Positions 1 through 64,000 of a stretch of DNA of 64,000 nucleotides are shown piece after piece; position 1 is the stretch's first letter; every line of letters begins with the position of its first letter. Under the pieces are notes generated by a model, which made no database searches, was not told where the DNA came from, and saw only the letters and a program-made list of their open reading frames with translations. The DNA comes from an uncultured Planctomycetales bacterium. GTDB lineage: Bacteria > Omnitrophota > Gorgyraeia > Zapsychrales > JANLHA01. The stretch covers positions 255,104 to 319,103 of the forward strand of contig CAZAXH010000003.1 of assembly GCA_964489065.1 (NCBI GenBank). The letters are read 5' to 3'. The position numbers and the translations under genes were made by a program.

Positions 1-849
1 CTGATCGTGATTCTGTGGTCCTGTATCGCCCAAGCCCGCGGCCGGGACGTAAAAAGCATCTGGACGCGTTATCTCGCATGGTTTTTGATCGCGCCGCCGA
101 TTATTATCCCGTTGATCTGGGGGAGGGTTCCTTTTATTATTTTGATGGGGCTCCTTTCGCTTTTGTGCTTTCGGGAATACGCTCATGCCGTTGGCCTGTG
201 GCGGGACAAGGCGCTTATGTGGATTTGCTATATAGGGATTGTCTGCATCTACGGGCCCATTTTTGGTTTCGAATACGGGATATTTCAGGCCATGCCCATT
301 TACGTCATCGCGTTTATCCTGACCGTTCCGATGCATCGGGATGAATACGAGCACATGATTCAGAAGATTTGCCTGGCGGTCCTGGGGGTTGTTTATTTTG
401 GATGGTTTTTTTCCCACCTGGCGTATCTGCGCAACCTCTCTTACGGGATGCTGGCCACCTTTTTTCTGGTCCTGCTCGTGGAAAGCAACGATGCCTGCGC
501 TTATCTGTGGGGCACGGTGTTCGGCAAACATAAATTGATCCCGCGGTTAAGCCCGAACAAAACGGTCGAAGGCATGTCCGGCGCCATCGTTTCGGTTGTG
601 GGGCTGGCCTTCGCGTTCCGGTTTCTTGTGCCCTTCGTTTCCGCGGCGCACCTCGCCGTCCTGGCTTTTGCCGTGTCCGTCTTCGGAATGTGCGGAGACC
701 TGACGATCTCGTTTATAAAGCGGGATTTGAAGATTAAGGATATGGGGAGCCTGATCCCCGGCCACGGAGGCTTGCTGGACCGGTTTGACAGCATTATCTT
801 CACGGCGCCGATCTTCTTCCATTTTTTGAGGTACCTCTATGGAGAATAG
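1..849 (+). CDS. cdsA: Phosphatidate cytidylyltransferase (CDP-diglyceride synthase), probably 5'-truncated by the window edge
   Basis: Multi-TM protein whose C-terminal signature is SPNKTVEG...GDLxISxxKRDxKxKDxGxLIPGHGGLLDRFDS. The reading frame is open to nt 1. Confidence 0.85.
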   Translation: MIVILWSCIAQARGRDVKSIWTRYLAWFLIAPPIIIPLIWGRVPFIILMGLLSLLCFREYAHAVGLWRDKALMWICYIGIVCIYGPIFGFEYGIFQAMPIYVIAFILTVPMHRDEYEHMIQKICLAVLGVVYFGWFFSHLAYLRNLSYGMLATFFLVLLVESNDACAYLWGTVFGKHKLIPRLSPNKTVEGMSGAIVSVVGLAFAFRFLVPFVSAAHLAVLAFAVSVFGMCGDLTISFIKRDLKIKDMGSLIPGHGGLLDRFDSIIFTAPIFFHFLRYLYGE

Positions 850-1540
850 CTGGGAATTTGACCGGCCCCCGTCGGCGTTGGAGCTGGTGCAGAATAATTT
901 TTTCTCGAATTTCTTGAGGACGGTTCTGCATGTTTTCGTGAGACTGTCTTTCCGTTATTACCACCGTTTTCAAACCTTGAATAAAGAGCGCCTGGCGGGA
1001 GTCCAGGCAAAAATCATCGCCGCCAACCATGCCAGCCATCTGGATGTTTTGGCGCTGTTCAGCGCGTTTCCCTTGAAAGACATCAACCGCGTCCGGACTT
1101 TTGCCGCCAAGGATTATTTTTTTAAGAATCCGTTTTTGCGCTGCATGGCTTTTTTTTTCGCCAATGTTATCCCGATCGACCGCCAGGGATGGAGCGCGGA
1201 ATCCCTGGCTTACGCCGGGCGCTCTCTCGCGGCCGGCGGGGTTCTTATTATTTTCCCGGAAGGGACGCGGTCCGTTGACGGGGAAATTCACGCCTTTCGG
1301 CCGGGGACCGGGATGCTGGCCCTGCGCTACCGGGTTCCCATGATTCCGGTTTATATTGACGGGACTTTTTCCTGCCAAAAAAAAGGGGACTGTTTTCCTA
1401 AACCGCATAAAATCCGTGTTGCCGCGGGGACTCCGGTTGATTTTTCGTGTTTAGAGAATACGCGGCAGAACTGGGAAGCGGTCTCGCGCGAATTGGAGCT
1501 ACGCATTAAAAACCTCAAGGAGGAAATAAAACATGTTTAA
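839..1540 (+). CDS. plsC: 1-acyl-sn-glycerol-3-phosphate acyltransferase
   Basis: HxxxxD acyltransferase motif (NHASHLD) and FPEGTRS motif. It overlaps the cdsA stop, which suggests translational coupling. Confidence 0.85.
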   Translation: MENSWEFDRPPSALELVQNNFFSNFLRTVLHVFVRLSFRYYHRFQTLNKERLAGVQAKIIAANHASHLDVLALFSAFPLKDINRVRTFAAKDYFFKNPFLRCMAFFFANVIPIDRQGWSAESLAYAGRSLAAGGVLIIFPEGTRSVDGEIHAFRPGTGMLALRYRVPMIPVYIDGTFSCQKKGDCFPKPHKIRVAAGTPVDFSCLENTRQNWEAVSRELELRIKNLKEEIKHV

Positions 1541-2336
1541 AAGATTTAAGATTGTCTTGATGAAATTCCTCGTCAACACCATCGGCCGGACCAGCGACGG
1601 CATACGGATGAGTTTTCAATACGGTTTTATATCGGGAAAGATGCTTGATTATATTTATGCCAACCGTCCGTCGGGAAAGTTCCTGATCGGGGCATGGATT
1701 GACCGGATTTATCTTTCGCATCCCGGATGGCGGGTGATCCGGGAACGGAAGGATAACCTTGTCCGGGCTTTGACGCGGGCCGTTCAGTTGACGTTGAAGG
1801 AGAAGAAATCCGTCCGTATTTTAGACGTGGCGTCGGGTCCGGCGCAGTATATGATCGATGTCATGAAGCAGTTTCCGGCCGATGCCGTGGTGGCCGTGTG
1901 CCGGGACTATGACCCGAAGTGGGTCAGGGAAGGGCAGAACAAGGCGGCCGCGGCCGGCTTGACGAATATCTCGTTCGCGCAAGGGGACGCCTTTGACACG
2001 GATAGTTTCAAAGATTTGTCGGGCACGCAGGACGTCGCCGTGTCCTCGGGGTTTTATGACTGGATTGTCGAAGATCATTTGGTTAAAACATCCATGAAGA
2101 TCATTCATGGCATCCTTCGTCCGGGCGGGTATTTTGTGTTTACGAATCAGAGCGGGCATGTCGACCTGGATATGGTGGAGGAGATTTTTGTGGATTTTAA
2201 TAAGGACCCGCTTCGGATGAAGACGCGGCCGGCCGAGCTTATCAATGGCTGGGCCCGGGAAGCCGGCTTTGAGATCATAGACACGGCGGCCGATGATAAG
2301 AAGCATTATTCGGTAACGCTGGCCTTGAAAAAATAA
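1533..2336 (+). CDS. Class I SAM-dependent methyltransferase
   Basis: Gly-rich SAM-binding motif ILDVASGPAQY followed by an acidic residue. It sits downstream of cdsA-plsC, so a lipid head-group methyltransferase is possible but unproven. Confidence 0.6.
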   Translation: MFKRFKIVLMKFLVNTIGRTSDGIRMSFQYGFISGKMLDYIYANRPSGKFLIGAWIDRIYLSHPGWRVIRERKDNLVRALTRAVQLTLKEKKSVRILDVASGPAQYMIDVMKQFPADAVVAVCRDYDPKWVREGQNKAAAAGLTNISFAQGDAFDTDSFKDLSGTQDVAVSSGFYDWIVEDHLVKTSMKIIHGILRPGGYFVFTNQSGHVDLDMVEEIFVDFNKDPLRMKTRPAELINGWAREAGFEIIDTAADDKKHYSVTLALKK

Positions 2337-2378
2337 GCCATGCCAGGACTGGGCCAGGATGATGCGGCGTCAGGCCTG

Positions 2379-2470
2379 CCTTTAGCGAGTGAGCTAAGCG
2401 AACGAGCTGAAGGATTTGGTTTAGGAAACCCGAAGGGCAGGATGCTACTTATTAACCCGCAGTTCCATAA
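2379..2470 (+). repeat. R2 element, partial degenerate copy (middle segment only)
   Basis: Shares GCGAGTGAGCtAAGCGAACGAGcTGAAGGAT and TTAACCCGCAG with the R2 copies at 14578 and 62407. It ends at the RBS of the GYD gene. Confidence 0.4.
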
Positions 2471-2484
2471 CAAGGAGGTGCTTC

Positions 2485-2763
2485 ATGGCGACTTTTTTGA
2501 TGTTAGGAAAATATTCCGCAGAAGGATTGAAGGGGGCCAGTAGCGCGCGCACGAAGACGGCTGTTGCGGCGCTTGAAAAAGCCGGTGGGAAAGTCAAGGC
2601 CATGTATGCCTTATTGGGAGAATACGATTTGGCCTTTGTCCTTGATTTTCCAGGTATGACCGAGGCCATGAAGGGTTCTCTGGCATTGGCGAAGCTGACC
2701 GGGATCGGATTTGTCACTTCCCCGGCGGTCAGTATTGAGGAATTCGATACGCTGGTGAAGTGA
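2485..2763 (+). CDS. GYD domain protein
   Basis: 92 aa with the GxYD motif (LGEYDLAFVLDFP) typical of the GYD family. AAGGAGG RBS 6 nt upstream. Confidence 0.75.
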   Translation: MATFLMLGKYSAEGLKGASSARTKTAVAALEKAGGKVKAMYALLGEYDLAFVLDFPGMTEAMKGSLALAKLTGIGFVTSPAVSIEEFDTLVK

Positions 2764-2857
2764 CCCGGCTTTTAATTCGGATGGGGCAGAAACGGGGTGT
2801 GACCATAAAATTTTTATGAGGGACGTCCCGTTTCTTTTTGAGCAGTGTGTTTTGAAA

Positions 2858-2975
2858 TATTTATCCACCTTCTGCTTAGGGGATGTCCGCGCGTATGTCA
2901 AGAAGGCAGGCCATTGCGCGAAGCGAATTTTAATCCCATCGGGCAGGCCCCGTCTCTTGAAGGCGGGGATGAGAG
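2858..2975 (+). repeat. R1 intergenic repeat, copy a (shorter and more divergent)
   Basis: Contains GGATGTCCGCGCGTATGTcAAGAAG and GCGCGAAGCGaATT, and ends in the CCCCG...CGGGG hairpin. These cores are shared with six other copies. Confidence 0.5.
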
Positions 2976-3049
2976 TAAAATCCATCGGCTCGGCCGCTGA
3001 ACAAGCAAACGTGAAAACGTAAGAGCCCCGCCTGTGAAGGCACGGGGCT

Positions 3050-3739
3050 TTATTTTTTCTTTTGGGCGCGGACTCCGTAATTGATCATGACGGGAAACAG
3101 GGTGTCGCCGTACCGGTCAAAGAAGGGGAGGACCTGTTTGGCCAGGGGAATCTGCCAGGGGAAGAGGTGACATCCGGAAACACGGATGTTCTCGAACCCT
3201 GTCTTTTTGAGCCATTTTTGGGTCGTGGCCGGCCACGTCCATGTTTCAAGGCCGCTGAATTTTCGGATTTTTAGCCGCTGGGCGGTCCAGAGAACAGGGT
3301 ACCAGAGTTTGTTGGGAGTCGTGATAACCAGCCAGCCTTGTTTTTTAAGCACGCGCTGCATTTCAGTCAGGGCGGCGTAAGGCTGCGGCGTGTGTTCGAT
3401 GCATTCGGAACTGACAACGAGATCAAATGTCCCCTCTCCGGCTGGAAGGCGGACACAATCCCCCGCCAGGCCGGAACATTGCATCCGCCGCGCCACATCG
3501 TCCGTGAGTTTCGGCGAGATATCGTTGACCGTGAGGTTCCCGGTGAGCTGTCTGAGCTTTTGGGAAATTTTGCCGGTGCCGCAGCCGATTTCCAGCACCG
3601 CCGGGTTATCGGGCAAAGAAACGGAGCCGAGTAGGTGGTCAAAAATCAGGCGGATCCGGCGTTCCACGTCATAGGCGGACATAAAACGGTCAAAATCATC
3701 ACCCAGATTTTCAAAGTAATAAGCGCCGTTATTTTTCAT
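3050..3739 (-). CDS. Class I SAM-dependent methyltransferase
   Basis: Motif I LEIGCGTGKIS, then an acidic loop and motif-II-like DLVVSSECIEH. It lies 12 nt downstream of the GT2 gene and is co-oriented with it. Confidence 0.75.
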   Translation of the reverse strand: MKNNGAYYFENLGDDFDRFMSAYDVERRIRLIFDHLLGSVSLPDNPAVLEIGCGTGKISQKLRQLTGNLTVNDISPKLTDDVARRMQCSGLAGDCVRLPAGEGTFDLVVSSECIEHTPQPYAALTEMQRVLKKQGWLVITTPNKLWYPVLWTAQRLKIRKFSGLETWTWPATTQKWLKKTGFENIRVSGCHLFPWQIPLAKQVLPFFDRYGDTLFPVMINYGVRAQKKK

Positions 3740-3750
3740 GAGGGAGATTT

Positions 3751-4680
3751 TTAGAAGTTAACTTTTTCATTCACGATAAATTTGGGCCGGTTTTTGAGAC
3801 ATTCATGGATGCTGGCGATATAAATGCCGATGCATCCCAGGAGGATGAACTGGATGCCGAAGAGCAGGGAAATAATCCCCACGGTTGATGCCCATCCCGG
3901 GACGGTCACGCCTTCGAAATATTTCATAATGATGAAGGTTAGTTCCAAAAAAGCAAAAGCACTGGTGATGATCCCCACCCAAATGCCTAATTTGATGGGC
4001 ATGGAAGAAAAACTGATGATGGCGGACAGGGCGAACCGGCACATGTTTTTTAGTCCGTATTTAGTTTTTCCGGAGACTCGCTGTCCTTCTTGATATGGGA
4101 TGGATGTCGCGGGAAACCCGACCCAACTTACGATGCCGCGGAAAAAGAGGTTCACGTCGTTGATGCCCAGGATGTTTTCCAGGACCTGCCGGTCGATGAG
4201 CCGGAAATCCGAACTCCCTTCCTGAACCGGGATTCCGGAGAGGAAGGAAAATAATTTGTAAAAGTAAAAAGAGGAAAGCCGCTTAAGGGCGGATGTCTTT
4301 TGGCTGGTCACCCGTCTGGTGTTCACGATTTTATACCCTGCGGACCACGCGGCAAACAGGTCTTTAATGAGTTCCGGCGGGTGCTGCAGGTCGCCGTCCA
4401 TCGTGACGATGGCTTTGCCTGAGGAAAAGCGCAGACCCGATAAAAGGGCGTGCTGGTGGCCGAAGTTGCGGGACAAGGAGAGCCCTTTGACGCGCGGGTC
4501 GCCCTGGGCGGCGGAGAGAATCTGTCCCCATGTCGCGTCCTGGCTGCCGTCATTGATCAGAATAATTTCATAAGGGATATTCAGGTCTTTCATCTCCCGG
4601 GTCAGTTTTTGAACAAGGGGGGCGACATTCTGTTCTTCATTCATCATGGGGACGATGACGGATAATATCGGCGCCGGCAA
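3751..4680 (-). CDS. GT2-family polyprenyl-phosphate glycosyltransferase (Dpm1/ArnC/GtrB-like)
   Basis: IVPMMNEE...DGSQD...DGDLQHPPE (DXD-type GT-A motifs) followed by C-terminal TM helices, as in Dol-P/Und-P sugar synthases. Confidence 0.85.
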   Translation of the reverse strand: MPAPILSVIVPMMNEEQNVAPLVQKLTREMKDLNIPYEIILINDGSQDATWGQILSAAQGDPRVKGLSLSRNFGHQHALLSGLRFSSGKAIVTMDGDLQHPPELIKDLFAAWSAGYKIVNTRRVTSQKTSALKRLSSFYFYKLFSFLSGIPVQEGSSDFRLIDRQVLENILGINDVNLFFRGIVSWVGFPATSIPYQEGQRVSGKTKYGLKNMCRFALSAIISFSSMPIKLGIWVGIITSAFAFLELTFIIMKYFEGVTVPGWASTVGIISLLFGIQFILLGCIGIYIASIHECLKNRPKFIVNEKVNF

Positions 4681-4721
4681 TTTTGTCCTCCCGGGGTTTC
4701 GTGCTTTTTTGTTGGGAAATT

Positions 4722-4856
4722 TTTATTCGCCTTCGCAGAAGACCGCGAGCAGTCCTGTGGCCGTCTCCTTCAGAGATGTTCGCACGGATGTTAAGACATC
4801 CGGTCATTCCGCGAAGCGGATTGTTCATGGGAAACACACCCCTGGGCGCGGCCCCT
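4722..4856 (+). repeat. R1 intergenic repeat, copy b
   Basis: TTATTCGCCTTCGCAGAAGACC...GATGTTCGCACGGATGTTAAGA...CATTCCGCGAAGCGGATTGTTCATGGG...GGGCGCGG. Confidence 0.6.
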
Positions 4857-5048
4857 ATGAAAATTGAATTTATTATAGCAGAGAATTCCGGAAAATAAAC
4901 CGCTCTTTGTGAACTTAAGGGAAGTGATTTTTTCCCCTCCGCGGTATTTTTCCTTAAATCAATGTATTCTTATTAAAATAAGCTATAATAAAAAAGTTAA
5001 AATGGTTTTTGAGGATAAATGTTTTTTCCCGGAGGAGGGTATGCCGTT

Positions 5049-6350
5049 ATGATTTCAGCGTGTGCCCGCTGCCGTTTTAGGAAAACAGCTTTTTGGGGAC
5101 TGCCTGTTCTGGCGGCCTGGCTGCTTTTGTCCGGGACGGCCGGCGCTTTAACCGATGAAGGGGCGTTATTGTTTGAACAGTCCCGGAAGAGCGTTTTTCA
5201 GATTCGGGTTATTGATCAGGCGACGGATGAAAAATCGACGACCGGTTCCGGTTTTTATATCAGCCCGGCCGGGCACATGGTCACAAATTACCATGTTGTT
5301 GCGGATTATGTCATGAAGCCAGCGCAGTATCAAATTAAATCCCTGAACGAAGACGGTTCTTTCGGAACTCTGGAACTTATTTGTTTTGATGTTGTCCATG
5401 ATTTGGCCATTCTTTTGGATGAAAGGGGTTCGGATTCTTACTTGGAGCTTGGCCATTCCCAGTTGGCAAAGGGGGAACGTATTTTCAGCATGGGCAACCC
5501 TTATGATTTGGGAATGTCGATTATCGAAGGCACGTTTAACGGGCTCATGGAAAAGGCCATGTACCGTAAAGTCCTGTTCTCGGCCTCTCTTAATCCGGGG
5601 ATGAGCGGCGGGCCGGCTTTAAACCGTCAGGGAGAGGTGGTCGGTGTCAATGTTTCAACGATGGGTAACGATGTCAGCTTCCTGGTTCCGGTTGAGTTTC
5701 TCAAAGACCTTTACCGGGAGGCCGCTGGGCAAACGGGAGGTCCGCAGGGCAGCCTGGAAGAAATGATCGAACAGCAGGTGTTGGCGCAGCAGAACCGGTT
5801 TATTGATCATCTCCTGTCGTCTTCCTGGGATCATGTGGGGATGGGGGATATTTTAATCCCCGGGGAGATCGCCGCTCCCATTAAATGCTGGAGCAAGACG
5901 GAAGATAAGGAGAAGGAACTGGTGGTCAAGGTCCGCACGATGTGCAGCAGCGAGGACACCATTTACATCAATGAGCAGATGAACACCGCGGATTATTCAT
6001 ACTGGTTTTTGCAGCATATCAACAGGGGGATGAACGCGTTTCGTTTTTACAACAGCCTTGTTGAAGATTACGCGGGAGCCTTTTCTTTTCGGAACGAAGA
6101 GGATGAGTTTTTTACGAAGTTCCAATGCCGGGATGATTTTGTGGAGATCGCCGGCCGTCGTTGGAAAGCGGCGCTGTGCGTGCGGCAGTATAAACGTTTT
6201 CGGAAGCTTTTTGACCTGAATTTTATTTTAAGCACGGTGGACGAATTCGACCGCGGGCTTATGGGCGCGTTTGCGGTCAAGGGCGTCAGCCGGGAGGCGG
6301 GGCAGAATCTGATCCGGAAATTTATGGAGGAAATACGGTGGCAAAAATAG
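5049..6350 (+). CDS. Secreted trypsin-like serine protease (S1 family) with an uncharacterised ~230-aa C-terminal domain
   Basis: Signal peptide; catalytic triad contexts TNYHVV (His), HDLAIL (Asp) and GMSGGPAL (Ser); no recognisable PDZ domain. A GGAGGAGGG RBS lies 8 nt upstream of the ATG at 5049, so I prefer that start over the ORF-track start at 5019. Confidence 0.8.
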   Translation: MISACARCRFRKTAFWGLPVLAAWLLLSGTAGALTDEGALLFEQSRKSVFQIRVIDQATDEKSTTGSGFYISPAGHMVTNYHVVADYVMKPAQYQIKSLNEDGSFGTLELICFDVVHDLAILLDERGSDSYLELGHSQLAKGERIFSMGNPYDLGMSIIEGTFNGLMEKAMYRKVLFSASLNPGMSGGPALNRQGEVVGVNVSTMGNDVSFLVPVEFLKDLYREAAGQTGGPQGSLEEMIEQQVLAQQNRFIDHLLSSSWDHVGMGDILIPGEIAAPIKCWSKTEDKEKELVVKVRTMCSSEDTIYINEQMNTADYSYWFLQHINRGMNAFRFYNSLVEDYAGAFSFRNEEDEFFTKFQCRDDFVEIAGRRWKAALCVRQYKRFRKLFDLNFILSTVDEFDRGLMGAFAVKGVSREAGQNLIRKFMEEIRWQK

Positions 6351-7306
6351 TGCTTGAGATCGCCTTGGAATCCCGTTCCCACAAGGAGGTGAGGGTTTTT
6401 GATTCGGGCAGGGTCACAGTCGGACGCGGGTTTGACAATGACGTTATTTTAGCCGATCCGTATGTGTCGCCCCGGCACATGGTGGTGGAGAGGATCGGGG
6501 AGTCTGTGCGGATCCGGGATACGGGGTCTGAGAACGGCACCTGTGTCGCCGGAGTTAAACACCGGGGAGAAGACGTTGAAATCCCTTCTGGCGCGGAAAT
6601 CGTGATCGGGAAAACGCGCCTCCGCGTTTATCATGAAACGCATCCGGTGGCCCCGGCCCGTATGCTTGTTGAAAATAATGCTTTTTTAAAATTGACCGGG
6701 CATCCGGTTTTTGCCTGGGCGCTTGTGCTGGCGGTGGCCGGGCTGGCCCTGCTGGAAGCCCATTGGGGCACCACCAGAAACGAAAACCTGCTGAAACTGC
6801 TTCCGGCACCTATCGGAGTTCTGTCCTCGGTCTTGGTTTGGGCGGGGTTCTGGACCTTTATCGGCCGGCTTTTGCGCCACAAAATGTATTTTTGGGAACA
6901 TGTTTCCATTTGCTGCCTTTGGTTTCTGGCCAGTGAACTTATGGACAATGTTATTCATTACACCGCCTTTTACGGGAACAGCAAAACGGCCGGCCTTATT
7001 TTGGGATATACCGTCAACAGTGGGCTTTTTATCGCGGTTTTGTTCGCGACGCTGACATTTGCGGCTAATATGACGTCTAGAAAAAAAATAATTTTTGCCG
7101 GCGTGTTTACCGGCGTCATCGTGCTTTCTTCCGCGGGGCTGTGGTTGTCCATCTCGGAGTATTATGCGTGGGAGCCGCCGTACGACACCGTGTTGAAACC
7201 TCCGGTTTTTGGCGTGCGGCCGGGCTGCTCTATTTCCGATTTTGTCGGACGCGCGGACCGGCTGTTTGAGTTTAAGGCCTTTCAAAAAGGCAACAGGGCA
7301 GGATGA
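6338..7306 (+). CDS. FHA-domain membrane protein (N-terminal FHA plus a C-terminal multi-TM region)
   Basis: FHA signature VTVGRGxDNDVIL...SPRHMVV...IRDTGSENGTCV followed by four or more hydrophobic helices. GTG start with a GGAGG RBS; overlaps the protease gene by 13 nt. Confidence 0.75.
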   Translation: MAKIVLEIALESRSHKEVRVFDSGRVTVGRGFDNDVILADPYVSPRHMVVERIGESVRIRDTGSENGTCVAGVKHRGEDVEIPSGAEIVIGKTRLRVYHETHPVAPARMLVENNAFLKLTGHPVFAWALVLAVAGLALLEAHWGTTRNENLLKLLPAPIGVLSSVLVWAGFWTFIGRLLRHKMYFWEHVSICCLWFLASELMDNVIHYTAFYGNSKTAGLILGYTVNSGLFIAVLFATLTFAANMTSRKKIIFAGVFTGVIVLSSAGLWLSISEYYAWEPPYDTVLKPPVFGVRPGCSISDFVGRADRLFEFKAFQKGNRAG

Positions 7307-7307
7307 G

Positions 7308-7470
7308 GATTATCTCCGACTTCGCCGGAAGATCCCGGGCATGCCTGTGGAGGAACGCGGGAGGTTTATCAGGTCTTCTGTTCCGGGGATGTCCGCGTGT
7401 ATATTAAGACGTAAGAGCGTTCCGCGAAGCGGATTATTCGCAGGGGCCACGCCCATGGGCGTGAGGCTTC
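7308..7470 (+). repeat. R1 intergenic repeat, copy c
   Basis: GCATGCCTGTGGAGGAACGCGGGAGGTTTATCAGGTCTTCTG...GGATGTCCGCGTGTATATTAAGA...GTTCCGCGAAGCGGATTATTCG...CACGCCCATGGGCGTG. Confidence 0.6.
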
Positions 7471-7496
7471 ATTACAATACAAGAAGGGGGGTTAAA

Positions 7497-7922
7497 ATGA
7501 CGCAACAAGTTAAATGGACGCTGGGGATCGTGGCTGTTTTCGTGGGGCTTGTTTTGTCTCTTGTGTTGTTCCGTTCTTGGTACAATACAAAACATTCTGT
7601 TACCGCGGATGAGGAGGTTATGGCTGTGGTCAAGGAGCTTAACGCCCAATTGCCGAAGATGCTGGACGATGATACGCGGCTAGAACGGATTGAGGGGGGG
7701 CCGGGCAAGAAATTGGTTTATATTTGCACCATGGTGAATTATTCGTCCCAGGATATCAGCAAGGAGCTGTTCGACAAGGAGGTGGCTCCTTACGTTAAAC
7801 AGGGCCTCCAGACGGACAGGACCCTGTATCCTTTGTTCAGAAAAGGGATCACGATTGTTTACCGTTACTTTGGGAGTGACGGGGTTTATATTTCGGAGGT
7901 CGTCAAGCGGCCCCATGAATAA
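7497..7922 (+). CDS. Hypothetical membrane-anchored protein
   Basis: ORF with an N-terminal TM helix (WTLGIVAVFVGLVLSLVLF). The ORF-track start at 7209 lies inside repeat R1-c, so I take the first post-repeat ATG (MTQQ) as the start. Confidence 0.5.
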   Translation: MTQQVKWTLGIVAVFVGLVLSLVLFRSWYNTKHSVTADEEVMAVVKELNAQLPKMLDDDTRLERIEGGPGKKLVYICTMVNYSSQDISKELFDKEVAPYVKQGLQTDRTLYPLFRKGITIVYRYFGSDGVYISEVVKRPHE

Positions 7923-8005
7923 CAGGCCGCTGCCGGCCGGGCCAGAGGCGCTGTGGATGGTCTAGGGGGGGCAAGCCTGAAGTCATTACCGGTAAGGAGC
8001 CAGGG

Positions 8006-8530
8006 ATGATATTACAAGAGATTGTTGTCCGGGGGGAACAGGCACAGGATATTGCCGGGATCCGGGAGGTGAATCAGGCCGCTTTCGGCCAGGCCCAGGA
8101 AGGCCGGATTGTGGATGTTTTAAGAAATAATTGCCGCGATATCCTTTCGCTGGTCGCTGTTTTTCAGGGACGTGTGGTGGGTCATATCTTGTTCAGTCCG
8201 GTGTCGATTCTCATGAAAGAACGGACAGTTACAGGCGTGGGGTTGGCCCCGATGGCGGTGCTTCCCGAGTTTCAGAGAATGGGGGTCGGCACCACCCTGC
8301 TCCGGACAGGGATATTTTCTTTGAGGGCCAGGGCATGCCCGTTTATTATTGTTTTGGGGCAACCGCAATATTATTCGCGTTTTGGATTCGAAAAAGCCAG
8401 CGCTTATCATATCGAAAGCGAATGGGATATCCCGGAAGAGGCCTTCCTGATCATGATTCTTGATTCTATCGCCATGAAGGGGGTGCAGGGGACAGCCCGC
8501 TACCGTCCGGAATTTGCTGAAACCGTGTAA
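8006..8530 (+). CDS. GNAT-family N-acetyltransferase
   Basis: Acetyl-CoA binding motif QRMGVGTTLL (Q/RxxGxG/A) in the GNAT core. Confidence 0.8.
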   Translation: MILQEIVVRGEQAQDIAGIREVNQAAFGQAQEGRIVDVLRNNCRDILSLVAVFQGRVVGHILFSPVSILMKERTVTGVGLAPMAVLPEFQRMGVGTTLLRTGIFSLRARACPFIIVLGQPQYYSRFGFEKASAYHIESEWDIPEEAFLIMILDSIAMKGVQGTARYRPEFAETV

Positions 8531-8758
8531 TTTTATATCCCGGCTTTGTCGTCTGCCGGGAAAACGGAAAGCGCCCTTTTTCGGTAAAAAATGAGGTATT
8601 TCCCGTGGATATATTTGATTTGTGTTACAATGAATACGGTCTTCCAAAAAAAAGAAAAGGTCGAGGATCTGGCGCGCTGGGCGTGGGGTATTGTGTTTGT
8701 CAGGCGAAGATGGCCTTTAGAAGTTTAGGATGTTCGCAAAAAAGGAGGGCTTTATCCC

Positions 8759-9481
8759 GTGCAGCGTAACATTAGACGTGCCAGTGCCATACAGGCTGAC
8801 CGGAAAAATTACCGGATGATTCTCTGGCTGGGAATTGTTTTTTTTCCTGTGTTTTTCTTGCTGGATTGTCTTATTTACGCTGATCACAAATGGGTATTGT
8901 TGAGCATCCGGGGGGCGATTGTTACTTTCCTTGCCGTATTTTTGTTTTTTTTCGACCGTCTCCGGGATGAGACGGTGGTGCCTTTGGTCAACATTACCTT
9001 CGTGGTCTCGTCTTTTTCTATATCTCTCATGTGTTATCTTTCAGGCGACGGAGCCCGGTCGCCTTACTACGCCGGGCTTTTTTTAATCATTATCGCCATT
9101 TCCGCTTTAATCAATATGAAGCCCCGGGAGTATTTGTGCATCATTGCGTTTATCCTGGGACAACATTTTTTGCTGATTTCGCTCGTTCCTTTTGATTTGA
9201 AAGGGATGCTTTTAAACATATTTTTTTTGGGGGTTTTCTGCGCCATCGGGGTTTTGTTGCATGCGCATAATTATAGAATTTTGAATGAGATCAATCAATT
9301 AAGAGGGCTGCTGCCGATATGCGCCAAGTGCAAAAAAGTGCGCGATGACAAAGGATATTGGAATCAGATTGAACAGTATATTCAGGAACGGTCCGAAGCC
9401 GTCTTTTCGCACGGCTTGTGCCCGGAATGCGCGCAGGAGTATTTAAATGAAATAGAGGCCAGGGATTCACAGGGCGGATAA
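8759..9481 (+). CDS. Polytopic membrane protein with a C-terminal Cys-rich motif (CxxC...CPxC)
   Basis: About 6 TM helices, then PICAKCKKVRDDKGYWNQIEQYIQERSEAVFSHGLCPECA. I have seen this conserved C-terminal module on bacterial membrane sensor-like proteins. It is a putative zinc-ribbon or redox motif. Confidence 0.6.
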   Translation: MQRNIRRASAIQADRKNYRMILWLGIVFFPVFFLLDCLIYADHKWVLLSIRGAIVTFLAVFLFFFDRLRDETVVPLVNITFVVSSFSISLMCYLSGDGARSPYYAGLFLIIIAISALINMKPREYLCIIAFILGQHFLLISLVPFDLKGMLLNIFFLGVFCAIGVLLHAHNYRILNEINQLRGLLPICAKCKKVRDDKGYWNQIEQYIQERSEAVFSHGLCPECAQEYLNEIEARDSQGG

Positions 9482-9500
9482 TCCCGGTCTTTTAGGAATT

Positions 9501-9866
9501 ATGTTAAAAATTGACGAAATTGAAGATGTTATTGCTCGTGACCGGTGGTCTTACAAAAACAATGATGGGAGAACTTTGTCTGCGGAAATCGTCGTCGGCA
9601 GGCCTTTCCGGACAAGCAAGGAAGGGAAGGAAAGCTGGGTTTGCCCGGTCTTTATCGAAACATTCACCACGCGGGTGATTTCCGCTATCGGATCCGGTCC
9701 CGTGGAATCCCTGATGAGCGCCATGACGCTTGTTAAAGCGTTTTTTGATATGTATCAGGATCATTTTATTGAAAAAACCGGCTTGGATTCCAGGGGGACC
9801 CCGGGCAAGCCGCCGGGATCCAGGCGGAAAACACGGTCTCCGGCGGGGAAACAGGCTAAGCCGTGA
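9501..9866 (+). CDS. Hypothetical protein
   Basis: 121-aa ORF with an AGGAAT RBS-like sequence upstream and a basic, low-complexity C-terminus. No recognisable motif. Confidence 0.4.
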   Translation: MLKIDEIEDVIARDRWSYKNNDGRTLSAEIVVGRPFRTSKEGKESWVCPVFIETFTTRVISAIGSGPVESLMSAMTLVKAFFDMYQDHFIEKTGLDSRGTPGKPPGSRRKTRSPAGKQAKP

Positions 9867-9879
9867 ACAGGAGGTTCGC

Positions 9880-10725
9880 ATGAAAAAATTTTCCAAAAAA
9901 GAAGCGTTTCAATACGGCTGGAAGGCCGTAAAAACCCGGCTGGGTTTGTTTGTGGTTTTGATGCTGATCCTGGGGTTTCTCCAAATGGTAACAGACATTA
10001 TGAACAAACAGGCCCATCTGCGGTGGGTTTCCCAGGATGATTTCCTGGGGGTCACCAGCCGGGCCGACCTTTTATACGCTGATTTGATTCAAAACGGTTA
10101 TATCTCTCCGGGGGGCGTGATTCTGGACAAATTTACTGATATGCATGACGTCCGTAATATGGTTTTAAGCCCGGAATTCGAAGAAAAGAGGATAGAAATT
10201 ATTCAAGTCTTTTTTAAGGCCTTGAGGACGGTTGATCCTTCCCGGCATAAATTTTACGCTTTCGTGCTGGTGTTGTGGATTATTAAACTGATTGCGCAAA
10301 TCGGATTGATAAAGATTTTTCTTAAAATTTATGATAACGAGCCTGCTTCGGTATCAGAGCTCTTCTCGTATGCGCATTTGTTTATCAAATATCTGCTGGC
10401 CTCGTTGCTCTACAGCCTGGTCGTTCTGGGCGGCCTCGTGTTATTGGTTGTCCCTGGCCTGATTTGGAGCATGAAATATCAGATGTACGCTTTGCTGATT
10501 TTGGACAAGAATATGGGGATTAAAGAGTCGTTTAAAAAAAGCGCGGTGTTGACCTCGGGAGCGAAGCTGCAGCTTTTTGTTTTTATGATTATAATGATGT
10601 TTTTTAACCTGCTGGGGGCCATGGCCTTGCTTGTTGGTCTGTTGATCACGGTCCCGGTGAGCTTGATGGCCTATGTTCATGTTTATCGGTCTTTGTTGTC
10701 TTCGGCTGATGCCGCCCCGGCTTAA
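9880..10725 (+). CDS. Hypothetical polytopic membrane protein
   Basis: Starts MKKFSKKEAFQYGWKAVK, followed by about 5 TM helices. I prefer the ATG at 9880 over the ORF-track start at 9730, which would overlap the preceding gene. Confidence 0.55.
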   Translation: MKKFSKKEAFQYGWKAVKTRLGLFVVLMLILGFLQMVTDIMNKQAHLRWVSQDDFLGVTSRADLLYADLIQNGYISPGGVILDKFTDMHDVRNMVLSPEFEEKRIEIIQVFFKALRTVDPSRHKFYAFVLVLWIIKLIAQIGLIKIFLKIYDNEPASVSELFSYAHLFIKYLLASLLYSLVVLGGLVLLVVPGLIWSMKYQMYALLILDKNMGIKESFKKSAVLTSGAKLQLFVFMIIMMFFNLLGAMALLVGLLITVPVSLMAYVHVYRSLLSSADAAPA

Positions 10726-10878
10726 ATTTTCGGGCGGTGCGCGCGGGGGGCATGTGCCGTTAAGGGGAGTTCCCCGGCTGATTGTAATTCGAAAAGATTT
10801 TTGTAATAGACTTTATCAGCACGGGATTATATAGTAAGTCGGTGCTTGTGAATCGGGATTTCCTTGAAGGAGGCTTTA

Positions 10879-11283
10879 ATGAAATGTCCGGTATGCCGGG
10901 AGGCGATGGTGGTTCTTGAGTTGGCGGAAGTGGAGATCGATCATTGTTTGACCTGCGGAGGTCTTTGGCTTGACGCCGGGGAGCTCGAATTGCTGTTAGA
11001 TGGAGAAACCGAGAGAGCGGCCGTTTTGCAGTCTTTCCGGCCGGCCGGGTCCTTGACGGAAAAGCCCCGGCCATGCCCTATGTGTTTGAAGGATATGGAA
11101 AAAGTCCTCTGCGCGGGGCTCCGGGGCCCGGTGCGCCTGGACCGCTGTCGGGCGCAACACGGAATATGGTTTGACCGGGAAGAATTAACCGAGGTCCTGT
11201 CGGCGGGGCATACAGGATTGAACAACCGGGTTCTTCGACTTTTAAAAGATATGTTTGGAAACAATCAAACGAAGGAGGAATGA
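10879..11283 (+). CDS. zf-TFIIB-like zinc-ribbon protein (two CPxC...CxxCxGxWxDxxEL repeats)
   Basis: CPVCREAM...DHCLTCGGLWLDAGELELL and CPMCLKDM...DRCRAQHGIWFDREEL. The GGAGG RBS places the start at 10879. Confidence 0.65.
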   Translation: MKCPVCREAMVVLELAEVEIDHCLTCGGLWLDAGELELLLDGETERAAVLQSFRPAGSLTEKPRPCPMCLKDMEKVLCAGLRGPVRLDRCRAQHGIWFDREELTEVLSAGHTGLNNRVLRLLKDMFGNNQTKEE

Positions 11284-11285
11284 CC

Positions 11286-11840
11286 ATGACAGGCGTTTTG
11301 TTAATTTTTTTGGGCGGCGTATTGCTGGTTATTTTTTATGTCATCAATACGTATAACGTATTAGTGGGATTACGTAATCAGGTGAAGAACGCTTGGTCAC
11401 AAATTGATGTTCAGCTAAAAAGAAGGCACGACCTTATACCCAATCTTATAGAAACCGCCAAGGGATACATGAAGCATGAGCGGGAGACTTTGGAGGCCAT
11501 TGTGAATGCGCGGAGCCAGGCGATGAGTTCCCAGAGCGTCGGGGATAAGGCCAAGGCCGAGGGCATGCTGAGCGACGCGGTGAGTAAATTTTTTGTGGTT
11601 GTGGAGAATTATCCGGACTTAAAAGCCAATCAGAATTTTCTCGCTTTGCAGGAAGAGCTGACCTCAACGGAAAATAAAATCGCGTTTGCGCGCCAGGCGT
11701 ATAATGACCAGGCCCTGTTCTTCAATAATAAGATTGAAATGTTCCCGTCGAATATTGTCGCGGGAATACTGAATTTTACCAAGCAGGAATTTTTTGAGAT
11801 ACCGGAAGCCGAACGAGCGGCTCCTAAAGTGCAATTTTAA
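11286..11840 (+). CDS. lemA: LemA family protein
   Basis: N-terminal TM helix, then QLKRRHDLIPNLIET...ENYPDLKANQNF...TENKIAFARQAYN, the conserved LemA signature. Forms the usual LemA-HtpX pair with the next gene. Confidence 0.85.
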   Translation: MTGVLLIFLGGVLLVIFYVINTYNVLVGLRNQVKNAWSQIDVQLKRRHDLIPNLIETAKGYMKHERETLEAIVNARSQAMSSQSVGDKAKAEGMLSDAVSKFFVVVENYPDLKANQNFLALQEELTSTENKIAFARQAYNDQALFFNNKIEMFPSNIVAGILNFTKQEFFEIPEAERAAPKVQF

Positions 11841-11851
11841 AAGGCGTTTTT

Positions 11852-13105
11852 ATGATCATATGGGAACTGATAAGAGAGAACCAGCGTAGATCCTGGATTC
11901 TTTTCATGGCTATGGGCAGCTGCCTCTTGGCGCTTGGGTATGCCATTGGTCTGGCTTGGATGCCGCATCAGGATGGCGGTGTTCTGGGCATGATGGTCGC
12001 CGCTTTGGTTTGGTTTGTTATGTCCCTCATTAGTTATTTCTCGGGGGATTCCATATTGTTGTCCATGAGCGGCGCTAAGGAAGTGAACCGGAATGTTCAT
12101 CCGCAGTTATTTAATATTGTCGAAGAAATGAAAATCGCGGCGAATCTGCCGGTAATGCCGCGCATTTATATTATCGACAGCCCGGCCTCCAACGCGTTTG
12201 CGACCGGGCGCAGCCCGGAGAAAAGCGCCATTGCCGTTACCGCGGGGTTGTTGTCCATGCTCAACCGTGATGAACTGCAGGGCGTTATCGCGCATGAGAT
12301 GTCTCATGTGGTGAATCGGGATGTCCTCTATATGACGTTTGCGGGGGTTCTTTTGGGGAGCATTGTGATCCTTTCGGAATTTTTTTTGCGGAGCCAATAT
12401 TACTCGCTCGGGTCCAGGAGATACCGGAGTTCTTCCCGGGACAATAACCAGGCCCAGGCGGTGATGCTGGTTGTTGCCCTTGTGTTCGCGATTTTGGCCC
12501 CGATTCTGGCCCGCCTGTTTTATTTTTCTTTGTCGAGGCGGAGGGAATACCTTGCGGACGCTTCGGCCGTGCGTTTGACCCGGTATCCGGAAGGGTTGGC
12601 GTCCGCTCTGGAAAAGATATCCCGCCCGGACACGGAACTCGTGAGCGCCAATCGGGTCACGGCGTCGATGTATATTGTCAATCCTCTGAAATTATCCAAA
12701 CGCCAGGTCGTTAATGCCTTCAGCACTCATCCCCCGGTTGAGGAACGCATTAAGATTTTACGTTCCATGATGAAGGGGGCGAATTATAAGCAGTATGCGG
12801 ACGCTTTTTCAAAAGTGAAAGGAAATGCGTCCTTAATGCCGGCGTCGGCCCTGGCGGATTCCGAGCCGATCCCTCTTCGTCCCCCTTCAAGCCCGGCGGA
12901 AGACACCCGTTCTTCCAAACAAAAAGCCCGGGAACTGGGAGATTTGATGCGGGTTTTGAATGACTATATGTTTATACCGTGCGCCTGCGGCCTGATGATT
13001 AAGATCCCGCCGGATTTTAACCGCCCGACTTTGGCCTGTCCTCGTTGTCGGCGGCCACACGATCTGCGTTCCGCCCGCCCGGAACCGGCTGAGTCGGGGG
13101 CGTGA
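11852..13105 (+). CDS. htpX: M48 zinc metalloprotease HtpX with a C-terminal zinc-ribbon extension
   Basis: HEMSHV (HExxH) plus a downstream EYLAD glutamate motif; TM helices; extra C-terminal CACG...CPRCRRPH module. Confidence 0.85.
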   Translation: MIIWELIRENQRRSWILFMAMGSCLLALGYAIGLAWMPHQDGGVLGMMVAALVWFVMSLISYFSGDSILLSMSGAKEVNRNVHPQLFNIVEEMKIAANLPVMPRIYIIDSPASNAFATGRSPEKSAIAVTAGLLSMLNRDELQGVIAHEMSHVVNRDVLYMTFAGVLLGSIVILSEFFLRSQYYSLGSRRYRSSSRDNNQAQAVMLVVALVFAILAPILARLFYFSLSRRREYLADASAVRLTRYPEGLASALEKISRPDTELVSANRVTASMYIVNPLKLSKRQVVNAFSTHPPVEERIKILRSMMKGANYKQYADAFSKVKGNASLMPASALADSEPIPLRPPSSPAEDTRSSKQKARELGDLMRVLNDYMFIPCACGLMIKIPPDFNRPTLACPRCRRPHDLRSARPEPAESGA

Positions 13106-13187
13106 GTCGCCGCGGGGTGGAAATCCTTGAACAGAACAACCTTTTTTTGTGTGTTTTATATAAAGGAGTGGTTGGAAGGGAGGTTTT

Positions 13188-13859
13188 ATGAAAAAATGGT
13201 TTTTGTTTATGACCCTGTTGTTTTTTTCTATGTCTTGTTCCAAACCGATTTTTAAAGAAGACCCGGCGGCGCCTGTGACCTATACGGAAAGCCGGTCTAT
13301 GGGCGAATCGACGGAAGCCCTGATCAGTTATTTAAAGAAGCACCATCCGGATATTGTCAAGACATTAAACCCGCCGGCTGAACAACTCGCTTTGGACCGC
13401 TTTGAGAGGATGGTCGGGAGAAAGCTGCCCCAGGACTTTAGGGTGCTGTATTTGGTAATGAATGGGCAAAAAAAAGAAGGCCTGCCGGCCTTATTGAATG
13501 GTTATGAATTGCTGTCATTGGAAGACATTGAAATCAGCTGGAAAAAAATGAAGACCACCTATGCTAACCGGGTTGACTTCCTGACGGGAGGAAAGGCCGA
13601 TGGCCCCGTGCGGTCTTTTTGGTGGTATCCAATGTGGATTCCGTTTGCGAAAACAGTGTATGGTGATTATTATTGCCTGGACCTTTTTCCGACACGGAAA
13701 GGGAAAATCGGGCAGATCATCGAATTCCGGCAGGACAATGTTTTAAGACGGCACATGGGGTATAGTTTGAACGATTTTATCGGGGAATATGAAAAAGGAC
13801 TGCAAACCGGAAAATATTATTGGGATCCGGAATACAAAATGTTCCTTAAGAAAAACTAA
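13188..13859 (+). CDS. SMI1/KNR4 (SUKH-superfamily) lipoprotein
   Basis: Lipoprotein-like signal (LLFFSMSC). The core resembles the SMI1/KNR4 family (LPQDFRVLYLVMNG...YCLDLFPTRKGKIGQIIEF). Confidence 0.65.
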   Translation: MKKWFLFMTLLFFSMSCSKPIFKEDPAAPVTYTESRSMGESTEALISYLKKHHPDIVKTLNPPAEQLALDRFERMVGRKLPQDFRVLYLVMNGQKKEGLPALLNGYELLSLEDIEISWKKMKTTYANRVDFLTGGKADGPVRSFWWYPMWIPFAKTVYGDYYCLDLFPTRKGKIGQIIEFRQDNVLRRHMGYSLNDFIGEYEKGLQTGKYYWDPEYKMFLKKN

Positions 13860-14019
13860 AATTAAGGGACACCCGTCGGATTTGTTCCTGTTGGTTTTTT
13901 AACCTAGGCGGCCTTATCCCGCCCCTTCTCCGTTTCTGCCTATGTTCCGATCCGGCCACCGTTTTTTTCTCTGTCCCTTTCTTGGTCTCGTTTATTTGTC
14001 TGCTGATGGGGGGTAATGT

Positions 14020-14385
14020 TTAAAACGGCCGTTTCTTCAGGAGAAATTTGCTGGTTATAACCCATATCATGACAGCGCTGGCCAGAGAAATTGCCCAGAA
14101 CAAGGGGGACTTAACAAACCGCAGCGACCCGAAATCCCTTTTGACTTCCGGTTCGACCTCCCCCCGCCTTTCCCCATGATGGTAGTAGTATTCCTGGGAA
14201 ATGTTCCCTTCCTTGTCAAAAATTTGTTCGATGCCATGTTTGTTACCGTCGACATAAGTGACTTTAGATCTTAATTCCCCCGAGCCGTAGTATGTTTTGT
14301 GTTCCCCTTCGTAAGGCGGATTTCGGCCTAATGCCGCTGTGACTCCGAGGGCAATGAACATAAAAGACAACAGGACTGTTTTCAT
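14020..14385 (-). CDS. Small MORN-repeat (YwqK-like) envelope protein
   Basis: Signal peptide; repeated YxGxGxL...YxDGxKxG...FDKEGN units that look like MORN/YwqK repeats; C-terminal TM helix. Confidence 0.45.
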   Translation of the reverse strand: MKTVLLSFMFIALGVTAALGRNPPYEGEHKTYYGSGELRSKVTYVDGNKHGIEQIFDKEGNISQEYYYHHGERRGEVEPEVKRDFGSLRFVKSPLFWAISLASAVMIWVITSKFLLKKRPF

Positions 14386-14577
14386 GGTATGTCCCTGTTT
14401 GGCGGAGATGATTTTAAAAATTTTTTTGTCCGATATTTTCAGGAATATAATAAATGCTATTATACAACAGGGAAATTTTAGGGGATATAAAGGATTTATA
14501 TTTATTCTGCCGCATCATGAATTTATTGTGTTTTTGTTTCGTTCATTAAGAATTCATAATATAATGAAAATTAATAT

Positions 14578-14752
14578 TTTATCCAATGAGCATTTAATTT
14601 ACACGACCCAAGGGAGTGTAAACGAGAAATGCGAATTGATCCTTCAGCGAGAGAGTCCAAGCGAACGAGTTGAAGGATATTGGTTAATACCCCGCAGCTT
14701 GCTGCGGTTCATTGAGCCCAGAGCTTGCTCTGGGGTTCATGCCTTTGATTAT
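14578..14752 (+). repeat. R2 structured element, full copy A, in the 5' leader of the giant gene
   Basis: Three hairpins: TTTACAC-N11-GTGTAAA; CCTTCA-N24-TGAAGG; CCGCAGC-TTG-GCTGCGG. Then CCAGAGCTTGCTCTGG and GTTCATGCCTTTGATT. Ends 40 nt before the ATG at 14793. Confidence 0.6.
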
Positions 14753-14792
14753 AAATGTTTTACTATCCCCTTTTAAAAAGAGAGGTCATTCT

Positions 14793-17700
14793 ATGAATAA
14801 GCATTCCTGCCGTATAACAATGATATTTTTGTGTGGGGCGATTTTGACTTTGACTGTGGCCACGGGAGCCGGGGCTAAAGATAACGGAATGAGTTTGACC
14901 GAAAAGGTAGAAAACCTGCTTCGGAAATATGAAACCTTGCGCGATGAAAATCAGGAGATTAAAAATACTCTTGAAGAGGCGGAGGGGCAGGTGGAATTGT
15001 ATAAGGGGAAGTTTATAGAATCGGAAGCCCGGGGGGGGATTCTTCAGAAACAGTTGGAGACGCGTACGCAGGAACTAAAAGAGGCCCAGGCGGCGGTCAA
15101 AGATAAGGAAGGCACCGTGATTCAGGAGGATGAGGCACGGGCGGAACTGGAAGAAACGATCGTTGAATTAAAAGAGGAGAGCAGGCGGCGGGAAGAAACG
15201 ATCCGGGCACTCGAGAAAAAACTCAGAGACACGGAAGCCTCTCAGGAATCCCTGGCTGAGAAGACGGCCTTTGAAAGAGAGGCGGCCGTTCTTAAACGGG
15301 AGAACGAAAGTCTAAAAGAGGATATCCGGAGCCTTGAACAGAAGTTGCAGCAGGCAGACACGGCTTTGAATGACAATATCTCTGCCGCTCAGTTGGCCTT
15401 GAAAAAAGAAATAAAAGAATTGAACGGGGAACTGCAGTTGAAAGGCGCGTTTATCCGCGACGGCGAATTCCAAATAGAATCCTTGAAGAATGAAAACGGC
15501 CGCTTGGTGAAAGAGGCGGAGGATTTGCAGGCGCGTATTCAGGAGCTCACAGCCCGTCACGACAAAAAAGAAGACTCTGTGGCCAGAAAAATAGAGCTTG
15601 CCCGGGAACCGTTACAGAAGAAGATCAATGATTTGCAGGATCAGTTAGAGGCCCTGCAGGCGGAGGTTCCGCGAAAGATAGAGGAGGGCCGCCGGCCTTT
15701 ATTGAGTGAGGTGGAAGAGCTTAGGGACGAGAATGAGGCTTTGAAGAAGTCGATGGAAGAGAAGGTGAGCAGAGTGGAAGAGCCTTTGCAGAGAGAAAAC
15801 GAAGAATTGAAGGCACGGCTGCGGGAGGGGGAAGAAGCCCTTGCCCAGGAAAGCCGCCGGACGGAGCAGTTAGTCGAGGAAAAAATCGGTGCGATAAAAA
15901 AACAGCTTGAGGGGACGGAAGCGTCTTTGGAGGAGAAAGACAGGGAAATTCTTTCTTTGAAAGCGGAACTGGAGAAGGGCGGACAACTCGCTGCTGCGGC
16001 GGAAGGAGAGAAGCAGAAAATAATCAAGGATGCGAAGGACCAGGAAAGAAATTTGCGGCAGCAGGTTGCGGCGCTGGAGAAAGACTTGAAAGCTGCTGAG
16101 AAAAAAGAATCCGCGAAGTCTGTTCGTGAAAAGGAAAATTTGAGGAAAGAGAACGCGGACCTGCAGGCAAGAATTCAGTCGTTAGAAAGTTCCATCCCTG
16201 AAAAAGTAGGGCAGGCCAAGAAACCGCTGATGGAGAGAATTGACAGTTTGCTGGCTGATATGGAGCAGGCGCAAAAGAAAATGGACGCCGAGGTTCAGCA
16301 GGTCCGGGAAGCTTTGGAGGAGAAAGTGTCTGCCCTGGAAGAAGATTTGAGACAGGAACGTGAGAGAAAGAACGACAGCACGGCTGCTCAGGAAGACACG
16401 TTACGTAAGAAAATCGCAGAGCTGGAACAGCAATTGAAAGAGGCGGATACGGTCGCTGCTGAGAAAGTGGCCGCATCCCAAGCCCTGTGGCAGGATAAGA
16501 TTGCCGCTTTGGAGCAGCAGCTGGCGGATCAGAAAGCGGCGTTGCCGGGACAGATCAATCAGGCCAAGAGAGTTGCGGATGAAGAAGTGAAATTGCTGAA
16601 AGCCCAACTGAGAGAGAAAGATTTGACTCTTTCGGCCCAGGAAGAGTCTCTCAAGAAAAATCATGAGGTCAAGTTGCAGAGATGGCAGAAGGATTTGAAA
16701 TCGGCCCAGGATAAAGTCAAAAACCAGGAAGCTGAAATCCGCGGGAAAGAAACGGCTTTGGAGCAAGCCACTCGGGAACTGGAAGCCGTTCGAGCCAGGA
16801 GCGAATCGTATCAGAAGGACATGGCTGCACTCCGTGATCAGTTGAAAAACAGGGAGCAGCAGACAGATCAGATTGTTCAAGAGCGGACGGCGAACTATCA
16901 GGCACGGATAGCCGAGCTGGAAGGGGAATTGAAGAAGATCCGGGAAGACAGCGAGGCCAGATTAGCGGGTGTGATGGATAAAAACGAACAGGAAATGGAA
17001 CGGCTGCGGGAACAGATGAAAGCCAAGGAAGACACCATATCGGAGCGGATTGCCCGGGCCAAACAGCCGTTGGAAGAAGAGATCCGGGGGCTGAACAAAG
17101 AGTTGCGGGCTAAGAAGAATGCCGGTCAAGAGGATAGTCAGGCCGCCCAGAAGCTGTTGGAAGACAGAATTAAAGAACTGGAAGAGCAACTGCAGAAAAC
17201 CGAGAATGCCTTGAATCAACAAGTTGAGGAGGCGAAGGAACCTCTTATAGAAAAAATTCACGCGTTGGAAGAAGCGATAAAAAACGCCGGGGCCGCGGCT
17301 TCGGCGAAGGTGGAAAGCGAGAAAGCGCCGCTCGTGGAACAAATCCGGGTGTTGGAGGAAAGACTTTCGGAAAAGAATGCGCTTTGGCCGGAAAAGATGG
17401 AAGCAGAAAAAGCCCCCTTGCGGGAGAGGATACAGGCCCTGGAAAATCGCCTTAAGGAAAAAGACATTGAGCTTAAAGTAAAGGTCGAGGAGGCGCAGTC
17501 CTCTTTAAATACAGAAATTGTAAAGTTGAAAGAAGATCTGAACGCCACGCGGAAAGAGCATGAGGCCCGGTTGAAAGAAGAGCAGCGCGCCCAGAAAGAG
17601 GTCGTTGAACAGATCAGGAAGGATTTCGAAGATTATAAAAATTCTGAACCTGACAGGATCGCCGCAGCCAAACAGCCTTTAGAGGCGAAGGTGGGAGAGT

Positions 17701-20700
17701 TGCAGAAAGATTTGAAAGAAGCGAAGAGCCGGAAAGATGAAACACGGAAGGCCACCCAGAAACCTCTGGAAGATAAGATCAAGGAACTGGAAGCCAAGTT
17801 AAAGGATCAGGAAGCCGGGTGGGCCGCGAAGGGCGAGGAGGCAAAAACTCCGCTTGTCGAAAAAATTCAGTCTCTCGAGGACGCTTTGAAAGAGCAGGCG
17901 TCTTCCGTAGAAGCCAGGATTGAAGAAGTAAAAGCCCCGCTGCTTGAACAGGTTCGGGCTTTGGAGCAAAGACTCGCGGAAAAGGAATCCCTTTGGCCGC
18001 GGAAAGAGGATGAAGTCAAGGCTCCTTTGATGGAAGAGATTCAAACCCTTAAGCAGCGTCTTGAAGAAAAGAATTCCGAAACAGACCTCAGAATTGCCGA
18101 GGCACAGTCAGCGTTGAAAGAAAACATAGCGGTTTTGAAAGAAGATTTGCGCGCGGCCCGGGCTGATTCGGAAGCCAGGATTAAGGCCGAACAGGAAATC
18201 AGCCGCCAAGAGGCGGAAAAGATACAGAAGGAATTCAAGGAATACAAAGATACAGAAGCGGAACGTATGGCTCAAGTCAGGCAGCCGTTGGAGAAGAAGA
18301 TTGGAGAGTTGCAGAAAGATTTGAAAGAAGCGAAGAGCCGGAAGGATGAGGCCCGAAAAATCGTTCAGAAACCGCTGGAAGATAAGATTAAGGAGCTTGA
18401 GGCCAGGTTAAAGGATCAGGAAACCGAGTGGGCCGCGAAGGGCGAGGAGGCGCGGGCTCCGCTTGTTGAAAAAATTCAGACGCTTGAGGACGCATTGAAA
18501 GAGCAAGAAGCCGCCATAGAATCCCGGATCGAAGAGGCGAAGGCGCCTTTGCTTGAGCAGTTGCAGGTTTTTGAGAGGAGTTTAACGGAGAAGGAATCCG
18601 GGCTTACCGCTCAAATTGAGGCCGCGCAAGCGCCCTTGAAAGAACAGATTAAAAGTCTCGAGGAAGGGTTGCGGCAAAAGGAGGCAGACGCGGCCTCGAC
18701 GGAAGAGACGGCCCGTTTGGCCCGGGAAGAAGACATCCGTTTGGTTCGGGAAGAAGCGGATGAGCGCCTGAAAGCGGAACAGGAGGCCAGTAAACTCGAG
18801 TTTGAAAAGCTTCAGAAGGAATTTGAAGATTATAAGAACAGTGTTGCAGACATAATGGCCCAGGACAAGCACCCGCTGGAAGAGGCCATAGCGACTTTGC
18901 AGAATGATTTAAAAGAATCTCAGGTCAGGAAAGAAGAAGATATTAAACTCGCTAAAAAACCTTTGGAAGACCGGATTAAAGAACTTGAAAGGGATTTCCG
19001 CAAAAGGGGCGCGGAAATTCAGGAAAAGGTTAAGGAAGCGCAGCGTCCTTTGGAAGAGAATATCGCCCTCCTCAAAAAGGACCTGGAAAATAAAGACAAG
19101 GAGTGGGAGGCCAAGATTGAGGAAGCAAAGTTTCCGTTGGAGGTCAAAGTCCGGGCTTTGGTGCAGAAGTTGGATGAGCGGGATGCGGCGATTTCTCGCG
19201 TGATAAAAAAAGCGAAGGCCCCTCTAGAGAAGCAGGTTGAAACGTTAACAGCGCAGATGGAAGACACGAAGAAGACGGTGGCGCAGCAGGTGGCTCAGGC
19301 TCAGGCGCCGTTGCTTGAAAAGAATGAGGCGTTGAAGAAGCAACTTGAGGAGATGGCCGCCGCAGTTCCCGGCCAAATTGCTGAAGCCAGCAAACCTCTG
19401 CAGGAGAAGATCACTGTTCTTCAAGGCGAATTGGCTGCGGCAAAAGACGCTGTTTCCGGGAAAATCGAAGAAATAAAAGCTCCCTTGCAGGAAAGAATTA
19501 ATTATTTGCTTGAAAAAATGAAAACGGAAGAGGCTCTTTATAAAACTAGCATGAAGGCCGATCAGGAAAAGTTTCAGGAAGAAAAGAATAAGTGGGGAGT
19601 TCAACTGCAAGATAGGGAAGGCATGATTCAGGAGAAAGACCGGGAGATCAAACAGCTGGCGAAAGACAAGGAGGCCATGCTGAGGGAGCTTGAAATTGCC
19701 GGAGAGAAAAGTGCGAAGCTGAATGAGCTGGTGGAAAAAGCCCGTGGGGAGAGCCAGTCCATGCAATCCGATCTTCCTCAGAAAATCGCGGAGGCCCAGA
19801 AGCCGTTGCAGGAGAAAATCGGCGCGCTGGAAGAGGAAAAACGGGCGATGGAGGCTTCTTTCGCGGAAAAAAGCGCTAAGGTCCAATCCGGACTGGAAGC
19901 CCAGATTCAGCAGTTGAAAGATGCGATAAAAGCGAAAGACGCCGGTCTTCCGGCCCTGATGGAAGAGGCCAAGAAGCCGTTACAGGCGGAAATAAACAGA
20001 TTGCAGGACGAGTTAAAAAACACCCATTCTTCTTTGCCGGAGGAAATTGTCAAGGCGAAGCGCCCGCTGGAAGAGAAGGTGGCGTCTCTGGAACAGTCTT
20101 TGGTGGAAAAGGACCGGGGGCTTCAGAGGTATTTGAAGGAAAAAGATGATCTTAATAAAGAGCTTGTAGCCGCATTAAAAGAGAAGACGACTTTAAATGA
20201 ACGTGTGTTAACCCTTGAGAAAGACCTGACGGCTGTGCAGTCTCAATCCCAGAGCGGGGAAGAGCAAGTTCGGAAAGAGTATGCGCAGAAAATAGCGGAC
20301 TTGCAGGCGGCTTTGGCGAAAGCCCAGCAGGCGCTTTCCGAGGCCGTGGCTTCGGCCAAACAGCCTTTCGTTGATAAGCTTGCCGGCCTGGAAGAGGCCC
20401 TGAAGACAAAAGACGAGGAGCTGTCCCGCCGGGTCGCCGAAGCCCGGGAGCCTCTCGAGGCCAAGATCGCCTCTTTGGAGCAGCAATTGAAGGAGCAGGA
20501 GACGGCCGGCTCACAGAATGTTGAACAGGCCCGGGCGCCGCTTTTGGCCCGGGTTGAAGAATTGACGAACGCTTTAAAAGCCAAGGAGTCCTCGTCCCTT
20601 CAACAGGTCCGGGAAGCCAAAATCCCCCTCGAGGAAGAAATCCGGAAGCTGAAAGCGGAACTGAAGCAAAATAATCAGTCATTGCCGAAACAGCTGCAGG

Positions 20701-21752
20701 ATGTTCAGAAGCCGTTGGAGCAGGAAATCGCGGCTTTAAAAAAGCAGATACAAGATAAAGATAAAGAATTCTCCCAGCAGGACGCTGCGTTGAGGAAATC
20801 CGACGCCAGGCTTCAGCAGACATTAAATGAATTGGCGGTCGTTCAGAAAACGGTTTTGGACCTTACCACGCAAAAGACCCAGGTTGAACAGCAGCTTTTG
20901 GAAAAGAGCAAATTCGTGCCTCAGCTAGTGGAGGACGCCAAGCGTCCTCTGGTTGATGAAATCAACCGTCTGAAAGAGGAGAACAAAGCGAAGGAGAACA
21001 GCTTGCCTCAGAAAGTCGCTGAGGCAAGCCGTCCGTTGGAAGAAAAAATCCTTACCCTGGAAAACGATCTGCGGCAGGCACAGTCATCGGTAAAGACACA
21101 AATCGAAGAAGCCCGCAAGCCCCTGGAGCAAAAAGTTGCCGCTTTGGAGAAACAAAATAAAGAAACCGAGGGCACGGTTAAAAGTAAACTGGCTGAGGCG
21201 AAGAAACCGCTGGAGTCCAGGATTAAAGCCTTGGAGGAAGAACTTAAGTCCGCCCAGAAACAGTCAGCCCAGCAGGTGGCGCAGGAAAAAAGCGCCGCCG
21301 ATAAGAAGGTTGCCGATTTGCAGCAACAGCTCGGTGCGCTTCAAAAGATGACGAAGGAAAAGGAGACCGCTATTCAGGATATGGAAAAAGAGCTTGACCG
21401 TATTACGATCAGCCTGTCCGCCGTTCAGCAGGAGAATATTTTCTTGAACAATGAGTTGGCGGAAGCCAAGAAATCTCTTCAAACGATTCAAGGTGATCTG
21501 GAGAATAAATATTCCAGAAAACAGGGCGAACTGGAAGATAAAGTCAGTTTTCTTATGGGCGTTATTGACCAAAAAGACGCCCTTTTGCAGGAACAGGTTA
21601 ATCTGGTGGCGGAGAAAGAAAAGCAGATTTCCGCTCTCACCCGGGAGGCTGATGACCTGGCGAAAGATTACTTTGCAATTCTGGATAAGAATGTATCTTT
21701 AAGCGAACGGCTTGAGAAGCTTGAGAAACAACAGGCGGCTCCGGCTAGGTAA
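14793..21752 (+). CDS. Giant secreted repeat protein of ~2,320 aa, built from apolipoprotein-like proline-punctuated amphipathic helices
   Basis: AGAGAGG RBS; signal peptide (ILTLTVATGAGA); about 60 units of ~29 aa of the form [AE]K.PL.E.I..LE..LKE; no Cys beyond the signal peptide. I prefer the ATG at 14793 over the ORF-track start at 14712, whose extra N-terminus translates the R2 repeat. Confidence 0.85.
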   Translation: MNKHSCRITMIFLCGAILTLTVATGAGAKDNGMSLTEKVENLLRKYETLRDENQEIKNTLEEAEGQVELYKGKFIESEARGGILQKQLETRTQELKEAQAAVKDKEGTVIQEDEARAELEETIVELKEESRRREETIRALEKKLRDTEASQESLAEKTAFEREAAVLKRENESLKEDIRSLEQKLQQADTALNDNISAAQLALKKEIKELNGELQLKGAFIRDGEFQIESLKNENGRLVKEAEDLQARIQELTARHDKKEDSVARKIELAREPLQKKINDLQDQLEALQAEVPRKIEEGRRPLLSEVEELRDENEALKKSMEEKVSRVEEPLQRENEELKARLREGEEALAQESRRTEQLVEEKIGAIKKQLEGTEASLEEKDREILSLKAELEKGGQLAAAAEGEKQKIIKDAKDQERNLRQQVAALEKDLKAAEKKESAKSVREKENLRKENADLQARIQSLESSIPEKVGQAKKPLMERIDSLLADMEQAQKKMDAEVQQVREALEEKVSALEEDLRQERERKNDSTAAQEDTLRKKIAELEQQLKEADTVAAEKVAASQALWQDKIAALEQQLADQKAALPGQINQAKRVADEEVKLLKAQLREKDLTLSAQEESLKKNHEVKLQRWQKDLKSAQDKVKNQEAEIRGKETALEQATRELEAVRARSESYQKDMAALRDQLKNREQQTDQIVQERTANYQARIAELEGELKKIREDSEARLAGVMDKNEQEMERLREQMKAKEDTISERIARAKQPLEEEIRGLNKELRAKKNAGQEDSQAAQKLLEDRIKELEEQLQKTENALNQQVEEAKEPLIEKIHALEEAIKNAGAAASAKVESEKAPLVEQIRVLEERLSEKNALWPEKMEAEKAPLRERIQALENRLKEKDIELKVKVEEAQSSLNTEIVKLKEDLNATRKEHEARLKEEQRAQKEVVEQIRKDFEDYKNSEPDRIAAAKQPLEAKVGELQKDLKEAKSRKDETRKATQKPLEDKIKELEAKLKDQEAGWAAKGEEAKTPLVEKIQSLEDALKEQASSVEARIEEVKAPLLEQVRALEQRLAEKESLWPRKEDEVKAPLMEEIQTLKQRLEEKNSETDLRIAEAQSALKENIAVLKEDLRAARADSEARIKAEQEISRQEAEKIQKEFKEYKDTEAERMAQVRQPLEKKIGELQKDLKEAKSRKDEARKIVQKPLEDKIKELEARLKDQETEWAAKGEEARAPLVEKIQTLEDALKEQEAAIESRIEEAKAPLLEQLQVFERSLTEKESGLTAQIEAAQAPLKEQIKSLEEGLRQKEADAASTEETARLAREEDIRLVREEADERLKAEQEASKLEFEKLQKEFEDYKNSVADIMAQDKHPLEEAIATLQNDLKESQVRKEEDIKLAKKPLEDRIKELERDFRKRGAEIQEKVKEAQRPLEENIALLKKDLENKDKEWEAKIEEAKFPLEVKVRALVQKLDERDAAISRVIKKAKAPLEKQVETLTAQMEDTKKTVAQQVAQAQAPLLEKNEALKKQLEEMAAAVPGQIAEASKPLQEKITVLQGELAAAKDAVSGKIEEIKAPLQERINYLLEKMKTEEALYKTSMKADQEKFQEEKNKWGVQLQDREGMIQEKDREIKQLAKDKEAMLRELEIAGEKSAKLNELVEKARGESQSMQSDLPQKIAEAQKPLQEKIGALEEEKRAMEASFAEKSAKVQSGLEAQIQQLKDAIKAKDAGLPALMEEAKKPLQAEINRLQDELKNTHSSLPEEIVKAKRPLEEKVASLEQSLVEKDRGLQRYLKEKDDLNKELVAALKEKTTLNERVLTLEKDLTAVQSQSQSGEEQVRKEYAQKIADLQAALAKAQQALSEAVASAKQPFVDKLAGLEEALKTKDEELSRRVAEAREPLEAKIASLEQQLKEQETAGSQNVEQARAPLLARVEELTNALKAKESSSLQQVREAKIPLEEEIRKLKAELKQNNQSLPKQLQDVQKPLEQEIAALKKQIQDKDKEFSQQDAALRKSDARLQQTLNELAVVQKTVLDLTTQKTQVEQQLLEKSKFVPQLVEDAKRPLVDEINRLKEENKAKENSLPQKVAEASRPLEEKILTLENDLRQAQSSVKTQIEEARKPLEQKVAALEKQNKETEGTVKSKLAEAKKPLESRIKALEEELKSAQKQSAQQVAQEKSAADKKVADLQQQLGALQKMTKEKETAIQDMEKELDRITISLSAVQQENIFLNNELAEAKKSLQTIQGDLENKYSRKQGELEDKVSFLMGVIDQKDALLQEQVNLVAEKEKQISALTREADDLAKDYFAILDKNVSLSERLEKLEKQQAAPAR

Positions 21753-21773
21753 CATGAACAGGATAAGGAGATT

Positions 21774-22955
21774 ATGCAATATTTTGATTTAAGACAGAGA
21801 GACTGTTTGGCGGTCCCGTTCGTTTTTATGGTATGTCTGACAGGCCTCGGGGCCGGGGCCGTTTTGGCTGAAACCGGAGACGGGCAGCCCTTTTCATACC
21901 GCCGGGAATTGATCAACAAGGAGTTGTCTCAACAGGAAATATTAGGCGTTGAATCCGGGGACAAAAATACGGGAGCGGCGGCTGATATGGGCTCCTCTTC
22001 TCTCCGTTCTCCTGGGGAGGCCGGGACAGCCGCGGCCGGAGGTTTCCAGGAATCGGGACGAAAACCGCCTCGTCTTTCCCTGGAAAAGGATAAGGCGGTT
22101 ACGCAAGCTATGAACCGTGTTGAAATGGGGCTGGAGAGTTTTGGGTTCAGTTACAATGAACCCGGAGTTATGAAAGATCGAGGGGTCCTGACGGGTGTTT
22201 ACGGGATTTACACGCATTGGATTTCGGACAACCGGCATATCAAGACGCTGAAAGACGCCTGGCACGATAAACTGAAAGTTAATAAGTTTTCTTTTGAAGG
22301 CCGTTTTGCCGGAGGGGACGTGAATTATAAGTCTGAAGAAACCGGGACGCGGGACGGGTTGAATTTTTATACGTTTGAACTCCGAGGGCTTTTGGCTTAT
22401 GAGATGCCGATCATTCCCTCCGGGGCCATTACGCCGTTTTTCGGGGTGGGGTTCCGTTATCTTAGAGACGACGGAGGCGGCAAGGTCAGCTCAACGAATC
22501 ATTGGTTTTATGACCGGGAAAGCCGGTATTTTTACCTGCCTATCGGGGTTGAAGTCACCCGTCAGTTGAAGAACCGCTGGTCGGTCGGCCTGACCTGCGA
22601 ATATGACATTTTTCTTGTGGGGAAGCAAAAGAGCCACCTTGAGGACGGCGGGGCAACAGTGCTTTCCTCCAGCGATGGGCAGCTATATGTTTTGGATACG
22701 CTGGAGAATGACCAGGAAGAGGGGTTCGGGTTGAGAGGGTCCCTTAAATTTACGAAAAGCCATGATAAATGGGATTTCGTTTTCGAACCGTTTGTGCGTT
22801 ACTGGGCGCTGAAAGATTCCCAACTGGCACAGTGGACCTCCAACAGCGGCAGTATTTTATGGTATTATGACCCGGCCCGGGAGTATCCTGTTTACGGGTA
22901 TGAACCGGAAAACAATACTACGGAATACGGGGTGCGGGTGGGTTTTTATTATTGA
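21774..22955 (+). CDS. Putative outer-membrane beta-barrel protein, co-transcribed with the giant gene
   Basis: Signal peptide, a Gly/Ala/Ser-rich linker, then about 280 aa of alternating hydrophobic dyads (WSVGLTCEYDIFLV, FGLRGSLKFT, WDFVFEPFVRYWAL) ending in an aromatic C-terminus (VGFYY). Starts 22 nt after the giant ORF, with a GGAG RBS. Confidence 0.55.
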   Translation: MQYFDLRQRDCLAVPFVFMVCLTGLGAGAVLAETGDGQPFSYRRELINKELSQQEILGVESGDKNTGAAADMGSSSLRSPGEAGTAAAGGFQESGRKPPRLSLEKDKAVTQAMNRVEMGLESFGFSYNEPGVMKDRGVLTGVYGIYTHWISDNRHIKTLKDAWHDKLKVNKFSFEGRFAGGDVNYKSEETGTRDGLNFYTFELRGLLAYEMPIIPSGAITPFFGVGFRYLRDDGGGKVSSTNHWFYDRESRYFYLPIGVEVTRQLKNRWSVGLTCEYDIFLVGKQKSHLEDGGATVLSSSDGQLYVLDTLENDQEEGFGLRGSLKFTKSHDKWDFVFEPFVRYWALKDSQLAQWTSNSGSILWYYDPAREYPVYGYEPENNTTEYGVRVGFYY

Positions 22956-22992
22956 ACGTTGGTTTGATATAAAGAGAATCTGTTGCACATAT

Positions 22993-23130
22993 TTTTATCT
23001 GCCTTCGCCGGAGACCGATGATGAACGCGAGAGGATGGGCCCTTCTGCTCCGGGATGTCCGCACGTATGTTAAGAAGTCATATCCTTCCGCGAAGGGAAC
23101 AGGTAGCATAGGCACCGCGCTTATGGCACG
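22993..23130 (+). repeat. R1 intergenic repeat, copy d
   Basis: CTGCCTTCGCCGGAGACC...CGGGATGTCCGCACGTATGTTAAGAAG...CTTCCGCGAAGGGAAC...CCGCGCTTATGGCACGG. Confidence 0.55.
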
Positions 23131-23215
23131 GCGTTCCATCAGAATGCCTCAGCGAAACGATCTTTGGGCTTTCACTTGTTTCTCAATATGATTTACGTTA
23201 CAATAAGCATCCGAA

Positions 23216-23710
23216 ATGACGCAACCGTTGAGTAAAAAGGAGCAACACCATCGGTTTATGCGCCGGGCGATTCAGCGTGCCCGGGAAGGCTTGCGGTCCG
23301 GGCAGACGCCTTTTGGGGCCTGTATCGTTCGTCAGGGCTGTGTCATCAGTTGTGAGCATAACGGAGTTTGGAAAGGCACGGATATTACCGCGCATGCCGA
23401 GATCTGCGCTATCCGTCTGGCCTGCAAAAACCTACGGACTATTGACCTGTCAGAGTGCGTGATTTATTCGACCTGTGAGCCGTGTCCCATGTGTTTCAGT
23501 GCGTGCCATTGGGCCAGGATTCCGGTGATTTATTTTGGCGCCAGAATCCGTGATGCGCAAAAGATTGGGTTTAATGAACTCACAGTATCAAACCGGCAAA
23601 TGAAAAAATTCGGCAGCAGCCGCATCAAGATAGTGCCGAATGTTTTAAGGCGGGAGAATCTCCGGCTGTTTCAGGAATGGCATGGCCTGGAGAAAAAACG
23701 GGGTTATTAA
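23216..23710 (+). CDS. Nucleoside/nucleotide deaminase (CDA fold, TadA/guanine-deaminase-like)
   Basis: Zinc-binding signatures HAEICAIR and CEPCPMC (H[AC]E...PCxxC). Confidence 0.8.
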   Translation: MTQPLSKKEQHHRFMRRAIQRAREGLRSGQTPFGACIVRQGCVISCEHNGVWKGTDITAHAEICAIRLACKNLRTIDLSECVIYSTCEPCPMCFSACHWARIPVIYFGARIRDAQKIGFNELTVSNRQMKKFGSSRIKIVPNVLRRENLRLFQEWHGLEKKRGY

Positions 23711-23723
23711 TGAGGAGGCGGAG

Positions 23724-24320
23724 ATGAAACGGAACCCCCGGGGTGTTCGTGCGTTGGCGTGTTTTTTTTTCCTGCTGGGAGTCCTTTGGCTGGTGACGAT
23801 TTACAGCCGCTGTCAGGTCATTTCCCTGCGGACCGGGGGGCTTTCTTCCGGGACGACGGGATATCATTTTATCAAAACGGCCGGTATGTTCACGGGCTGC
23901 TCTTCCGGCGTCCTGCCGTCCAGCCTGCTTTTTTTCTGGGCGCTGGCCGCCCTGGAAATGATGTGCAGTTTTCTTTATATGATCAGCGGCTTTGCCCTGC
24001 TACGCGGATACAAGTTTTGTTTTCGCCTGGGCCGCAGTGCGCTGTGGTTGGATTTGTTTTTTAAGGCCTCGACGGCCGCGTATATGTTTGGAATCGCCGT
24101 GCCGCTGCAAAATGCCCTGAAGAATAAACAGAATGTCCTGCTAAATTATTTTACGCCGGACCGAAGCGTTTTTTCCGATTCCTCCGCATTTTTTTCCGGA
24201 CTGCGGTTTTATTACCCGGCGTTGAATTTTTCTTTAATTATATTTTTTATGTATTTTTTGTTTACTTATATTTTTGTAAAACAGCGCATGGAAGAAACGG
24301 CCGAAAGCCGGCGCGATTAA
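23724..24320 (+). CDS. Hypothetical polytopic membrane protein
   Basis: Hydrophobic helices throughout. I use the ATG (MKRNPRGV) after the upstream gene's stop rather than the ORF-track start. Confidence 0.5.
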   Translation: MKRNPRGVRALACFFFLLGVLWLVTIYSRCQVISLRTGGLSSGTTGYHFIKTAGMFTGCSSGVLPSSLLFFWALAALEMMCSFLYMISGFALLRGYKFCFRLGRSALWLDLFFKASTAAYMFGIAVPLQNALKNKQNVLLNYFTPDRSVFSDSSAFFSGLRFYYPALNFSLIIFFMYFLFTYIFVKQRMEETAESRRD

Positions 24321-24328
24321 AGGGGCGG

Positions 24329-24487
24329 GTTATTCGCCTTCGCAGAAGGCCGCGGGCATGCCTGTGGAGGAAGGCGAGAGGTTCATAAAGTTTTCTGTTT
24401 CTGGATGCTCACCCGCATGTTAAGATGCCGGGGCATTCCGCGAAACGACTTGTTAGTAGGGAGCCACGCTCATCGGCGTGGGCTTCC
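24329..24487 (+). repeat. R1 intergenic repeat, copy e
   Basis: TTATTCGCCTTCGCAGAAGGCCGCGGGCATGCCTGTGGAGGAAGGCGAGAGGTTCATAAAG...CACCCGCATGTTAAGATG...CATTCCGCGAAACGACTTGTTAG...CCACGCTCATCGGCGTGG. Confidence 0.6.
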
Positions 24488-24503
24488 TTTAAAGGAGGGA
24501 GAC

Positions 24504-24920
24504 GTGAACAAAAGAGCGGTTTTAAGTCTTTTTCTGTTAACTTGCTGGGGCTGTGCAACAACGGGGCAGCAACCCTATAGCCAGATTAACCTGGCCTCCC
24601 GCCGGTTTTTGAGCCTCCGGCAGATTTACGTCGGCATGACCCGTCAGGAAGTTGCGGGCGTGTTGGGGAACCAGGTGATCGTCGGGTACGAAATCCACGA
24701 TGAAGAGACCGGTCAGTATACGCCTATGACCGTTAAGAACCCGTATCGTCAGGAGCAGGTTGCCGAGGGCGACAAGGTCTATGAAATTGATTATTATTTC
24801 GTCGGGATCAATGCGGCGGACGGCCAGATTACCGATGATGAGCTAGCCCCGCTGGTTTTTGTGAAGGATCAATTGATGGGGTACGGCTGGGAGTATTTAA
24901 ATAAAAAGGTGAAGAAATAG
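24504..24920 (+). CDS. SmpA/OmlA (BamE-like) lipoprotein
   Basis: GTG start 4 nt after an AAAGGAGGGA RBS. The lipobox-like LLTCWGC plus IYVGMTRQEVAGVLG resembles the BamE/SmpA_OmlA signature. The ORF-track start at 24405 lies inside repeat R1-e. Confidence 0.55.
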   Translation: MNKRAVLSLFLLTCWGCATTGQQPYSQINLASRRFLSLRQIYVGMTRQEVAGVLGNQVIVGYEIHDEETGQYTPMTVKNPYRQEQVAEGDKVYEIDYYFVGINAADGQITDDELAPLVFVKDQLMGYGWEYLNKKVKK

Positions 24921-24957
24921 CCTCACGAAGGAAACCCCCGGGGGCAGGTTTGGCTGT

Positions 24958-25938
24958 ATGGCGCGTAAGAAATTTAAAGACATTGCGATTGAGAATTTTA
25001 TCCTGCATTATCAGCACCAGAGGCCTATCGATTGGACGGCGCAGTTTAACCGCCAGGCCCCGTTGGACCTTGAAATCGGGTTTGGGCTTGGGGAATTTCT
25101 CCTGTCTCAATCCCGGGGCGTTCCTGAGCGGAATTATGTCGGTATTGAGCTTGATTGGCAAAGGATTAAAAAAACGCTGCATAGAATCTGGGTTGCCCGC
25201 CAAGCCGCAGGAGAGAATCCCTTCCCGGATAATATCCGTATTTTACAAGTTGAGGCAGACGTCGCCTTGAGGCGGCTGTTTGCTCCGCAAAGCCTTCACC
25301 GGGTGTATTGTCTTTTTCCCTGCCCCTGGCCGAAGAAAGGCCATATAAAATATCGGTTGTTTTCCCGGCCTTTTTGCCAGGTCCTGAATAACCGGCTGAT
25401 TGAAAGCGGATTTGTCCAGATCGTAACGGATTATGAGCCGTATTTTAAGTGGCTCCAGGAAGAAGTCTTTGATTCTGGGTTTAGGATTGAGGCGAGAACC
25501 ATCAGCCCGCGTTTTAACACGAAATTTGAGCGGAAGTGGACGGAGGAAGGGCAGGAGAATTTTTTTGAACTGGTTTTGCATAAAGAAAAGCATATTGATG
25601 TCCCGCAGGAGGAGGATGTTCCCTTGACGGTGTATTTTGCAGACGATTTTATCCCGGACAGGTTTCTTTTTCCTGACCGGATCGGGCACCCGTCTGTTGT
25701 TCAGAAAGAGTTTCTTTCTGACCCTCAAAGGAAGAAAGCGATGGTGCATCTGGTCGTCGCCGAGGAGCACCTTACCCAGCATGTCTGGATCGCTGTCGCC
25801 AAGAGCCGGCGCGGCTGGTGCATTGCGGTCGCTCCGGGGCAAACGGTGCTCCCCACCCCGGGGGTTGCCCTCGCTGTTCAGATGACGGCGGACGCGGTGA
25901 AGAAAAGCGCTCAGGAGAATGAGGTCACGCATGGATAA
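24958..25938 (+). CDS. trmB: tRNA (guanine46-N7)-methyltransferase with a ~100-aa C-terminal extension
   Basis: LDLEIGFGLGEFL SAM motif and the TrmB signature FPCPWPKKGH (cf. FPDPWPKKRH). 326 aa versus the ~230 aa I would expect. Confidence 0.8.
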   Translation: MARKKFKDIAIENFILHYQHQRPIDWTAQFNRQAPLDLEIGFGLGEFLLSQSRGVPERNYVGIELDWQRIKKTLHRIWVARQAAGENPFPDNIRILQVEADVALRRLFAPQSLHRVYCLFPCPWPKKGHIKYRLFSRPFCQVLNNRLIESGFVQIVTDYEPYFKWLQEEVFDSGFRIEARTISPRFNTKFERKWTEEGQENFFELVLHKEKHIDVPQEEDVPLTVYFADDFIPDRFLFPDRIGHPSVVQKEFLSDPQRKKAMVHLVVAEEHLTQHVWIAVAKSRRGWCIAVAPGQTVLPTPGVALAVQMTADAVKKSAQENEVTHG

Positions 25939-26785
25939 GATTGCGTCTATTAAGAATTTCCGGAAGACCCGGCTTGTCCGATATATGTCTTTATTGCTTG
26001 CTGTTATTTTATGCAGCCCGCCTCCGGCTTATGCCCAAAAAAAAGGAGGGCCTTATACTGTTTCGGCCAGGGCCGCTATTTTTTCAAACAGCACGGACGT
26101 GGTTCGCTATTACGGCAAGAATGTTCATGCCCGGGTGGTCCCGGCCAGCACCGTCAAGGTCATGACGGCGCTTATTGTGCTGGAACGCCTGCCGCTTAAT
26201 AAAGTGGTTACAACAAGCGCCCGCGCCACCTATCCCCAGCCTTCCAAAATTTACGCCAAGGCCGGAGAGAGATTCCGGGTCCGGGATTTATTATACGCTT
26301 TAATGTTGAAGTCCGCCAACGACGTCAGCGTGATCCTGGCAGAGGCGGCCGCGGGCAGCGAAGAGAAGTTCGTTGAGCTTATGAACCAGAAAGCCCGGGA
26401 GTTGGGGGCGAAACACACGCGTTTCGCTAACCCCCACGGCTTGCCTTCAAAAGCGAAACAATACACGACTCCGTATGATATGTATCTGATTTTTCGGGCC
26501 GCTTTAAAGAATGATTTTTTCCGGCAGCTTGTTGGGACGAAGTCCCGGACGATTTATTCTTTGGAAGGCAGGAAAATTCCGCTTAAAAGTCATAATAAAA
26601 TTCTTTTCATGGACTGGAAAAAAAAGCTTCACGGGAAAACAGGATATACGAAAGAGGCCAAGGCTTGTTTTGTCGGATATCTTAAAAAGGGCAAAAGTAT
26701 TTGTATTATTGCGGTTTTCGGCTGTACTCGGCGGTGGGACGATATCAAGTATATTGTGGAACATTACGGGGGGATTGATTTGTAA
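25919..26785 (+). CDS. Serine-type D-Ala-D-Ala carboxypeptidase (PBP5/DacA-like, S11)
   Basis: Signal peptide; SxxK (PASTVKVMTA), SxN (KSANDVS) and KTG (HGKTGYT) motifs. The start may be the ATG at 25931 instead. Confidence 0.8.
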   Translation: MRSRMDKIASIKNFRKTRLVRYMSLLLAVILCSPPPAYAQKKGGPYTVSARAAIFSNSTDVVRYYGKNVHARVVPASTVKVMTALIVLERLPLNKVVTTSARATYPQPSKIYAKAGERFRVRDLLYALMLKSANDVSVILAEAAAGSEEKFVELMNQKARELGAKHTRFANPHGLPSKAKQYTTPYDMYLIFRAALKNDFFRQLVGTKSRTIYSLEGRKIPLKSHNKILFMDWKKKLHGKTGYTKEAKACFVGYLKKGKSICIIAVFGCTRRWDDIKYIVEHYGGIDL

Positions 26786-26800
26786 TGGCTGAATGTGGTT

Positions 26801-26963
26801 TTTATCCGCCTTCGCAGAAGACCACGGGACTTCTCGCGGATGAATGTGAGAGGTTTAACAAGGTCTTTTCTGCTTCGGGGATGTCCGCCCGCATGTTAAG
26901 AAGCCAGAAAACGTCGCAAAGCGAATTGTTAACAAGCGCCGCGCCTGCGGGCAAGGGGCTCGC
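26801..26963 (+). repeat. R1 intergenic repeat, copy f
   Basis: TTTATCCGCCTTCGCAGAAGACC...GAGAGGTTTAACAAGGTCTTTTCTGCTTCGGGGATGTCCGCCCGCATGTTAAGAAG...GTCGCAAAGCGAATTGTTAAC. Confidence 0.6.
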
Positions 26964-27064
26964 TAAGATTAAATCTATTGCAAATTATATATTTATGACA
27001 TAGAATGGAGCGGTTAATCGGATTTCCGCTGGGACAGAGTTTAAAAAAGAAAGGAAAGATTTTT

Positions 27065-27952
27065 ATGAATAACCGTACTTTTGTTTTGCCTGTTGTTATT
27101 GTCCTTGCCATTGCCGTTGGGGTGCTTATCACGGTTCAGAAAGTCAACAGCCCGATTATGGTCCGTTTGATCAATCAGCAGAATGAAATATTAAAAATGA
27201 ATCAGGTTGTTCAGCGTCAGTTGATGCAATTAACGACTGCCATAAACTCCCAAGATAGCCAAAATAGTGCTGGTGAAGGCGAGGCCAAGGCCGGTACGGA
27301 TCGCTTTTCCCTGGAGTCGCGGATTTCGGCTTTGGAAAAACGGATTGTTGAGTTAACCAATATAGTGCAAAGGTTGTCTGGAGGGCCCGCCGCTCAACAG
27401 CTCCCTCAGCGGCCGCAGGAAGATTATAATAAAGTATATAAACTGGATGTGGCGCATTCTCCTGTCAAAGGGAACCCGTCTGCGCCGATTACGATTGTGG
27501 ACTTTATAGATATTCAATGCCCGTATTCGACTCGATTTTATCCGGTTGTCGATGAAGTGCTCGCGGCTTATCCGGATAAGGTCAATTTTGTCGTAAAAAA
27601 TTTCCCCCTTCAGTTTCATCCTCAGGCCAGACCGGCCGCTAAAGCGGCTTTTGCGGCTGGAGAACAGGGAAAATATTATGAGATGCTCAAGTTGCTTTTG
27701 GATAATAACCGGGACCTGACGGAAGATAAATTTAAAGAATTGGCTGGACAGTTAGGGCTGAATGTCGAAAAGTTTGTGAATGATTTTAAGCAAAAAGATG
27801 CGCAATATGAACAATGGATCCAGCAGGACATAGTTTTGGGGTCTCAATCGGATGTGCGCGGGACCCCAACGTTTTTTCTGGGCGGGCGTAAAACAACGGC
27901 CAGGGATTTTTCTGGTTTCAAAACGCAAATTGAGGCCTTATTGAAACAATAA
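27065..27952 (+). CDS. Membrane-anchored DsbA-family thioredoxin-fold protein with a monothiol CPYS active site
   Basis: N-terminal TM helix and coiled-coil, then a thioredoxin fold with FIDIQCPYSTRF (CxxS, not CxxC) and a cis-Pro context (RGTPTFF). Confidence 0.7.
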   Translation: MNNRTFVLPVVIVLAIAVGVLITVQKVNSPIMVRLINQQNEILKMNQVVQRQLMQLTTAINSQDSQNSAGEGEAKAGTDRFSLESRISALEKRIVELTNIVQRLSGGPAAQQLPQRPQEDYNKVYKLDVAHSPVKGNPSAPITIVDFIDIQCPYSTRFYPVVDEVLAAYPDKVNFVVKNFPLQFHPQARPAAKAAFAAGEQGKYYEMLKLLLDNNRDLTEDKFKELAGQLGLNVEKFVNDFKQKDAQYEQWIQQDIVLGSQSDVRGTPTFFLGGRKTTARDFSGFKTQIEALLKQ

Positions 27953-28015
27953 GGTTCCGCGGATGAGGGGCTTTAATCCCCCGGCTTCAAGGGAGGGAGT
28001 CCAGGAAAATTATTG

Positions 28016-28044
28016 TTTACATTTTTAAAATTTTTTGTTAATAT
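28016..28044 (+). promoter_or_regulatory. Sigma-70-like promoter (TTTACA-N17-TAATAT)
   Basis: Near-consensus -35 and -10 hexamers with 17-nt spacing in an AT-rich intergenic region, about 100 nt upstream of the L27-like gene and glmS. Confidence 0.4.
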
Positions 28045-28150
28045 CTATTTTTCACCAGGCTAGAAAAAAGCTCTATGTTTGGTGTTTTTTTCTAAGGTTT
28101 GGGCGGGTTCAAAGTGTGTGGAATTTATCATGTAAGAGGAGGCCTTGTCG

Positions 28151-28423
28151 ATGGCGAAAAAGGGCGGTTTAACATCGAAATTTTATCGCGAGACGCGTGG
28201 AGTGAAAGTGACGGGAGGCGAATTTGTCAGAGCTGGCACGATTTTGACCCGGGAAGGAAGCAAGTGGAAACCCGGTCTTAACGTTACCGGCCAGATGCAT
28301 CTTAATGCCATATGCGATGGTACTGTTTATTTCAGCCGAAAGCGGAATAAGTACAATAAATCAGTCACTTATGTGAATGTTAATCCTATGTCTGCACCCG
28401 CAAACGAGTCAGAAAAGTCTTAA
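28151..28423 (+). CDS. rpmA: Ribosomal protein bL27-like (divergent N-terminus)
   Basis: Conserved L27 core GVKxxGGExVxAGxIlxRxxGxKxxPGxNVxxGxDxxLxAxxDGxVxF, with KKGG near the N-terminus. The canonical AHKKAGGSTRNGRDS tail is replaced by AKKGGLTSKFYRETRG. No linked rplU. Confidence 0.5.
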   Translation: MAKKGGLTSKFYRETRGVKVTGGEFVRAGTILTREGSKWKPGLNVTGQMHLNAICDGTVYFSRKRNKYNKSVTYVNVNPMSAPANESEKS

Positions 28424-28488
28424 TATCTTGCTTGTGACCTCGGATTTTTTGCAAATAACTTCCTTGTTTTAATAAGAGATAAAAACTT

Positions 28489-30321
28489 ATGTGCGGTATT
28501 ATCGGTTATATTGGTAACCGGGAAGCTCAACCGCTTCTTCTGGAGGGGTTAAAGAAATTAGAATACCGCGGGTATGATTCTGCCGGTATCGGGATTATTC
28601 CTCAAGGGAAACAGCAGATTTCGGTTCAGAAAACCCAGGGAAAGATCGCTGATCTCGTTGCGGTCCTGGAAAAAAAACCCCTTCCTCCCGGTCATGTCGG
28701 GTTGTCTCACACCCGCTGGGCTACTCACGGCGTGCCGAATCACCGCAACGCTCATCCTCATTTTGACTGTTCCCATAAATTTTTGATAGTTCATAACGGG
28801 ATTATCGAAAATTACGAAAATTTAAAAGCCAGGCTTGTTTCCCGCAAGCACGTTTTCCGGTCTGATACGGACACGGAAGTCATTGCCCATCTTATTGAAG
28901 ATTGTTTTTCCGGAGATCTCCTGGATGCGGTCCGCAAAGCTGTCAAGCAATTGCGGGGCGCGTTTGCCTTGGGGGTTATTTCTTCTTTTCAGCCGAACCA
29001 GATCGTTGCGGTCCGTATAGGATCTCCTCTTATCGTCGGGGTGGGGCGGGATGAAAATTTTATCGCTTCTGACGTGCCGGCGGTGCTGGATTCAACCAAT
29101 CGGGTGATTTACTTGGAGGACGGACACATGGCCCGCCTCACCCGGGAGCGGGTCGAAGTTTTTACTTTTGAAGGGCAACGGGTGTCTCCTACCGTGCATA
29201 AAGTGGCTTTTAATGTCGAGGCTGTACAGAAGCAGGGGTACGCCCATTTCATGCTTAAGGAGATCCACGAACAACCGGCTGTCATCGAACAGATGCTGAA
29301 GGCCCGGGTGAAGGGCGGCCGTGTTGTTTTGGACGGATTGTCCTTGAGTCAGGCACAGCTTAAGCGTGTAAAACATATTTATATTATCGCCTGCGGTACG
29401 GCGTATCATGCCGGACTGGTTGGCCGCTACTGGATCGAGGCGCTCACGCCCATCCCGGTGACGGTGGATATGGCCAGTGAATTCCGTTATAGGGATCCGA
29501 TCGTTGATAAAAACACGCTCATTATCGCGATCAGTCAATCCGGGGAGACCGCTGACACGTTAGCCGCGGTGAAAGAAGCCAAGGCGCGCGGTGCCCAACT
29601 GATTTCGATTTGTAACGTGGTCGGGTCATCCTTGGCCAGAGAATCTGAAGGTATCCTTTACACGCATGCCGGGCCGGAGATCGGCGTGGCCTCGACAAAA
29701 GCTTATGTCGCGCAGCTCTGTATGTTGTATCTTTTGGGGTTGAAATTAAGCCAGTCGTTTCATAAGATCTCCAGCCAGCAGCGGCAACAGTACATTCAAG
29801 AATTGCGGAAAGTGCCGGACCTTTATTGCGAGATTTTGCGCCGTAAGAATTCCATTCATAAAATTGCCAGGAAGAACTCTCATTTCGGCTGCTTTTTGTT
29901 TCTGGGGCGCAACATTAATTTCCCTTCGGCGTTAGAGGGGGCGCTGAAGCTGAAGGAGATTTCCTATATCCCTGCGGAGGGGTATCCGGCCGGCGAGATG
30001 AAGCATGGGCCCATTGCCTTGATCGATGAATACAGGGCGGTGATCTGTGTCGCGCCGCAGGCGTCTATCTATGAAAAAATGATTTCTAATATTCAGGAAA
30101 TCCGCGCCCGCAAGGGGAAGGTCATTGCTATCGCTACGGAAGGGGACCTGTCCATAAAAAAGCATGCCCATAATGTAATCACCGTCCCCCCTCTGGATGA
30201 AAATCTGACCCCTTTGCTTGTTGCCTTGCCTCTGCAGTTGCTCGCTTATTATATCGCCGTCCATCTTGGTTGTAATGTGGACCAGCCGCGTAATCTTGCC
30301 AAATCTGTCACTGTTGAATAA
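28489..30321 (+). CDS. glmS: Glutamine--fructose-6-phosphate aminotransferase
   Basis: N-terminal MCGIIGY (Cys2 Ntn amidotransferase) and two SIS domains. It is the typical ~610 aa and ends ...AKSVTVE. Confidence 0.95.
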   Translation: MCGIIGYIGNREAQPLLLEGLKKLEYRGYDSAGIGIIPQGKQQISVQKTQGKIADLVAVLEKKPLPPGHVGLSHTRWATHGVPNHRNAHPHFDCSHKFLIVHNGIIENYENLKARLVSRKHVFRSDTDTEVIAHLIEDCFSGDLLDAVRKAVKQLRGAFALGVISSFQPNQIVAVRIGSPLIVGVGRDENFIASDVPAVLDSTNRVIYLEDGHMARLTRERVEVFTFEGQRVSPTVHKVAFNVEAVQKQGYAHFMLKEIHEQPAVIEQMLKARVKGGRVVLDGLSLSQAQLKRVKHIYIIACGTAYHAGLVGRYWIEALTPIPVTVDMASEFRYRDPIVDKNTLIIAISQSGETADTLAAVKEAKARGAQLISICNVVGSSLARESEGILYTHAGPEIGVASTKAYVAQLCMLYLLGLKLSQSFHKISSQQRQQYIQELRKVPDLYCEILRRKNSIHKIARKNSHFGCFLFLGRNINFPSALEGALKLKEISYIPAEGYPAGEMKHGPIALIDEYRAVICVAPQASIYEKMISNIQEIRARKGKVIAIATEGDLSIKKHAHNVITVPPLDENLTPLLVALPLQLLAYYIAVHLGCNVDQPRNLAKSVTVE

Positions 30322-30441
30322 TACCCCCCTTCTTTGCTCCCCGGAGGGTTGGCCCGGGATATTTTAAAACTTTTTATTTAAGATTAACCGTTGCGGTTTT
30401 TAAAGTATAATAAAAATCATCATATAGAGAAAGGAACCGTT

Positions 30442-30882
30442 ATGGGCGGGCTGGATGCGTTGCTGGATGTACGGGAATACCCGGGGGAAGGTTATCGTTC
30501 GCTGGTGGATTTTGGGAGTTGGCGGGTGGCAGTATTAAATTACATAGAAGAATTACGGGCGGATAACCTGCGCGCCATGCAGCGCCATGACGAGACCGAT
30601 GAAGTCTTTGTCTTGCTGCGGGGCCGTTGTATCCTTTTTGTAGGGGAAGGGCAGGACGCCGTTACCGCGGTGCATGCCCGAAACATGGAGCCGTTTAAGA
30701 TATATACCGTCAAGAAAACGGCCTGGCACACGCACACCCTCACGGAAGATGCGATGGTCCTGATCGTTGAAAATCGGGACACGGATGTTCATAATTCTCC
30801 GTGTTGCCCCTTGACCGGCGAACAGAGCCGGGATATCGTTCATTTCACCCGTGCTTTATGGTCGGAGATAGGGCGGGATTGA
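30442..30882 (+). CDS. Hypothetical protein (possibly cupin-like)
   Basis: An AAAGGA RBS 7 nt upstream of the ATG at 30442. His-rich segment TAWHTHTL. No confident family. Confidence 0.45.
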   Translation: MGGLDALLDVREYPGEGYRSLVDFGSWRVAVLNYIEELRADNLRAMQRHDETDEVFVLLRGRCILFVGEGQDAVTAVHARNMEPFKIYTVKKTAWHTHTLTEDAMVLIVENRDTDVHNSPCCPLTGEQSRDIVHFTRALWSEIGRD

Positions 30883-31024
30883 AAAACACATTGCATGTCC
30901 GGAGGGAATGTCGCCGGGGCAGGAGCGCGTCCGACCCGCCCTAGATTGCGCCATCGCAGTATGGTATTGATGCGGGAACGGAACCAACGGGCAGACCATT
31001 CTAGGGATTTTGAGGGAAAACGTC

Positions 31025-31750
31025 ATGTTATATATCGTTTCAACGCCGATCGGAAATCTTAAGGATATCACGTTCCGGGCCGTGGAAGTTTTGCAGGCGG
31101 TTGATTTGATCGCGGCCGAGGACACCCGGCACAGCCGGATTCTTTTGCAGCATTATCACATCGCCACCCCGGTGACGAGTTATTTTGAGCACAATAAGTT
31201 TAAAAAAGGGGAATATCTTCTGAATGTGATGAAAGACGGACAGAGCGTGGCTTTGGTGACCGACGCCGGCACTCCGGGGATCAGTGACCCGGGGTTTCAC
31301 CTGATCCGGATGGCACGGGACAACGGCATTCCTGTGACGGTTGTCCCCGGACCCTGCGCCCTTATCGGAGCGATTTCTGTGTCTGGGCTTCCCGCGCACG
31401 CCTTTGTTTTCGAGGGGTTCCTGCCGGTGAAGTCCGCGGCCCGCCGCAGGAAATTAGCCGGGTTTAAGGACGAGGACAGGACGGTTATTTTTTATGAATC
31501 CCCGCACCGGCTGATCAAGACCCTGCAGGATTTCTGCGACGTGCTGGATAATCCGCACATGGTGTGCGTGCGCGAACTGACCAAAAAGTTTGAAGAGGTT
31601 CGGGCGGGGTCTTCCCAGGATCTTATCGGGCATTTTTCTCGGAGCAGTCCGAAAGGGGAATTCGTCCTGCTGCTGTCCCGAGGCGCCCCGGCCTGCGATT
31701 CCGTTGACTCGAAAATAAATGTGACCGAAGAAGACGGGGGGGCCTCTTGA
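31025..31750 (+). CDS. rsmI: 16S rRNA (cytidine1402-2'-O)-methyltransferase
   Basis: LYIVSTPIGNLKDIT...AAEDTRHSR...DAGTPGISDPG...FEGFLP, the tetrapyrrole-methylase-fold RsmI signature. Confidence 0.85.
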   Translation: MLYIVSTPIGNLKDITFRAVEVLQAVDLIAAEDTRHSRILLQHYHIATPVTSYFEHNKFKKGEYLLNVMKDGQSVALVTDAGTPGISDPGFHLIRMARDNGIPVTVVPGPCALIGAISVSGLPAHAFVFEGFLPVKSAARRRKLAGFKDEDRTVIFYESPHRLIKTLQDFCDVLDNPHMVCVRELTKKFEEVRAGSSQDLIGHFSRSSPKGEFVLLLSRGAPACDSVDSKINVTEEDGGAS

Positions 31751-31775
31751 CAGAAAGGGATGCGAATGGTATATT
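31747..31775 (+). promoter_or_regulatory. Consensus sigma-70 promoter (TTGACA-N17-TATATT) for the pyrR operon
   Basis: Perfect -35 hexamer and a near-perfect -10 with 17-nt spacing, placing the transcription start just before the UUUAACC of the PyrR-binding leader. Confidence 0.55.
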
Positions 31776-31782
31776 TGACTAA

Positions 31783-33430
<1,648 letters not shown>

Positions 33431-33446
33431 TGACAGGAGAAAATAC

Positions 33447-34727
33447 ATGGCGGTGTTAATCAAAAAGGCGTTTATTGTTAACGCGGATAAAATTTGCAGC
33501 CAGCCGCAGGACATCCTTATCGAGAAGGGAGTGATTGCCCGGATCGCGCCTGCGATTCCGGAGGGGCAGGCCCGGGTGATTGACGCTCAGGGGAGACACG
33601 TTTTCCCGGGGCTGATCGATCTGCATGTGCATTTGCGTCAGCCGGGTCGGGAAGACAAAGAAACCATCGAAACCGGAGCCCGGGCCGCTGTCCGGGGCGG
33701 TTTTACCACCGTCGTCTGTATGCCGAACACCAATCCCGTGATTGATAATGCGATGATTGTCGAGGCTGTGCTCAAGGAAGCCCGGCGGGTCGGATTGCTG
33801 AATATTTTTCCCGCGGGGGCGATGACCCGCGGGCAGCGTGGCGAAGAATTGACGGACATGTTTGAGCTGAAAGAGGCGGGGTGCCTGGCCCTGACGGACG
33901 ATGGCCGGAGTGTCGCCAACAGCCAAACGCTGCGGCTGGCCTTGGATTATGCGCGCATGGTCGGCCTTTTATTTATGGAACACTGTCAGGATCTCGCTTT
34001 GAGCAGCGGCGGAGTCATGAATGAGAGTTACACGTCCACTCTTTTGGGGATGAAGGGCGACCCTGTCGTGGCGGAGACCGTGATTGTCGCCCGGGACATC
34101 GAACTTGTCCATTTTTTGAATACCAGAATTCATTTGCAGCATATAAGCGCGGCCCGGTCGGTCGAGCTGATCCGCTGGGCCAAATCGCAGGGAATTCAGG
34201 TGACCGCGGAGGCGACGCCGCATCACTTCACGTTGACGGATGAAGCCGTTAAATCCTTTAATCCCAATACCAAGGTGAATCCGCCGTTAAGGACGGCCGC
34301 GGATGTGGCCGCTCTGCGGCAGGGCCTCAAAGACGGCACGATTGATTGTATCGCCACGGATCACGCGCCGCATACGGTTGAGGATAAGGAGGTCGGTTTT
34401 GATCACGCGCCGTTCGGTGTCACAGGGCTGGAGACTGCCCTGGCTTTGGGAATAACAGAGTTGGTGGCCCCGGGCGTGCTGACTTTAAGTCAGCTTGTTG
34501 ATAAAATGTCTGCGGCTCCGGCCAGGATCCTTGGCCTGGAACAGAAGGGTGCGGTTAGTGAAGGATATGCTGCGGATTTAACGATTGTCGACACGAATGA
34601 AGAATGGGTGGTCAAGGCGGAAGAGTTTATTTCTAAAGCCGTCAATTCCCCATTTATAGGCAGGCCGCTTAAAGGGAAGGTGAAAATGACTCTTTTCGGC
34701 GGAAAAATAGTTTATCAAGATGAATAG
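33447..34727 (+). CDS. pyrC: Dihydroorotase
   Basis: Metal-binding DLHVHLRQPG plus an amidohydrolase fold (…DHAPH…). 426 aa. Confidence 0.9.
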   Translation: MAVLIKKAFIVNADKICSQPQDILIEKGVIARIAPAIPEGQARVIDAQGRHVFPGLIDLHVHLRQPGREDKETIETGARAAVRGGFTTVVCMPNTNPVIDNAMIVEAVLKEARRVGLLNIFPAGAMTRGQRGEELTDMFELKEAGCLALTDDGRSVANSQTLRLALDYARMVGLLFMEHCQDLALSSGGVMNESYTSTLLGMKGDPVVAETVIVARDIELVHFLNTRIHLQHISAARSVELIRWAKSQGIQVTAEATPHHFTLTDEAVKSFNPNTKVNPPLRTAADVAALRQGLKDGTIDCIATDHAPHTVEDKEVGFDHAPFGVTGLETALALGITELVAPGVLTLSQLVDKMSAAPARILGLEQKGAVSEGYAADLTIVDTNEEWVVKAEEFISKAVNSPFIGRPLKGKVKMTLFGGKIVYQDE

Positions 34728-34993
34728 AGGCGGGAGAACGGATGGAGAGAACTGATAGCGGTGATGTCCGGCAGGGTGGAAATGCGCCGGGGTAAACTTC
34801 GAATAAAACTCTTTGACTTTTAGCCAGTTATATTTATAATCATTATTTATCCCGTGGGATTGTAGGCTCGCAGCCGTGAACAGGTCTTCCTGTGCCGGGT
34901 TGATTTGCAGGTTTTTAAAGAGATTTGTTGTCCGCAGAGATATTCTGCGGGCTTTCCCTCAAAAGTCTATCATCCGATTTTTCTAGTCGTTTA

Positions 34994-35065
34994 GGGCCCA
35001 TAGCTTAATGGATAGAGTCCAGGATTCCGGTTCCTGTGGTTCGGGTTCGACTCCCGATGGGCCCT
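34994..35065 (+). tRNA. tRNA-Arg (anticodon CCG)
   Basis: Manual cloverleaf: acceptor GGGCCCA/TGGGCCC; D arm GCTT-AATGGATA-GAGT; anticodon arm CAGGA-UUCCGGU-UCCUG; T arm TCGGG-TTCGACT-CCCGA. No encoded CCA. Confidence 0.85.
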
Positions 35066-35146
35066 CTTCTATTGAATTAAAAATCCAATAGTTTTACACA
35101 GCTTTTGCCCAATTGTGGAAAAAAATAGGTTTTTTTGAGAAAAAAT

Positions 35147-35623
35147 ATGCGTCATCAAAAGATTACTGTTTCAGTTTTGGGAAGCCATAGCCTTGATGGC
35201 ATTGTGGAGGACTTTGCCTATAATGTCGGAAAGATTATAGGTAAAATGGGGTTTGTCCTTGTTTGTGGCGGGCTTGGGGGAGTGATGGAGATTGTTTCGC
35301 GGGGGGCAAAAAATGCCGGAGGTTTGACGGTAGGATTGTTGCCCGGGACAGATAAGAATGACGCAAACCCCTATATTGACATAGCTTTACCAACATCTAT
35401 CGGGTTCGCCCGAAACGCTATGGTCGCATGTTCCGCTGATATTATTGTGGCCTTGCCGGGAAGTTACGGAACCGAATCCGAAATTTGTTACGGGTTGGTT
35501 TATAAAAGACCGGTCCTTGACCTGGGAAACTGGAATATCCCGGGCATGATTCCTGTCCAAGGGCTTGCGGATTTTGAGCGGCGTCTGCAGCAACTTGTGA
35601 AAACCGCCTTTGACGAGGCCTAA
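35147..35623 (+). CDS. TIGR00725/LOG-like Rossmann-fold protein
   Basis: ITVSVLGS...LVCGGLGGVMEIVSRGA...IVALPGSYGTESE pattern of the LOG/SLOG (lysine-decarboxylase-like) family. I prefer the ATG at 35147 over the TTG at 35135. Confidence 0.6.
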   Translation: MRHQKITVSVLGSHSLDGIVEDFAYNVGKIIGKMGFVLVCGGLGGVMEIVSRGAKNAGGLTVGLLPGTDKNDANPYIDIALPTSIGFARNAMVACSADIIVALPGSYGTESEICYGLVYKRPVLDLGNWNIPGMIPVQGLADFERRLQQLVKTAFDEA

Positions 35624-35683
35624 TCCGTACGGATGGCCCACGGAGGACCGCTTTCTTAACGGATTCATTATCTATAGCCGTCG

Positions 35684-37255
35684 ATGAAAACCGCTTTGCT
35701 ATACCGTCCTGTCTTTGTTCTTCTTTACCTGACGATCATTGGTTTGTCTGTTTACAGCCCTGTCCTCGAAGGAGATTTTATCTGCGATGATTATGTGTTC
35801 CTTTCTTATAATCATTCGATCCGGAATTTCCCTGATCTCCGGCCGATCTGGTCTTCTTTCCCGACGCGTTTCCTGGTTTTTGTCACCTTTGCTGTGAATT
35901 ACGCCCTGCACGGGTTCCGCGTGATGGGCTTTCATCTGGTAAACATTTTTATACATATTCTTAACAGCTTCCTTGTGTATTTTTTTGTCCTGCGTCTTTC
36001 TAAAAGCCCTTTTGCGCGCGGGCCGTCTGCCTGTCCCGGGGCCCTGCCCGCGTTCTGGGCAGCGCTGGTTTTTTTATGTCATCCTGTTCAAACGCAGGCG
36101 GTGGCTTATATTTTTCAACGCGCCACATGCCTAGCGACGTTTTTTTACCTGTTGACGCTGGTTTTGTATTTTAAATCACGTCAGGGAAATGGCCGTTGGG
36201 CTTACGGGCTGGCTGTCGGAAATTTTTTGTGCGCGATCTTTTGCAAGGAAATGGCGGTGACGTTGCCGGGTGCGCTTCTTTTGTGTGAATTGTTTTTTTT
36301 CAGGCCGGGCCGGGAGGAAGGGACAGGGCTGGTGCTCAGGCTGCTTCCGTTTATGTTGTTGTGCGGGGTGCTGTTGCTTGTGTTTTTTTCTTCCCGGGTC
36401 GATGAAAGCGGGTTAACGCTTAACCAACAACTGGCCGGATCGCAGTTTAGCTGGTATTTTTTTCTGACCGAAGTGAATGTCCTGCGCACATATCTGCGCC
36501 TTTTGGTGTTCCCGGCTTTTCAGCGATTTGAATATGATTATCCTGTGGTCATGAGCTTGTGGGAAATCCGGACATGGCTTTCGGCTGTTCTGCTTTTAAG
36601 CCTGTTGGGTTATGCGGGGGCGTTGTTCCGCCGCAACCGGATTTTAAGTTTTTGCATTTTCTGGTTTTTTTTAACGACGAGCGTCGAAGTGGCCGTGGTG
36701 AGCCTGGTGCACCGGGCTCTTTTGTTTGAACATTGGCTGTATTTGCCCATGGTGGGCTTTTCTATCTTTCTCGTTTCTTTTTTATGTGATAGGATTGGGG
36801 AGGCCGAGGGATTGAAACGGGTTGGTTTTGTCCTGATTTTGAGCCTGTGTGTCATGACGGTCTTAAGAAATCAGGTGTGGCGCCATGAAATCCGCTTCTG
36901 GGAATATGAGGCGGCCCTGTCTCCGCGCAAGCTTTCGGTGAATTATGAAGCCGGAGTGGCGTGTGACCGTAAAGGGTATAAGGCGAAGGCCCTTTCTTTT
37001 TATTTAAAAGCCGCGGAACTTATCGAAGATAAAAGGTCTAAAACCCGATTAGACCCCGTCACAACCGCCAAGTTATATAATAATATCGGAATTATATACA
37101 CAGCCCGGGGGGATTATCCGAAAGCACGCAGGGCCTTTGAAAAGGCGCTTTGTTTTGACGCGCTTGAGGGAGGCGTAGAGAGGAACTTAAGGATTTTGCT
37201 GGATCATGCGGACGGGGACGGCGAGGAAAAGGAGCCAAGGCCTTATGGGCAATGA
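35684..37255 (+). CDS. GT-C-fold glycosyltransferase with C-terminal TPR repeats (TMTC/PMT-like), paralog 1
   Basis: 10-11 TM helices. First periplasmic loop has the DD motif (GDFICDDYVFL), then conserved HLVNIxxH and CHPVQTQAVAYIxQRA segments. C-terminal soluble TPR region. Confidence 0.6.
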   Translation: MKTALLYRPVFVLLYLTIIGLSVYSPVLEGDFICDDYVFLSYNHSIRNFPDLRPIWSSFPTRFLVFVTFAVNYALHGFRVMGFHLVNIFIHILNSFLVYFFVLRLSKSPFARGPSACPGALPAFWAALVFLCHPVQTQAVAYIFQRATCLATFFYLLTLVLYFKSRQGNGRWAYGLAVGNFLCAIFCKEMAVTLPGALLLCELFFFRPGREEGTGLVLRLLPFMLLCGVLLLVFFSSRVDESGLTLNQQLAGSQFSWYFFLTEVNVLRTYLRLLVFPAFQRFEYDYPVVMSLWEIRTWLSAVLLLSLLGYAGALFRRNRILSFCIFWFFLTTSVEVAVVSLVHRALLFEHWLYLPMVGFSIFLVSFLCDRIGEAEGLKRVGFVLILSLCVMTVLRNQVWRHEIRFWEYEAALSPRKLSVNYEAGVACDRKGYKAKALSFYLKAAELIEDKRSKTRLDPVTTAKLYNNIGIIYTARGDYPKARRAFEKALCFDALEGGVERNLRILLDHADGDGEEKEPRPYGQ

Positions 37256-39011
37256 AAATAACTGGCTGAAGAAGGCGGGCCGGAACAGCCGGGCGCTTGC
37301 GCTTATCACGCTATGCGCGGTCGGGGTTTTAATCTATTCTAATTCTTTAAGCGGGGAATTTTGTTTCGACGACCATGCGTTTATCCTTGACAGCGCCGCG
37401 GTGCAGCGGGGCCCCCGGGACGTTCCGGCTCTGTGGCGGGAGTTTCATGTGCGGCTTGTGGTCGGGATGAGTTATGCGTTGAACTACTGGCTGGGCGGGC
37501 GCAACGCGGTCGGTTACCATATTCTGAACCTGCTGGTCCATGTGTTGGCCTCGGTCGCGGTTTTTTATTTCATCCTTTTCAGTTACGCCACGCCTGTCTT
37601 GCGGGAAACCCGGCATTCCGCAAACGGACAACGTATCGCGTTTTGGGCGGCGATGGTTTTTCTCTGCCATCCGGTTCAGACGCAGGCCGTGTCGTATATT
37701 ACTCAGCGGGCGGCGTCGATTGTCACGCTGTTTTACCTCGTGACCTTGATTTTTTATGTCAAGTACAGGTTGAATCACCACGGGGCATTTCTCGCTGGCT
37801 TCCTCGGGGCCGCGGCCCTGGGCCTTTTGTCGAAACAGTCTATGCTGACCGCTCCGGCGGTGATTGCCGTGTATGATCTGCTGTTTTTCGGGGGGGGCAA
37901 AATCCGGCTTGGCCATGCTGTTAAAGCTTTGGGCTTGTCTCTGGTTGTTTCGCTCTTGTTGCTTTGGGCCGTCCGGATGGAACCGGCAGGTTCCGCCTAC
38001 CAGTATCAGGGTCTTGTGAGCTGGGAGCGCTTTGACGCCAGATATCTATGGACGGAAATAAATGTTTTGCGAACTTATTTAAGGCTTTTGGCGCTTCCCG
38101 TGGCCCAGAATTTTGATTATGATTACCCTGTCGCCGGAGGATTCTTGGAGCCGGCGACTTTTTTTTCTTTTCTGTTATTGCTGATGCTGGCGGTGGTGGC
38201 GTTTCGGTCTCGCCGCGGCGCCCGGGAAGTCAGCTTTTGCATATTCTGGTTTTTTGCCACCACGGCCGTTGAATCGCTGTCGGTTGTCTTTGGGAACCGC
38301 GGCGTGATTTACGAACATTGGCTGTATATGCCCATGGCGGGTTTTTCCTGGTTTTTGTCTTACATCGCCTTCAGGTCGGCGAAATCCCCGGCGCTTTATC
38401 AGCGGATCATGATGAGCGTTGTCCTTCTTCTCGGGGCGCTGACTTTCCGCCGGAATATGGTTTGGGAAAAAGAGCTGTATCTCTGGCAGGATGTTTTGAA
38501 AAAAGCTCCTTCGAATCCCGGCGCTTACTTTGCTTTCGGGGAGCTTTGCCAGCGTCAGGGCCGGGCTCCTGTCGCGGAAGAATATTACCGCAAAGCCGTG
38601 GCGCTTTATTACGCGCGCAAGCAGCCGTTTGACGCGACGACGAAAGTCCTGTTGTCCAGGATTTACAATAACCTTGGCCTTTTATCACGGGAAAGGGACA
38701 ACCCGGAGGAGGCGGTCGTTTTCTTTCAAAAGGCGATCCAGGTCAATCCCAACCATGCGGGTCCCTACCAGAACCTGGCGATTCTTTTTTACGAATACGG
38801 CCAATACAGGGAAACCGTTGACCTGTTGGAGCGGGCCATCCGGATTCAGGGGCTTACGGATTATGCCTGTTTCTATTTAGGGTTGTCCTATCAAGCTTTG
38901 GGCGACGGGGAAAAGGCCGGGGAATATTTCCGGGAGGCTTTGCGGCTGTTCTCTGATGCCGGCGACCGGGCGAAGGTGGAAGCGATCAGGACCTATTTAG
39001 GCCCCAGGTAA
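37245..39011 (+). CDS. GT-C-fold glycosyltransferase with C-terminal TPR repeats (TMTC/PMT-like), paralog 2
   Basis: Same architecture and the same motifs (GEFCFDDHAFIL, HILNLLVH, CHPVQTQAVSYITQRA) plus about 5 TPR units. I would estimate roughly 40% identity with paralog 1, which points to a tandem duplication. Confidence 0.6.
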   Translation: MGNENNWLKKAGRNSRALALITLCAVGVLIYSNSLSGEFCFDDHAFILDSAAVQRGPRDVPALWREFHVRLVVGMSYALNYWLGGRNAVGYHILNLLVHVLASVAVFYFILFSYATPVLRETRHSANGQRIAFWAAMVFLCHPVQTQAVSYITQRAASIVTLFYLVTLIFYVKYRLNHHGAFLAGFLGAAALGLLSKQSMLTAPAVIAVYDLLFFGGGKIRLGHAVKALGLSLVVSLLLLWAVRMEPAGSAYQYQGLVSWERFDARYLWTEINVLRTYLRLLALPVAQNFDYDYPVAGGFLEPATFFSFLLLLMLAVVAFRSRRGAREVSFCIFWFFATTAVESLSVVFGNRGVIYEHWLYMPMAGFSWFLSYIAFRSAKSPALYQRIMMSVVLLLGALTFRRNMVWEKELYLWQDVLKKAPSNPGAYFAFGELCQRQGRAPVAEEYYRKAVALYYARKQPFDATTKVLLSRIYNNLGLLSRERDNPEEAVVFFQKAIQVNPNHAGPYQNLAILFYEYGQYRETVDLLERAIRIQGLTDYACFYLGLSYQALGDGEKAGEYFREALRLFSDAGDRAKVEAIRTYLGPR

Positions 39012-39028
39012 TTTAAAAGGAACGCGTT

Positions 39029-39847
39029 ATGCCGGAATTACCGGAAGTGGAAACTGTCTGCCGTGATCTGCGGACAATGATCCAGGGCGTTGTTATTAAA
39101 GACGCCGTGGTTTATGACGGCCGCGTGGTCCGTGTTCCGTCCCCGGATGAGTTCATCCGGCGCCTTCGGGGCAGGATCATTGCCGATGTTTTCCGCCGGG
39201 GAAAAGCACTGGTGGCCCGGCTTCACCCGGGCGGCGATTTTTTTGTGGTCCAAATGATGATGACGGGGCAGATGATTGTTTGCGCCGGGCCGCGAAAGGA
39301 ACGGTATACCAAAGTTGTTTTCCGGCTTTCCAACGGGAAGTATTTGCACTATAATGATCAACGATTATTCGGCCGGCTTTCGGTTGTCGGGGACTTGGCC
39401 GAGATTTCTTATTTCACAGCCCTGGGGCCGGAACCTTTCAGCCGGCAGTTTTCCCGTGAATATCTGCGGCAGGTTTTAAAAAACAAGAAGGCCCCGGTTA
39501 AGACGCTCCTTATGAACTCCAGGATTGTCGCCGGGATCGGCAATATTTACGCGTCGGAAATTTTGTATGACTGCGGATTGAATCCCTGTTCTCCGGCCGG
39601 GGATTTGGCGGAGCGTGATGTGAGCGCTGTCTGGACATCAATTCGCAGAATTCTCAAACAGGCCGTAGCGGAAAGGGGGACGTCGGTATATTCATACCGC
39701 GACGCCGAGGGCCGGCGGGGCGGGTATAAAAATTTTCTTAACGTATATGGCCGAGAAGATCAGCGGTGCTATCGCTGTGATTCTCCGGTTCGAAAAATTA
39801 TCCAGGGCGGCCGCAGCACATTTTATTGTCCGGCTTGCCAGAGGTGA
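39029..39847 (+). CDS. mutM: Formamidopyrimidine-DNA glycosylase
   Basis: N-terminal MPELPEVE (catalytic Pro2/Glu3), H2TH region, C-terminal zinc finger CYRC...CPAC. Confidence 0.9.
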   Translation: MPELPEVETVCRDLRTMIQGVVIKDAVVYDGRVVRVPSPDEFIRRLRGRIIADVFRRGKALVARLHPGGDFFVVQMMMTGQMIVCAGPRKERYTKVVFRLSNGKYLHYNDQRLFGRLSVVGDLAEISYFTALGPEPFSRQFSREYLRQVLKNKKAPVKTLLMNSRIVAGIGNIYASEILYDCGLNPCSPAGDLAERDVSAVWTSIRRILKQAVAERGTSVYSYRDAEGRRGGYKNFLNVYGREDQRCYRCDSPVRKIIQGGRSTFYCPACQR

Positions 39848-40540
39848 ATGATGATGAAAAAGCGTGTTAAAATTGATTCCAGCCTGCTTTCTCTGGTTAT
39901 CCTGTTTACGGCTTTCTTGTATCAGTTCCCGCGTCTTTATTCTTCAAGCCCCTTGCTGGATAATATTTGGGATTTTTTTGGTTTTATTGTCCTTTTAAAA
40001 GGGGCCTATATCCGGATGTCCGCCCGCGGAGTTAAAAAAGCCCACTCCCAGCAAGGGGAGGGACTGGTTAAGAAAGGGTTATACACAGTAGTTCGAAATC
40101 CGATGTACTTGGGCAGTTTTACTCTCGGGGCGGGATTTATCCTTCTCGTCTGGCCTTTTTGGATTCTGCCTATTTTCGCGGTGCTTTTTTATCTGCGTTT
40201 TAATAAACAGATCGTGTTTGAAGAAAAATGGCTTACCAAAAAATTTGGTGAAGAATATGAGGCGTACTGCCGTAAGGTCCCCAGGCTTTTCCCCTCCTGG
40301 AAAAGCCTGCGGGCGGCCAAGGTCTCAACGCTGTTCCCCTGGAAAGAAACCTGGAGTACCAAGGAAAAGCGGGCCTTGTTAGGTTGGCCGTTTTTGGCCG
40401 TGGCTCTAGAATCGCTGCAGGAGTGGAGGGTTTTCGGTTCGACGAACATTTTCCAGACGGTTCTTATATTTTTTGTGTCCGCGGCTGTGTTTTTTAGCGG
40501 CCTGGGTATCTGTTGCCGGGAGCAGGAGCGGCATGCATAA
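39848..40540 (+). CDS. Isoprenylcysteine carboxyl methyltransferase (ICMT/PEMT) family membrane methyltransferase
   Basis: TM helices plus GLYxxVRNPMYLG...EEKWLxKKFGEEYEAYCRKVPR, the ICMT-family C-terminal signature. Confidence 0.7.
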   Translation: MMMKKRVKIDSSLLSLVILFTAFLYQFPRLYSSSPLLDNIWDFFGFIVLLKGAYIRMSARGVKKAHSQQGEGLVKKGLYTVVRNPMYLGSFTLGAGFILLVWPFWILPIFAVLFYLRFNKQIVFEEKWLTKKFGEEYEAYCRKVPRLFPSWKSLRAAKVSTLFPWKETWSTKEKRALLGWPFLAVALESLQEWRVFGSTNIFQTVLIFFVSAAVFFSGLGICCREQERHA

Positions 40541-41303
40541 AATTCAACACACGGTTACGATTATTTCGAATAAAAAGGTTTGCCCGCAATATTACCGGCT
40601 TTCTTTGGACGCCGGGGCCGCCGCTTGCGAGGCCCGACCGGGCCAGTTCATCCATATCCGGGTTGTGGCGGGGATGGAGCCCTTTTTCCGGAGACCGTTC
40701 AGCGTGTTCCGGGCGCAAAAGACCCTGGATATTTTGTATGATGTCGTCGGGAAAGGGACCGAAATCCTCAGTTCCAAAAAGAAAGGCGATAAACTGGATA
40801 TTCTCGGCCCCGCGGGGACTCCCTTTGCCGAGCCGGCGCCGAACGTAAAGCAACTCGTTATGATCGCTGGAGGGATAGGGGTGGCGCCGTTTTTGCTTTT
40901 TACGGATTTTTTAAAAAAGAAAAAAATCAAAAAGATTCTTTTGTACGGGGCGCGGAGCCGGGATCAGGTGCTGGATTTTAAAGAGTTCAAGAAGAACGGG
41001 GTAGACGTTTTTGTTTCAACTGAAGACGGCAGCGTCGGAACGAAGGGGCGGGTGCCCCGGCTTTTTGATAAGATTCGGGAAGACCCGCGGAGGACCATGC
41101 TGTATGCCTGCGGACCCAAGCCTATGCTGGCCGCGGTGCAGGATTTCGCGAAAAAACACCTCCTCCCAGGGCAGGTGTCATGCGAAGAAGTGATGGCGTG
41201 TGGGCTGGGTGCCTGCCTGGGCTGTTCCATCCCGACGCGTTCCGGGTATAAGACGGTGTGTTATGACGGCCCGGTATTTGACGTGCACGAGCTTTGTTTT
41301 TAG
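40533..41303 (+). CDS. pyrK: Dihydroorotate dehydrogenase electron-transfer subunit
   Basis: FAD/NAD(P)-binding ferredoxin-reductase fold (RPFS, GGIGVAP) and a C-terminal 2Fe-2S cluster motif CGLGACLGC. I use the ATG (MHKIQ) at 40533. Confidence 0.85.
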   Translation: MHKIQHTVTIISNKKVCPQYYRLSLDAGAAACEARPGQFIHIRVVAGMEPFFRRPFSVFRAQKTLDILYDVVGKGTEILSSKKKGDKLDILGPAGTPFAEPAPNVKQLVMIAGGIGVAPFLLFTDFLKKKKIKKILLYGARSRDQVLDFKEFKKNGVDVFVSTEDGSVGTKGRVPRLFDKIREDPRRTMLYACGPKPMLAAVQDFAKKHLLPGQVSCEEVMACGLGACLGCSIPTRSGYKTVCYDGPVFDVHELCF

Positions 41304-41333
41304 AGAAGAATATCCGGCCCGGGGTACAGAAAT

Positions 41334-41693
41334 ATGACCTATTTTTCCTACATTGTAATCGGACTTGTCGCCGGCGCCTTCAGCGGGTTCTTTGGGATCG
41401 GCGGGGCGACCATCCTGATTCCTATTTTTGTGCTGATGTTCGGGATGTCGCAGCATCAGGCCCAGGGCACGGCGCTGGCTGTGCTTCTGCCGCCGGTATT
41501 TATTTTTGCGGTGATGAAGTATTATCAACTCGGTTATGTCAAGGTCAAGATGGCTTTGATCATCGCATTGGCTTTTTCGCTCGGCGCCTATGCCGGCGCT
41601 TATCTGGTTCAGGGTGTGGGCGATATGGCGCTGAAAAGGGCGTTTGGAATTTTATTGATCATCATGGGTTTAAGGGTGGTCTTAGTTAAGTAA
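41334..41693 (+). CDS. TSUP (TauE/SafE, DUF81) half-size membrane transporter-like protein
   Basis: 119 aa with four TM helices and Gly-rich segments GAFSGFFGIGGATILIP, typical of the TSUP family. It sits between pyrK and pyrD. Confidence 0.7.
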   Translation: MTYFSYIVIGLVAGAFSGFFGIGGATILIPIFVLMFGMSQHQAQGTALAVLLPPVFIFAVMKYYQLGYVKVKMALIIALAFSLGAYAGAYLVQGVGDMALKRAFGILLIIMGLRVVLVK

Positions 41694-41849
41694 GGTCGCC
41701 GGGAGCCGGTTGCGTTCAAGAGACGCTGGTTCCCTTGAATGAGAAGAAATGAACCGGCGTTTAATTCACTTAACCAGTTCCCGGCGAGATGGGGGAGTGG
41801 TTTGGCTATGACGCAGTTATCAGGATTTTCGACAGGACGATAGAACTTT

Positions 41850-42758
41850 ATGAACCTTTCCGTTACAATCGGTAACGCTGTTTTTCCTAACCCGGTCACG
41901 GTGGCCTCGGGCACGTTCGGCCATGCGAAGAAGTATTATGACCTGCAGGAAGTCAAACAGCTTGGAGCGTTGATCCCCAAGACAGTGACTCTCCTGCCGC
42001 AGACAGGGAATCCTCCTCCCCGGATCGCGGAAACCTCCGCTGGGATGCTAAACGCGATCGGAATTGAGAATCCCGGCGTGGATGTTTTTCTTGAAAAAGA
42101 CCTGCCGGACTTGAATAAGATTGCCGTGCCTCTCGTTGTCAGTATTTTAGGGCATTCGGATGAGCAGTTTTTAGAAATCACAGACAAGCTGAACGCGGCC
42201 CCGGGGATCAGCGCTTTGGAGTTGAATCTGTCCTGCCCCAATCTGCAGAAAAAATCACTGGTGGCGCAAGATCCGGATGCGACGTCCTCGGTGGTGCGAA
42301 AGGTTAAAAAGATCTCCCGGTATCCTGTGATTGCCAAGCTTTCTCCCAATGTGACGGATATTACTGTCATCGCCGAGGCCGCGGCAGACGCCGGCGCTGA
42401 CGGGTTAAGTCTGATCAACACCTTGGCCGGCATGCTGATCAACACGCGCACCCGCCGGCCGGCGCTTGGCAACGTGAGCGGCGGGTTAAGCGGTCCGGCG
42501 ATCAAGCCGGTGGCGCTTCACATGGTGTATCAGACCGCGAAAAAGGTTAAAGTGCCGCTGATCGCCATGGGTGGGATTATGACTCCGGATGACGCTTTGC
42601 AGTTTATCATCGCGGGCGCGTCCATGATCGCGGTGGGGACAGGTAATTTTATTAACCCGCGTGCGCCGCTGGATGTCTTAAATGGCATTAAGGCCTATAT
42701 GAAAAAAAATAAAATATCGGATATTACCCGGCTCCGGGGGAGCTTGAACGTGCCATGA
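41850..42758 (+). CDS. pyrD: Dihydroorotate dehydrogenase catalytic subunit (class 1B)
   Basis: N-terminus resembles class 1 DHODH (VASGTFG...); TIM-barrel FMN-binding motifs (NLSCPN, IAMGGI). Confidence 0.9.
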   Translation: MNLSVTIGNAVFPNPVTVASGTFGHAKKYYDLQEVKQLGALIPKTVTLLPQTGNPPPRIAETSAGMLNAIGIENPGVDVFLEKDLPDLNKIAVPLVVSILGHSDEQFLEITDKLNAAPGISALELNLSCPNLQKKSLVAQDPDATSSVVRKVKKISRYPVIAKLSPNVTDITVIAEAAADAGADGLSLINTLAGMLINTRTRRPALGNVSGGLSGPAIKPVALHMVYQTAKKVKVPLIAMGGIMTPDDALQFIIAGASMIAVGTGNFINPRAPLDVLNGIKAYMKKNKISDITRLRGSLNVP

Positions 42759-43513
42759 AAGAAACAACGGAAAGACCTCAACTTATTGTCGCCCTCGATG
42801 TTAACACTCTGGAAGAGGTTCGGTCCCTGGTGGTGCAGTTGGATGATTATGTGGATTGTTTCAAGGTCGGGAGCCAGCTGTTTACGTCCTGCGGGCCGGC
42901 AGCGGTGCGGTTTATTGAAGCGCGGGGCAAAAGAGTGTTTCTGGATTTGAAATTTCACGATATCCCTCACACGGTCGCCCGGGCCGTGGAAGCAGCTTGT
43001 TGCCTGCATGTCGCCATTGAACGGAGCATGAATTTTTATAAACGGCAGCAACCCCGGCATAAAGGGCTTTTTATGTATACTCTGCACACGTCTGGGGGGG
43101 TGGAGATGATGAAAGCGGCCGTTGAAGCCAGTACGAAAGTAGCTCGGGAAATTGATGTTCCGAAACCCCTGGCTATGGGCGTAACTGTCTTGACAAGCGA
43201 GCAAAAAACGGATAATATACTGCCTCAAGTTTTGCAAAAAGCAGAAGACGCCCATAAAGCCGGCTGTGACGGGGTGGTGGCGTCCTGCCAGGAGGCGTCT
43301 TTTATACGCCGGGAATTCGGTCCGGAATTTATGATCGTGACTCCCGGGATCCGTCCGGCCGGGGAAGATGTGCAGGACCAAAAGAGAGTCGCGACCCCGA
43401 AGGACGCTGTCGCCAGCGGCAGTAATTTTTTGGTTGTCGGCCGGCCGATTATTAAAGCGCCTGACCCCCGCCTCGCCGCGAAGCAGATTTTGCAGGATAT
43501 ACAGTCTTTATAA
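42755..43513 (+). CDS. pyrF: Orotidine-5'-phosphate decarboxylase
   Basis: LIVALD and DLKFHDIP signatures of the OMPdecase active site. Overlaps the pyrD stop. Confidence 0.85.
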   Translation: MKETTERPQLIVALDVNTLEEVRSLVVQLDDYVDCFKVGSQLFTSCGPAAVRFIEARGKRVFLDLKFHDIPHTVARAVEAACCLHVAIERSMNFYKRQQPRHKGLFMYTLHTSGGVEMMKAAVEASTKVAREIDVPKPLAMGVTVLTSEQKTDNILPQVLQKAEDAHKAGCDGVVASCQEASFIRREFGPEFMIVTPGIRPAGEDVQDQKRVATPKDAVASGSNFLVVGRPIIKAPDPRLAAKQILQDIQSL

Positions 43514-43655
43514 TTCTTCTGCTGTGTAAGAAAAGACAGGGAAGCGGTCTGGCGCATTCTTTCAGCTTGTAATCCCTGGACTCCCGCCGGGGATGAGAAA
43601 GAGAAACGAGCAGCCCCCTTTGTTTTAATCCCAATTTATTAACCGGAGAAAAGAC

Positions 43656-44270
43656 ATGACGGAACGCATTCAGGAATTGATAGATAAAATAAAAGACGAA
43701 GGTATTCAGGCGGCGGAAGCCAAAGGCCGGGATATCGAGGCCCAGGCGCAAAAGCGCGCGGACGAAATGATCGCCCAGGCCCGAAAAGAAGCCGCCCGTA
43801 TTGTGTCGGAGGCCCAGGCGGAAAGCCAAAAGGCCAAAGACGTGGTCGAGTCCGCTTTAAAACAGGCATCCCGGGACATGTTATTGCGGTTGCGGAAAGA
43901 AATAACAAAAACTCTTGAAAGCATTATGATGAAAGATTTACGCGAAAGCCTCTCGCCCGAGGTTATGGCGGAGTTGATCCAGAAAATTGCTTCTGCCTAT
44001 CTTAATAACGCGCAAGACGGGGATATTCAGGTGGCCTTAGGCGGCGAGGATTTAAAAAAGTTGGAACAAGGTTTTTTAAATAAGCTTAAGAGCGTGCTCA
44101 AGCAGCCGCTGGTCTTAAGATCGGCGGATAATATCCGCAGCGGGTTTACGATCAGTTTCGACCAGGGGAAATCCTGTTTTGATTTCACGGATGAGAGCCT
44201 CGCGGAATTCCTGGGCCAGTATCTTAACGAGCGTGTCACGGAAATTTTGAAAACAGCCGTCACGTCTTAA
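43656..44270 (+). CDS. atpE: V/A-type ATPase subunit E
   Basis: About 200 aa. Charged coiled-coil N-terminus (Ala/Glu/Lys/Gln-rich) plus a globular C-terminus. It is in the position and has the composition of peripheral-stalk subunit E. Confidence 0.7.
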   Translation: MTERIQELIDKIKDEGIQAAEAKGRDIEAQAQKRADEMIAQARKEAARIVSEAQAESQKAKDVVESALKQASRDMLLRLRKEITKTLESIMMKDLRESLSPEVMAELIQKIASAYLNNAQDGDIQVALGGEDLKKLEQGFLNKLKSVLKQPLVLRSADNIRSGFTISFDQGKSCFDFTDESLAEFLGQYLNERVTEILKTAVTS

Positions 44271-44278
44271 CCGGAGAT

Positions 44279-44821
44279 ATGATGTATTATTATTTTGCCG
44301 CCAGTTTGCCGTACCTGGAATACGGAGTGCGCTGCTTGACCTGTCTGGAAAATTTTCTGGAGGCAGCCGGGCGTTTGCTTTCGCCCGGTGATTACGCGCT
44401 CATTGAACAGGCTTTGGCCGTGGAGGCCGGACAAACAACTTCGGAGAAAGGCCACCGGGTAATCCGGGAATGGCAGGCGTTCATGCAGGGCCTCCGGAAT
44501 CAGTGGGTCATCGCAAGGGCCGCCCAGTTCAGGAAAGACCCTGCGTCTTATTTCCGCGGGGAGCGCGGCGGGGACACCGCGGTCACCGAGGCCGTTACAC
44601 AGGCGCAGAAGGCCGTTGACCCGCTGGAGGCGGAAAAAATTATTGATCAGCTCCGCTGGTCTAAACTCGAAGAGATCGGGCAGGGGCAGTTTTTTAATCT
44701 GGATTTTTTGATTGTCTACGCGCTTAAGCTGCAAATCCTCAAGCGGCTGGAACGGATTGATTCCGTGCATGGGGAACACATTTTTAACGAATACTGCGCG
44801 GCCGTGTCCCGGCTGCGATAA
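44279..44821 (+). CDS. Conserved hypothetical protein in the V-ATPase operon (between E and A)
   Basis: 180 aa, no recognisable motif. It occupies the slot where C/F subunits sit in other V/A-ATPase operons. It may match the uncharacterised ORF found between atpE and atpA in chlamydial operons. Confidence 0.45.
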   Translation: MMYYYFAASLPYLEYGVRCLTCLENFLEAAGRLLSPGDYALIEQALAVEAGQTTSEKGHRVIREWQAFMQGLRNQWVIARAAQFRKDPASYFRGERGGDTAVTEAVTQAQKAVDPLEAEKIIDQLRWSKLEEIGQGQFFNLDFLIVYALKLQILKRLERIDSVHGEHIFNEYCAAVSRLR

Positions 44822-44889
44822 TTGTAAGTGTAATATCAGCGGGTGTTCAGCCTGATCCGGTAAGCCCGGAGGAGGGCTGTTTTTAAGAA

Positions 44890-46656
44890 ATGGAGGAACG
44901 GAGCGTGAACGGACCAAGAACCGGGCAGGTCACAGGAGTGAACGGGAACATGGTTGCGGTGGCTTTCAGCGATCGCGTGATGCAGAATGAGGTGGCCTAT
45001 GTGATTGTGGGGGGAGAACGGCTTAAAGCCGAGGTGATTCGGGTTAAAGGCAAACGCGCGGACCTGCAGGTCTTTGAAGACACGCAGGATATCCGTATCA
45101 CCGACACCGTTGAATTTACCGGCGAGCTGTTAAGCGTGGCTTTGGGCCCGGGCCTGCTGACCCAGGTTTATGACGGGCTGCAGAATCCCTTGCCGGATTT
45201 GGCCGAACAATTCGGGTTTTTCCTTAAGCGCGGCGCTTATTTGCCCCCCCTGGATGACGAACAGGCCTGGGAATTTACCCCGGCCGTCAAAGTCGGTGAT
45301 AAGGTTCTGGCCGGAGAAAAACTCGGAACCGTTCCGGAAAAGATTTTTCAGCATTGGATTATGGTTCCGTTTAACCTGCCCGGCGAACTGGAAGTGACCG
45401 AGATCGTGAAGAAAGGTGTTTTTAAGATGAAGGACACCATTGCCCGGGTTAAAGATAGCCAGGGGAAAGTCTATCCGGTTACTATGAAACAGCTTTGGCC
45501 GGTGAAAGTCCCGATCAAGGCCTACGCCAGGAAAATTAAACCCACCCAGCCGCTGGTCACCCAGATCCGGATTGTGGACACGCTAGTGCCGGTTGCCGTT
45601 GGCGGAACCTTTTGCACGCCGGGGCCGTTCGGCGCGGGCAAAACCGTTTTGCAGCATTTGATCAGCCGGCACGCGGACGTGGATATCGTGATTGTCGCCG
45701 CCTGCGGGGAGCGCGCCGGAGAGGTGGTTGAGCTTTTAAAGGAATTCCCGGAGTTGAAAGACCCCAAGACCGGGCAGACTTTGATGGACCGGACCGTGAT
45801 TATCTGCAACACCAGTTCCATGCCGGTCGCGGCCCGGGAGTCCAGCGTGTATACCGCGGTGACCCTGGCGGAATACTACCGGCAGATGGGTTTGAATGTC
45901 CTGCTTCTGGCCGACTCGACTTCGCGCTGGGCCCAGGCCATGAGGGAAATGTCCGGCCGGCTGGAGGAAATTCCCGGAGAGGAAGCTTTTCCGGCCTACC
46001 TGGAAACCCGGATCGCGTCTTTTTACGAACGGGCCGGGCTGGTGCAGCTGCATGACGGGAAGACGGGATCGGTCACTATCGGCGGCTCGGTGTCTCCGGC
46101 CGGAGGGAATTTTGAGGAGCCCGTGACCCAGGCGACGCTGAAGGTGGTGGGCGCGTTTCACGGCCTGTCCCGCGACCGGGCCAATGCCCGGCGGTATCCG
46201 GCCATTGATCCGCTGGAAAGCTGGAGCAAATACGAAAGTTTTATCAGCCCGGAAAAAGTCCGGAAAGGCGTCGAGATACTGCGCAAGGCGAGCCATGTTT
46301 CCCAGATGATGAAAGTTATCGGTGAGGAAGGAACCACGGTCGAGGAGTTCGTGGATTACCTGAAAGGCGAGTTTTTTGACGCCGTATATCTGCAACAGAA
46401 CGCTTTTGACGAACATGATGAGGCCACCCCGGCCGAACGGCAGAAATACGTGTTTGACATGATTGAAACTATTCTGGATCAGCGTTTTGAATTTGCGGAT
46501 AAAACCGAAGCCCGGCGTTATTTTCAGGACTTACGGCAGAAATTTATTAACTTCAACTCAATGGCGTTCCAGGGGGACGAATTCAAGAAAACCGAAAATG
46601 ATATTAAACGCCAGCTGTCCGGAGAGCAACGTCTCCAGGCGGCGGATAAGAACTGA
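44890..46656 (+). CDS. atpA: V/A-type ATPase catalytic subunit A
   Basis: Walker A GPFGAGKT; non-homologous insert region; 588 aa. Confidence 0.95.
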
Positions 46657-46667
46657 GGGTAAGCACG

Positions 46668-47981
46668 ATGCAAAAAGTATATAGCCAAATTTTGCAGATC
46701 GCAGGCGATGTTATAACAGTAGAGGCCGAGGGTGTGGCTTACCGGGAACTCGCTGAAATCCAGACGCGCATGGGCGTGTCGTTGGCCCAGGTGATCCGGC
46801 TGGACGGTCAGAAGGTGGCCCTGCAGGTTTTGGCGGGCAGCCGGGGCATATCCACGGACGATCAAGTGCGGTTTTTAAGGCACCCCATGCGGGTGTCTTT
46901 TTCTGATAACCTGCTTGGCCGTATTTTTAACGGCAGCGGGGTCCCCCGCGACGGCGGGCCTTCCCTGGACGAAAACATGATCAACATCGGCGGGCCTTCC
47001 GTTAATCCGTCCAAACGTATCATCCCGCGGAACATGATCCGTACGGGAATCCCGATGATCGATATTTTCAACACTCTGGTGGAATCGCAGAAGCTCCCGA
47101 TCTTTTCCGTGGCCGGGGAGCCGTATAACCCGCTTCTGGCGCGGATTGCCCTGCAGGCGGAAGTGGACCTGATCGTTCTCGGCGGCATGGGCCTGAAATA
47201 CGATGATTTTCTTTTCTTTAAGGAAACGCTGGAGAAGCACGGGTCGCTGTCGCGCTCGGTGATGTTCATTCACACGGCCTCTGACCCGACGGTGGAATGT
47301 CTTCTTGTCCCGGACATGAGCCTGGCCGTGGCCGAGCAGTTCGCCTTGGCCGGGAAACGGGTGCTGGTTCTTTTAACCGATATGACGAACTTCGCCGACG
47401 CTTTGAAGGAAGTGTCCATCACGATGGAGCAGATTCCTTCCAACCGGGGGTATCCGGGCGATCTTTACAGCCAGCTGGCGGCCCGTTACGAAAAGGCCGT
47501 GGATTTCGACTCGGCCGGTTCTATCACGGTTCTGGCGGTCACGACTATGCCGGGCGACGACGTGACCCACCCGGTGCCGGATAACACGGGATATATCACC
47601 GAGGGACAGTTTTATCTGAAAAACGGGCATATTGAGCCGTTTGGAAGTTTGAGCCGCCTGAAACAGCAGGTGAACGGCCGCACCCGGGCCGACCACCGGA
47701 CCATTATGGACCGGATGATCCAGTTGTTCGCCGACTACCGTTCGACGCTGGAGAAAAAGTCGATGGGTTTTGAAATGAGCCCTTGGGACGAGAAGCTGTT
47801 GAGATACGGGCAGCGCTTTGAAAAGGAGCTGATGGCCTTGAGCGTGAATATTCCTCTGGAGGGCGCTTTGGACCTGGGGTGGCGTATTCTGGCGGATATT
47901 TTTGAGCCGGCGGAAACCGGCATTAAAGAAACATTGTTGAAGCAGTTCTGGCCGCAATCCGTTGCGGTGTCCGCGGCCTGA
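46668..47981 (+). CDS. atpB: V/A-type ATPase subunit B
   Basis: Degenerate P-loop region and a conserved B-subunit core ([13 protein letters not shown]...); 437 aa. Confidence 0.95.
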
Positions 47982-48032
47982 TGGGCCAGACGCCAGAGCC
48001 GCGCGGGAGTTTTTTAAAAGGGTATTCGATCC

Positions 48033-48668
48033 ATGGGCAAGATTAAACTCACAAAAGGCGAGCTGAAACGGCAGCGCGACAGTTTAAAGCAGTTTCAGCA
48101 TTATTTGCCGACCCTTCAGCTCAAGAAACAGCAGCTTCAGATGAAAATACTGGAGGCCCGCCGGGCGCTTGAGGTGAAGGACGCGGCATTGGCCGAACAG
48201 CGCCAGTCGATTAACCGCTGGGTGGGGCTTTTGGCCGACCCCATGATGCAGCAGAGCATGGATTTCAAGGAATGGCTCATCCCTTCTTCGCGGGATATCC
48301 TCATCGAGACCCAGAATATCGCTGGGGCGGCTATGCCGGTGTTGAAAGACGTCCGGTTTAAAGACGCGGATTATGATTTGTACCTGACGCCGCTTTGGGT
48401 GGATGCGGGGCTGGCGGCCCTGCGGCGGTTTGTCCGTGATTATGTGGAAGCCGGGGTTATCCGCGAAGAGATCAGGATCCTGCAAAAGGAACTGCGCGTG
48501 ACGACCCAGCGGGTGAATTTGTTTGAAAAGGTGAAGATCCCGGAATGCCTGGAACACATCCGGGTGATCCGGATTTACCTCGGGGACCAGCAGGCGAACG
48601 CCGTGGGGATCAGCAAGGTCGCCAAAAAGAAAATTGAGGTCATGGCCCAGCTTGAGGCCGTGGTGTAA
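48033..48668 (+). CDS. atpD: V/A-type ATPase subunit D
   Basis: About 210 aa, coiled-coil rotor stalk. The N-terminus KIKLTKGELKRQRDSLKQ matches the subunit D pattern. Confidence 0.85.
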   Translation: MGKIKLTKGELKRQRDSLKQFQHYLPTLQLKKQQLQMKILEARRALEVKDAALAEQRQSINRWVGLLADPMMQQSMDFKEWLIPSSRDILIETQNIAGAAMPVLKDVRFKDADYDLYLTPLWVDAGLAALRRFVRDYVEAGVIREEIRILQKELRVTTQRVNLFEKVKIPECLEHIRVIRIYLGDQQANAVGISKVAKKKIEVMAQLEAVV

Positions 48669-48686
48669 AAACTTAAAGGAAGCGTC

Positions 48687-50429
48687 ATGATCGTGCCGAT
48701 GAAGAAAGTTTTTGTGCTGGTTCAGGATAAAGATGTTGAGCCGGCGTTGCTTCGTCTGCGGGGGCTGGGGCTTTTGCACGTTGAACATTCGCGCGCGCCG
48801 GTCAGCGCGGATATCAGTGGCCTGAAGGATGATATCAGACTGTTGGAGCAGGCGGCTAATTATTTGACGCACGAACACAAGAACCCGGACCAGATCGAGG
48901 CCGCTGACTGGAAAGAAACCGCGGATGTCGTTTTGGGGCTGGCGTCTTTGATGGACCGCGACCGGGAAGGCATTGCCAAACGGCAGGTGCAGATTGAGCA
49001 ATGGGAGCCGTGGGGAGATTTCAGCCTGGAGGACATCGAACGCCTTCGCGCTAAAGGCGTCGAAGTGGAGCTGGTTGAACTTCCGGAAAAGGACCTCGCG
49101 TCCGCGCCGGACGGGATTATCCTGACGCCGGTCTTCGTGAAACACAAAACAGCCCGGTGCGTGGCGTTATCCTATAAAGATGGCGAGATCCCGTATAAAA
49201 TTTTACCTTTGCCGCCCCAGCGTTTAAGCCGGATCCGGGAGGAGCAGGACCGTTTGCGTAAGCGGGTTAAAGAAGCGCATCAGCAGCTTCTGGATGACAG
49301 CAAATACCTGGATTATTTTAAAAGAATTCTTGCGGATAAAAAGGAACAGTTAATTCTTGAACAGGTGAGAGAGGGCCGCGGGCGCGAGGATCGGATCAGC
49401 TATCTTAAAGGGTTCTGCCCGTATGATATGACGGAGCGGTTGGAGGCCGCGGCGCGGGAGGAACACTGGGGGCTACTTTTTGAAGACCCGTCGGATGACG
49501 ACCATGTCCCGACCCTGTTGCGTTATCCTCGATGGGTTCAAATCATTAAGCCGCTTTTCACCATGACCCAGATTGTGCCGGGGTACCGGGAAGTGGATAT
49601 TAGCCCGTTTTTCCTGGTTTTTTTTAGCGTGTTCGTTGGGATTTTGATCGGAGACGCCGGGTACGGTGCCGTGACGCTGCTGGGCCTTATCGTTTTGTAT
49701 TTTGCAATGAAAAAAAAGGGACGGATGACCCCGGAGATTAAAATATCGATTCAGCTCGGCGTGCTGTTGAGTGGCTGTGTGATTGTATGGGGCGTTTTAA
49801 GTGGCACTTATTTCGGTCAGGGCTGGCTGGGAGGCGCCGTTAAGCCGCTTGTGCCCTGGGTCAATAATGAGCGCAATTTTCAACTGCTTTGTTTTTTGAT
49901 CGGCGCCGTCCATATAACTATCGCGCATGCCTGGCGCGTTCTGCAGCGGTTGCCGTCTTTAACCGCTTTGTCTGACGCGGGGTGGGTCCTTATCGTCTGG
50001 GCCATGTTTTTCATCGCGCGCATGCTTATTCTGGATTATCCTTTGCCGGCCGTGGCTATGTTTTTCCTGGGATCAGGGATATTTTTGGTTCTTTTCTTTA
50101 CTAAACCCCAGCGGAACATGCTCAAAGCCGGGCTGGCCGGCCTCGGGGCCCTGGCCTTAAATATTGTGAATTCTTTTACAGATGTTGTGTCTTATATCCG
50201 GCTTTACGCGGTGGGGCTGGCGTCGGTTGCCGTCGCGGACGCGGCCAACGCCATGCCTTTAATAGGGATGGTCTTGCTCCATGTGATTAATTTTAACCTG
50301 GCGCTTCTGGCGTTGATGGTGCACGGCGTACGGCTGAACACCCTGGAGTTTTCCGGGCACCTGGGACTGGAGTGGACAGGTTTTGTTTATGAACCGTTTA
50401 AAAGGACGAAACATAAAGGATTTGTATAA
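48687..50429 (+). CDS. atpI: V/A-type ATPase subunit I (a-subunit)
   Basis: About 320-aa soluble coiled-coil N-terminal domain, then about 8 TM helices with the conserved Arg-containing helix (RLYAVGLAS...HGVRLNTLEF). Confidence 0.8.
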   Translation: MIVPMKKVFVLVQDKDVEPALLRLRGLGLLHVEHSRAPVSADISGLKDDIRLLEQAANYLTHEHKNPDQIEAADWKETADVVLGLASLMDRDREGIAKRQVQIEQWEPWGDFSLEDIERLRAKGVEVELVELPEKDLASAPDGIILTPVFVKHKTARCVALSYKDGEIPYKILPLPPQRLSRIREEQDRLRKRVKEAHQQLLDDSKYLDYFKRILADKKEQLILEQVREGRGREDRISYLKGFCPYDMTERLEAAAREEHWGLLFEDPSDDDHVPTLLRYPRWVQIIKPLFTMTQIVPGYREVDISPFFLVFFSVFVGILIGDAGYGAVTLLGLIVLYFAMKKKGRMTPEIKISIQLGVLLSGCVIVWGVLSGTYFGQGWLGGAVKPLVPWVNNERNFQLLCFLIGAVHITIAHAWRVLQRLPSLTALSDAGWVLIVWAMFFIARMLILDYPLPAVAMFFLGSGIFLVLFFTKPQRNMLKAGLAGLGALALNIVNSFTDVVSYIRLYAVGLASVAVADAANAMPLIGMVLLHVINFNLALLALMVHGVRLNTLEFSGHLGLEWTGFVYEPFKRTKHKGFV

Positions 50430-50443
50430 AAGAGGAGAGAGAG

Positions 50444-50890
50444 ATGGAACAGAACGTGTTGATGCAATTTCAGGATTTGGGTCTTGCCGCGGCCGTGTCT
50501 TTGGCCGCCATTGGATCGGCGCTGGGAAGCGGATCGGCGGGGATGTCGGCGGTGGGGGCGTGGAAGAAGTGTTACGCCCAAAGCAAGGCGGCGCCGTTTT
50601 TACTGGTCGCATTTGTCGGCGCGCCGCTCTCCCAGACTATCTACGGCATGATCCTGATGAATAAAATCGCCGGTGCGGTCCAGGGCGGGGCCTATTACTG
50701 GGGCGCCGGGATTTTCGGCGGGGCGGCTTTAGGGATATCGGCCTGGTATCAGGGCAAGGCCGGGGCCGGAGCGGCCGATGCCTTGGCAGAGACCGGGAAA
50801 GGGTTCACGAATTACCTGATGGTGCTGGGGATTATCGAAACCGTGGCCCTGTTTGTTATGGTCTTTTTGCTGGGCAAAATCGGGGCGTGA
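50444..50890 (+). CDS. atpK: V/A-type ATPase proteolipid subunit K (c-subunit)
   Basis: 148 aa, Gly/Ala-rich hairpin helices (GSALGSGSAG) with a conserved carboxylate in the last helix (IIETVALF). Confidence 0.8.
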   Translation: MEQNVLMQFQDLGLAAAVSLAAIGSALGSGSAGMSAVGAWKKCYAQSKAAPFLLVAFVGAPLSQTIYGMILMNKIAGAVQGGAYYWGAGIFGGAALGISAWYQGKAGAGAADALAETGKGFTNYLMVLGIIETVALFVMVFLLGKIGA

Positions 50891-50917
50891 AGATGGCCGG
50901 ATGGAGAGACGCCCGTA

Positions 50918-50946
50918 TTGACAGGGGCTGGAAAGAATAGTATTAT
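50918..50946 (+). promoter_or_regulatory. Consensus sigma-70 promoter (TTGACA-N17-TATTAT) for the tRNA-Val/tRNA-Asp pair
   Basis: Perfect -35 hexamer and a good -10 with 17-nt spacing. Predicted transcription start about 5 nt before the tRNA-Val 5' end. Confidence 0.5.
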
Positions 50947-50957
50947 GACAAAATCCT

Positions 50958-51034
50958 GGGCGATTAGCTCAGCTGGTTAGAGCGTCCGGCTTACATCCGG
51001 GAGGTCGAGGGTTCAAGTCCTTCATCGCCCACCA
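50958..51034 (+). tRNA. tRNA-Val (anticodon TAC), CCA encoded
   Basis: GGGCGAT...GCTCAGCTGGTTAGAGC...anticodon loop CUUACAU...T arm GAGGGTTCAAGTCCTTC...ATCGCCCACCA. Confidence 0.9.
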
Positions 51035-51098
51035 TAAAATTTTTTCTTTACAAAAGTGTATTTACATAATACACTTATAATTTCCAAAAAGAAATTTT

Positions 51099-51176
51099 GG
51101 GCCCGTGGTGTAGCTTGGTTAACATATCTGACTGTCGATCAGAAGATCGCGAGTTCAAATCTCGTCGGGCCCGCCA
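51099..51176 (+). tRNA. tRNA-Asp (anticodon GTC), CCA encoded
   Basis: GGGCCCG...anticodon arm TCTGA-CTGTCGA-TCAGA...T arm GCGAGTTCAAATCTCGT...CGGGCCCGCCA. Confidence 0.9.
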
Positions 51177-51182
51177 AATATA

Positions 51183-51212
51183 AAAAGCCTCTTTTAAAAG
51201 GGGCTTTTTATA
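51183..51212 (+). terminator. Rho-independent terminator after the tRNA pair
   Basis: AAAGCCTC-TTTTAAAA-GGGGCTTT hairpin followed by TTTTTAT. Confidence 0.55.
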
Positions 51213-51500
51213 TTTGCAAAGGCCCACGGCTTGACTTGTTCTTTGCGCCCACGGGGATGATCCCGATGGATGCTGACCTTCAAAATCCGAGGGGAATTTG
51301 ATTGGCAAGGGCGGGAAATATGCGATTCCGGGAACTGTTGATGCTTACAAGAAGCCGAACCCGTTATACATATGAACATCAAAACTTCTTGTCTTCTCAT
51401 GACGCAAAAGGTTGCGCGATAATTCGCCGCTGTAATTTGCCTTCCTTTTTGAAAATAGAGAACAAGCCCCTCCGCGATAGTTCGAGGTTTTATTTTTAAA

Positions 51501-52676
51501 TTATGACAATAGGGCTTTGAGCATGGCTATTTTATTCGAGAATCCCGGCAGGCGAACGAGGCACATAAAGTAATGCAGTGTCACCGCCAGGTGGCCACGC
51601 AACTCTACGCAAACCAACTTTCCGCAGACCCAGCTATTTTTGAAAGGGCAAACACCCGCCACATCCAAACATAATAATTTTCCGCAAGCTCTGTTGTTGG
51701 CCATCGGGACAATGTACCCCAAATCAACGGGTTTGTATTCCAGTAAGGGCTGTCCGGAAATGGTTCTAAGAATATTGTGGGCCGCCGCTTCCCCCTCGGT
51801 GATCGCAAATTGAACGGCCATTCGCAATACCGTTCCTCGATAGTTGAAACAGGCCGCATCGCCAATGACAAAACAATTTTCATGAGCCCGTAAATATTTA
51901 TCCACCGCAATTCGTCCCTGCGCCCTTTTTTCCAAACGGGATTGAATGATATATTCTGCGGTCTTGACGCCTGCCGTCCAAATAACAAGCGCCGCATCAA
52001 AGCGTCGTTGGTTCGAAAGGAAAACGGTCTGGCCCTCAAGCCGCTCCAGCGAGACATTACAGAAAACCTCAATTCCCATTTTCTCTAAATTTCGGGTAAC
52101 ATTCTCCTTTATCCAGGGCGGGAGGGGACCTAAAAGGGCCGGGGCTTTTTCGATAATGATAATTTTTTTAGATTTCTTTTCCCGTTTAAAATGCCGCCAC
52201 AAATTCGTCGCTACTTCAATGCCGGTATAGCCACCCCCAATGACAAGACAATATTCGAAGCAACGCTGCGACAAGGCCAGAAGGATTCTTTCAACATCAG
52301 GTACGGAATCGACTGTAAAACAGTGTTTTTGCAGGGAGGAGTTCCCGTAAAAATTGGTCTCGGCGCCGCTGGCAATGATGAGGTAATCATAAGAAAACGA
52401 TTGCTCCGCGGTCAAAACTCTTTGCTGTGCGGGATCAATATGGTTCACTTCGGCCGAAACGAAAGTTGTCTTCAGCCTCTTAGCCAATGTTTTCAAGTTC
52501 AAGGATAGCGACTGTGGAGGCAGACAGCGGCCGATGGCATCCGGGAGTGCCGGCAAGAAATCCGACATCGTTTTACGATCGATCAGGGTAATCTCTAGAT
52601 CTTTTTTCTCCCGCGCCAAGCGTTTCAAGGCGCTTAGACCCGCGAATCCGCCCCCAATAATAACAACCTGATTCAC
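51501..52676 (-). CDS. ndh: Type II NADH dehydrogenase (NDH-2) / FAD-dependent pyridine nucleotide-disulfide oxidoreductase
   Basis: Two Rossmann dinucleotide motifs (VVIIGGGFAG; LVIGGGYTGIE); about 390 aa, the size and architecture of NDH-2. Confidence 0.75.
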   Translation of the reverse strand: MNQVVIIGGGFAGLSALKRLAREKKDLEITLIDRKTMSDFLPALPDAIGRCLPPQSLSLNLKTLAKRLKTTFVSAEVNHIDPAQQRVLTAEQSFSYDYLIIASGAETNFYGNSSLQKHCFTVDSVPDVERILLALSQRCFEYCLVIGGGYTGIEVATNLWRHFKREKKSKKIIIIEKAPALLGPLPPWIKENVTRNLEKMGIEVFCNVSLERLEGQTVFLSNQRRFDAALVIWTAGVKTAEYIIQSRLEKRAQGRIAVDKYLRAHENCFVIGDAACFNYRGTVLRMAVQFAITEGEAAAHNILRTISGQPLLEYKPVDLGYIVPMANNRACGKLLCLDVAGVCPFKNSWVCGKLVCVELRGHLAVTLHYFMCLVRLPGFSNKIAMLKALLS

Positions 52677-52694
52677 AGAGGTTCTGTCCCTTCT

Positions 52695-53579
52695 TTATTT
52701 AGCGACGCAAACAAACTTGCAGGTTCCGTTTTTGATGTCTATCGCTAATTCGCTTTGCGGATCAAGGACCAAAGATTTACTCAGGAATTCATGATACTTT
52801 TCCTGATTTCCTTTAAGCTGATAGACCTGCGCGAGGCGAACATAGACATCTGGGAATTGAGGATCACGCTCTACAGCTTGCAGCAGATACTTTTCCGCCA
52901 TAGTCAAATCCCGCCCCAAAAACGGCGGGGTTAAGAGATAATACGACCCCAGACCAAACAGCACCTCCGGCGCCTGAGGATCAAGCTTTTCCGCATGCTT
53001 CAGGGTTGAATGCACAAAAGTTCCGTTGACAATCTTCGATACCGGTCCGCCATAATAGGCGATCATCCCCTTGGCCCCTGCATGCAGAGTATACGCGCGG
53101 ACATAATTGCCTAGGTCGACCTGTTGCTGCCCCTGCCGGATCACATCGTCAGCAAGCTGCACAGCCCGGTTAAAGTCCCTTTGTATGAATTTAAGGTAGG
53201 CCAAACTGATCTTCGCCGGGGCAAAGTCAGGATGACTTTTTATAATTTCTTCTAATGTGGCCGTGCTCTCTTCGGTTTTTCGTTGCCGACGATAGATTTC
53301 GGCTATTCCCCATTTTGCCTCAAGATTTCCAGGGGAGATTTCAAGCAAGCGGTTAAATACTTGCAACGACTGATCGATTTTATAATGATTCATATAAATC
53401 AAAGCCAATAAATAAAGGGCCTCCACCTTTTGGGGATTCGTGGCGACCATATCGAGCGCGGTGGTCTCCTCCGTGACATCAGCCTTTTCGTGAAGGGTTT
53501 TCCAGTCGATTGCAAAACAAATCGTGTTGTAACCCAAGAAAAGAAGTAAAACGCCTATAGTCTTTAAAATTTTCATCAT
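52695..53579 (-). CDS. Secreted TPR-repeat protein
   Basis: Signal peptide and about 6 TPR-like helical pairs (W-LG-Y-A-F-A-P pattern). Directly upstream of ndh and co-oriented with it. Confidence 0.7.
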   Translation of the reverse strand: MMKILKTIGVLLLFLGYNTICFAIDWKTLHEKADVTEETTALDMVATNPQKVEALYLLALIYMNHYKIDQSLQVFNRLLEISPGNLEAKWGIAEIYRRQRKTEESTATLEEIIKSHPDFAPAKISLAYLKFIQRDFNRAVQLADDVIRQGQQQVDLGNYVRAYTLHAGAKGMIAYYGGPVSKIVNGTFVHSTLKHAEKLDPQAPEVLFGLGSYYLLTPPFLGRDLTMAEKYLLQAVERDPQFPDVYVRLAQVYQLKGNQEKYHEFLSKSLVLDPQSELAIDIKNGTCKFVCVAK

Positions 53580-53991
53580 ACAGCCCCTTTTTAAAAGTGT
53601 GGAATCGATTTTAATTATACCATAGTGTCAATTGTCACTTTTTGTAAATTCCCATACCGGTTCTTAAATTACATTTTACGAATTTTTGATTTTCAATATT
53701 CTTCTTTGTTGGTATGGACATTTTATTAGCGACTGGGAGGCCAATGAGGGCCTGAAGTTATCCGCAAATACCTGGGCAAAACGGGCATATTTATAAGTTG
53801 TTATCTCTGCTACGGCAGTATTATGATACATTATGTTTGTTTCTTTGTGATAACCGTCGAGAGATAGATTTATAACTGACATACCTTGTCGCCGGCGCAT
53901 TGTGAATTTTCTGTGAACATGAAAGAGAATGACTTCACAAAACAATCAAGACAGGATATACTAAATAGAAATTTAGAAAGCTGGAAAGAGT

Positions 53992-54690
53992 ATGCCTAAA
54001 GGCCGCATTCTTATTGTCGAGGATGACCTCCACATTTCAAAATTGGTTCAATACAATTTTGAAAAGGCAGATTTCATTTGCACGGTCACGATAACGGGAG
54101 AAGACGCGCTTAACATCCTCGATAAGGACCCCGTTGATTTGATTATTTTGGATATCATGCTTCCGAAAATGGATGGGTTTGAGGCCTGCCGGCTGATAAA
54201 ACAGGACAAAAAGTTAGCCGCTATCCCTGTCATGATTCTGACCGCCAAAGGGGAGGAAGTTGACCGTATCGTCGGATTAGAGCTGGGGGCGGATGATTAT
54301 GTCGTTAAGCCATTTAGCCCCCGGGAACTGGTGTTGCGTGCGCAGGCTCTTTTGAGGCGGGGACAGCCCGTTAAAGAAAACGTTAAGGAAATTCTCGCCG
54401 CGGGGGGCATTGTCTTGGATATCCCCCGCCACAGGGTAACGGTGGATAAAAAGGAAGCGATGTTGTCACCGATGGAATTTAAGCTTTTGTCCATCCTTAT
54501 GGAGAGGAAAGGCCGTGTTCAATCCCGCGAACAGCTTTTGACGGATGTTTGGGGGTATTCCGCAGAAGTTACGACCCGCACAATCGACACCCATATAAAA
54601 TTATTGCGTCAAAAATTAGGCAAGGCCGGGGACCTCATTCAAACGGTCCGGAGCGTCGGTTATAAGATAGATGATGAAGAAGGTCCTTGA
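53992..54690 (+). CDS. OmpR/PhoB-family response regulator
   Basis: Receiver domain (EDD...D54 in ILDIMLP...K in VVKPF) and a winged-helix output (…TVDTHIKLLRQKLG...GYKI). No histidine kinase gene adjacent. Confidence 0.85.
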   Translation: MPKGRILIVEDDLHISKLVQYNFEKADFICTVTITGEDALNILDKDPVDLIILDIMLPKMDGFEACRLIKQDKKLAAIPVMILTAKGEEVDRIVGLELGADDYVVKPFSPRELVLRAQALLRRGQPVKENVKEILAAGGIVLDIPRHRVTVDKKEAMLSPMEFKLLSILMERKGRVQSREQLLTDVWGYSAEVTTRTIDTHIKLLRQKLGKAGDLIQTVRSVGYKIDDEEGP

Positions 54691-54911
54691 TTTTTCCGGT
54701 GTGGCGCACTCTGATTTCTGTCTTCCCGCTAACCTCTCCCGCCGAATCCCTGCGACTTTTACGCTGATGTTTTTTAAATATTTGTGATTTCCCAGATGTA
54801 TTCCTTGTTTTTTTCTTTAGGGATATCGGCGTTTTTGAACTTTATTATTCCGAGATATTTTATTAAAATAGTTAAACAGTTTTGTGTGGATGACCGGTTA
54901 AACCGTGCTGA

Positions 54912-55625
54912 ATGACGATACAAGGGGCCTGCCGAATGGTTTTTAAATATAAAAATGTCGTTCCGTGGGGAAGGAATTTTGAGGAATATAGAAGGATGTT
55001 TGATTTGCGCGAGAACGAGCTGACATTAAGGATACTGGGGTGTGGAGACGGGCCCGCCAGTTTTAACTGGGAATGCAATCAGAAAGGCGGCCGGGTCATT
55101 TCGGTTGACCCGCTTTATAATCTGACGAGACAGGAGATCCAGTCCCGGATTCAGGAAACCTATAAAGACGTCATGGCGCAAACAGAACGGGATAAAGACA
55201 AGTTTAAATGGGACAGCATCAAATCGGTGGCGGCCCTCGGGGAAGTCAGAATGAAGGCGATGAGCGCCTTTTTGGATTCCTATGAGGAGGGTAAAATCAA
55301 AGGACGCTACATTCCGGCGGCTTTGCCGGACCTCCCGTTTCCCAACGACGCATTCGATCTTTCTTTATGCTCCCATTTCCTGTTTTTGTACACGGAGCAG
55401 CTTTCATATGAATTTCATGTGAAGGCCATCAAGGAAATGTTGCGGGTTTCAAGAGAGGCGAGGTTTTTTCCGCTTCTGGATTTGAATGCCGGGAGATCGC
55501 CGTATATCTCCAAAATCCTTTTGGAATTTCAGGCCGAATGTGTAGAAATCAGGAAAGTCGCCTATGAATTCCAGATCGGCGGCAATGAACTGCTGATCAT
55601 AAAAAAGACGGGGCGCGGCGGGTGA
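54912..55625 (+). CDS. Class I SAM-dependent methyltransferase
   Basis: ILGCGDGPAS motif I; motif-II-like FDLSLCSHFLF. The start may be the ATG at 54936. Confidence 0.65.
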   Translation: MTIQGACRMVFKYKNVVPWGRNFEEYRRMFDLRENELTLRILGCGDGPASFNWECNQKGGRVISVDPLYNLTRQEIQSRIQETYKDVMAQTERDKDKFKWDSIKSVAALGEVRMKAMSAFLDSYEEGKIKGRYIPAALPDLPFPNDAFDLSLCSHFLFLYTEQLSYEFHVKAIKEMLRVSREARFFPLLDLNAGRSPYISKILLEFQAECVEIRKVAYEFQIGGNELLIIKKTGRGG

Positions 55626-55664
55626 GTTGGCCCCGGGTCCCGCGAAACCTTAAGGAGACAAGAC

Positions 55665-56156
55665 ATGAAAATCAGCCTGGCCCCGATGTCCCGGGATGAC
55701 CGCGAATCTGTTGTTGATATCTTCAATTATTATGTTGAAAACAGCTTCTCGGCCTATCCGGAAAAAAAAGTGCCGTATGAATTTTTTGATACTCTTTGGG
55801 CCATGTGCCAGGGCTACCCCGCTGTGACCGCAAGGGATGAGAGGGGAGAGGTGATCGGGTTTGCCCTGCTTCGGCCGTATAACCTTATGCCGGCTTTTTC
55901 CAGGACGGCCGAAATCACGTATTTCGTTAGGCCGGGTTTCACGGGGCAGGGGATTGGCCGGATGTTTTTAGATTATCTGATTGAGGAGGGCAAAAAGAAA
56001 GGCCTCGCCCATATCCTGGCCGGCATAGCTTCTTTAAATGAAGGCAGCTTGAGGTTCCATCGGAAAAATGGGTTTGTGGAGTGCGGCCGTTTTGTCAATA
56101 TCGGCCAGAAACAAGACAAGCTTTTTGATGTTGTTTACTATCAGTTAACGCTTTAA
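55665..56156 (+). CDS. GNAT-family N-acetyltransferase (PAT-like)
   Basis: Acetyl-CoA motif GQGIGRMFL; phosphinothricin-acetyltransferase-like layout. Confidence 0.8.
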   Translation: MKISLAPMSRDDRESVVDIFNYYVENSFSAYPEKKVPYEFFDTLWAMCQGYPAVTARDERGEVIGFALLRPYNLMPAFSRTAEITYFVRPGFTGQGIGRMFLDYLIEEGKKKGLAHILAGIASLNEGSLRFHRKNGFVECGRFVNIGQKQDKLFDVVYYQLTL

Positions 56157-56199
56157 GCCTTGTTGTCGCGGCGGCCTGCGCGGGGCCGGGGAGGTTGCG

Positions 56200-56460
56200 A
56201 TGGCGTATGTGGAGTTGGTCAGAACGTTTAACCAGGGTGACATCGCTTTGATCAAGTCGTTGCTTTTGGCCGAGGGGATAGAATACTATTTGCAGGGTGA
56301 AGATTTTAACCTGGTGCGTCCGCTGGCTGTCCCTCCGGTGTTTATGGTCAGGGAAGATCAATATCAGGACGCGCGGGAAATTATTAAGGGCCTCAATATT
56401 TCACTCGGCTCTAAGACAACCAAAAAATGCAGCCCGGATGAGACTGATAAAATCAGGTAG
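56200..56460 (+). CDS. DUF2007-like small protein
   Basis: 86 aa; ELVRTFNQGDIALIKSLLLAEGIEYYL matches the DUF2007 (putative signal-transducing) N-terminal pattern. Confidence 0.55.
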   Translation: MAYVELVRTFNQGDIALIKSLLLAEGIEYYLQGEDFNLVRPLAVPPVFMVREDQYQDAREIIKGLNISLGSKTTKKCSPDETDKIR

Positions 56461-56466
56461 CGTGTC

Positions 56467-57120
56467 ATGGCCGTCCGGGACACAGATGAAAATATGCCCG
56501 TGATCTCTCCCTCGAAAGTTTCGAGCTTCTCCACACTGGCCCGCACTTTGTCTCATGATTTTTATGCCTGGCGGTGGTTCTCTTGTCTTTTGGCGCAGCC
56601 GCTGGTCAAGGCCGCTCTGGTTTCAGAAAAAGATATGCGGGCGCAATACCGGGTGCTCGTCCGCATTGAAAAGCAGGAACTTCTGTCTGCGGCGCTTTTC
56701 TTGTTGGCCTTGGCCGGGATGCTGACCCCTTACCGCATGTTTTCCGCCGCCGTCCTGGCCTTGGGATGGTGGCTGTCTTTTTATTTCACGGGCCAAAAGA
56801 AGGCGGTTGTTTTGAAGCTCAGCACATGCTGGCTCCAAAGGGAGTTCCTTCCGGAGGATTTTGAACAAAAGACGTTGTTCCAGATTTCTGAAATCATAAG
56901 CAAGAAATATCAAATCCCATCTCTGGTGGATTCGGTTTATTTCAGCGACTCGGTTTTTAGAATATTGTATCTGGCCTGGTTCCTGTTTCTGCTGGTCCCT
57001 TACCCCATCCCGAATTTTTTTCTATTCGTCGGCTTTTCCGTCCTGGGTGTTGTTTGGATCCGGAATATGTTGAATAGCCGCAGGATTTATCAAAACCACA
57101 AAATTATAGACGTGATTTAA
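56467..57120 (+). CDS. Hypothetical membrane protein
   Basis: 217-aa ORF with 4-5 hydrophobic helices. No motif. Confidence 0.45.
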   Translation: MAVRDTDENMPVISPSKVSSFSTLARTLSHDFYAWRWFSCLLAQPLVKAALVSEKDMRAQYRVLVRIEKQELLSAALFLLALAGMLTPYRMFSAAVLALGWWLSFYFTGQKKAVVLKLSTCWLQREFLPEDFEQKTLFQISEIISKKYQIPSLVDSVYFSDSVFRILYLAWFLFLLVPYPIPNFFLFVGFSVLGVVWIRNMLNSRRIYQNHKIIDVI

Positions 57121-57129
57121 GCCGGGCTG

Positions 57130-59058
57130 TTAAATTCCAAGCAGCAGGGCCGAGATTTTCCATGCCGCCACGAGAACGATGTTTACAAATAACCAGCCGT
57201 TGGGGGATGTCGTCAGGGAGAACACCGTGGATATGAAGGGAAATGAAATTTTTAATTTTTGATAAGACATGTGCCGCGGCTGAAACACGAGCCAGAAAGT
57301 TGTGTAAGACCGCCAATTGATGCTCATCAACCGCTCCTGCTCGAGCATGTTCTGGTACAGACGGGAGCCCGGCAAAGGGGTCAGCAGGGACATGATGGTG
57401 AAAAAAGGGAAAATAGAAAAACAGCATTTCCAATAATCCCACAAGTCTTCAAAATGGTCGGCATCGAAGCCCCATATAAAATTTCCCCGGATTTTAATGC
57501 CCAATTTTTTGATTTTTTTCGTATAGCCGATATACCGGTCCGCCAAAGCGAGCTTGCCTCCAGAATTTCTTTCGGCGGAATGGGCCCGTATTTCATAACC
57601 GATGGTGAGCACGGCGCATCCGCTTTCTTTGGCTAACCGCAGGACATCGTCGTTGGCGGCGATATCAATGCTGCTGCTGGCGCACCACTTTATTTTTAAT
57701 GGCGTTAAGGCCCGGAACAGTTCCGCCGCGTAGCCGGGGTCGGAATAGATATTGTTGTCGATGAAGTTGAAGATTTTATAACGCGGGTGGAGTTTCTGGA
57801 TTAACTCGACAATCTCCCCGACGGGTTTGTGCCGCAGCCGGCCTTCGCACAAGGTGTGAGCCGAACAAAAATCGCAATGGAATTTGCACCCGTGGGTCGT
57901 TTCCAGGTAATCTTTCACTTCTTCATCCGGGGCGGAGAGCAGGGAGTGATGAATTTTTTTGTGTTGCTCTTCTGTGGCCTGCGCGTGATAAACGGGCTTA
58001 AGGGCCCGGGCGTCATAATCTTTGAGGATTTCTTCCCAGCACCCCTCGGCTTCTCCCACGACAACGCTGTCACAGAACTCCAGAGCTTCCTGAGGGAGGC
58101 AGGCGACATGGGGGCCTCCCATAATGACCGAGGCCCCGTGTTTCCGGAAGCTTTTGGCTATTTTATAAGCTTCGATGCTGTTGCAGGTATGACAGGTGAT
58201 GGCCACAAGTACATCAGGGCGGTAGTATCGTTTTCGCCAGAAGACCCGGGAAAAGACTCTTACGCGGTATTCCGGCGGGGTGAGGGCTTTTAAGACCGTA
58301 AAAACAGAAGGGTGGTAGCGGTAACCTAAAAAGGACAGGCTTGTCAGGACGGATCCGCCGCCCATGGGGTTGATGAGGAAAATTTCTTTCTGTGATTTGA
58401 AATGCTCCTGAATCCCTGGCGTGGATTTTAAAAGGATTTTGACAATAAAGATGAATTGCAGCAGGTGCAGGTATGTTGTCAAAAACAGGAATCCCAGGAA
58501 GGCACCCTGGGCTTTCCCGATCAGCATTTGGGAGACCGAGAAAGCGGCGGATTGAAGGACTGTCAGGATCAAAAGCAGCCCGCCTCCGGCCGCGGCCAGT
58601 CTGGTGGGCCAGAGTTTGAATCGGAAGGAGGCGTATTTTCGTCGGATTATTAACATGGCCATGAGAAGTAAGACCGGGATATCGAGCCATAATCCGACCA
58701 ACAGCAGGGGGGCCTTATGCGTTATCGTATATATTAAAAAGAGAACGGTTATTTTTATGGCCTGCAGAACCAAATAAGAGGGCCAGAACATCCGTATGTT
58801 GCGCCCAAAGCGGCCCAGGGTTACGCAGTATTCTTCTCCGGAAGACAATTCCACCAGGGCTCCGTAAATTCCGCTATAAATAAGGAGTTTGAAAAGATAT
58901 ATGGGCGCGGCCAGCAGGATTCCATGGCTTCCAAGGCGGAGGGATTGTGTGTAAATTCCCCAAATATTTTCCTCGCATAAATAGATAAGGATGGCCGAGG
59001 AGAGGTAGGTGTTCAGAATGTGAAAGGAGGATTGAAGGACAGGGCGTGTTTTATTCAT
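57130..59058 (-). CDS. Membrane-anchored cobalamin-binding radical SAM enzyme
   Basis: About 230-aa N-terminal polytopic domain, then a B12-binding-like Rossmann segment (VLVAITCHTCNS...GASVIMGGPHV) and the radical SAM cluster motif CKFHCDFC (Cx3Cx2C). Confidence 0.8.
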   Translation of the reverse strand: MNKTRPVLQSSFHILNTYLSSAILIYLCEENIWGIYTQSLRLGSHGILLAAPIYLFKLLIYSGIYGALVELSSGEEYCVTLGRFGRNIRMFWPSYLVLQAIKITVLFLIYTITHKAPLLLVGLWLDIPVLLLMAMLIIRRKYASFRFKLWPTRLAAAGGGLLLILTVLQSAAFSVSQMLIGKAQGAFLGFLFLTTYLHLLQFIFIVKILLKSTPGIQEHFKSQKEIFLINPMGGGSVLTSLSFLGYRYHPSVFTVLKALTPPEYRVRVFSRVFWRKRYYRPDVLVAITCHTCNSIEAYKIAKSFRKHGASVIMGGPHVACLPQEALEFCDSVVVGEAEGCWEEILKDYDARALKPVYHAQATEEQHKKIHHSLLSAPDEEVKDYLETTHGCKFHCDFCSAHTLCEGRLRHKPVGEIVELIQKLHPRYKIFNFIDNNIYSDPGYAAELFRALTPLKIKWCASSSIDIAANDDVLRLAKESGCAVLTIGYEIRAHSAERNSGGKLALADRYIGYTKKIKKLGIKIRGNFIWGFDADHFEDLWDYWKCCFSIFPFFTIMSLLTPLPGSRLYQNMLEQERLMSINWRSYTTFWLVFQPRHMSYQKLKISFPFISTVFSLTTSPNGWLFVNIVLVAAWKISALLLGI

Positions 59059-59283
59059 GAATCATCAGGGCTGTTCCCCGGGGATGCCGGTTGAATTGAT
59101 AGGGAAAGAATTCCTTTCCATTATCGTATATCAGGGTAAAAAGTAAAGAATTTTGTGCCCTGCCAATGAAACGGCCGGAGAGGTTACGGTATCTTGCTAA
59201 AAAGTTCAAAAGATTTCCCCGGGACGCGGTATAATAGCAGGGCGTAGCCAGGGACAGAAACAGAGCCGGATTGGATTGCGGTG

Positions 59284-59448
59284 TTTTATCCGTCTTGCAG
59301 AAGACCTCGGGCCTGCCCGTGGATGAATGCGAGAGGTTAACAATGCCTTGCCTTCTGCTTCGGGGCTGTCCGCTTGTGTGTTAAGACGCCAGATGATTCC
59401 GCGAAGCGGATTGTTCATGGGCCCCGCGCTCATGGGCGCGGGGTTTCC
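59284..59448 (+). repeat. R1 intergenic repeat, copy g
   Basis: TTTATCCGTCTTGCAGAAGACC...GAGAGGTTAACAATGCCTTGCCTTCTGCTTCGGGGCTGTCCGCTTGTGTGTTAAGACG...GATTCCGCGAAGCGGATTGTTCATGGG...CCCGCGCTCATGGGCGCGGG. Confidence 0.6.
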
Positions 59449-59465
59449 TAAGACAGGGGGATGGT

Positions 59466-59819
59466 ATGGATCATGCCGGGCAGATACTTCGGGATATTTT
59501 TGTAGCCGTTGTGGTGGCCGGGTTTATCTTGTGGCGGTTGGTCAGGCCGTATCTTATCTGTAAGAGTGTTTTGGCAGGGCGGACCGGCCTGATAGGCGCG
59601 AAATATGTCCTGTTCGAGGGCGTGCTGTTTACTGTTGCCGGCGCGTTCTTTTTGATGCGGTCTTTGCGGCCCCTGTCTAACGTGACCGCTGCCGTCGTGT
59701 GCGGGGCTCTTCTCCTGGCCGGCCTTTGGTATATTTTTAACGCGGTCAGGGTGCTGGCCGTCCAGAATAGAGGCCGGCCTTGGGAGAACCCGCGAAAGGG
59801 CGGCCAGCTTACGGAATAA
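59466..59819 (+). CDS. Hypothetical small membrane protein
   Basis: 117 aa, 3 TM helices, AGGGGGA RBS. Immediately after R1-g. Confidence 0.45.
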   Translation: MDHAGQILRDIFVAVVVAGFILWRLVRPYLICKSVLAGRTGLIGAKYVLFEGVLFTVAGAFFLMRSLRPLSNVTAAVVCGALLLAGLWYIFNAVRVLAVQNRGRPWENPRKGGQLTE

Positions 59820-59865
59820 AGCGCCGTTTAAAATGGATGTCAATCAACAAAACGTTAGGGGGGGT

Positions 59866-60366
59866 ATGACGAAAGCGTTACAGATCATCGTGCTGTGGGC
59901 TTCCCTGGCTGTCTGGGGCGGCGGGGCGGCGTTCGCGGATGAGTTGATGGATTCCGCGGAAGCTTTTTTTAAAAGTTATGTGGATGGAGGGAATCAGGCG
60001 AGCGCCTCCATTGTCAATTATTTCGCTGATGACGCCCGGATTGTCGCCGTGAGGCATCTTCCGGAGGGCGGGACGGTCCGGATAGAAACAACCGGCGAGA
60101 AACATAAAAAAATGCTGCGAAAAACACGCCTCCGCGCCCGGGCCAGTAAAGTCTCGATGCAGGCGTTGACGACATTTTCGGATGTCGCCTATAATTTAGA
60201 GAACGGGTGTGTGAGGATCACGGCGGTGCGGCATGTTTCCCCGAGGCAAACGACGACTCCGTATTCTCTTTTGATCTGCAGGAAAGACGGCAAGGATTGG
60301 TCTATTAAAGAAGAGATCATAGAGCTTAAACAATTTCCGGACGCAACTCTTGCCGTTGAGCCCTAG
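59866..60366 (+). CDS. Hypothetical secreted protein
   Basis: AGGGGGGG RBS, then ATG (MTKALQ) and a signal peptide (ASLAVWGGGAAFA). No motif. The ORF-track start at 59833 is less likely. Confidence 0.45.
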   Translation: MTKALQIIVLWASLAVWGGGAAFADELMDSAEAFFKSYVDGGNQASASIVNYFADDARIVAVRHLPEGGTVRIETTGEKHKKMLRKTRLRARASKVSMQALTTFSDVAYNLENGCVRITAVRHVSPRQTTTPYSLLICRKDGKDWSIKEEIIELKQFPDATLAVEP

Positions 60367-60470
60367 CGTAAGGCCGCCGGGAGAATACGGGAGGGTTCCG
60401 TTTGGCTGCGGCCGTGTTTTTCATGGGCGCCGGTGGAAAGTTGTTGAGGCGGTTGTCCGCGAGGTAGAGG

Positions 60471-61043
60471 ATGAAAAAAAGTTTACAGCAGCGTATTGAA
60501 GACGCTGTCCGCGAAGATATCCAGATCGTGGCGTATGATCCGTCCTGGCCCGGGCAGTTCGCGGAAGAAGCGGCGTTCTTGCGGTCCCGGCTGCCGGAGG
60601 GCATGGTCGCCCGCATAGAGCATTTCGGCAGCACGGCGGTTCCGGGGCTGGCGGCGAAACCGGTGATTGACATATTGGCCGAAGTCCGGAGTTTGGATGA
60701 GGCGCGGGCTTGTATCGTTCCCATTTTGGAATCGGAGGGGTACGAGTATTTCTGGCGGCCCGAGTTTGAAGGCCCGCCGTATTACGCGTGGTTCATTAAG
60801 CGCGATGCGTCCGGGACAAGAACGCATCATATTCATATGGTGGAAGCGGACTCCCGCCTCTGGAGCAGGCTGTATTTCCGGGATTATTTGCGGGAATTTC
60901 CCGGGGAAGCACAACGGTATTCCGATCTTAAGCGCGCCTTGGCCGCGCAATATCCCGGCGACCGGGTTGGATACACGCGTGGCAAAAGCGAGTATATCAA
61001 TTCGGTCACCCGGAAGGCCCAGAGTTACTATTCTGATAAGTAA
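60471..61043 (+). CDS. GrpB-family protein (nucleotidyltransferase-like)
   Basis: VAYDPSWPGQFAEE...IEHFGSTAVPGLAAKPVIDI, the GrpB (UPF0157) signature. Confidence 0.75.
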   Translation: MKKSLQQRIEDAVREDIQIVAYDPSWPGQFAEEAAFLRSRLPEGMVARIEHFGSTAVPGLAAKPVIDILAEVRSLDEARACIVPILESEGYEYFWRPEFEGPPYYAWFIKRDASGTRTHHIHMVEADSRLWSRLYFRDYLREFPGEAQRYSDLKRALAAQYPGDRVGYTRGKSEYINSVTRKAQSYYSDK

Positions 61044-61164
61044 AGCCGTGGGGTGGGGCCCTCAAACCCGGGTTGGCGTTGACAATCAGGGAGAAGATAT
61101 TTATATTATGAAGACTGTTTTTTGAACATCACGAACGAGTCTGTTTTGCAAGGGGTGTGCTCGC

Positions 61165-61656
61165 ATGAGGACAAAATTTTCTCAAAGAATTTTTTACTGG
61201 GGGGTTGTTTTATTTCTCGCCGCGGCAGGGCTGCTGGCGGCCCCCGCGGTTTCCGCCCGTGATAAGGAGATATGCTGGGGCGGGGCCGGGTTTAATCCGA
61301 AAATAAAAAATTCCTGCCGGTTTGTGGCGTACATTTACAAAGCGGAGATGCAGGTCAGGATCCGGCTGGATACCTATGAAACATTCGAGGACGTCGCAAC
61401 TTTGCGTCTTATTCCTCCGCAAGGGCGGGAATGTGTCTCCAAACAATGCAAACGAATGTCGCGGCAGATCTACTCGCCCTGGGAATGTTCTTTTCCGGCT
61501 GCTGATTTTATAAAATTATCGGGGTTGGGGACACTCATCGCGGAAAATCAATACGGGCAGAATTTACTTACGGATGAAATAGATTTTGATGAGATCAGGA
61601 CTTTGTTTCGCGTGGAAAGCAAGAAAGAAGGAGACGCGGACCCCCGTTTGCCTTAA
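61165..61656 (+). CDS. Hypothetical secreted Cys-containing protein
   Basis: Signal peptide (LFLAAAGLLAAPAVSA); 6 Cys; no motif. Confidence 0.45.
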   Translation: MRTKFSQRIFYWGVVLFLAAAGLLAAPAVSARDKEICWGGAGFNPKIKNSCRFVAYIYKAEMQVRIRLDTYETFEDVATLRLIPPQGRECVSKQCKRMSRQIYSPWECSFPAADFIKLSGLGTLIAENQYGQNLLTDEIDFDEIRTLFRVESKKEGDADPRLP

Positions 61657-61687
61657 TGTTTTTTCGTTCCGGCCGTTGGTTTAATAC

Positions 61688-61728
61688 TCCAGAGCTTGCA
61701 CTGGGGGTCATGCCTTTGATTTTCGAAT
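61688..61728 (+). repeat. R2 element, 3'-terminal fragment (copy D)
   Basis: CCAGAGCTTGCACTGGGGGTCATGCCTTTGATT matches the last ~35 nt of R2-A and R2-B. Ends 7-19 nt before the next start codon. Confidence 0.4.
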
Positions 61729-61734
61729 ATTAAT

Positions 61735-62337
61735 ATGAATTTTATTATGAATGGAACCAGATTGAGGTTTGTTTTATTTTGCGCGGGGACGCTGTGCTTG
61801 AGCGGGTGCGCGGTTGCGAAAGCGACAGGGAAAACGGTTCAGGTTCTGGGGAAAACCGGTTATCACACGGCCCGTGTGGCGGGGAAGACCGTTGTGACGG
61901 TCGGTAAAGCCACGGGTGGGGCGGCGAAAACGGTTGTGCATATCACGCGCGGAACCCAGGTTGTCCCGCTGGAAAGACGGGGAGGACTGATTGTGGAAGT
62001 CACCGTGAACAAGAGAACCAAGGCAAAATTTCTTGTGGATACCGGAGCGGAACAGATGCAAATTTCTCAATCCTTGGCCAGGCGGCTAAAATTGGATTTG
62101 CGCCACGCCGAAGAAGTGCCTGTCCGCGTGGCCGGGGGAACCGTGGTGGCGGCGCGGACCGTGATGCTTAAAGAGGTGAGGATCGGACGGGCCCGCGTGG
62201 AAAATGTGCGGGCGGTTATTATCAGCCGCGAAGGAGCCATGGATTATGACGGTCTTTTGGGCATGTCTTTCTTGAGTCATTTTAATTTTCAGGTGGATAC
62301 CGCGAACGCCAGGCTTATTCTTAGAAAAAGGCTTTGA
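61735..62337 (+). CDS. Retropepsin-like (clan AA) aspartic protease lipoprotein
   Basis: Lipobox LSGC, a Lys/Thr/Gly-rich linker, then FLVDTGAEQMQIS (DTGA active site) and the GLLGMSFL flap region typical of bacterial retropepsin-like proteases. Confidence 0.7.
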   Translation: MNFIMNGTRLRFVLFCAGTLCLSGCAVAKATGKTVQVLGKTGYHTARVAGKTVVTVGKATGGAAKTVVHITRGTQVVPLERRGGLIVEVTVNKRTKAKFLVDTGAEQMQISQSLARRLKLDLRHAEEVPVRVAGGTVVAARTVMLKEVRIGRARVENVRAVIISREGAMDYDGLLGMSFLSHFNFQVDTANARLILRKRL

Positions 62338-62406
62338 AGGCCCTGCATCTTGGAATTCACGTTTTTGTTTTTCATTCAATCCTGCGTTTTTAGCGCAGGA
62401 TTTTTT

Positions 62407-62580
62407 ATTCAATGAGCATTTAGTTTACACGACCCAAGGGAGTGTAAACTAGAAATGCGAATTGATCCTGAGCGCGAGTGAGCCCAAGCGAACGAGTTGC
62501 AGGATGTTGGTTTCATACCCTGCAGTTTCCTGCGTTTCATTGAGTCCAGAGCTTTCTCTGGGGTTTATACCTTTGATTTT
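62407..62580 (+). repeat. R2 structured element, full copy B
   Basis: About 85% identical to R2-A. The same three hairpins are present, with the middle stem changed in a compensatory way (CCTGAG.../...TTGCAGG versus CCTTCA/TGAAGG). Confidence 0.6.
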
Positions 62581-62785
62581 AGCTTTCCTTATTTATAAAT
62601 GTGTGCCGGGAGGTGTTTCTTACCCGGGCCGGTTATCGTGTAACTTTTTGCAGACAAGTCCGTTTATATTTATGACAGCCCTGGAATCCGGCCTGCGGCG
62701 GCTGAGGAAAAAGCGCTGATGAAATATTCAGCGGAATTTTGATAAAACAGGCCTCTAACGATAGGGAAACGCAAAGGAGGCGGTT

Positions 62786-63835
62786 ATGCGCGGCATATTT
62801 TTGGGAGCGGTGGCAGCAGGGGTGTTGGGGATGAGCGTTTTGTGCGCCGGGCCGGCGCGGGCGGAGCATCCGGATGATATTCAGCGTTTTATACAGTATC
62901 TGGATGTGGGAGAGCCGGTGTATTTTGATAATTTGACAGTTATCCCGGTCTATGCCCAACGGGGGGAAGCCCGCAGGGCGTATACGACGCTGGATGACGC
63001 GTTGGCCAACGGCTGGCTTGTTATTTCAGAAGTTTCAGGAGGGCATGTCCCGCAGGTCGAATTGAATAATTATTCCAAACAGGTTATTTATATCATGGGC
63101 GGGGAGGTTATTTCCGGCGGAAAACAGGACCGTATTTTCGGGCGTGAGGTCCTGCTGTCCCCGGGCGCGCGGCATGTGGTGGTGCCGGTGTATTGCGTTG
63201 AACAAAACCGTTGGCAGTATGAAACCGACACTTTTTACAGCAAACAAAACCTGGGGACATGGAATTTAAGGGCAACCGCCCAAATGGCGCCGGAAGGAGC
63301 CCAGGCGGAGATATGGGGAGATATTTCCGCAGCGCATCGTGATATGGGCGTGCGGTCCCGCACGATGGCGTATCAGGAAGCCTATGAGCAGAAAGGCGTA
63401 AAAGAGAAAGTCCTGGAGCATGAGCGGTATTTCCAGCGCATTCCGAGCCTGCGCAAGGATACGATCGGCGTCGTGGTCGGTGTGGGGGGGCGGGTTGTGA
63501 GCGTGGACCTTTTCAGCAGTCCCTCGGTATTTCAGTCCCTTTGGCCCAAGATTTTGAAATCTTCGGCCCTGGCCGCGGTGAGCGGAGCCGGGGCAGGAGC
63601 TGTCACTCAGGATGACGCGGCCTGGTTTATCCGCCGGTTGTATGATATGCGCTATCAAAGAAAGGCGGCGGTAGACTTGGGCGTGGAATTTTCCGCTTGC
63701 GAAAGCGTGAATGTGAATGCCCTGGTGTATAAGAGCGATGTTGTTCATCTATCGGCTTTTTCCCAGGAAAGGAACTGGATCTCGGCCCCTTTCCCTCTGG
63801 ACTCCGAACGCCGTATCCCGGTTATGCGCCGTTAG
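62786..63835 (+). CDS. Hypothetical secreted protein
   Basis: AAAGGAGG RBS; signal peptide (VLCAGPARA); 349 aa with GGEVISGGKQDR and Gly-rich segments. No confident family. Confidence 0.55.
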   Translation: MRGIFLGAVAAGVLGMSVLCAGPARAEHPDDIQRFIQYLDVGEPVYFDNLTVIPVYAQRGEARRAYTTLDDALANGWLVISEVSGGHVPQVELNNYSKQVIYIMGGEVISGGKQDRIFGREVLLSPGARHVVVPVYCVEQNRWQYETDTFYSKQNLGTWNLRATAQMAPEGAQAEIWGDISAAHRDMGVRSRTMAYQEAYEQKGVKEKVLEHERYFQRIPSLRKDTIGVVVGVGGRVVSVDLFSSPSVFQSLWPKILKSSALAAVSGAGAGAVTQDDAAWFIRRLYDMRYQRKAAVDLGVEFSACESVNVNALVYKSDVVHLSAFSQERNWISAPFPLDSERRIPVMRR

Positions 63836-63904
63836 TGTTTGCTTTTGGAAAATTTTTTGCCGCCTTCAGCCGCAAACCGGGGGCGGCCTTTTTGTGCTTG
63901 GGGG

Positions 63905-64000
63905 GCGAATTGATCCTCCCGCGCGAGTGAGCCAAGCAACGAGCCGAAGGAGGTGGGTTAATCCCCGCGGCGTGCTGCGGTTCATTGAGTCCAGAGCTTG
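63905..64000 (+). repeat. R2 structured element, copy C, truncated by the window end
   Basis: GCGAATTGATCC-TCC-CGCGCGAGTGAGCCAAGCAACGAGCCGAAGGAGG...CCCGCGGCGTGCTGCGGTTCATTGAGTCCAGAGCTTG. The middle stem again covaries (CCTCC/GGAGG). Confidence 0.5.

Follow-up and report, generated by a model that had tools for sequence, protein, structure and literature searches.

Introduction

IS608 inserts directly 3' of the tetranucleotide TTAC, and this target lies 19 nt 5' of the left hairpin of the element. The right cleavage site is found 10 nt 3' of the right hairpin, and a guide tetranucleotide, AAAG, located 5' of the hairpin, pairs with the cleavage site (PMC3201880). Both IS608 and ISDra2 insert into the lagging-strand template (PMC6006769). 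PATEs (palindrome-associated transposable elements), the gene-less derivatives of such IS200/IS605 elements, were first defined in Haloquadratum walsbyi; they carry near-terminal palindromes but no inverted terminal repeats, produce no target duplication and are not long enough for a transposase gene. Their left subterminal distance exceeds the right one, and they have a targeting sequence of 4-5 nt (PMC3119063). PATEs also adjoin ISGst elements in Geobacillus (bioRxiv 10.1101/2023.03.14.532601).

Here, a family of short intergenic repeats, R1, is described from a 64-kb stretch of bacterial DNA, which was analysed over its whole length and is referred to as the window. The original prediction, made from the sequence of the window, was that R1 is a transcribed, structured RNA element. 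The comparisons presented below suggest that R1 is instead, and probably, a small, lineage-specific, non-autonomous family that is PATE-like and has an IS200/IS605-type architecture without genes. On this reading, R1 adds an example from a bacterial candidate phylum to the gene-less, hairpin-ended IS200/IS605-type elements.

The R1 family in the window and in a sister genome

Repeat finding, MAFFT alignment and nhmmer searches recovered exactly seven copies of R1 in the window, all on the + strand, in agreement with the number, orientation and positions originally predicted. Pairwise identity among the paralogs ranges from 62 to 77% (median 68%), and a degenerate 42-nt core pattern matches six of the seven copies, compared to 0.00 matches expected from 100 shuffles. 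The cores common to the family are TTATCCGCCTTCGCAGAAGACC, GAGAGGTTAACAAGG, GGGGATGTCCGC..ATGTTAAGA and TTCCGCGAAGCGGATTGTT, the last together with a GC hairpin. Copies are about 130-190 nt long (132-189 nt measured), with an intact length of about 160 nt, and the interior of about 95 nt contains blocks that are conserved among paralogs. The boundaries listed below were refined from empty sites in related genomes; the leading TTAT is flank and not part of the element.

2865..3053, + strand: copy a, 189 nt; internal deletion of approximately positions 9-75, left palindrome lost
4727..4858, + strand: copy b, 132 nt; about 28 nt of the central segment missing
7314..7472, + strand: copy c, 159 nt; left palindrome at 7333-7350, right palindrome at 7448-7463
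22999..23139, + strand: copy d, 141 nt; a 12-nt deletion took the left palindrome; upstream of a conserved deaminase-gene promoter
24334..24488, + strand: copy e, 155 nt; between two operon genes, ending 9 nt before the next Shine-Dalgarno sequence
26806..26964, + strand: copy f, 159 nt; upstream of the conserved TTGCAA-17-TAGAAT promoter of a DsbA-like gene
59290..59449, + strand: copy g, 160 nt, the best preserved; left palindrome at 59305-59322, right palindrome at 59422-59443

All copies lie outside real genes, as had been proposed. Two predicted ORFs overlap copies only as upstream extensions: ORF 7209-7922 overlaps copy c, with the real gene start at about 7497, and ORF 24405-24920 overlaps copy e, with the real gene start at about 24507. 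No reading frame is retained across the R1 copies.

Exact-pattern scans of the R1 core were performed on 185,579 species genomes and on JGI/ENA metagenomes. Outside the source organism, the core was found in one other organism only, the Candidatus Omnitrophota MAG JAGOJP01 from a sludge digester, whose population was also recovered in an activated-sludge assembly (UPTA01). Part of contig 44635 in the Logan assembly of run SRR15237810 is identical to the window, which shares 91-96% identity with JAGOJP01, referred to here as the sister genome. Orthologs of all seven window copies are present in the sister genome, together with four additional full copies (h, i, j and k) and two fragments identified by nhmmer, giving a total of 11 full copies and two fragments for the window and sister genome combined (nhmmer).

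The known copies are clustered. Seven of the 11 full copies lie within this 64-kb region, one 57-kb sister contig holds copies h and j as well as a fragment, and copy k and the other fragment are 5 kb apart (contigs NODE-314 and NODE-415). This clustering could reflect either local hopping or incomplete sampling.

Empty sites in related genomes

Syntenic loci were collected from six more distant Omnitrophota genomes (L017-L024 and L049-L052, including two 3.3-Mb contigs), whose proteins share 59-81% amino-acid identity with the proteins flanking R1 in the window. R1 was not found in these syntenic loci by HMM or nhmmer searches. The orthologous intergenic regions of the relatives are shorter by the length of R1 and can be aligned across the gap, and precise empty sites are present in relatives at six of the seven R1 positions. 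The best-defined junctions are as follows, with a slash marking the point of insertion.

Site a: empty (L023), GGAATATTTAT/TTTTTCTTTTGGGCGCGGAC; filled, GAAATATTTAT (189 nt) TTTTTCTTTTGGGCGCGGAC; right flank identical
Site b: empty (L023), ..GATTTTAAA/GAAAGATCGAATTC; filled, ..AATTTTTAT (element) GAAAATTGAATTT
Site c: empty (L023), GGAATAT/ and 24 nt to the start codon; filled, GGATTAT (159 nt) and 24 nt
Site e: empty (L021, L017 and L052), GGCGGGATTAT/TTAAAGGAGGGAGACGTGAA; filled, GCGGGTTAT (155 nt) TTAAAGGAGGGAGACGTGAA
Site g: empty, GTGTTTTAT/TAGG (L049), GTGTTTTAT/GGCG (L050) and GGATTAT/ATCATGG (L051); filled, GTGTTTTAT (160 nt) AAGACAGG

Sites b and f can also be mapped, although less sharply than the others, and are compatible with insertion in the absence of duplication. 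TTAT directly precedes 10 of the 11 full copies. At the empty junctions it occurs once at site a, at site e (3/3 genomes) and at site g (3/3 genomes), and the corresponding sequence at site c is ATAT. Comparison of filled with empty sites revealed no target duplication at a, c, e or g, where the right flanks are either identical or equal in length. Because TTAT was already present in the empty sites, it is the pre-existing target, and R1 begins immediately after it. These results demonstrate that the R1 copies are lineage-specific insertions directly 3' of a TTAT that was already in place. The insertions also provide dated markers, as two close genomes carry them and six relatives do not.

The junctions bear on the possibility that R1 is a cut-and-paste MITE of the IS630/Tc1-mariner kind, which would duplicate a TA target and leave TA on both flanks, with boundaries offset by one base from those given above. 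When the copies are read as TA-element-TA, nine of the 11 have TA on both sides; left flanks are T-rich and right flanks A-rich, and a two-base TA duplication fits the junctions at a, b, f and g. The same model fails at e and c. At site e, ATTATTTAAAGG is present in all three empty sites, which exceeds the prediction of the TA model by four bases; the model with no duplication is exact. At site c, if no duplication is assumed, the junction lies 24 nt from the start codon whether the site is filled or empty, and under the TA model the two distances differ by 3.

The ends of R1 point in the same direction. A pairing search between the two termini of copies c, f and g revealed no terminal inverted repeats, and when the first 10 nt of the consensus are compared with the last 10 nt in reverse complement, only 3 of 10 positions match. 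Double-strand transposition also carries no intrinsic strand bias, yet 12 of 13 R1 copies and fragments are co-oriented with GC skew. Insertion by a TA-duplicating MITE is therefore unlikely, and the original prediction, which had already argued against a MITE with inverted repeats and target duplications, was right on this point. R1 does resemble MITEs such as Correia/NEMIS, RUP and ERIC in its size (about 130-190 nt), its intergenic location and its co-transcription with neighbouring genes. However, MITEs of this type end in inverted repeats and usually produce a TA duplication, whereas the ends of R1 are not inverted repeats and its best-resolved junctions are without duplication.

Anatomy of the element

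The features of copy b illustrate the arrangement of the family.

4723..4726, + strand: target TTAT of copy b; abuts the left end, flank, not duplicated
4743..4760, + strand: left subterminal palindrome, CCGCGAGCAGTCCTGTGG (family consensus CCACGGGCATGCCCGTGG), with AAGA just 5'
4808..4820, + strand: internal conserved mini-hairpin, TCCGC-GAA-GCGGA
4834..4851, + strand: right subterminal palindrome, degenerate (family consensus CCACGCCCATGGGCGTGG), then about 7 nt ending in T

Across the family, the left palindrome consensus starts at position 17, approximately 16 nt from the left end, and about 8 nt, with YCNT at their end, follow the right palindrome consensus. The palindromes, CCACGGGCATGCCCGTGG and CCACGCCCATGGGCGTGG, agree at 14 of 18 positions, with two base pairs flipped between them. 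In an alignment of 16 sequences, the left helix is 84.5% paired and the right helix 64% paired. The left-end CCGCCTTCGC and the central GCTTCGGGG are both complementary to the mini-hairpin.

This arrangement was compared to that of IS608 and ISDra2. R1, like these elements, appears 3' of a fixed tetranucleotide (TTAT for R1 and TTAC for IS608) with no duplication, and its orientation bias fits insertion into the lagging-strand template. The subterminal hairpins of R1 and IS608 lie at asymmetric distances from the ends (16 + 8 nt in R1 and 19 + 10 nt in IS608), and an A-rich tetranucleotide is located 5' of the left hairpin in each (AAGA in R1 and AAAG in IS608). The four nucleotides at this position in the R1 family are AA(G/A)A. 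If the pairing rule of IS608 applies, AAGA would form two Watson-Crick pairs and one wobble pair with TTAT. At the right end there is no convincing guide/cleavage pairing. This comparison varies with the position assigned to the foot of the hairpin.

R1 also differs from IS608 and ISDra2 in several respects. It has no tnpA or tnpB, and its two hairpins differ by the two flipped base pairs described above. Compared to IS608, the right-end cleavage/guide pairing is not recognised, and there is an extra complementarity between the left end and an internal hairpin, in that the left-end CCGCCTTCGC is complementary to the internal GCGAAGCGG hairpin. We know of no IS608 counterpart to this CCGCCTTCGC/GCGAAGCGG complementarity.

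R1 shows all of the listed features of PATEs, having no terminal inverted repeats, similar subterminal palindromes, no duplication and a length of 132-189 nt. As in PATEs, the elements are too short to encode a protein, the left subterminal distance is the longer one, a targeting sequence of 4-5 nt is found at the left end, and the copies are heterogeneous, with core deletions. The R1 family differs in that it is found in an uncultured bacterial phylum, Omnitrophota, and in that no IS605-type transposon with the same ends is known, none having turned up in the window, the related loci or the pattern scans. It is also small (about 11-13 copies) and apparently inactive, with seven of 11 full copies in a single 64-kb region.

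Search for a mobilising enzyme

Neither the Y1_Tnp nor the OrfB family was detected by Pfam among the 60 window ORFs or among the genes called in the related loci, and no tnpA or tnpB was found in the window, in approximately 150 kb of the sister genome or in the pattern scans. The same was true of a longer element with R1 ends, searched for in the window, in approximately 150 kb of the sister genome and in the pattern scans. The genome and metagenome scans were performed with the R1 interior core, so that an autonomous element sharing only the ends would escape them. Examination of the two fragments (L015 12132-12191 and L012 2396-2477) for an autonomous partner revealed only ordinary genes alongside. 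A scan of viral contigs with the R1 left end returned 23 matches, close to the number estimated by chance, none of which extended beyond the pattern by nhmmer, and BLAST searches of plasmids and phages with R1 gave no match.

The lack of a transposase is expected of a non-autonomous derivative, and the enzyme is read here from the anatomy of the elements alone. A Y1 HUH transposase (TnpA), encoded elsewhere or now lost, would have recognised the two hairpins on one DNA strand and moved R1 as single-stranded DNA into the lagging-strand template. Such a mechanism would leave nearly all copies pointing the same way along the G-rich strand.

Orientation of R1 copies relative to replication

GC skew is positive throughout the window (+0.09 to +0.19). 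The leading strand was assigned from GC skew and gene orientation, and the positive skew indicates that the + strand has the leading-strand sequence and hence is the lagging-strand template. In the sister-genome contigs, the orientation of the copies follows the sign of the local GC skew. Altogether, 12 of the 13 R1 copies and fragments have their top strand on the G-rich strand (binomial p = 0.003), which confirms that the uniform orientation noted originally is not due to chance. The exception is copy j, which is opposed to the GC skew and lies antisense between two co-directional genes; its orientation, opposite to both the skew and the neighbouring genes, counts against the PATE reading.

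Insertion into the lagging-strand template, as known for IS608 and ISDra2, provides a mechanical reason for the orientation bias that does not involve RNA function. In tandem-gene contexts, seven of eight R1 copies are co-oriented with the genes (p = 0.07). Genes are also mostly on the G-rich strand, so selection for a sense orientation is inseparable from strand-specific transposition in these data. Taken with the other results, the bias is better explained by strand-specific transposition of single-stranded DNA than by RNA function. A uniform repeat orientation can accordingly be the footprint of single-strand transposition and not of RNA function.

Rates of change and decay

Divergence between the window and the sister genome was measured for several classes of sites. 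Codon positions 1, 2 and 3 differ by 3.8%, 2.8% and 11.2%, respectively, four-fold degenerate sites by 12.1% and other intergenic DNA by 8.5%. R1 elements b-g differ by 10.9%, with several indels in addition. The R1 copies thus diverge at a neutral rate. Losses of palindromes or of the central segment are found in several copies: a and d are without the left palindrome, b is without the centre, and in the sister-genome ortholog of copy f, 10 nt of the right palindrome are gone. Since the two carrier genomes diverged, the family appears to have been inactive, and it is probably extinct.

Columns of the R1 alignment that are conserved among paralogs change less between orthologs than the remaining columns (8.7% compared to 14-17%; Fisher p = 0.0016). 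This difference could be due to weak constraint, to gene conversion between copies or to uneven mutability.

Copies and their neighbouring genes

Copies e, h and k are located between operon genes; together with copy g, they fall within transcription units, each directly before a Shine-Dalgarno sequence. In the case of copy g, a conserved TATAAT box precedes the element and the start codon of gene 59466-59819 follows it, which places the element in the 5' UTR of that gene. Whatever effects R1 has at present on neighbouring genes are incidental, for example a hairpin in a 5' UTR or between operon genes, a new stop codon or a new C-terminal tail. Copies in 5' UTRs, between operon genes or supplying stop codons could have small local effects on expression.

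Copy a contains an extra segment of about 107 nt (2936-3042) with a hairpin, AGCCCCG...CGGGGCT. The segment is absent from the sister genome and stands in place of the right palindrome of the sister-genome ortholog. The last bases of copy a (3050-3053; TTAT in the window and TCAT in the sister genome) form the stop codon (TAA or TGA) of a convergent methyltransferase gene, 3050-3739 on the - strand. At the empty site, the methyltransferase gene used the TTA of the target TTTAT as its stop, and the insertion of copy a therefore left the length of the protein unchanged.

Copy i (L016 7861-7918 in the sister genome) is read into by an upstream ORF of 545 aa (6281-7918), which continues for 58 nt within the element and terminates at the TAA in GGTTAACAA. 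Copy i thus supplies the last 19 codons of this ORF.

Sigma-70-like promoters near several copies, at 26978-27006, approximately 23166-23200 and approximately 4975-5005, and likewise the TATAAT box preceding 59290, show almost no base changes between relatives that share 67-81% amino-acid identity. Examples include TTGCAA-17-TAGAAT and TTGTTT-17-TACAAT. The surrounding intergenic DNA is not conserved.

Tests for a structured or functional RNA

The original prediction held that R1 copies are transcribed, structured RNAs, such as small RNAs, REP/BIME-like stabilisers of mRNA or terminators, which would be found in one orientation since they act in sense. The proposed stems do exist. Across 16 sequences, the three proposed R1 helices are 77% paired, as compared to 34-47% with slid partners. 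The predominance of copies co-oriented with genes in tandem contexts, the location of copies e, g, h and k inside transcription units, just ahead of a Shine-Dalgarno sequence, and the slower evolution of paralog-conserved columns would also be consistent with a functional RNA.

However, the covariation that was predicted for the 3' hairpin was not confirmed. Measured covariation was 0.100 compared to a shuffle mean of 0.120, with 492 of 500 shuffles reaching or exceeding the observed value, so that the 16-sequence alignment contains no covariation above shuffled controls. Alternation between A-U and G-C occurs at one pair only, and that pair is unpaired in 8 of the 16 rows. Helix 12-21/124-132 is 82.5% paired with no covariation. 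The predicted long-range pairing of GAAGACC with GGTCTTC was not confirmed as a general feature either: it forms in copies c, f and h and is partial in j and k, but b and d have lost it by deletion and it is missing from e, g and i.

Folding calculations gave a similar result. RNAalifold found almost no R1 consensus structure (-2.5 kcal/mol), and MFE z-scores were modest and similar for the two strands (approximately -1.7 for the + strand and -1.5 for the - strand), with no strand-specific signal. When base-pair probabilities were averaged, the right palindrome was the only helix consistent across paralogs, and it was seen on both strands. Rfam gave no match to R1, either for the whole window at the gathering threshold or for four sub-regions at E <= 10, where only noise was returned.

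The genomic context of the copies also argues against this explanation. R1 is absent at the orthologous sites of all six distant relatives, its overall divergence is neutral, and its hairpins have been lost in several copies. Conserved sigma-70-like promoters of the next gene are located downstream of copies b, d and f, and these copies are therefore not 5' leaders. A lenient terminator scan flagged two of the seven 3' hairpins (a and e), and the T-run 3' of copy a is pre-existing flank and not part of the element. Lineage-specific insertion, a neutral rate and the lack of both covariation and an Rfam match make a transcribed, functional RNA quite unlikely, and neither a terminator nor an mRNA-stability function is borne out. 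This result keeps the repeat from being annotated as a new small RNA or riboswitch in Omnitrophota genomes.

Several more specific candidates were considered and rejected. A known RNA family was rejected given the lack of an Rfam match. A riboswitch or 5' leader was rejected because promoters lie 3' of b, d and f and the downstream genes are unrelated; the genes downstream of R1 encode a protease, a 141-aa protein, a deaminase, BamE-like and DsbA-like proteins and hypothetical proteins. Several reading frames in R1 look open and conserved, but the frame that joins the 5' and 3' halves varies between copies and the substitutions lack a consistent three-base periodicity, and a small ORF or coding remnant was rejected. 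A sigma-54 or ECF promoter inside R1 was dropped, since the matches seen by eye were partial and not conserved. An intrinsic terminator module was also set aside, with only a and e flagged and the T-run of a derived from the flank.

Guide RNA and REP-like alternatives

A variation on the PATE reading is that the copies are guide-RNA genes, that is, omega-RNA-bearing PATEs in which the right flank serves as guide and TTAT as adjacent motif for a TnpB-like nuclease encoded elsewhere, or that they are RNA modules recruited in sense orientation within operons. The slower interior blocks and the sense orientation in transcription units would be compatible with either. We consider the chance that one of these applies to be small.

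The narrower proposal that R1 copies still encode an omega RNA, used in trans by a TnpB-type nuclease with TTAT as adjacent motif and the right flank as guide, can be weighed against more of the data. PATEs related to IS200/IS605 often encode omega RNAs (bioRxiv 10.1101/2023.03.14.532601). In R1, the interior of approximately 95 nt contains blocks that are retained even though the paralogs share only 62-77% identity, and these blocks diverge more slowly between orthologs. However, no tnpB was found, and there is neither a consensus fold, nor covariation, nor an Rfam match. The overall rate of change is neutral, and deletions hit different parts of the interior in copies a, b and d. The proposal is accordingly very unlikely.

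That R1 represents REP/REPIN elements moved by a RAYT (TnpA-REP) transposase is hardly credible, even though the copies are intergenic and carry hairpins and the RAYT family is related to the TnpA of IS200/IS605 (PMC6006769, PMC2817692): REPs are palindromes of about 20-40 nt, usually of high copy number and often alternating as BIMEs or REPINs, whereas the R1 unit, of about 160 nt, has ends that differ from each other and a long interior that is not palindromic, its approximately 11-13 copies almost all point the same way, and no RAYT gene was detected in the window, beside the fragments or in the related loci. R1 shares with REP, BIME and REPIN elements that it is an intergenic hairpin repeat, probably processed in single-stranded form by a Y1 HUH enzyme, which can end up inside transcripts; it differs in its longer, asymmetric unit, its low copy number, its single orientation and its defined TTAT target. 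The REP/BIME-like label was nonetheless the closest of the earlier guesses, as REPs are moved by relatives of the IS200/IS605 transposase; the function in mRNA stability attached to it is not supported.

Other features of the window

A second repeat family was observed in the window, with all copies on the + strand:

14574-14780, + strand: second repeat family
62400-62600, + strand: second repeat family
63905-64000, + strand: second repeat family, cut by the end of the window

The conserved core is about 130 nt (GCGAATTGATCCT...CCGCAGCTTGCTGCGG...CCAGAGCTTGCTCTGG), and one stem seems to change on both sides (ATCCTTCA/TGAAGGAT, CCTG../..CAGG and CCTCC/GGAGG). One copy has a fold z-score of -2.6, the remaining two have values near 0, and Rfam gave no match. 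This family lies upstream of a 2346-aa coiled-coil ORF and of an ARPP-1 gene. The 2346-aa ORF (14712-21752) has many internal repeats of coiled-coil appearance; its orthologs have no Pfam family on record, and it is syntenic across the relatives.

A segment of about 1.8 kb (56752-58579) has no megablast match in the sister contigs, where the alignments jump from 56752 to 58579. The segment covers most of a B12-binding radical SAM gene (57130-59058, - strand), and the full gene is present in the more distant relatives.

Follow-up and report, generated by a model that had tools for sequence, protein, structure and literature searches.

Pneumococcal BOX elements are arranged as boxA-boxB(n)-boxC, display length polymorphism, have neighbours of no functional class and show low current mobility (PMC3049150). 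They exert their effect through secondary structure and carry a leading-strand bias of ~60% (PMC3049150). BIMEs and REP sequences, which form hairpins in transcribed intergenic regions, are thought to function at the RNA level, in attenuation, in termination and in stabilising mRNA (PMC3733652; PMC3049150), and NIMEs, Correia elements and ERIC are co-transcribed and alter the expression of their neighbours via RNase sites, promoters or terminators (PMC3049150). Interspersed repeats have barely been described in the Omnitrophota, a phylum whose very small cells are uncultured.

R2 is a structured element that recurs in the 64-kb window, the whole stretch of DNA analysed here, and it is known only from one Omnitrophota genus-level group of activated sludge and digesters. 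With a probability of roughly 60%, it is a family of composite small interspersed repeats and not a gene-specific regulator. On this best reading the family is new, having no match in Rfam, and its kind is already known from BOX elements and BIMEs. Like BOX, R2 places terminal modules around a variable number of tandem internal modules, occurs in tens to ~100 intergenic copies within one narrow lineage, has extensive secondary structure, varies in length at orthologous sites through the gain and loss of units, and adjoins genes without a common function; most insertions of both are common to strains, which equates to low current mobility. The two share no sequence similarity, the R2 unit being ~90 nt long. 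The initial annotation had taken R2 for an unrecognised motif, which was borne out: only tRNAs passed the Rfam gathering threshold in the window, and a search at E<=10 of the window, copy A, a three-unit copy and the out-of-phylum loci gave no R2 match, the best R2 E value being at least 1.2.

A full R2 follows the order head, one to at least eight tandem ~90-nt units and a twin-hairpin tail, written head-(H1-H2)n-T1-T2. In each unit, a small hairpin precedes a conserved single-stranded linker, which leads into a second hairpin whose 23-nt loop is conserved and purine-rich. The tail has two short hairpins that resemble each other, with GTTYAT after each, and it terminates in CCTTTGATT. Copy A (14578..14752, + strand) is complete with one unit, scoring 105.3 bits with the unit model and 96.3 bits with the tail model. 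Its head hairpin (14583..14639, +) is an imperfect stem of ~22 bp, whose 3' arm is the highly conserved linker AAAYTAGAMATGCGAATTGA; the TTTACAC (14598-14604) and GTGTAAA (14616-14622) described earlier as the first hairpin are present, but merely as the tip of this longer structure. The middle hairpin H2 (14639..14678, +) pairs ATCCTTCA with TGAAGGAT around the conserved, purine-rich loop GCGAGAGAGTCCAAGCGAACGAG. An H2-like hairpin of ~40 nt (ATCCTGAGCGAGTGAGCGAAGCGAACGAGTCGAAGGAT) also occurs in intergenic hairpin clusters of Acidobacteriota and Lachnospiraceae. Tail hairpin T1 (14692..14707, +), the third hairpin of the initial annotation, does exist, although its CCGCAGC-TTG-GCTGCGG is better drawn as CCGCAG-CTTG-CTGCGG, followed by TTCATTGAG. 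T2 (14718..14750, +) is CCAGAG-CTTG-CTCTGG plus the terminal GGTTCATGCCTTTGATT, so that the hairpins number four and not three. A kissing interaction between CAAGC of the H2 loop and GCUUG of the tail loop was considered and dropped, as no covariation was seen.

Every unit contains AGGGA, located in the internal loop of the first hairpin, and AGGA, located inside the H2 stem, and internal units terminate in T runs. Among copies, the stems are far less conserved than GGGAGTGTAAAYTAGAMATGCGAATTGATCCT and the H2 loop, both single-stranded, a contrast that is partly ascertainment since the search patterns were placed in these very stretches. Truncated and mosaic copies are common, including T2 only, H2 only, H1-T1-T2 and T1-T2-head-unit-T1-T2. 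Tandem arrays include one of 6.9 units of 90 nt at 96% identity and, in L014, one of at least eight units.

Within the window, covariance models of the unit and the tail, run with filters off, recovered five copies, all on the + strand and at the places previously reported, and no others in 64 kb; the defining pattern matched four times against 0.00 expected from shuffles. Copy A ends 42 nt before the ATG (14794) of a 2319-aa repeat protein. Copy B (62405..62578, +) has a head, one unit, a degenerate T1 and T2, and lies 207 nt upstream of the ARPP-1 gene (62786). Copy C (63905..64000, +) retains H2, T1 and T2 and is cut by the window end; its remainder is legible at positions 1490-1615 of contig L001, where the next gene starts at 1677, ~61 nt beyond the end of the copy. 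Three near-full copies had been counted, which holds for A and B but not for C, a copy that begins at GCGAATTGATCC and is devoid of the head and first hairpin. Copy D (2379..2470, +) is a decayed relic upstream of a GYD-domain gene (2485), retaining H2 and traces of T1: positions 2379-2413 score 26.7 bits (E 7.8e-5, unit model), and relics continue to 2470. Copy E (61658..61721, +) keeps only T2 and the terminal tail (32.8 bits, E 2.5e-6, tail model), 13 nt upstream of a retropepsin-like lipoprotein gene. The claim that the tail ends 7-40 nt from a start codon thus suits A, E and D, whereas B and C lie farther away. Four of the five downstream genes in the window encode secreted or membrane proteins. 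A terminator-like (intrinsic) hairpin of the gene upstream of copy B (62378..62402, +) has a T run that passes straight into the copy B head, an arrangement repeated at other sites.

The ends of R2 carry a short direct repeat, TTTATT...TTTGATT, which is identical in all copies and belongs to the conserved element, so it is no copy-specific target-site duplication. A repeat search of the window found no inverted pair, and the head (TTTATTCAATGAG) did not match the reverse complement of the tail (AATCAAAGG). The earlier report that terminal inverted repeats and target-site duplications are missing was therefore correct. Its use as grounds for dismissing a repeat origin was not, because several classes of bacterial interspersed repeats also have neither. 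A MITE was rejected, given the missing inverted repeats and copy-specific duplications and the lack of empty sites among the four compared (~25 kb). To the left, R2 is almost always flanked by TT or a T run, and hairpins stand near both ends, traits that, together with the missing inverted repeats and duplications, an IS200/IS605-derived element (PATE) would also have; no Y1 transposase was found in the 530 kb covered, a weak negative for an incomplete genome.

Described families differ from R2 on these points. The terminal inverted repeats of BOX resemble those of ISSpn2; R2 has only its direct repeat. NIMEs, first noticed beside surface-protein genes, and Correia and ERIC elements are structured intergenic repeats as R2 is; Correia and ERIC, however, are simple repeats with inverted-repeat ends, in contrast to the composite R2, which lacks such ends and any sequence similarity to the three. 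BIMEs and REP sequences resemble R2 as short GC-rich hairpins in mosaics, many of them just downstream of coding regions. R2 differs from these in its 22-bp head hairpin and long conserved single-stranded stretches, and in having no REPINs: neither a GTAG nor a CGTC tag lies beside T1, T2 or H2, and all hairpins share one orientation, with no inverted REP pairs. REP or REPIN sequences mobilised by RAYT were rejected on the missing tag and the single hairpin orientation; tblastn in 530 kb found no match to RAYT or IS200 TnpA, a weak negative given an incomplete genome. Plasmids and phages searched by BLAST with R2 and with the H2 hairpin, and viral contigs scanned for the pattern, gave nothing informative.

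In total, 34 distinct R2 sites were found in ~530 kb of related contigs, one further locus (L038) having been left aside as a chance pattern match. The material consists of draft MAGs and metagenome contigs from essentially two close species, the window being ~92% identical to MAG JAGOJP01, so the census and the rates below have a shallow phylogenetic depth. All four comparable sites (~25 kb compared) are occupied in both the window and the sister species. The site of the giant gene holds one, two or three H1 modules among orthologues, and the ARPP-1 site (copy B) holds one or four, the four in the sister species being three complete units plus a part; the indels between orthologous copies measure 178 and 211 nt. 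At the copy E site, the 3' half of H2 is additionally retained in the sister species. Identity between orthologous R2 copies is 80-89%, in addition to their large indels, compared with 91-95% for coding sequences and 93-98% for non-R2 leader by the start codons, and they are conserved no better than other intergenic DNA. Purifying selection on R2 was not observed at orthologous sites.

The initial annotation also spoke of covarying stems, which overstated the case. Only two of ~49 predicted pairs covary. One is in the head hairpin (GC:17/AU:8), where 95.5% of cells are paired, and one is in the middle stem H2 (UA:38/GC:12/AU:1, 7 broken). The tail hairpins T1 and T2 have no double-sided change in 26 distinct tails, are paired to the same percentage as shuffles, and gather mismatches without compensation. 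The ratio of G-U to A-C mismatches is 68:30 in the raw count and 21:30 after removal of three array-inflated or consensus columns; G-U being no commoner than A-C once the inflated columns are gone, the wobble test provides no evidence of RNA-level selection. Relative to shuffles, copies A and B with their downstream leaders have much more stable folds (z -4.0 and -3.9), and copy A alone reaches z -5.15. The reverse strand, however, also folds better than shuffles (z -4.06), which indicates that the folding signal reflects DNA palindromes and points to no single strand.

The intergenic sites of R2 comprise 23 co-directional, 5 divergent and 2 convergent gene pairs, similar to the background of 341, 54 and 56 for all gene pairs. 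BOX is over-represented between convergent genes, and R2 is not (2/30 sites). Between co-directional genes, 21 of the 23 copies lie in the sense orientation and two are antisense (two-sided binomial p about 7e-5), a bias of 91% against the ~60% leading-strand bias of BOX. Orientation relative to genes is thus strong and far from the random arrangement that would have spoken against a leader, yet antisense and convergent-site copies do exist. The antisense copies are intact and lie inside gene runs, one of them in a folE-SDR-folB run, and no gene of matching orientation lies downstream of some copies. Such a 21:2 bias indicates orientation-dependent selection or insertion and counts against the reading as a composite repeat.

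A Pfam scan of 20 proteins encoded downstream of R2 revealed unrelated functions. Cytoplasmic housekeeping genes are among the neighbours: those for a phosphoribosyltransferase, a Clp ATPase, LpxI, a sugar epimerase, radical SAM enzymes, Rex, an ADP-forming acyl-CoA ligase and an isocitrate/isopropylmalate-type dehydrogenase and, recognised by eye, rpsB-tsf. Listing the downstream genes across related contigs, suggested earlier as a way of defining a regulon, yielded no coherent functional class. Both earlier interpretations, a dedicated cis-regulatory RNA of envelope-protein genes and an operator shared by them, conflict with 34 sites whose neighbours are unrelated and include housekeeping genes, and with the variable architecture; overall, the initial annotation's observations were confirmed in part and its interpretation was supported in part. 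Across sites, the tail lies 0-479 nt from the start codon, and the upstream ORF in several cases runs at its 3' end into the R2 head. Several copies stand directly after a terminator and at most 22 nt upstream of the next start codon; at such places, a promoter inside R2 or read-through is needed. Only two copies (L003 and L019) are followed by a terminator of their own. T2, and the degenerate T1 of copy B, satisfy simple terminator criteria in some copies.

The many dispersed intergenic copies, the ordered modules, the variable tandem number, the length polymorphism and the unrelated neighbours all argue for a composite repeat. R2 may have multiplied in the ancestor of one Omnitrophota genus and settled in T-rich intergenic spots, often right after a stop codon, terminator or tRNA gene and often near the next start codon. 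The four comparable sites filled in both species, and the lack of inverted repeats, target-site duplications and a transposase, count against mobility, which would belong to the past; present-day change would proceed by point mutation, loss of modules, and gain or loss of units through slippage or unequal recombination. Because nearly all copies are sense to the surrounding genes, they are probably co-transcribed, and they would then act on their neighbours in a generic, structural way, probably affecting mRNAs through the hairpins alone. A hairpin with its U-rich stretch could act as a leaky terminator, 3'-end protector or processing site for the upstream message, R2 could form a structured 5' leader for the downstream message, and unit number might be an accidental tuning knob. 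The two covarying base pairs and the conserved single-stranded linker and H2 loop count against reading R2 as a repeat of this kind.

The alternative that survives best, although an unlikely one, casts R2 as a generic cis-acting RNA module that is under selection and may be an exapted repeat. Its hairpin and U-rich modules would uncouple cistrons by processing, stabilising or attenuating messages, or an abundant RNA-binding protein would attach to its units, whose number would tune the outcome. The sense bias, the strong conservation of the single-stranded linker and H2 loop, the two covarying pairs with stable predicted folds, and the terminator-like T2 and degenerate copy B T1 of some copies are consistent with this, and an H2-like hairpin in distant phyla could indicate a shared partner. 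Against it, orthologous copies fall below the adjacent true leaders in conservation and do no better than other intergenic DNA, the tail hairpins decay uncompensated, antisense and convergent-site copies remain intact, and unit number is free to vary between close strains. Two features of R2, its unusually marked sense bias and the recurrence of the middle hairpin across phyla, could yet conceal real biology. In a more specific version, which appears doubtful, R2 would be a lineage-specific sense-strand RNA platform whose units offer AAAYUAGAMAUGCGAAUUGAUCCU and the purine-rich loop to an RNA-binding protein or nuclease, and whose fast-changing unit number would set the expression of ~30 or more unrelated genes, that of the giant surface protein included. 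If so, the hairpin in Acidobacteriota and Lachnospiraceae would point to a widely conserved partner.

It is improbable that R2 is a DNA operator or enhancer cassette, with the 7-bp inverted repeat of each unit (ACAC..GTGT or TTTACAC..GTGTAAA) as a dimeric transcription-factor site that tandem units would multiply, or an outward promoter, TTTACA-N15/16-TAAAYT, in the first hairpin. Palindromic units do stand in tandem upstream of genes, and one copy has a 9/12 sigma-70-like match inside the first hairpin, but a palindromic site would need no 21:2 orientation bias, copies lie between convergent genes or antisense in the folE-SDR-folB run, and the unrelated gene set speaks against one regulator. 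The hexamer spacing is 15 nt in most copies, outside the usual range, and the promoter scan was negative in A, B and L009; a sigma-70 promoter was accordingly rejected, the single match being confined to one copy. A sigma-54 promoter (TGG-N-GC at the unit-tail junction) was also rejected, since the spacing varies by 1 nt between copies as judged by eye. Equally improbable is the proposal that the units are small-RNA genes, each giving a ~60-nt RNA of linker seed, H2 and U-rich end, or a CsrB/RsmZ-like sponge for a GGA-binding protein. The conserved single-stranded linker beside a hairpin with a covarying stem resembles sRNA conservation, T runs end internal units, AGGGA and AGGA occur in every unit, and L003 and L019 have their own terminators; yet no unit has a convincing promoter, most elements abut the next start codon and not a terminator, and the GGA of H2 is buried in a stem. 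No CsrA or Hfq homologue was matched by tblastn in 530 kb, a weak negative with an incomplete genome.

The lowest probability falls to a riboswitch, thermosensor or protein-binding leader that specifically controls a regulon of envelope or secreted-protein genes, a reading that the variable architecture and the list of genes have already largely refuted: the window favoured it with four of five downstream products secreted or membrane-bound, three copies ending 13-42 nt before a start and a stable fold, but the downstream genes are heterogeneous and many are cytoplasmic housekeeping genes, units number anywhere from one to at least eight, with truncations, the tail lies 0-479 nt from the start, covariation is almost absent, no Rfam relative was found, and two copies are antisense, two occupy convergent sites and some lack a same-orientation downstream gene. 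Tandem structured motifs of Rfam, such as tandem riboswitches and STAXI, likewise repeat structured units on one strand; R2 differs in having no such covariation, fixed architecture, coherent gene association or model at E<=10. Read as a composite repeat, R2 would be a clean case of a structured, repeated "5'-UTR motif" that proved to be something else, and it cautions against reading riboswitches into the paralogous copies of a single genome. An integron attC array and CRISPR were rejected as well, for unique spacers between the units and a single long imperfect hairpin are both missing, as are nearby integrase or cas genes. A small ORF from the invariant linker ATG was discarded because the following stem has indels of 0-3 nt, which change the reading frame from one unit to another.

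R2 arrays do give rise to spurious ORFs in annotation; no paper was found on spurious peptide strings encoded by such hairpins. The repeats also break and scramble assemblies, as seen from a Logan contig that ends inside copy B and from an N gap that interrupts an array in a MAG scaffold. The same arrays are ready variable-number markers for typing activated-sludge strains.

R2, a repeated hairpin element of about 175 nt, is best read as a new family of composite small interspersed repeats outside any named family, a reading to which a probability of roughly 60% is given on the basis of its anatomy, its restriction to a narrow taxonomic group, the varying number of units, the presence of relics, the unrelated neighbouring genes and the absence of constraint. 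The five + strand copies of the initial annotation, A (14578-14752), B (62405-62578), C (63905-64000), D (2379-2470) and E (61658-61721), were confirmed by reading the sequence. Covariance models of the unit (59 distinct copies) and the tail (26), run with filters off, detected these five places alone in the 64 kb. Copy A scored 105 bits with the unit model and 96 bits with the tail model, and copy B 107 and 88 bits, while the partial copies C, D and E, the last two being truncated relics, gave E-values of 2e-4 to 2.5e-6. The middle-hairpin pattern GCGAGNGAG-N2-3-AAGC-N0-1-AACGAGNNGNAGGA matched the window four times against 0.00 expected from shuffles, and the tail pattern matched three times. 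The hairpins first described are present, but they number four instead of three, the first forming the tip of the head hairpin, which is 22 bp long. Copy C, taken to be near-full, is missing the head and first hairpin, and the supposed distance of 7-40 nt to the start codon does not hold for copy B, with 207 nt between its end and its gene, or for copy C, with about 61 nt. Rfam matched only three tRNAs in the window, leaving R2 without a match even at E<=10.

In related contigs, R2 is visibly modular, consisting of a head, tandem units and a tail. The head, TTTATTCAATGAGCATTTAGTTT, forms a long hairpin jointly with the first unit. The units, of 89-91 nt each and numbering from one to at least eight, comprise a small hairpin (ACAC-GA-CC-nnn-GG-GA-GTGT), the linker AAAYTAGAMATGCGAATTGATCC and a second, middle hairpin with the loop GCGAGWGAG-NNN-AAGCGAACGAG. 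The tail carries two similar hairpins, CCGCAG-CTTG-CTGCGG and CCAGAG-CTTG-CTCTGG, each followed by GTTYAT, and ends in CCTTTGATT. On one contig (L015, 6209-7000) the head lies 3 nt after a tRNA-Arg(ACG) gene and is followed by 6.9 units of 90 nt with 96% identity (Tandem Repeats Finder). The tail of this array meets the ATG of a PAS-domain sensor gene directly, with neither spacer nor Shine-Dalgarno sequence; in its internal units GCCCCGATCAGGGG, a different hairpin, takes the place of the small hairpin's 5' half. Truncated and mosaic forms are common: some copies keep nothing but the tail or the middle hairpin, others combine the first hairpin with a tail, and in others a tail is joined to another complete element. 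Because assemblies break at R2, the number of units counted in a draft assembly is a lower bound. The Logan contig L001 stops within the copy B head (its position 1 is window 62413), and a JAGOJP scaffold (L014, 2037-2135) has an N run interrupting an array of 8 or more units.

An exact-pattern scan of a species-representative genome collection, from which the window's own genome is absent, found R2 on 22 contigs of one MAG, Candidatus Omnitrophota bacterium Go_SlDig_bin_317 (JAGOJP01), together with four isolated hairpin matches elsewhere. A linker-plus-hairpin pattern recovered 30 loci from metagenome contigs, mostly from one activated-sludge assembly. Across orthologous stretches these contigs share 90-95% identity with the window, and all R2 copies found therefore belong to one genus-level group.

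Clustering by flanks gave 34 distinct sites, with three contexts set by hand from Pfam and ORF inspection: 21 sense and 2 antisense between co-directional genes, 5 between divergent and 2 between convergent pairs, and 4 with one flank unknown. The resulting classes (77% co-directional, 17% divergent, 7% convergent) match those of all adjacent pairs in the contigs (341/54/56), so R2 is not enriched upstream of genes. The sense bias, 21:2 between co-directional genes, is real (two-sided binomial p about 7e-5), and suggests either greater harm from antisense copies or a coupling of insertion to the direction of transcription or replication. The two antisense copies, both intact, separate folE from a short-chain dehydrogenase gene in one case and two transporter genes in the other. 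The tail lies 0 to 479 nt from the next start codon and the head -15 to 479 nt from the upstream gene, often overlapping the upstream ORF end or directly 3' of an intrinsic terminator (window 62378-62402; L052; others); two copies have a terminator of their own 3' of R2.

The association with envelope-protein genes, seen within the window, fails across these sites, where Pfam assignments of the downstream genes reveal functionally unrelated neighbours. They include an M23/LysM peptidase, a solute-binding protein and a retropepsin-like lipoprotein among envelope or secreted proteins; radical SAM/B12 enzymes, a phosphoribosyltransferase, LpxI, an NAD-dependent epimerase, an ADP-forming acyl-CoA ligase and an isocitrate/isopropylmalate-type dehydrogenase in metabolism and cofactors; a Rex-type regulator, a response regulator with an HD domain, PilZ and a PAS sensor in regulation and signalling; and a Clp ATPase, a Mut7-C RNase, ARPP-1 and GYD. 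At one further site the downstream genes, identified by eye, are rpsB-tsf.

Orthologous sites differ in module content between close relatives: one, two or three small-hairpin modules precede the giant gene 3' of copy A, one or four precede the ARPP-1 gene 3' of copy B, and at the third and fourth sites R2 is truncated differently. Over aligned columns, R2 shows 80-89% identity, plus indels of 178 and 211 nt, compared with 91-95% for flanking coding sequence, 92.7% between species for the 207-nt non-R2 leader of the ARPP-1 gene (62579-62785), 97.6% for the 41-nt leader of the giant gene and 85-87% for other intergenic DNA. R2 is thus no more constrained than ordinary spacer DNA, and the sequences adjacent to start codons are more so. 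Since 62579-62785 is better conserved than both R2 and the terminator region, the ARPP-1 gene probably has its true promoter or leader there, downstream of R2. No sign of recent movement was seen, all four comparable sites being occupied in both the window and the sister species.

Other features of these regions were observed in passing. The giant gene (14794-21752) encodes a highly repetitive, coiled-coil-like protein of 2319 aa with a signal peptide, is about 93% conserved in the sister species, and is internally repetitive at the DNA level, with among others two 300-nt repeats of 78% identity spaced 609 nt apart. At 56755-58579, overlapped by a 642-aa ORF on the - strand (57130-59058), the sister-species contig L031 aligns on both sides and not across, which may mean that sequence was inserted or deleted in one of the two species.

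Covariation was assessed by base-pair counts on three alignments of distinct copies. Double-sided changes are absent from the tail (26 copies, 13 pairs), where 90.5% of cells are paired against 90.8% in shuffles and most pairs depart by mismatches only. In the unit (59 copies, 14 pairs) one middle-stem pair covaries (UA 38, GC 12, AU 1, GU 1, broken 7), and in the small hairpin all changes are wobbles or mismatches. The covarying middle stem reported initially (CCTTCA/TGAAGG, CCTG/CAGG, CCTCC/GGAGG) is correct for those three copies but reduces to one position. The head hairpin (27 copies, 22 pairs) likewise has one covarying pair (GC 17, AU 8, broken 2), with 7 of 22 pairs departing by mismatches only. 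As the copies are paralogues and array neighbours, each covarying pair may represent a single ancestral event marking a subfamily, and mixed stems within arrays look like recombinants. Mismatches number 68 G-U to 30 A-C, of which 47 G-U cases come from three columns (single arrays or family consensus); without these the counts are 21 to 30, and in tails 12 to 14, offering no hint that the sense RNA is under selection. Folding of copies A and B with their downstream leaders far surpasses shuffled sequence (z -4.0 and -3.9), as does copy A alone (z -5.15); its reverse strand does likewise (z -4.06), as DNA palindromes would, so the fold signal is uninformative on which strand matters.

A generic RNA module maintained by selection is an unlikely alternative, kept in view by the bias towards sense orientation and by the conservation of the single-stranded segments. 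A DNA operator or promoter cassette is improbable: the first hairpin (window 14598-14627; L052 13050-13077) contains one weakly sigma-70-like match, TTTACA-N15/16-TAAAYT (9/12 where the spacer is 16), from which an outward-facing start could fall at the conserved linker, exactly where copy C starts, but this leaves the orientation bias and the antisense and convergent copies unexplained. An sRNA array or protein sponge is comparably doubtful, since the units are without promoters and terminators of their own and no CsrA or Hfq match was obtained in 530 kb (approximate queries, incomplete genome). A specific riboswitch or regulon leader is contradicted by the unrelated genes, variable architecture and missing covariation and is very improbable. 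The initial riboswitch or operator interpretation is largely unsupported.

Read as a composite interspersed repeat, R2 most resembles, among described elements, the pneumococcal BOX element, in which boxA and boxC surround a variable tandem boxB array, with length variation at orthologous sites, neighbours of no functional class and low current mobility, and which probably acts on co-transcribed genes via secondary structure (PMC3049150). BIMEs/REPs and NIMEs are further relatives in kind (PMC3733652). R2 differs from these in having no terminal inverted repeats, no GTAG or CGTC tags, hairpins that all face one way, a long head hairpin and strongly conserved single-stranded segments, and its sense bias far exceeds that reported for BOX. 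With few exceptions the copies lie in sense orientation and take up the gap from stop codon or terminator to the next start codon, and are therefore probably transcribed with their neighbours. Co-transcribed in this way, the hairpins and U-rich GUUYAU could cause leaky termination of the upstream message, protect its 3' end or offer single-stranded A/U-rich cleavage sites, and R2 would form a structured leader on the downstream message; gain or loss of units would alter these effects by accident. Hairpin-bearing ends without TIR or TSD and a T-rich left flank make spread by a single-strand (IS200/IS605-like) or other hairpin-recognising mechanism compatible with the data; approximate tblastn queries found no transposase in 530 kb of related contigs from an incomplete genome.

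The residual interest of R2 lies in its strong sense bias and in a hairpin shared across phyla. The middle hairpin alone (..ATCCTGAGCGAGTGAGCGAAGCGAACGAGTCGAAGGATCT), nearly base for base and without other R2 modules, occurs in one MAG each of Acidobacteriota and rumen Lachnospiraceae and in two other Omnitrophota, on contigs L018 (129-166, -), L028 (1247-1290 and 2647-2684, +), L004 (5034-5063, +) and L012 (384-419, -). In Acidobacteriota and Lachnospiraceae it sits in intergenic hairpin clusters, twice within 1.5 kb in the latter; Rfam, plasmids, phages, viral contigs and the literature yielded no identification.

A second structured intergenic family of roughly 170 nt, unrelated to R2 and presumably the R1 of the initial annotation, has seven + strand copies in the window (2870-2929, 4723-4857, 7324-7470, 23041-23136, 24330-24451, 26802-26962 and 59285-59447) and no match in Rfam. 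Their mean column identity is 63%, and a long-range stem (GCAGAAGRCC/..CTTCTGC) plus a TCCGCGAAGCGGA hairpin are predicted, with double-sided changes at 3 of 30 predicted pairs. Like R2, R1 precedes + strand genes.
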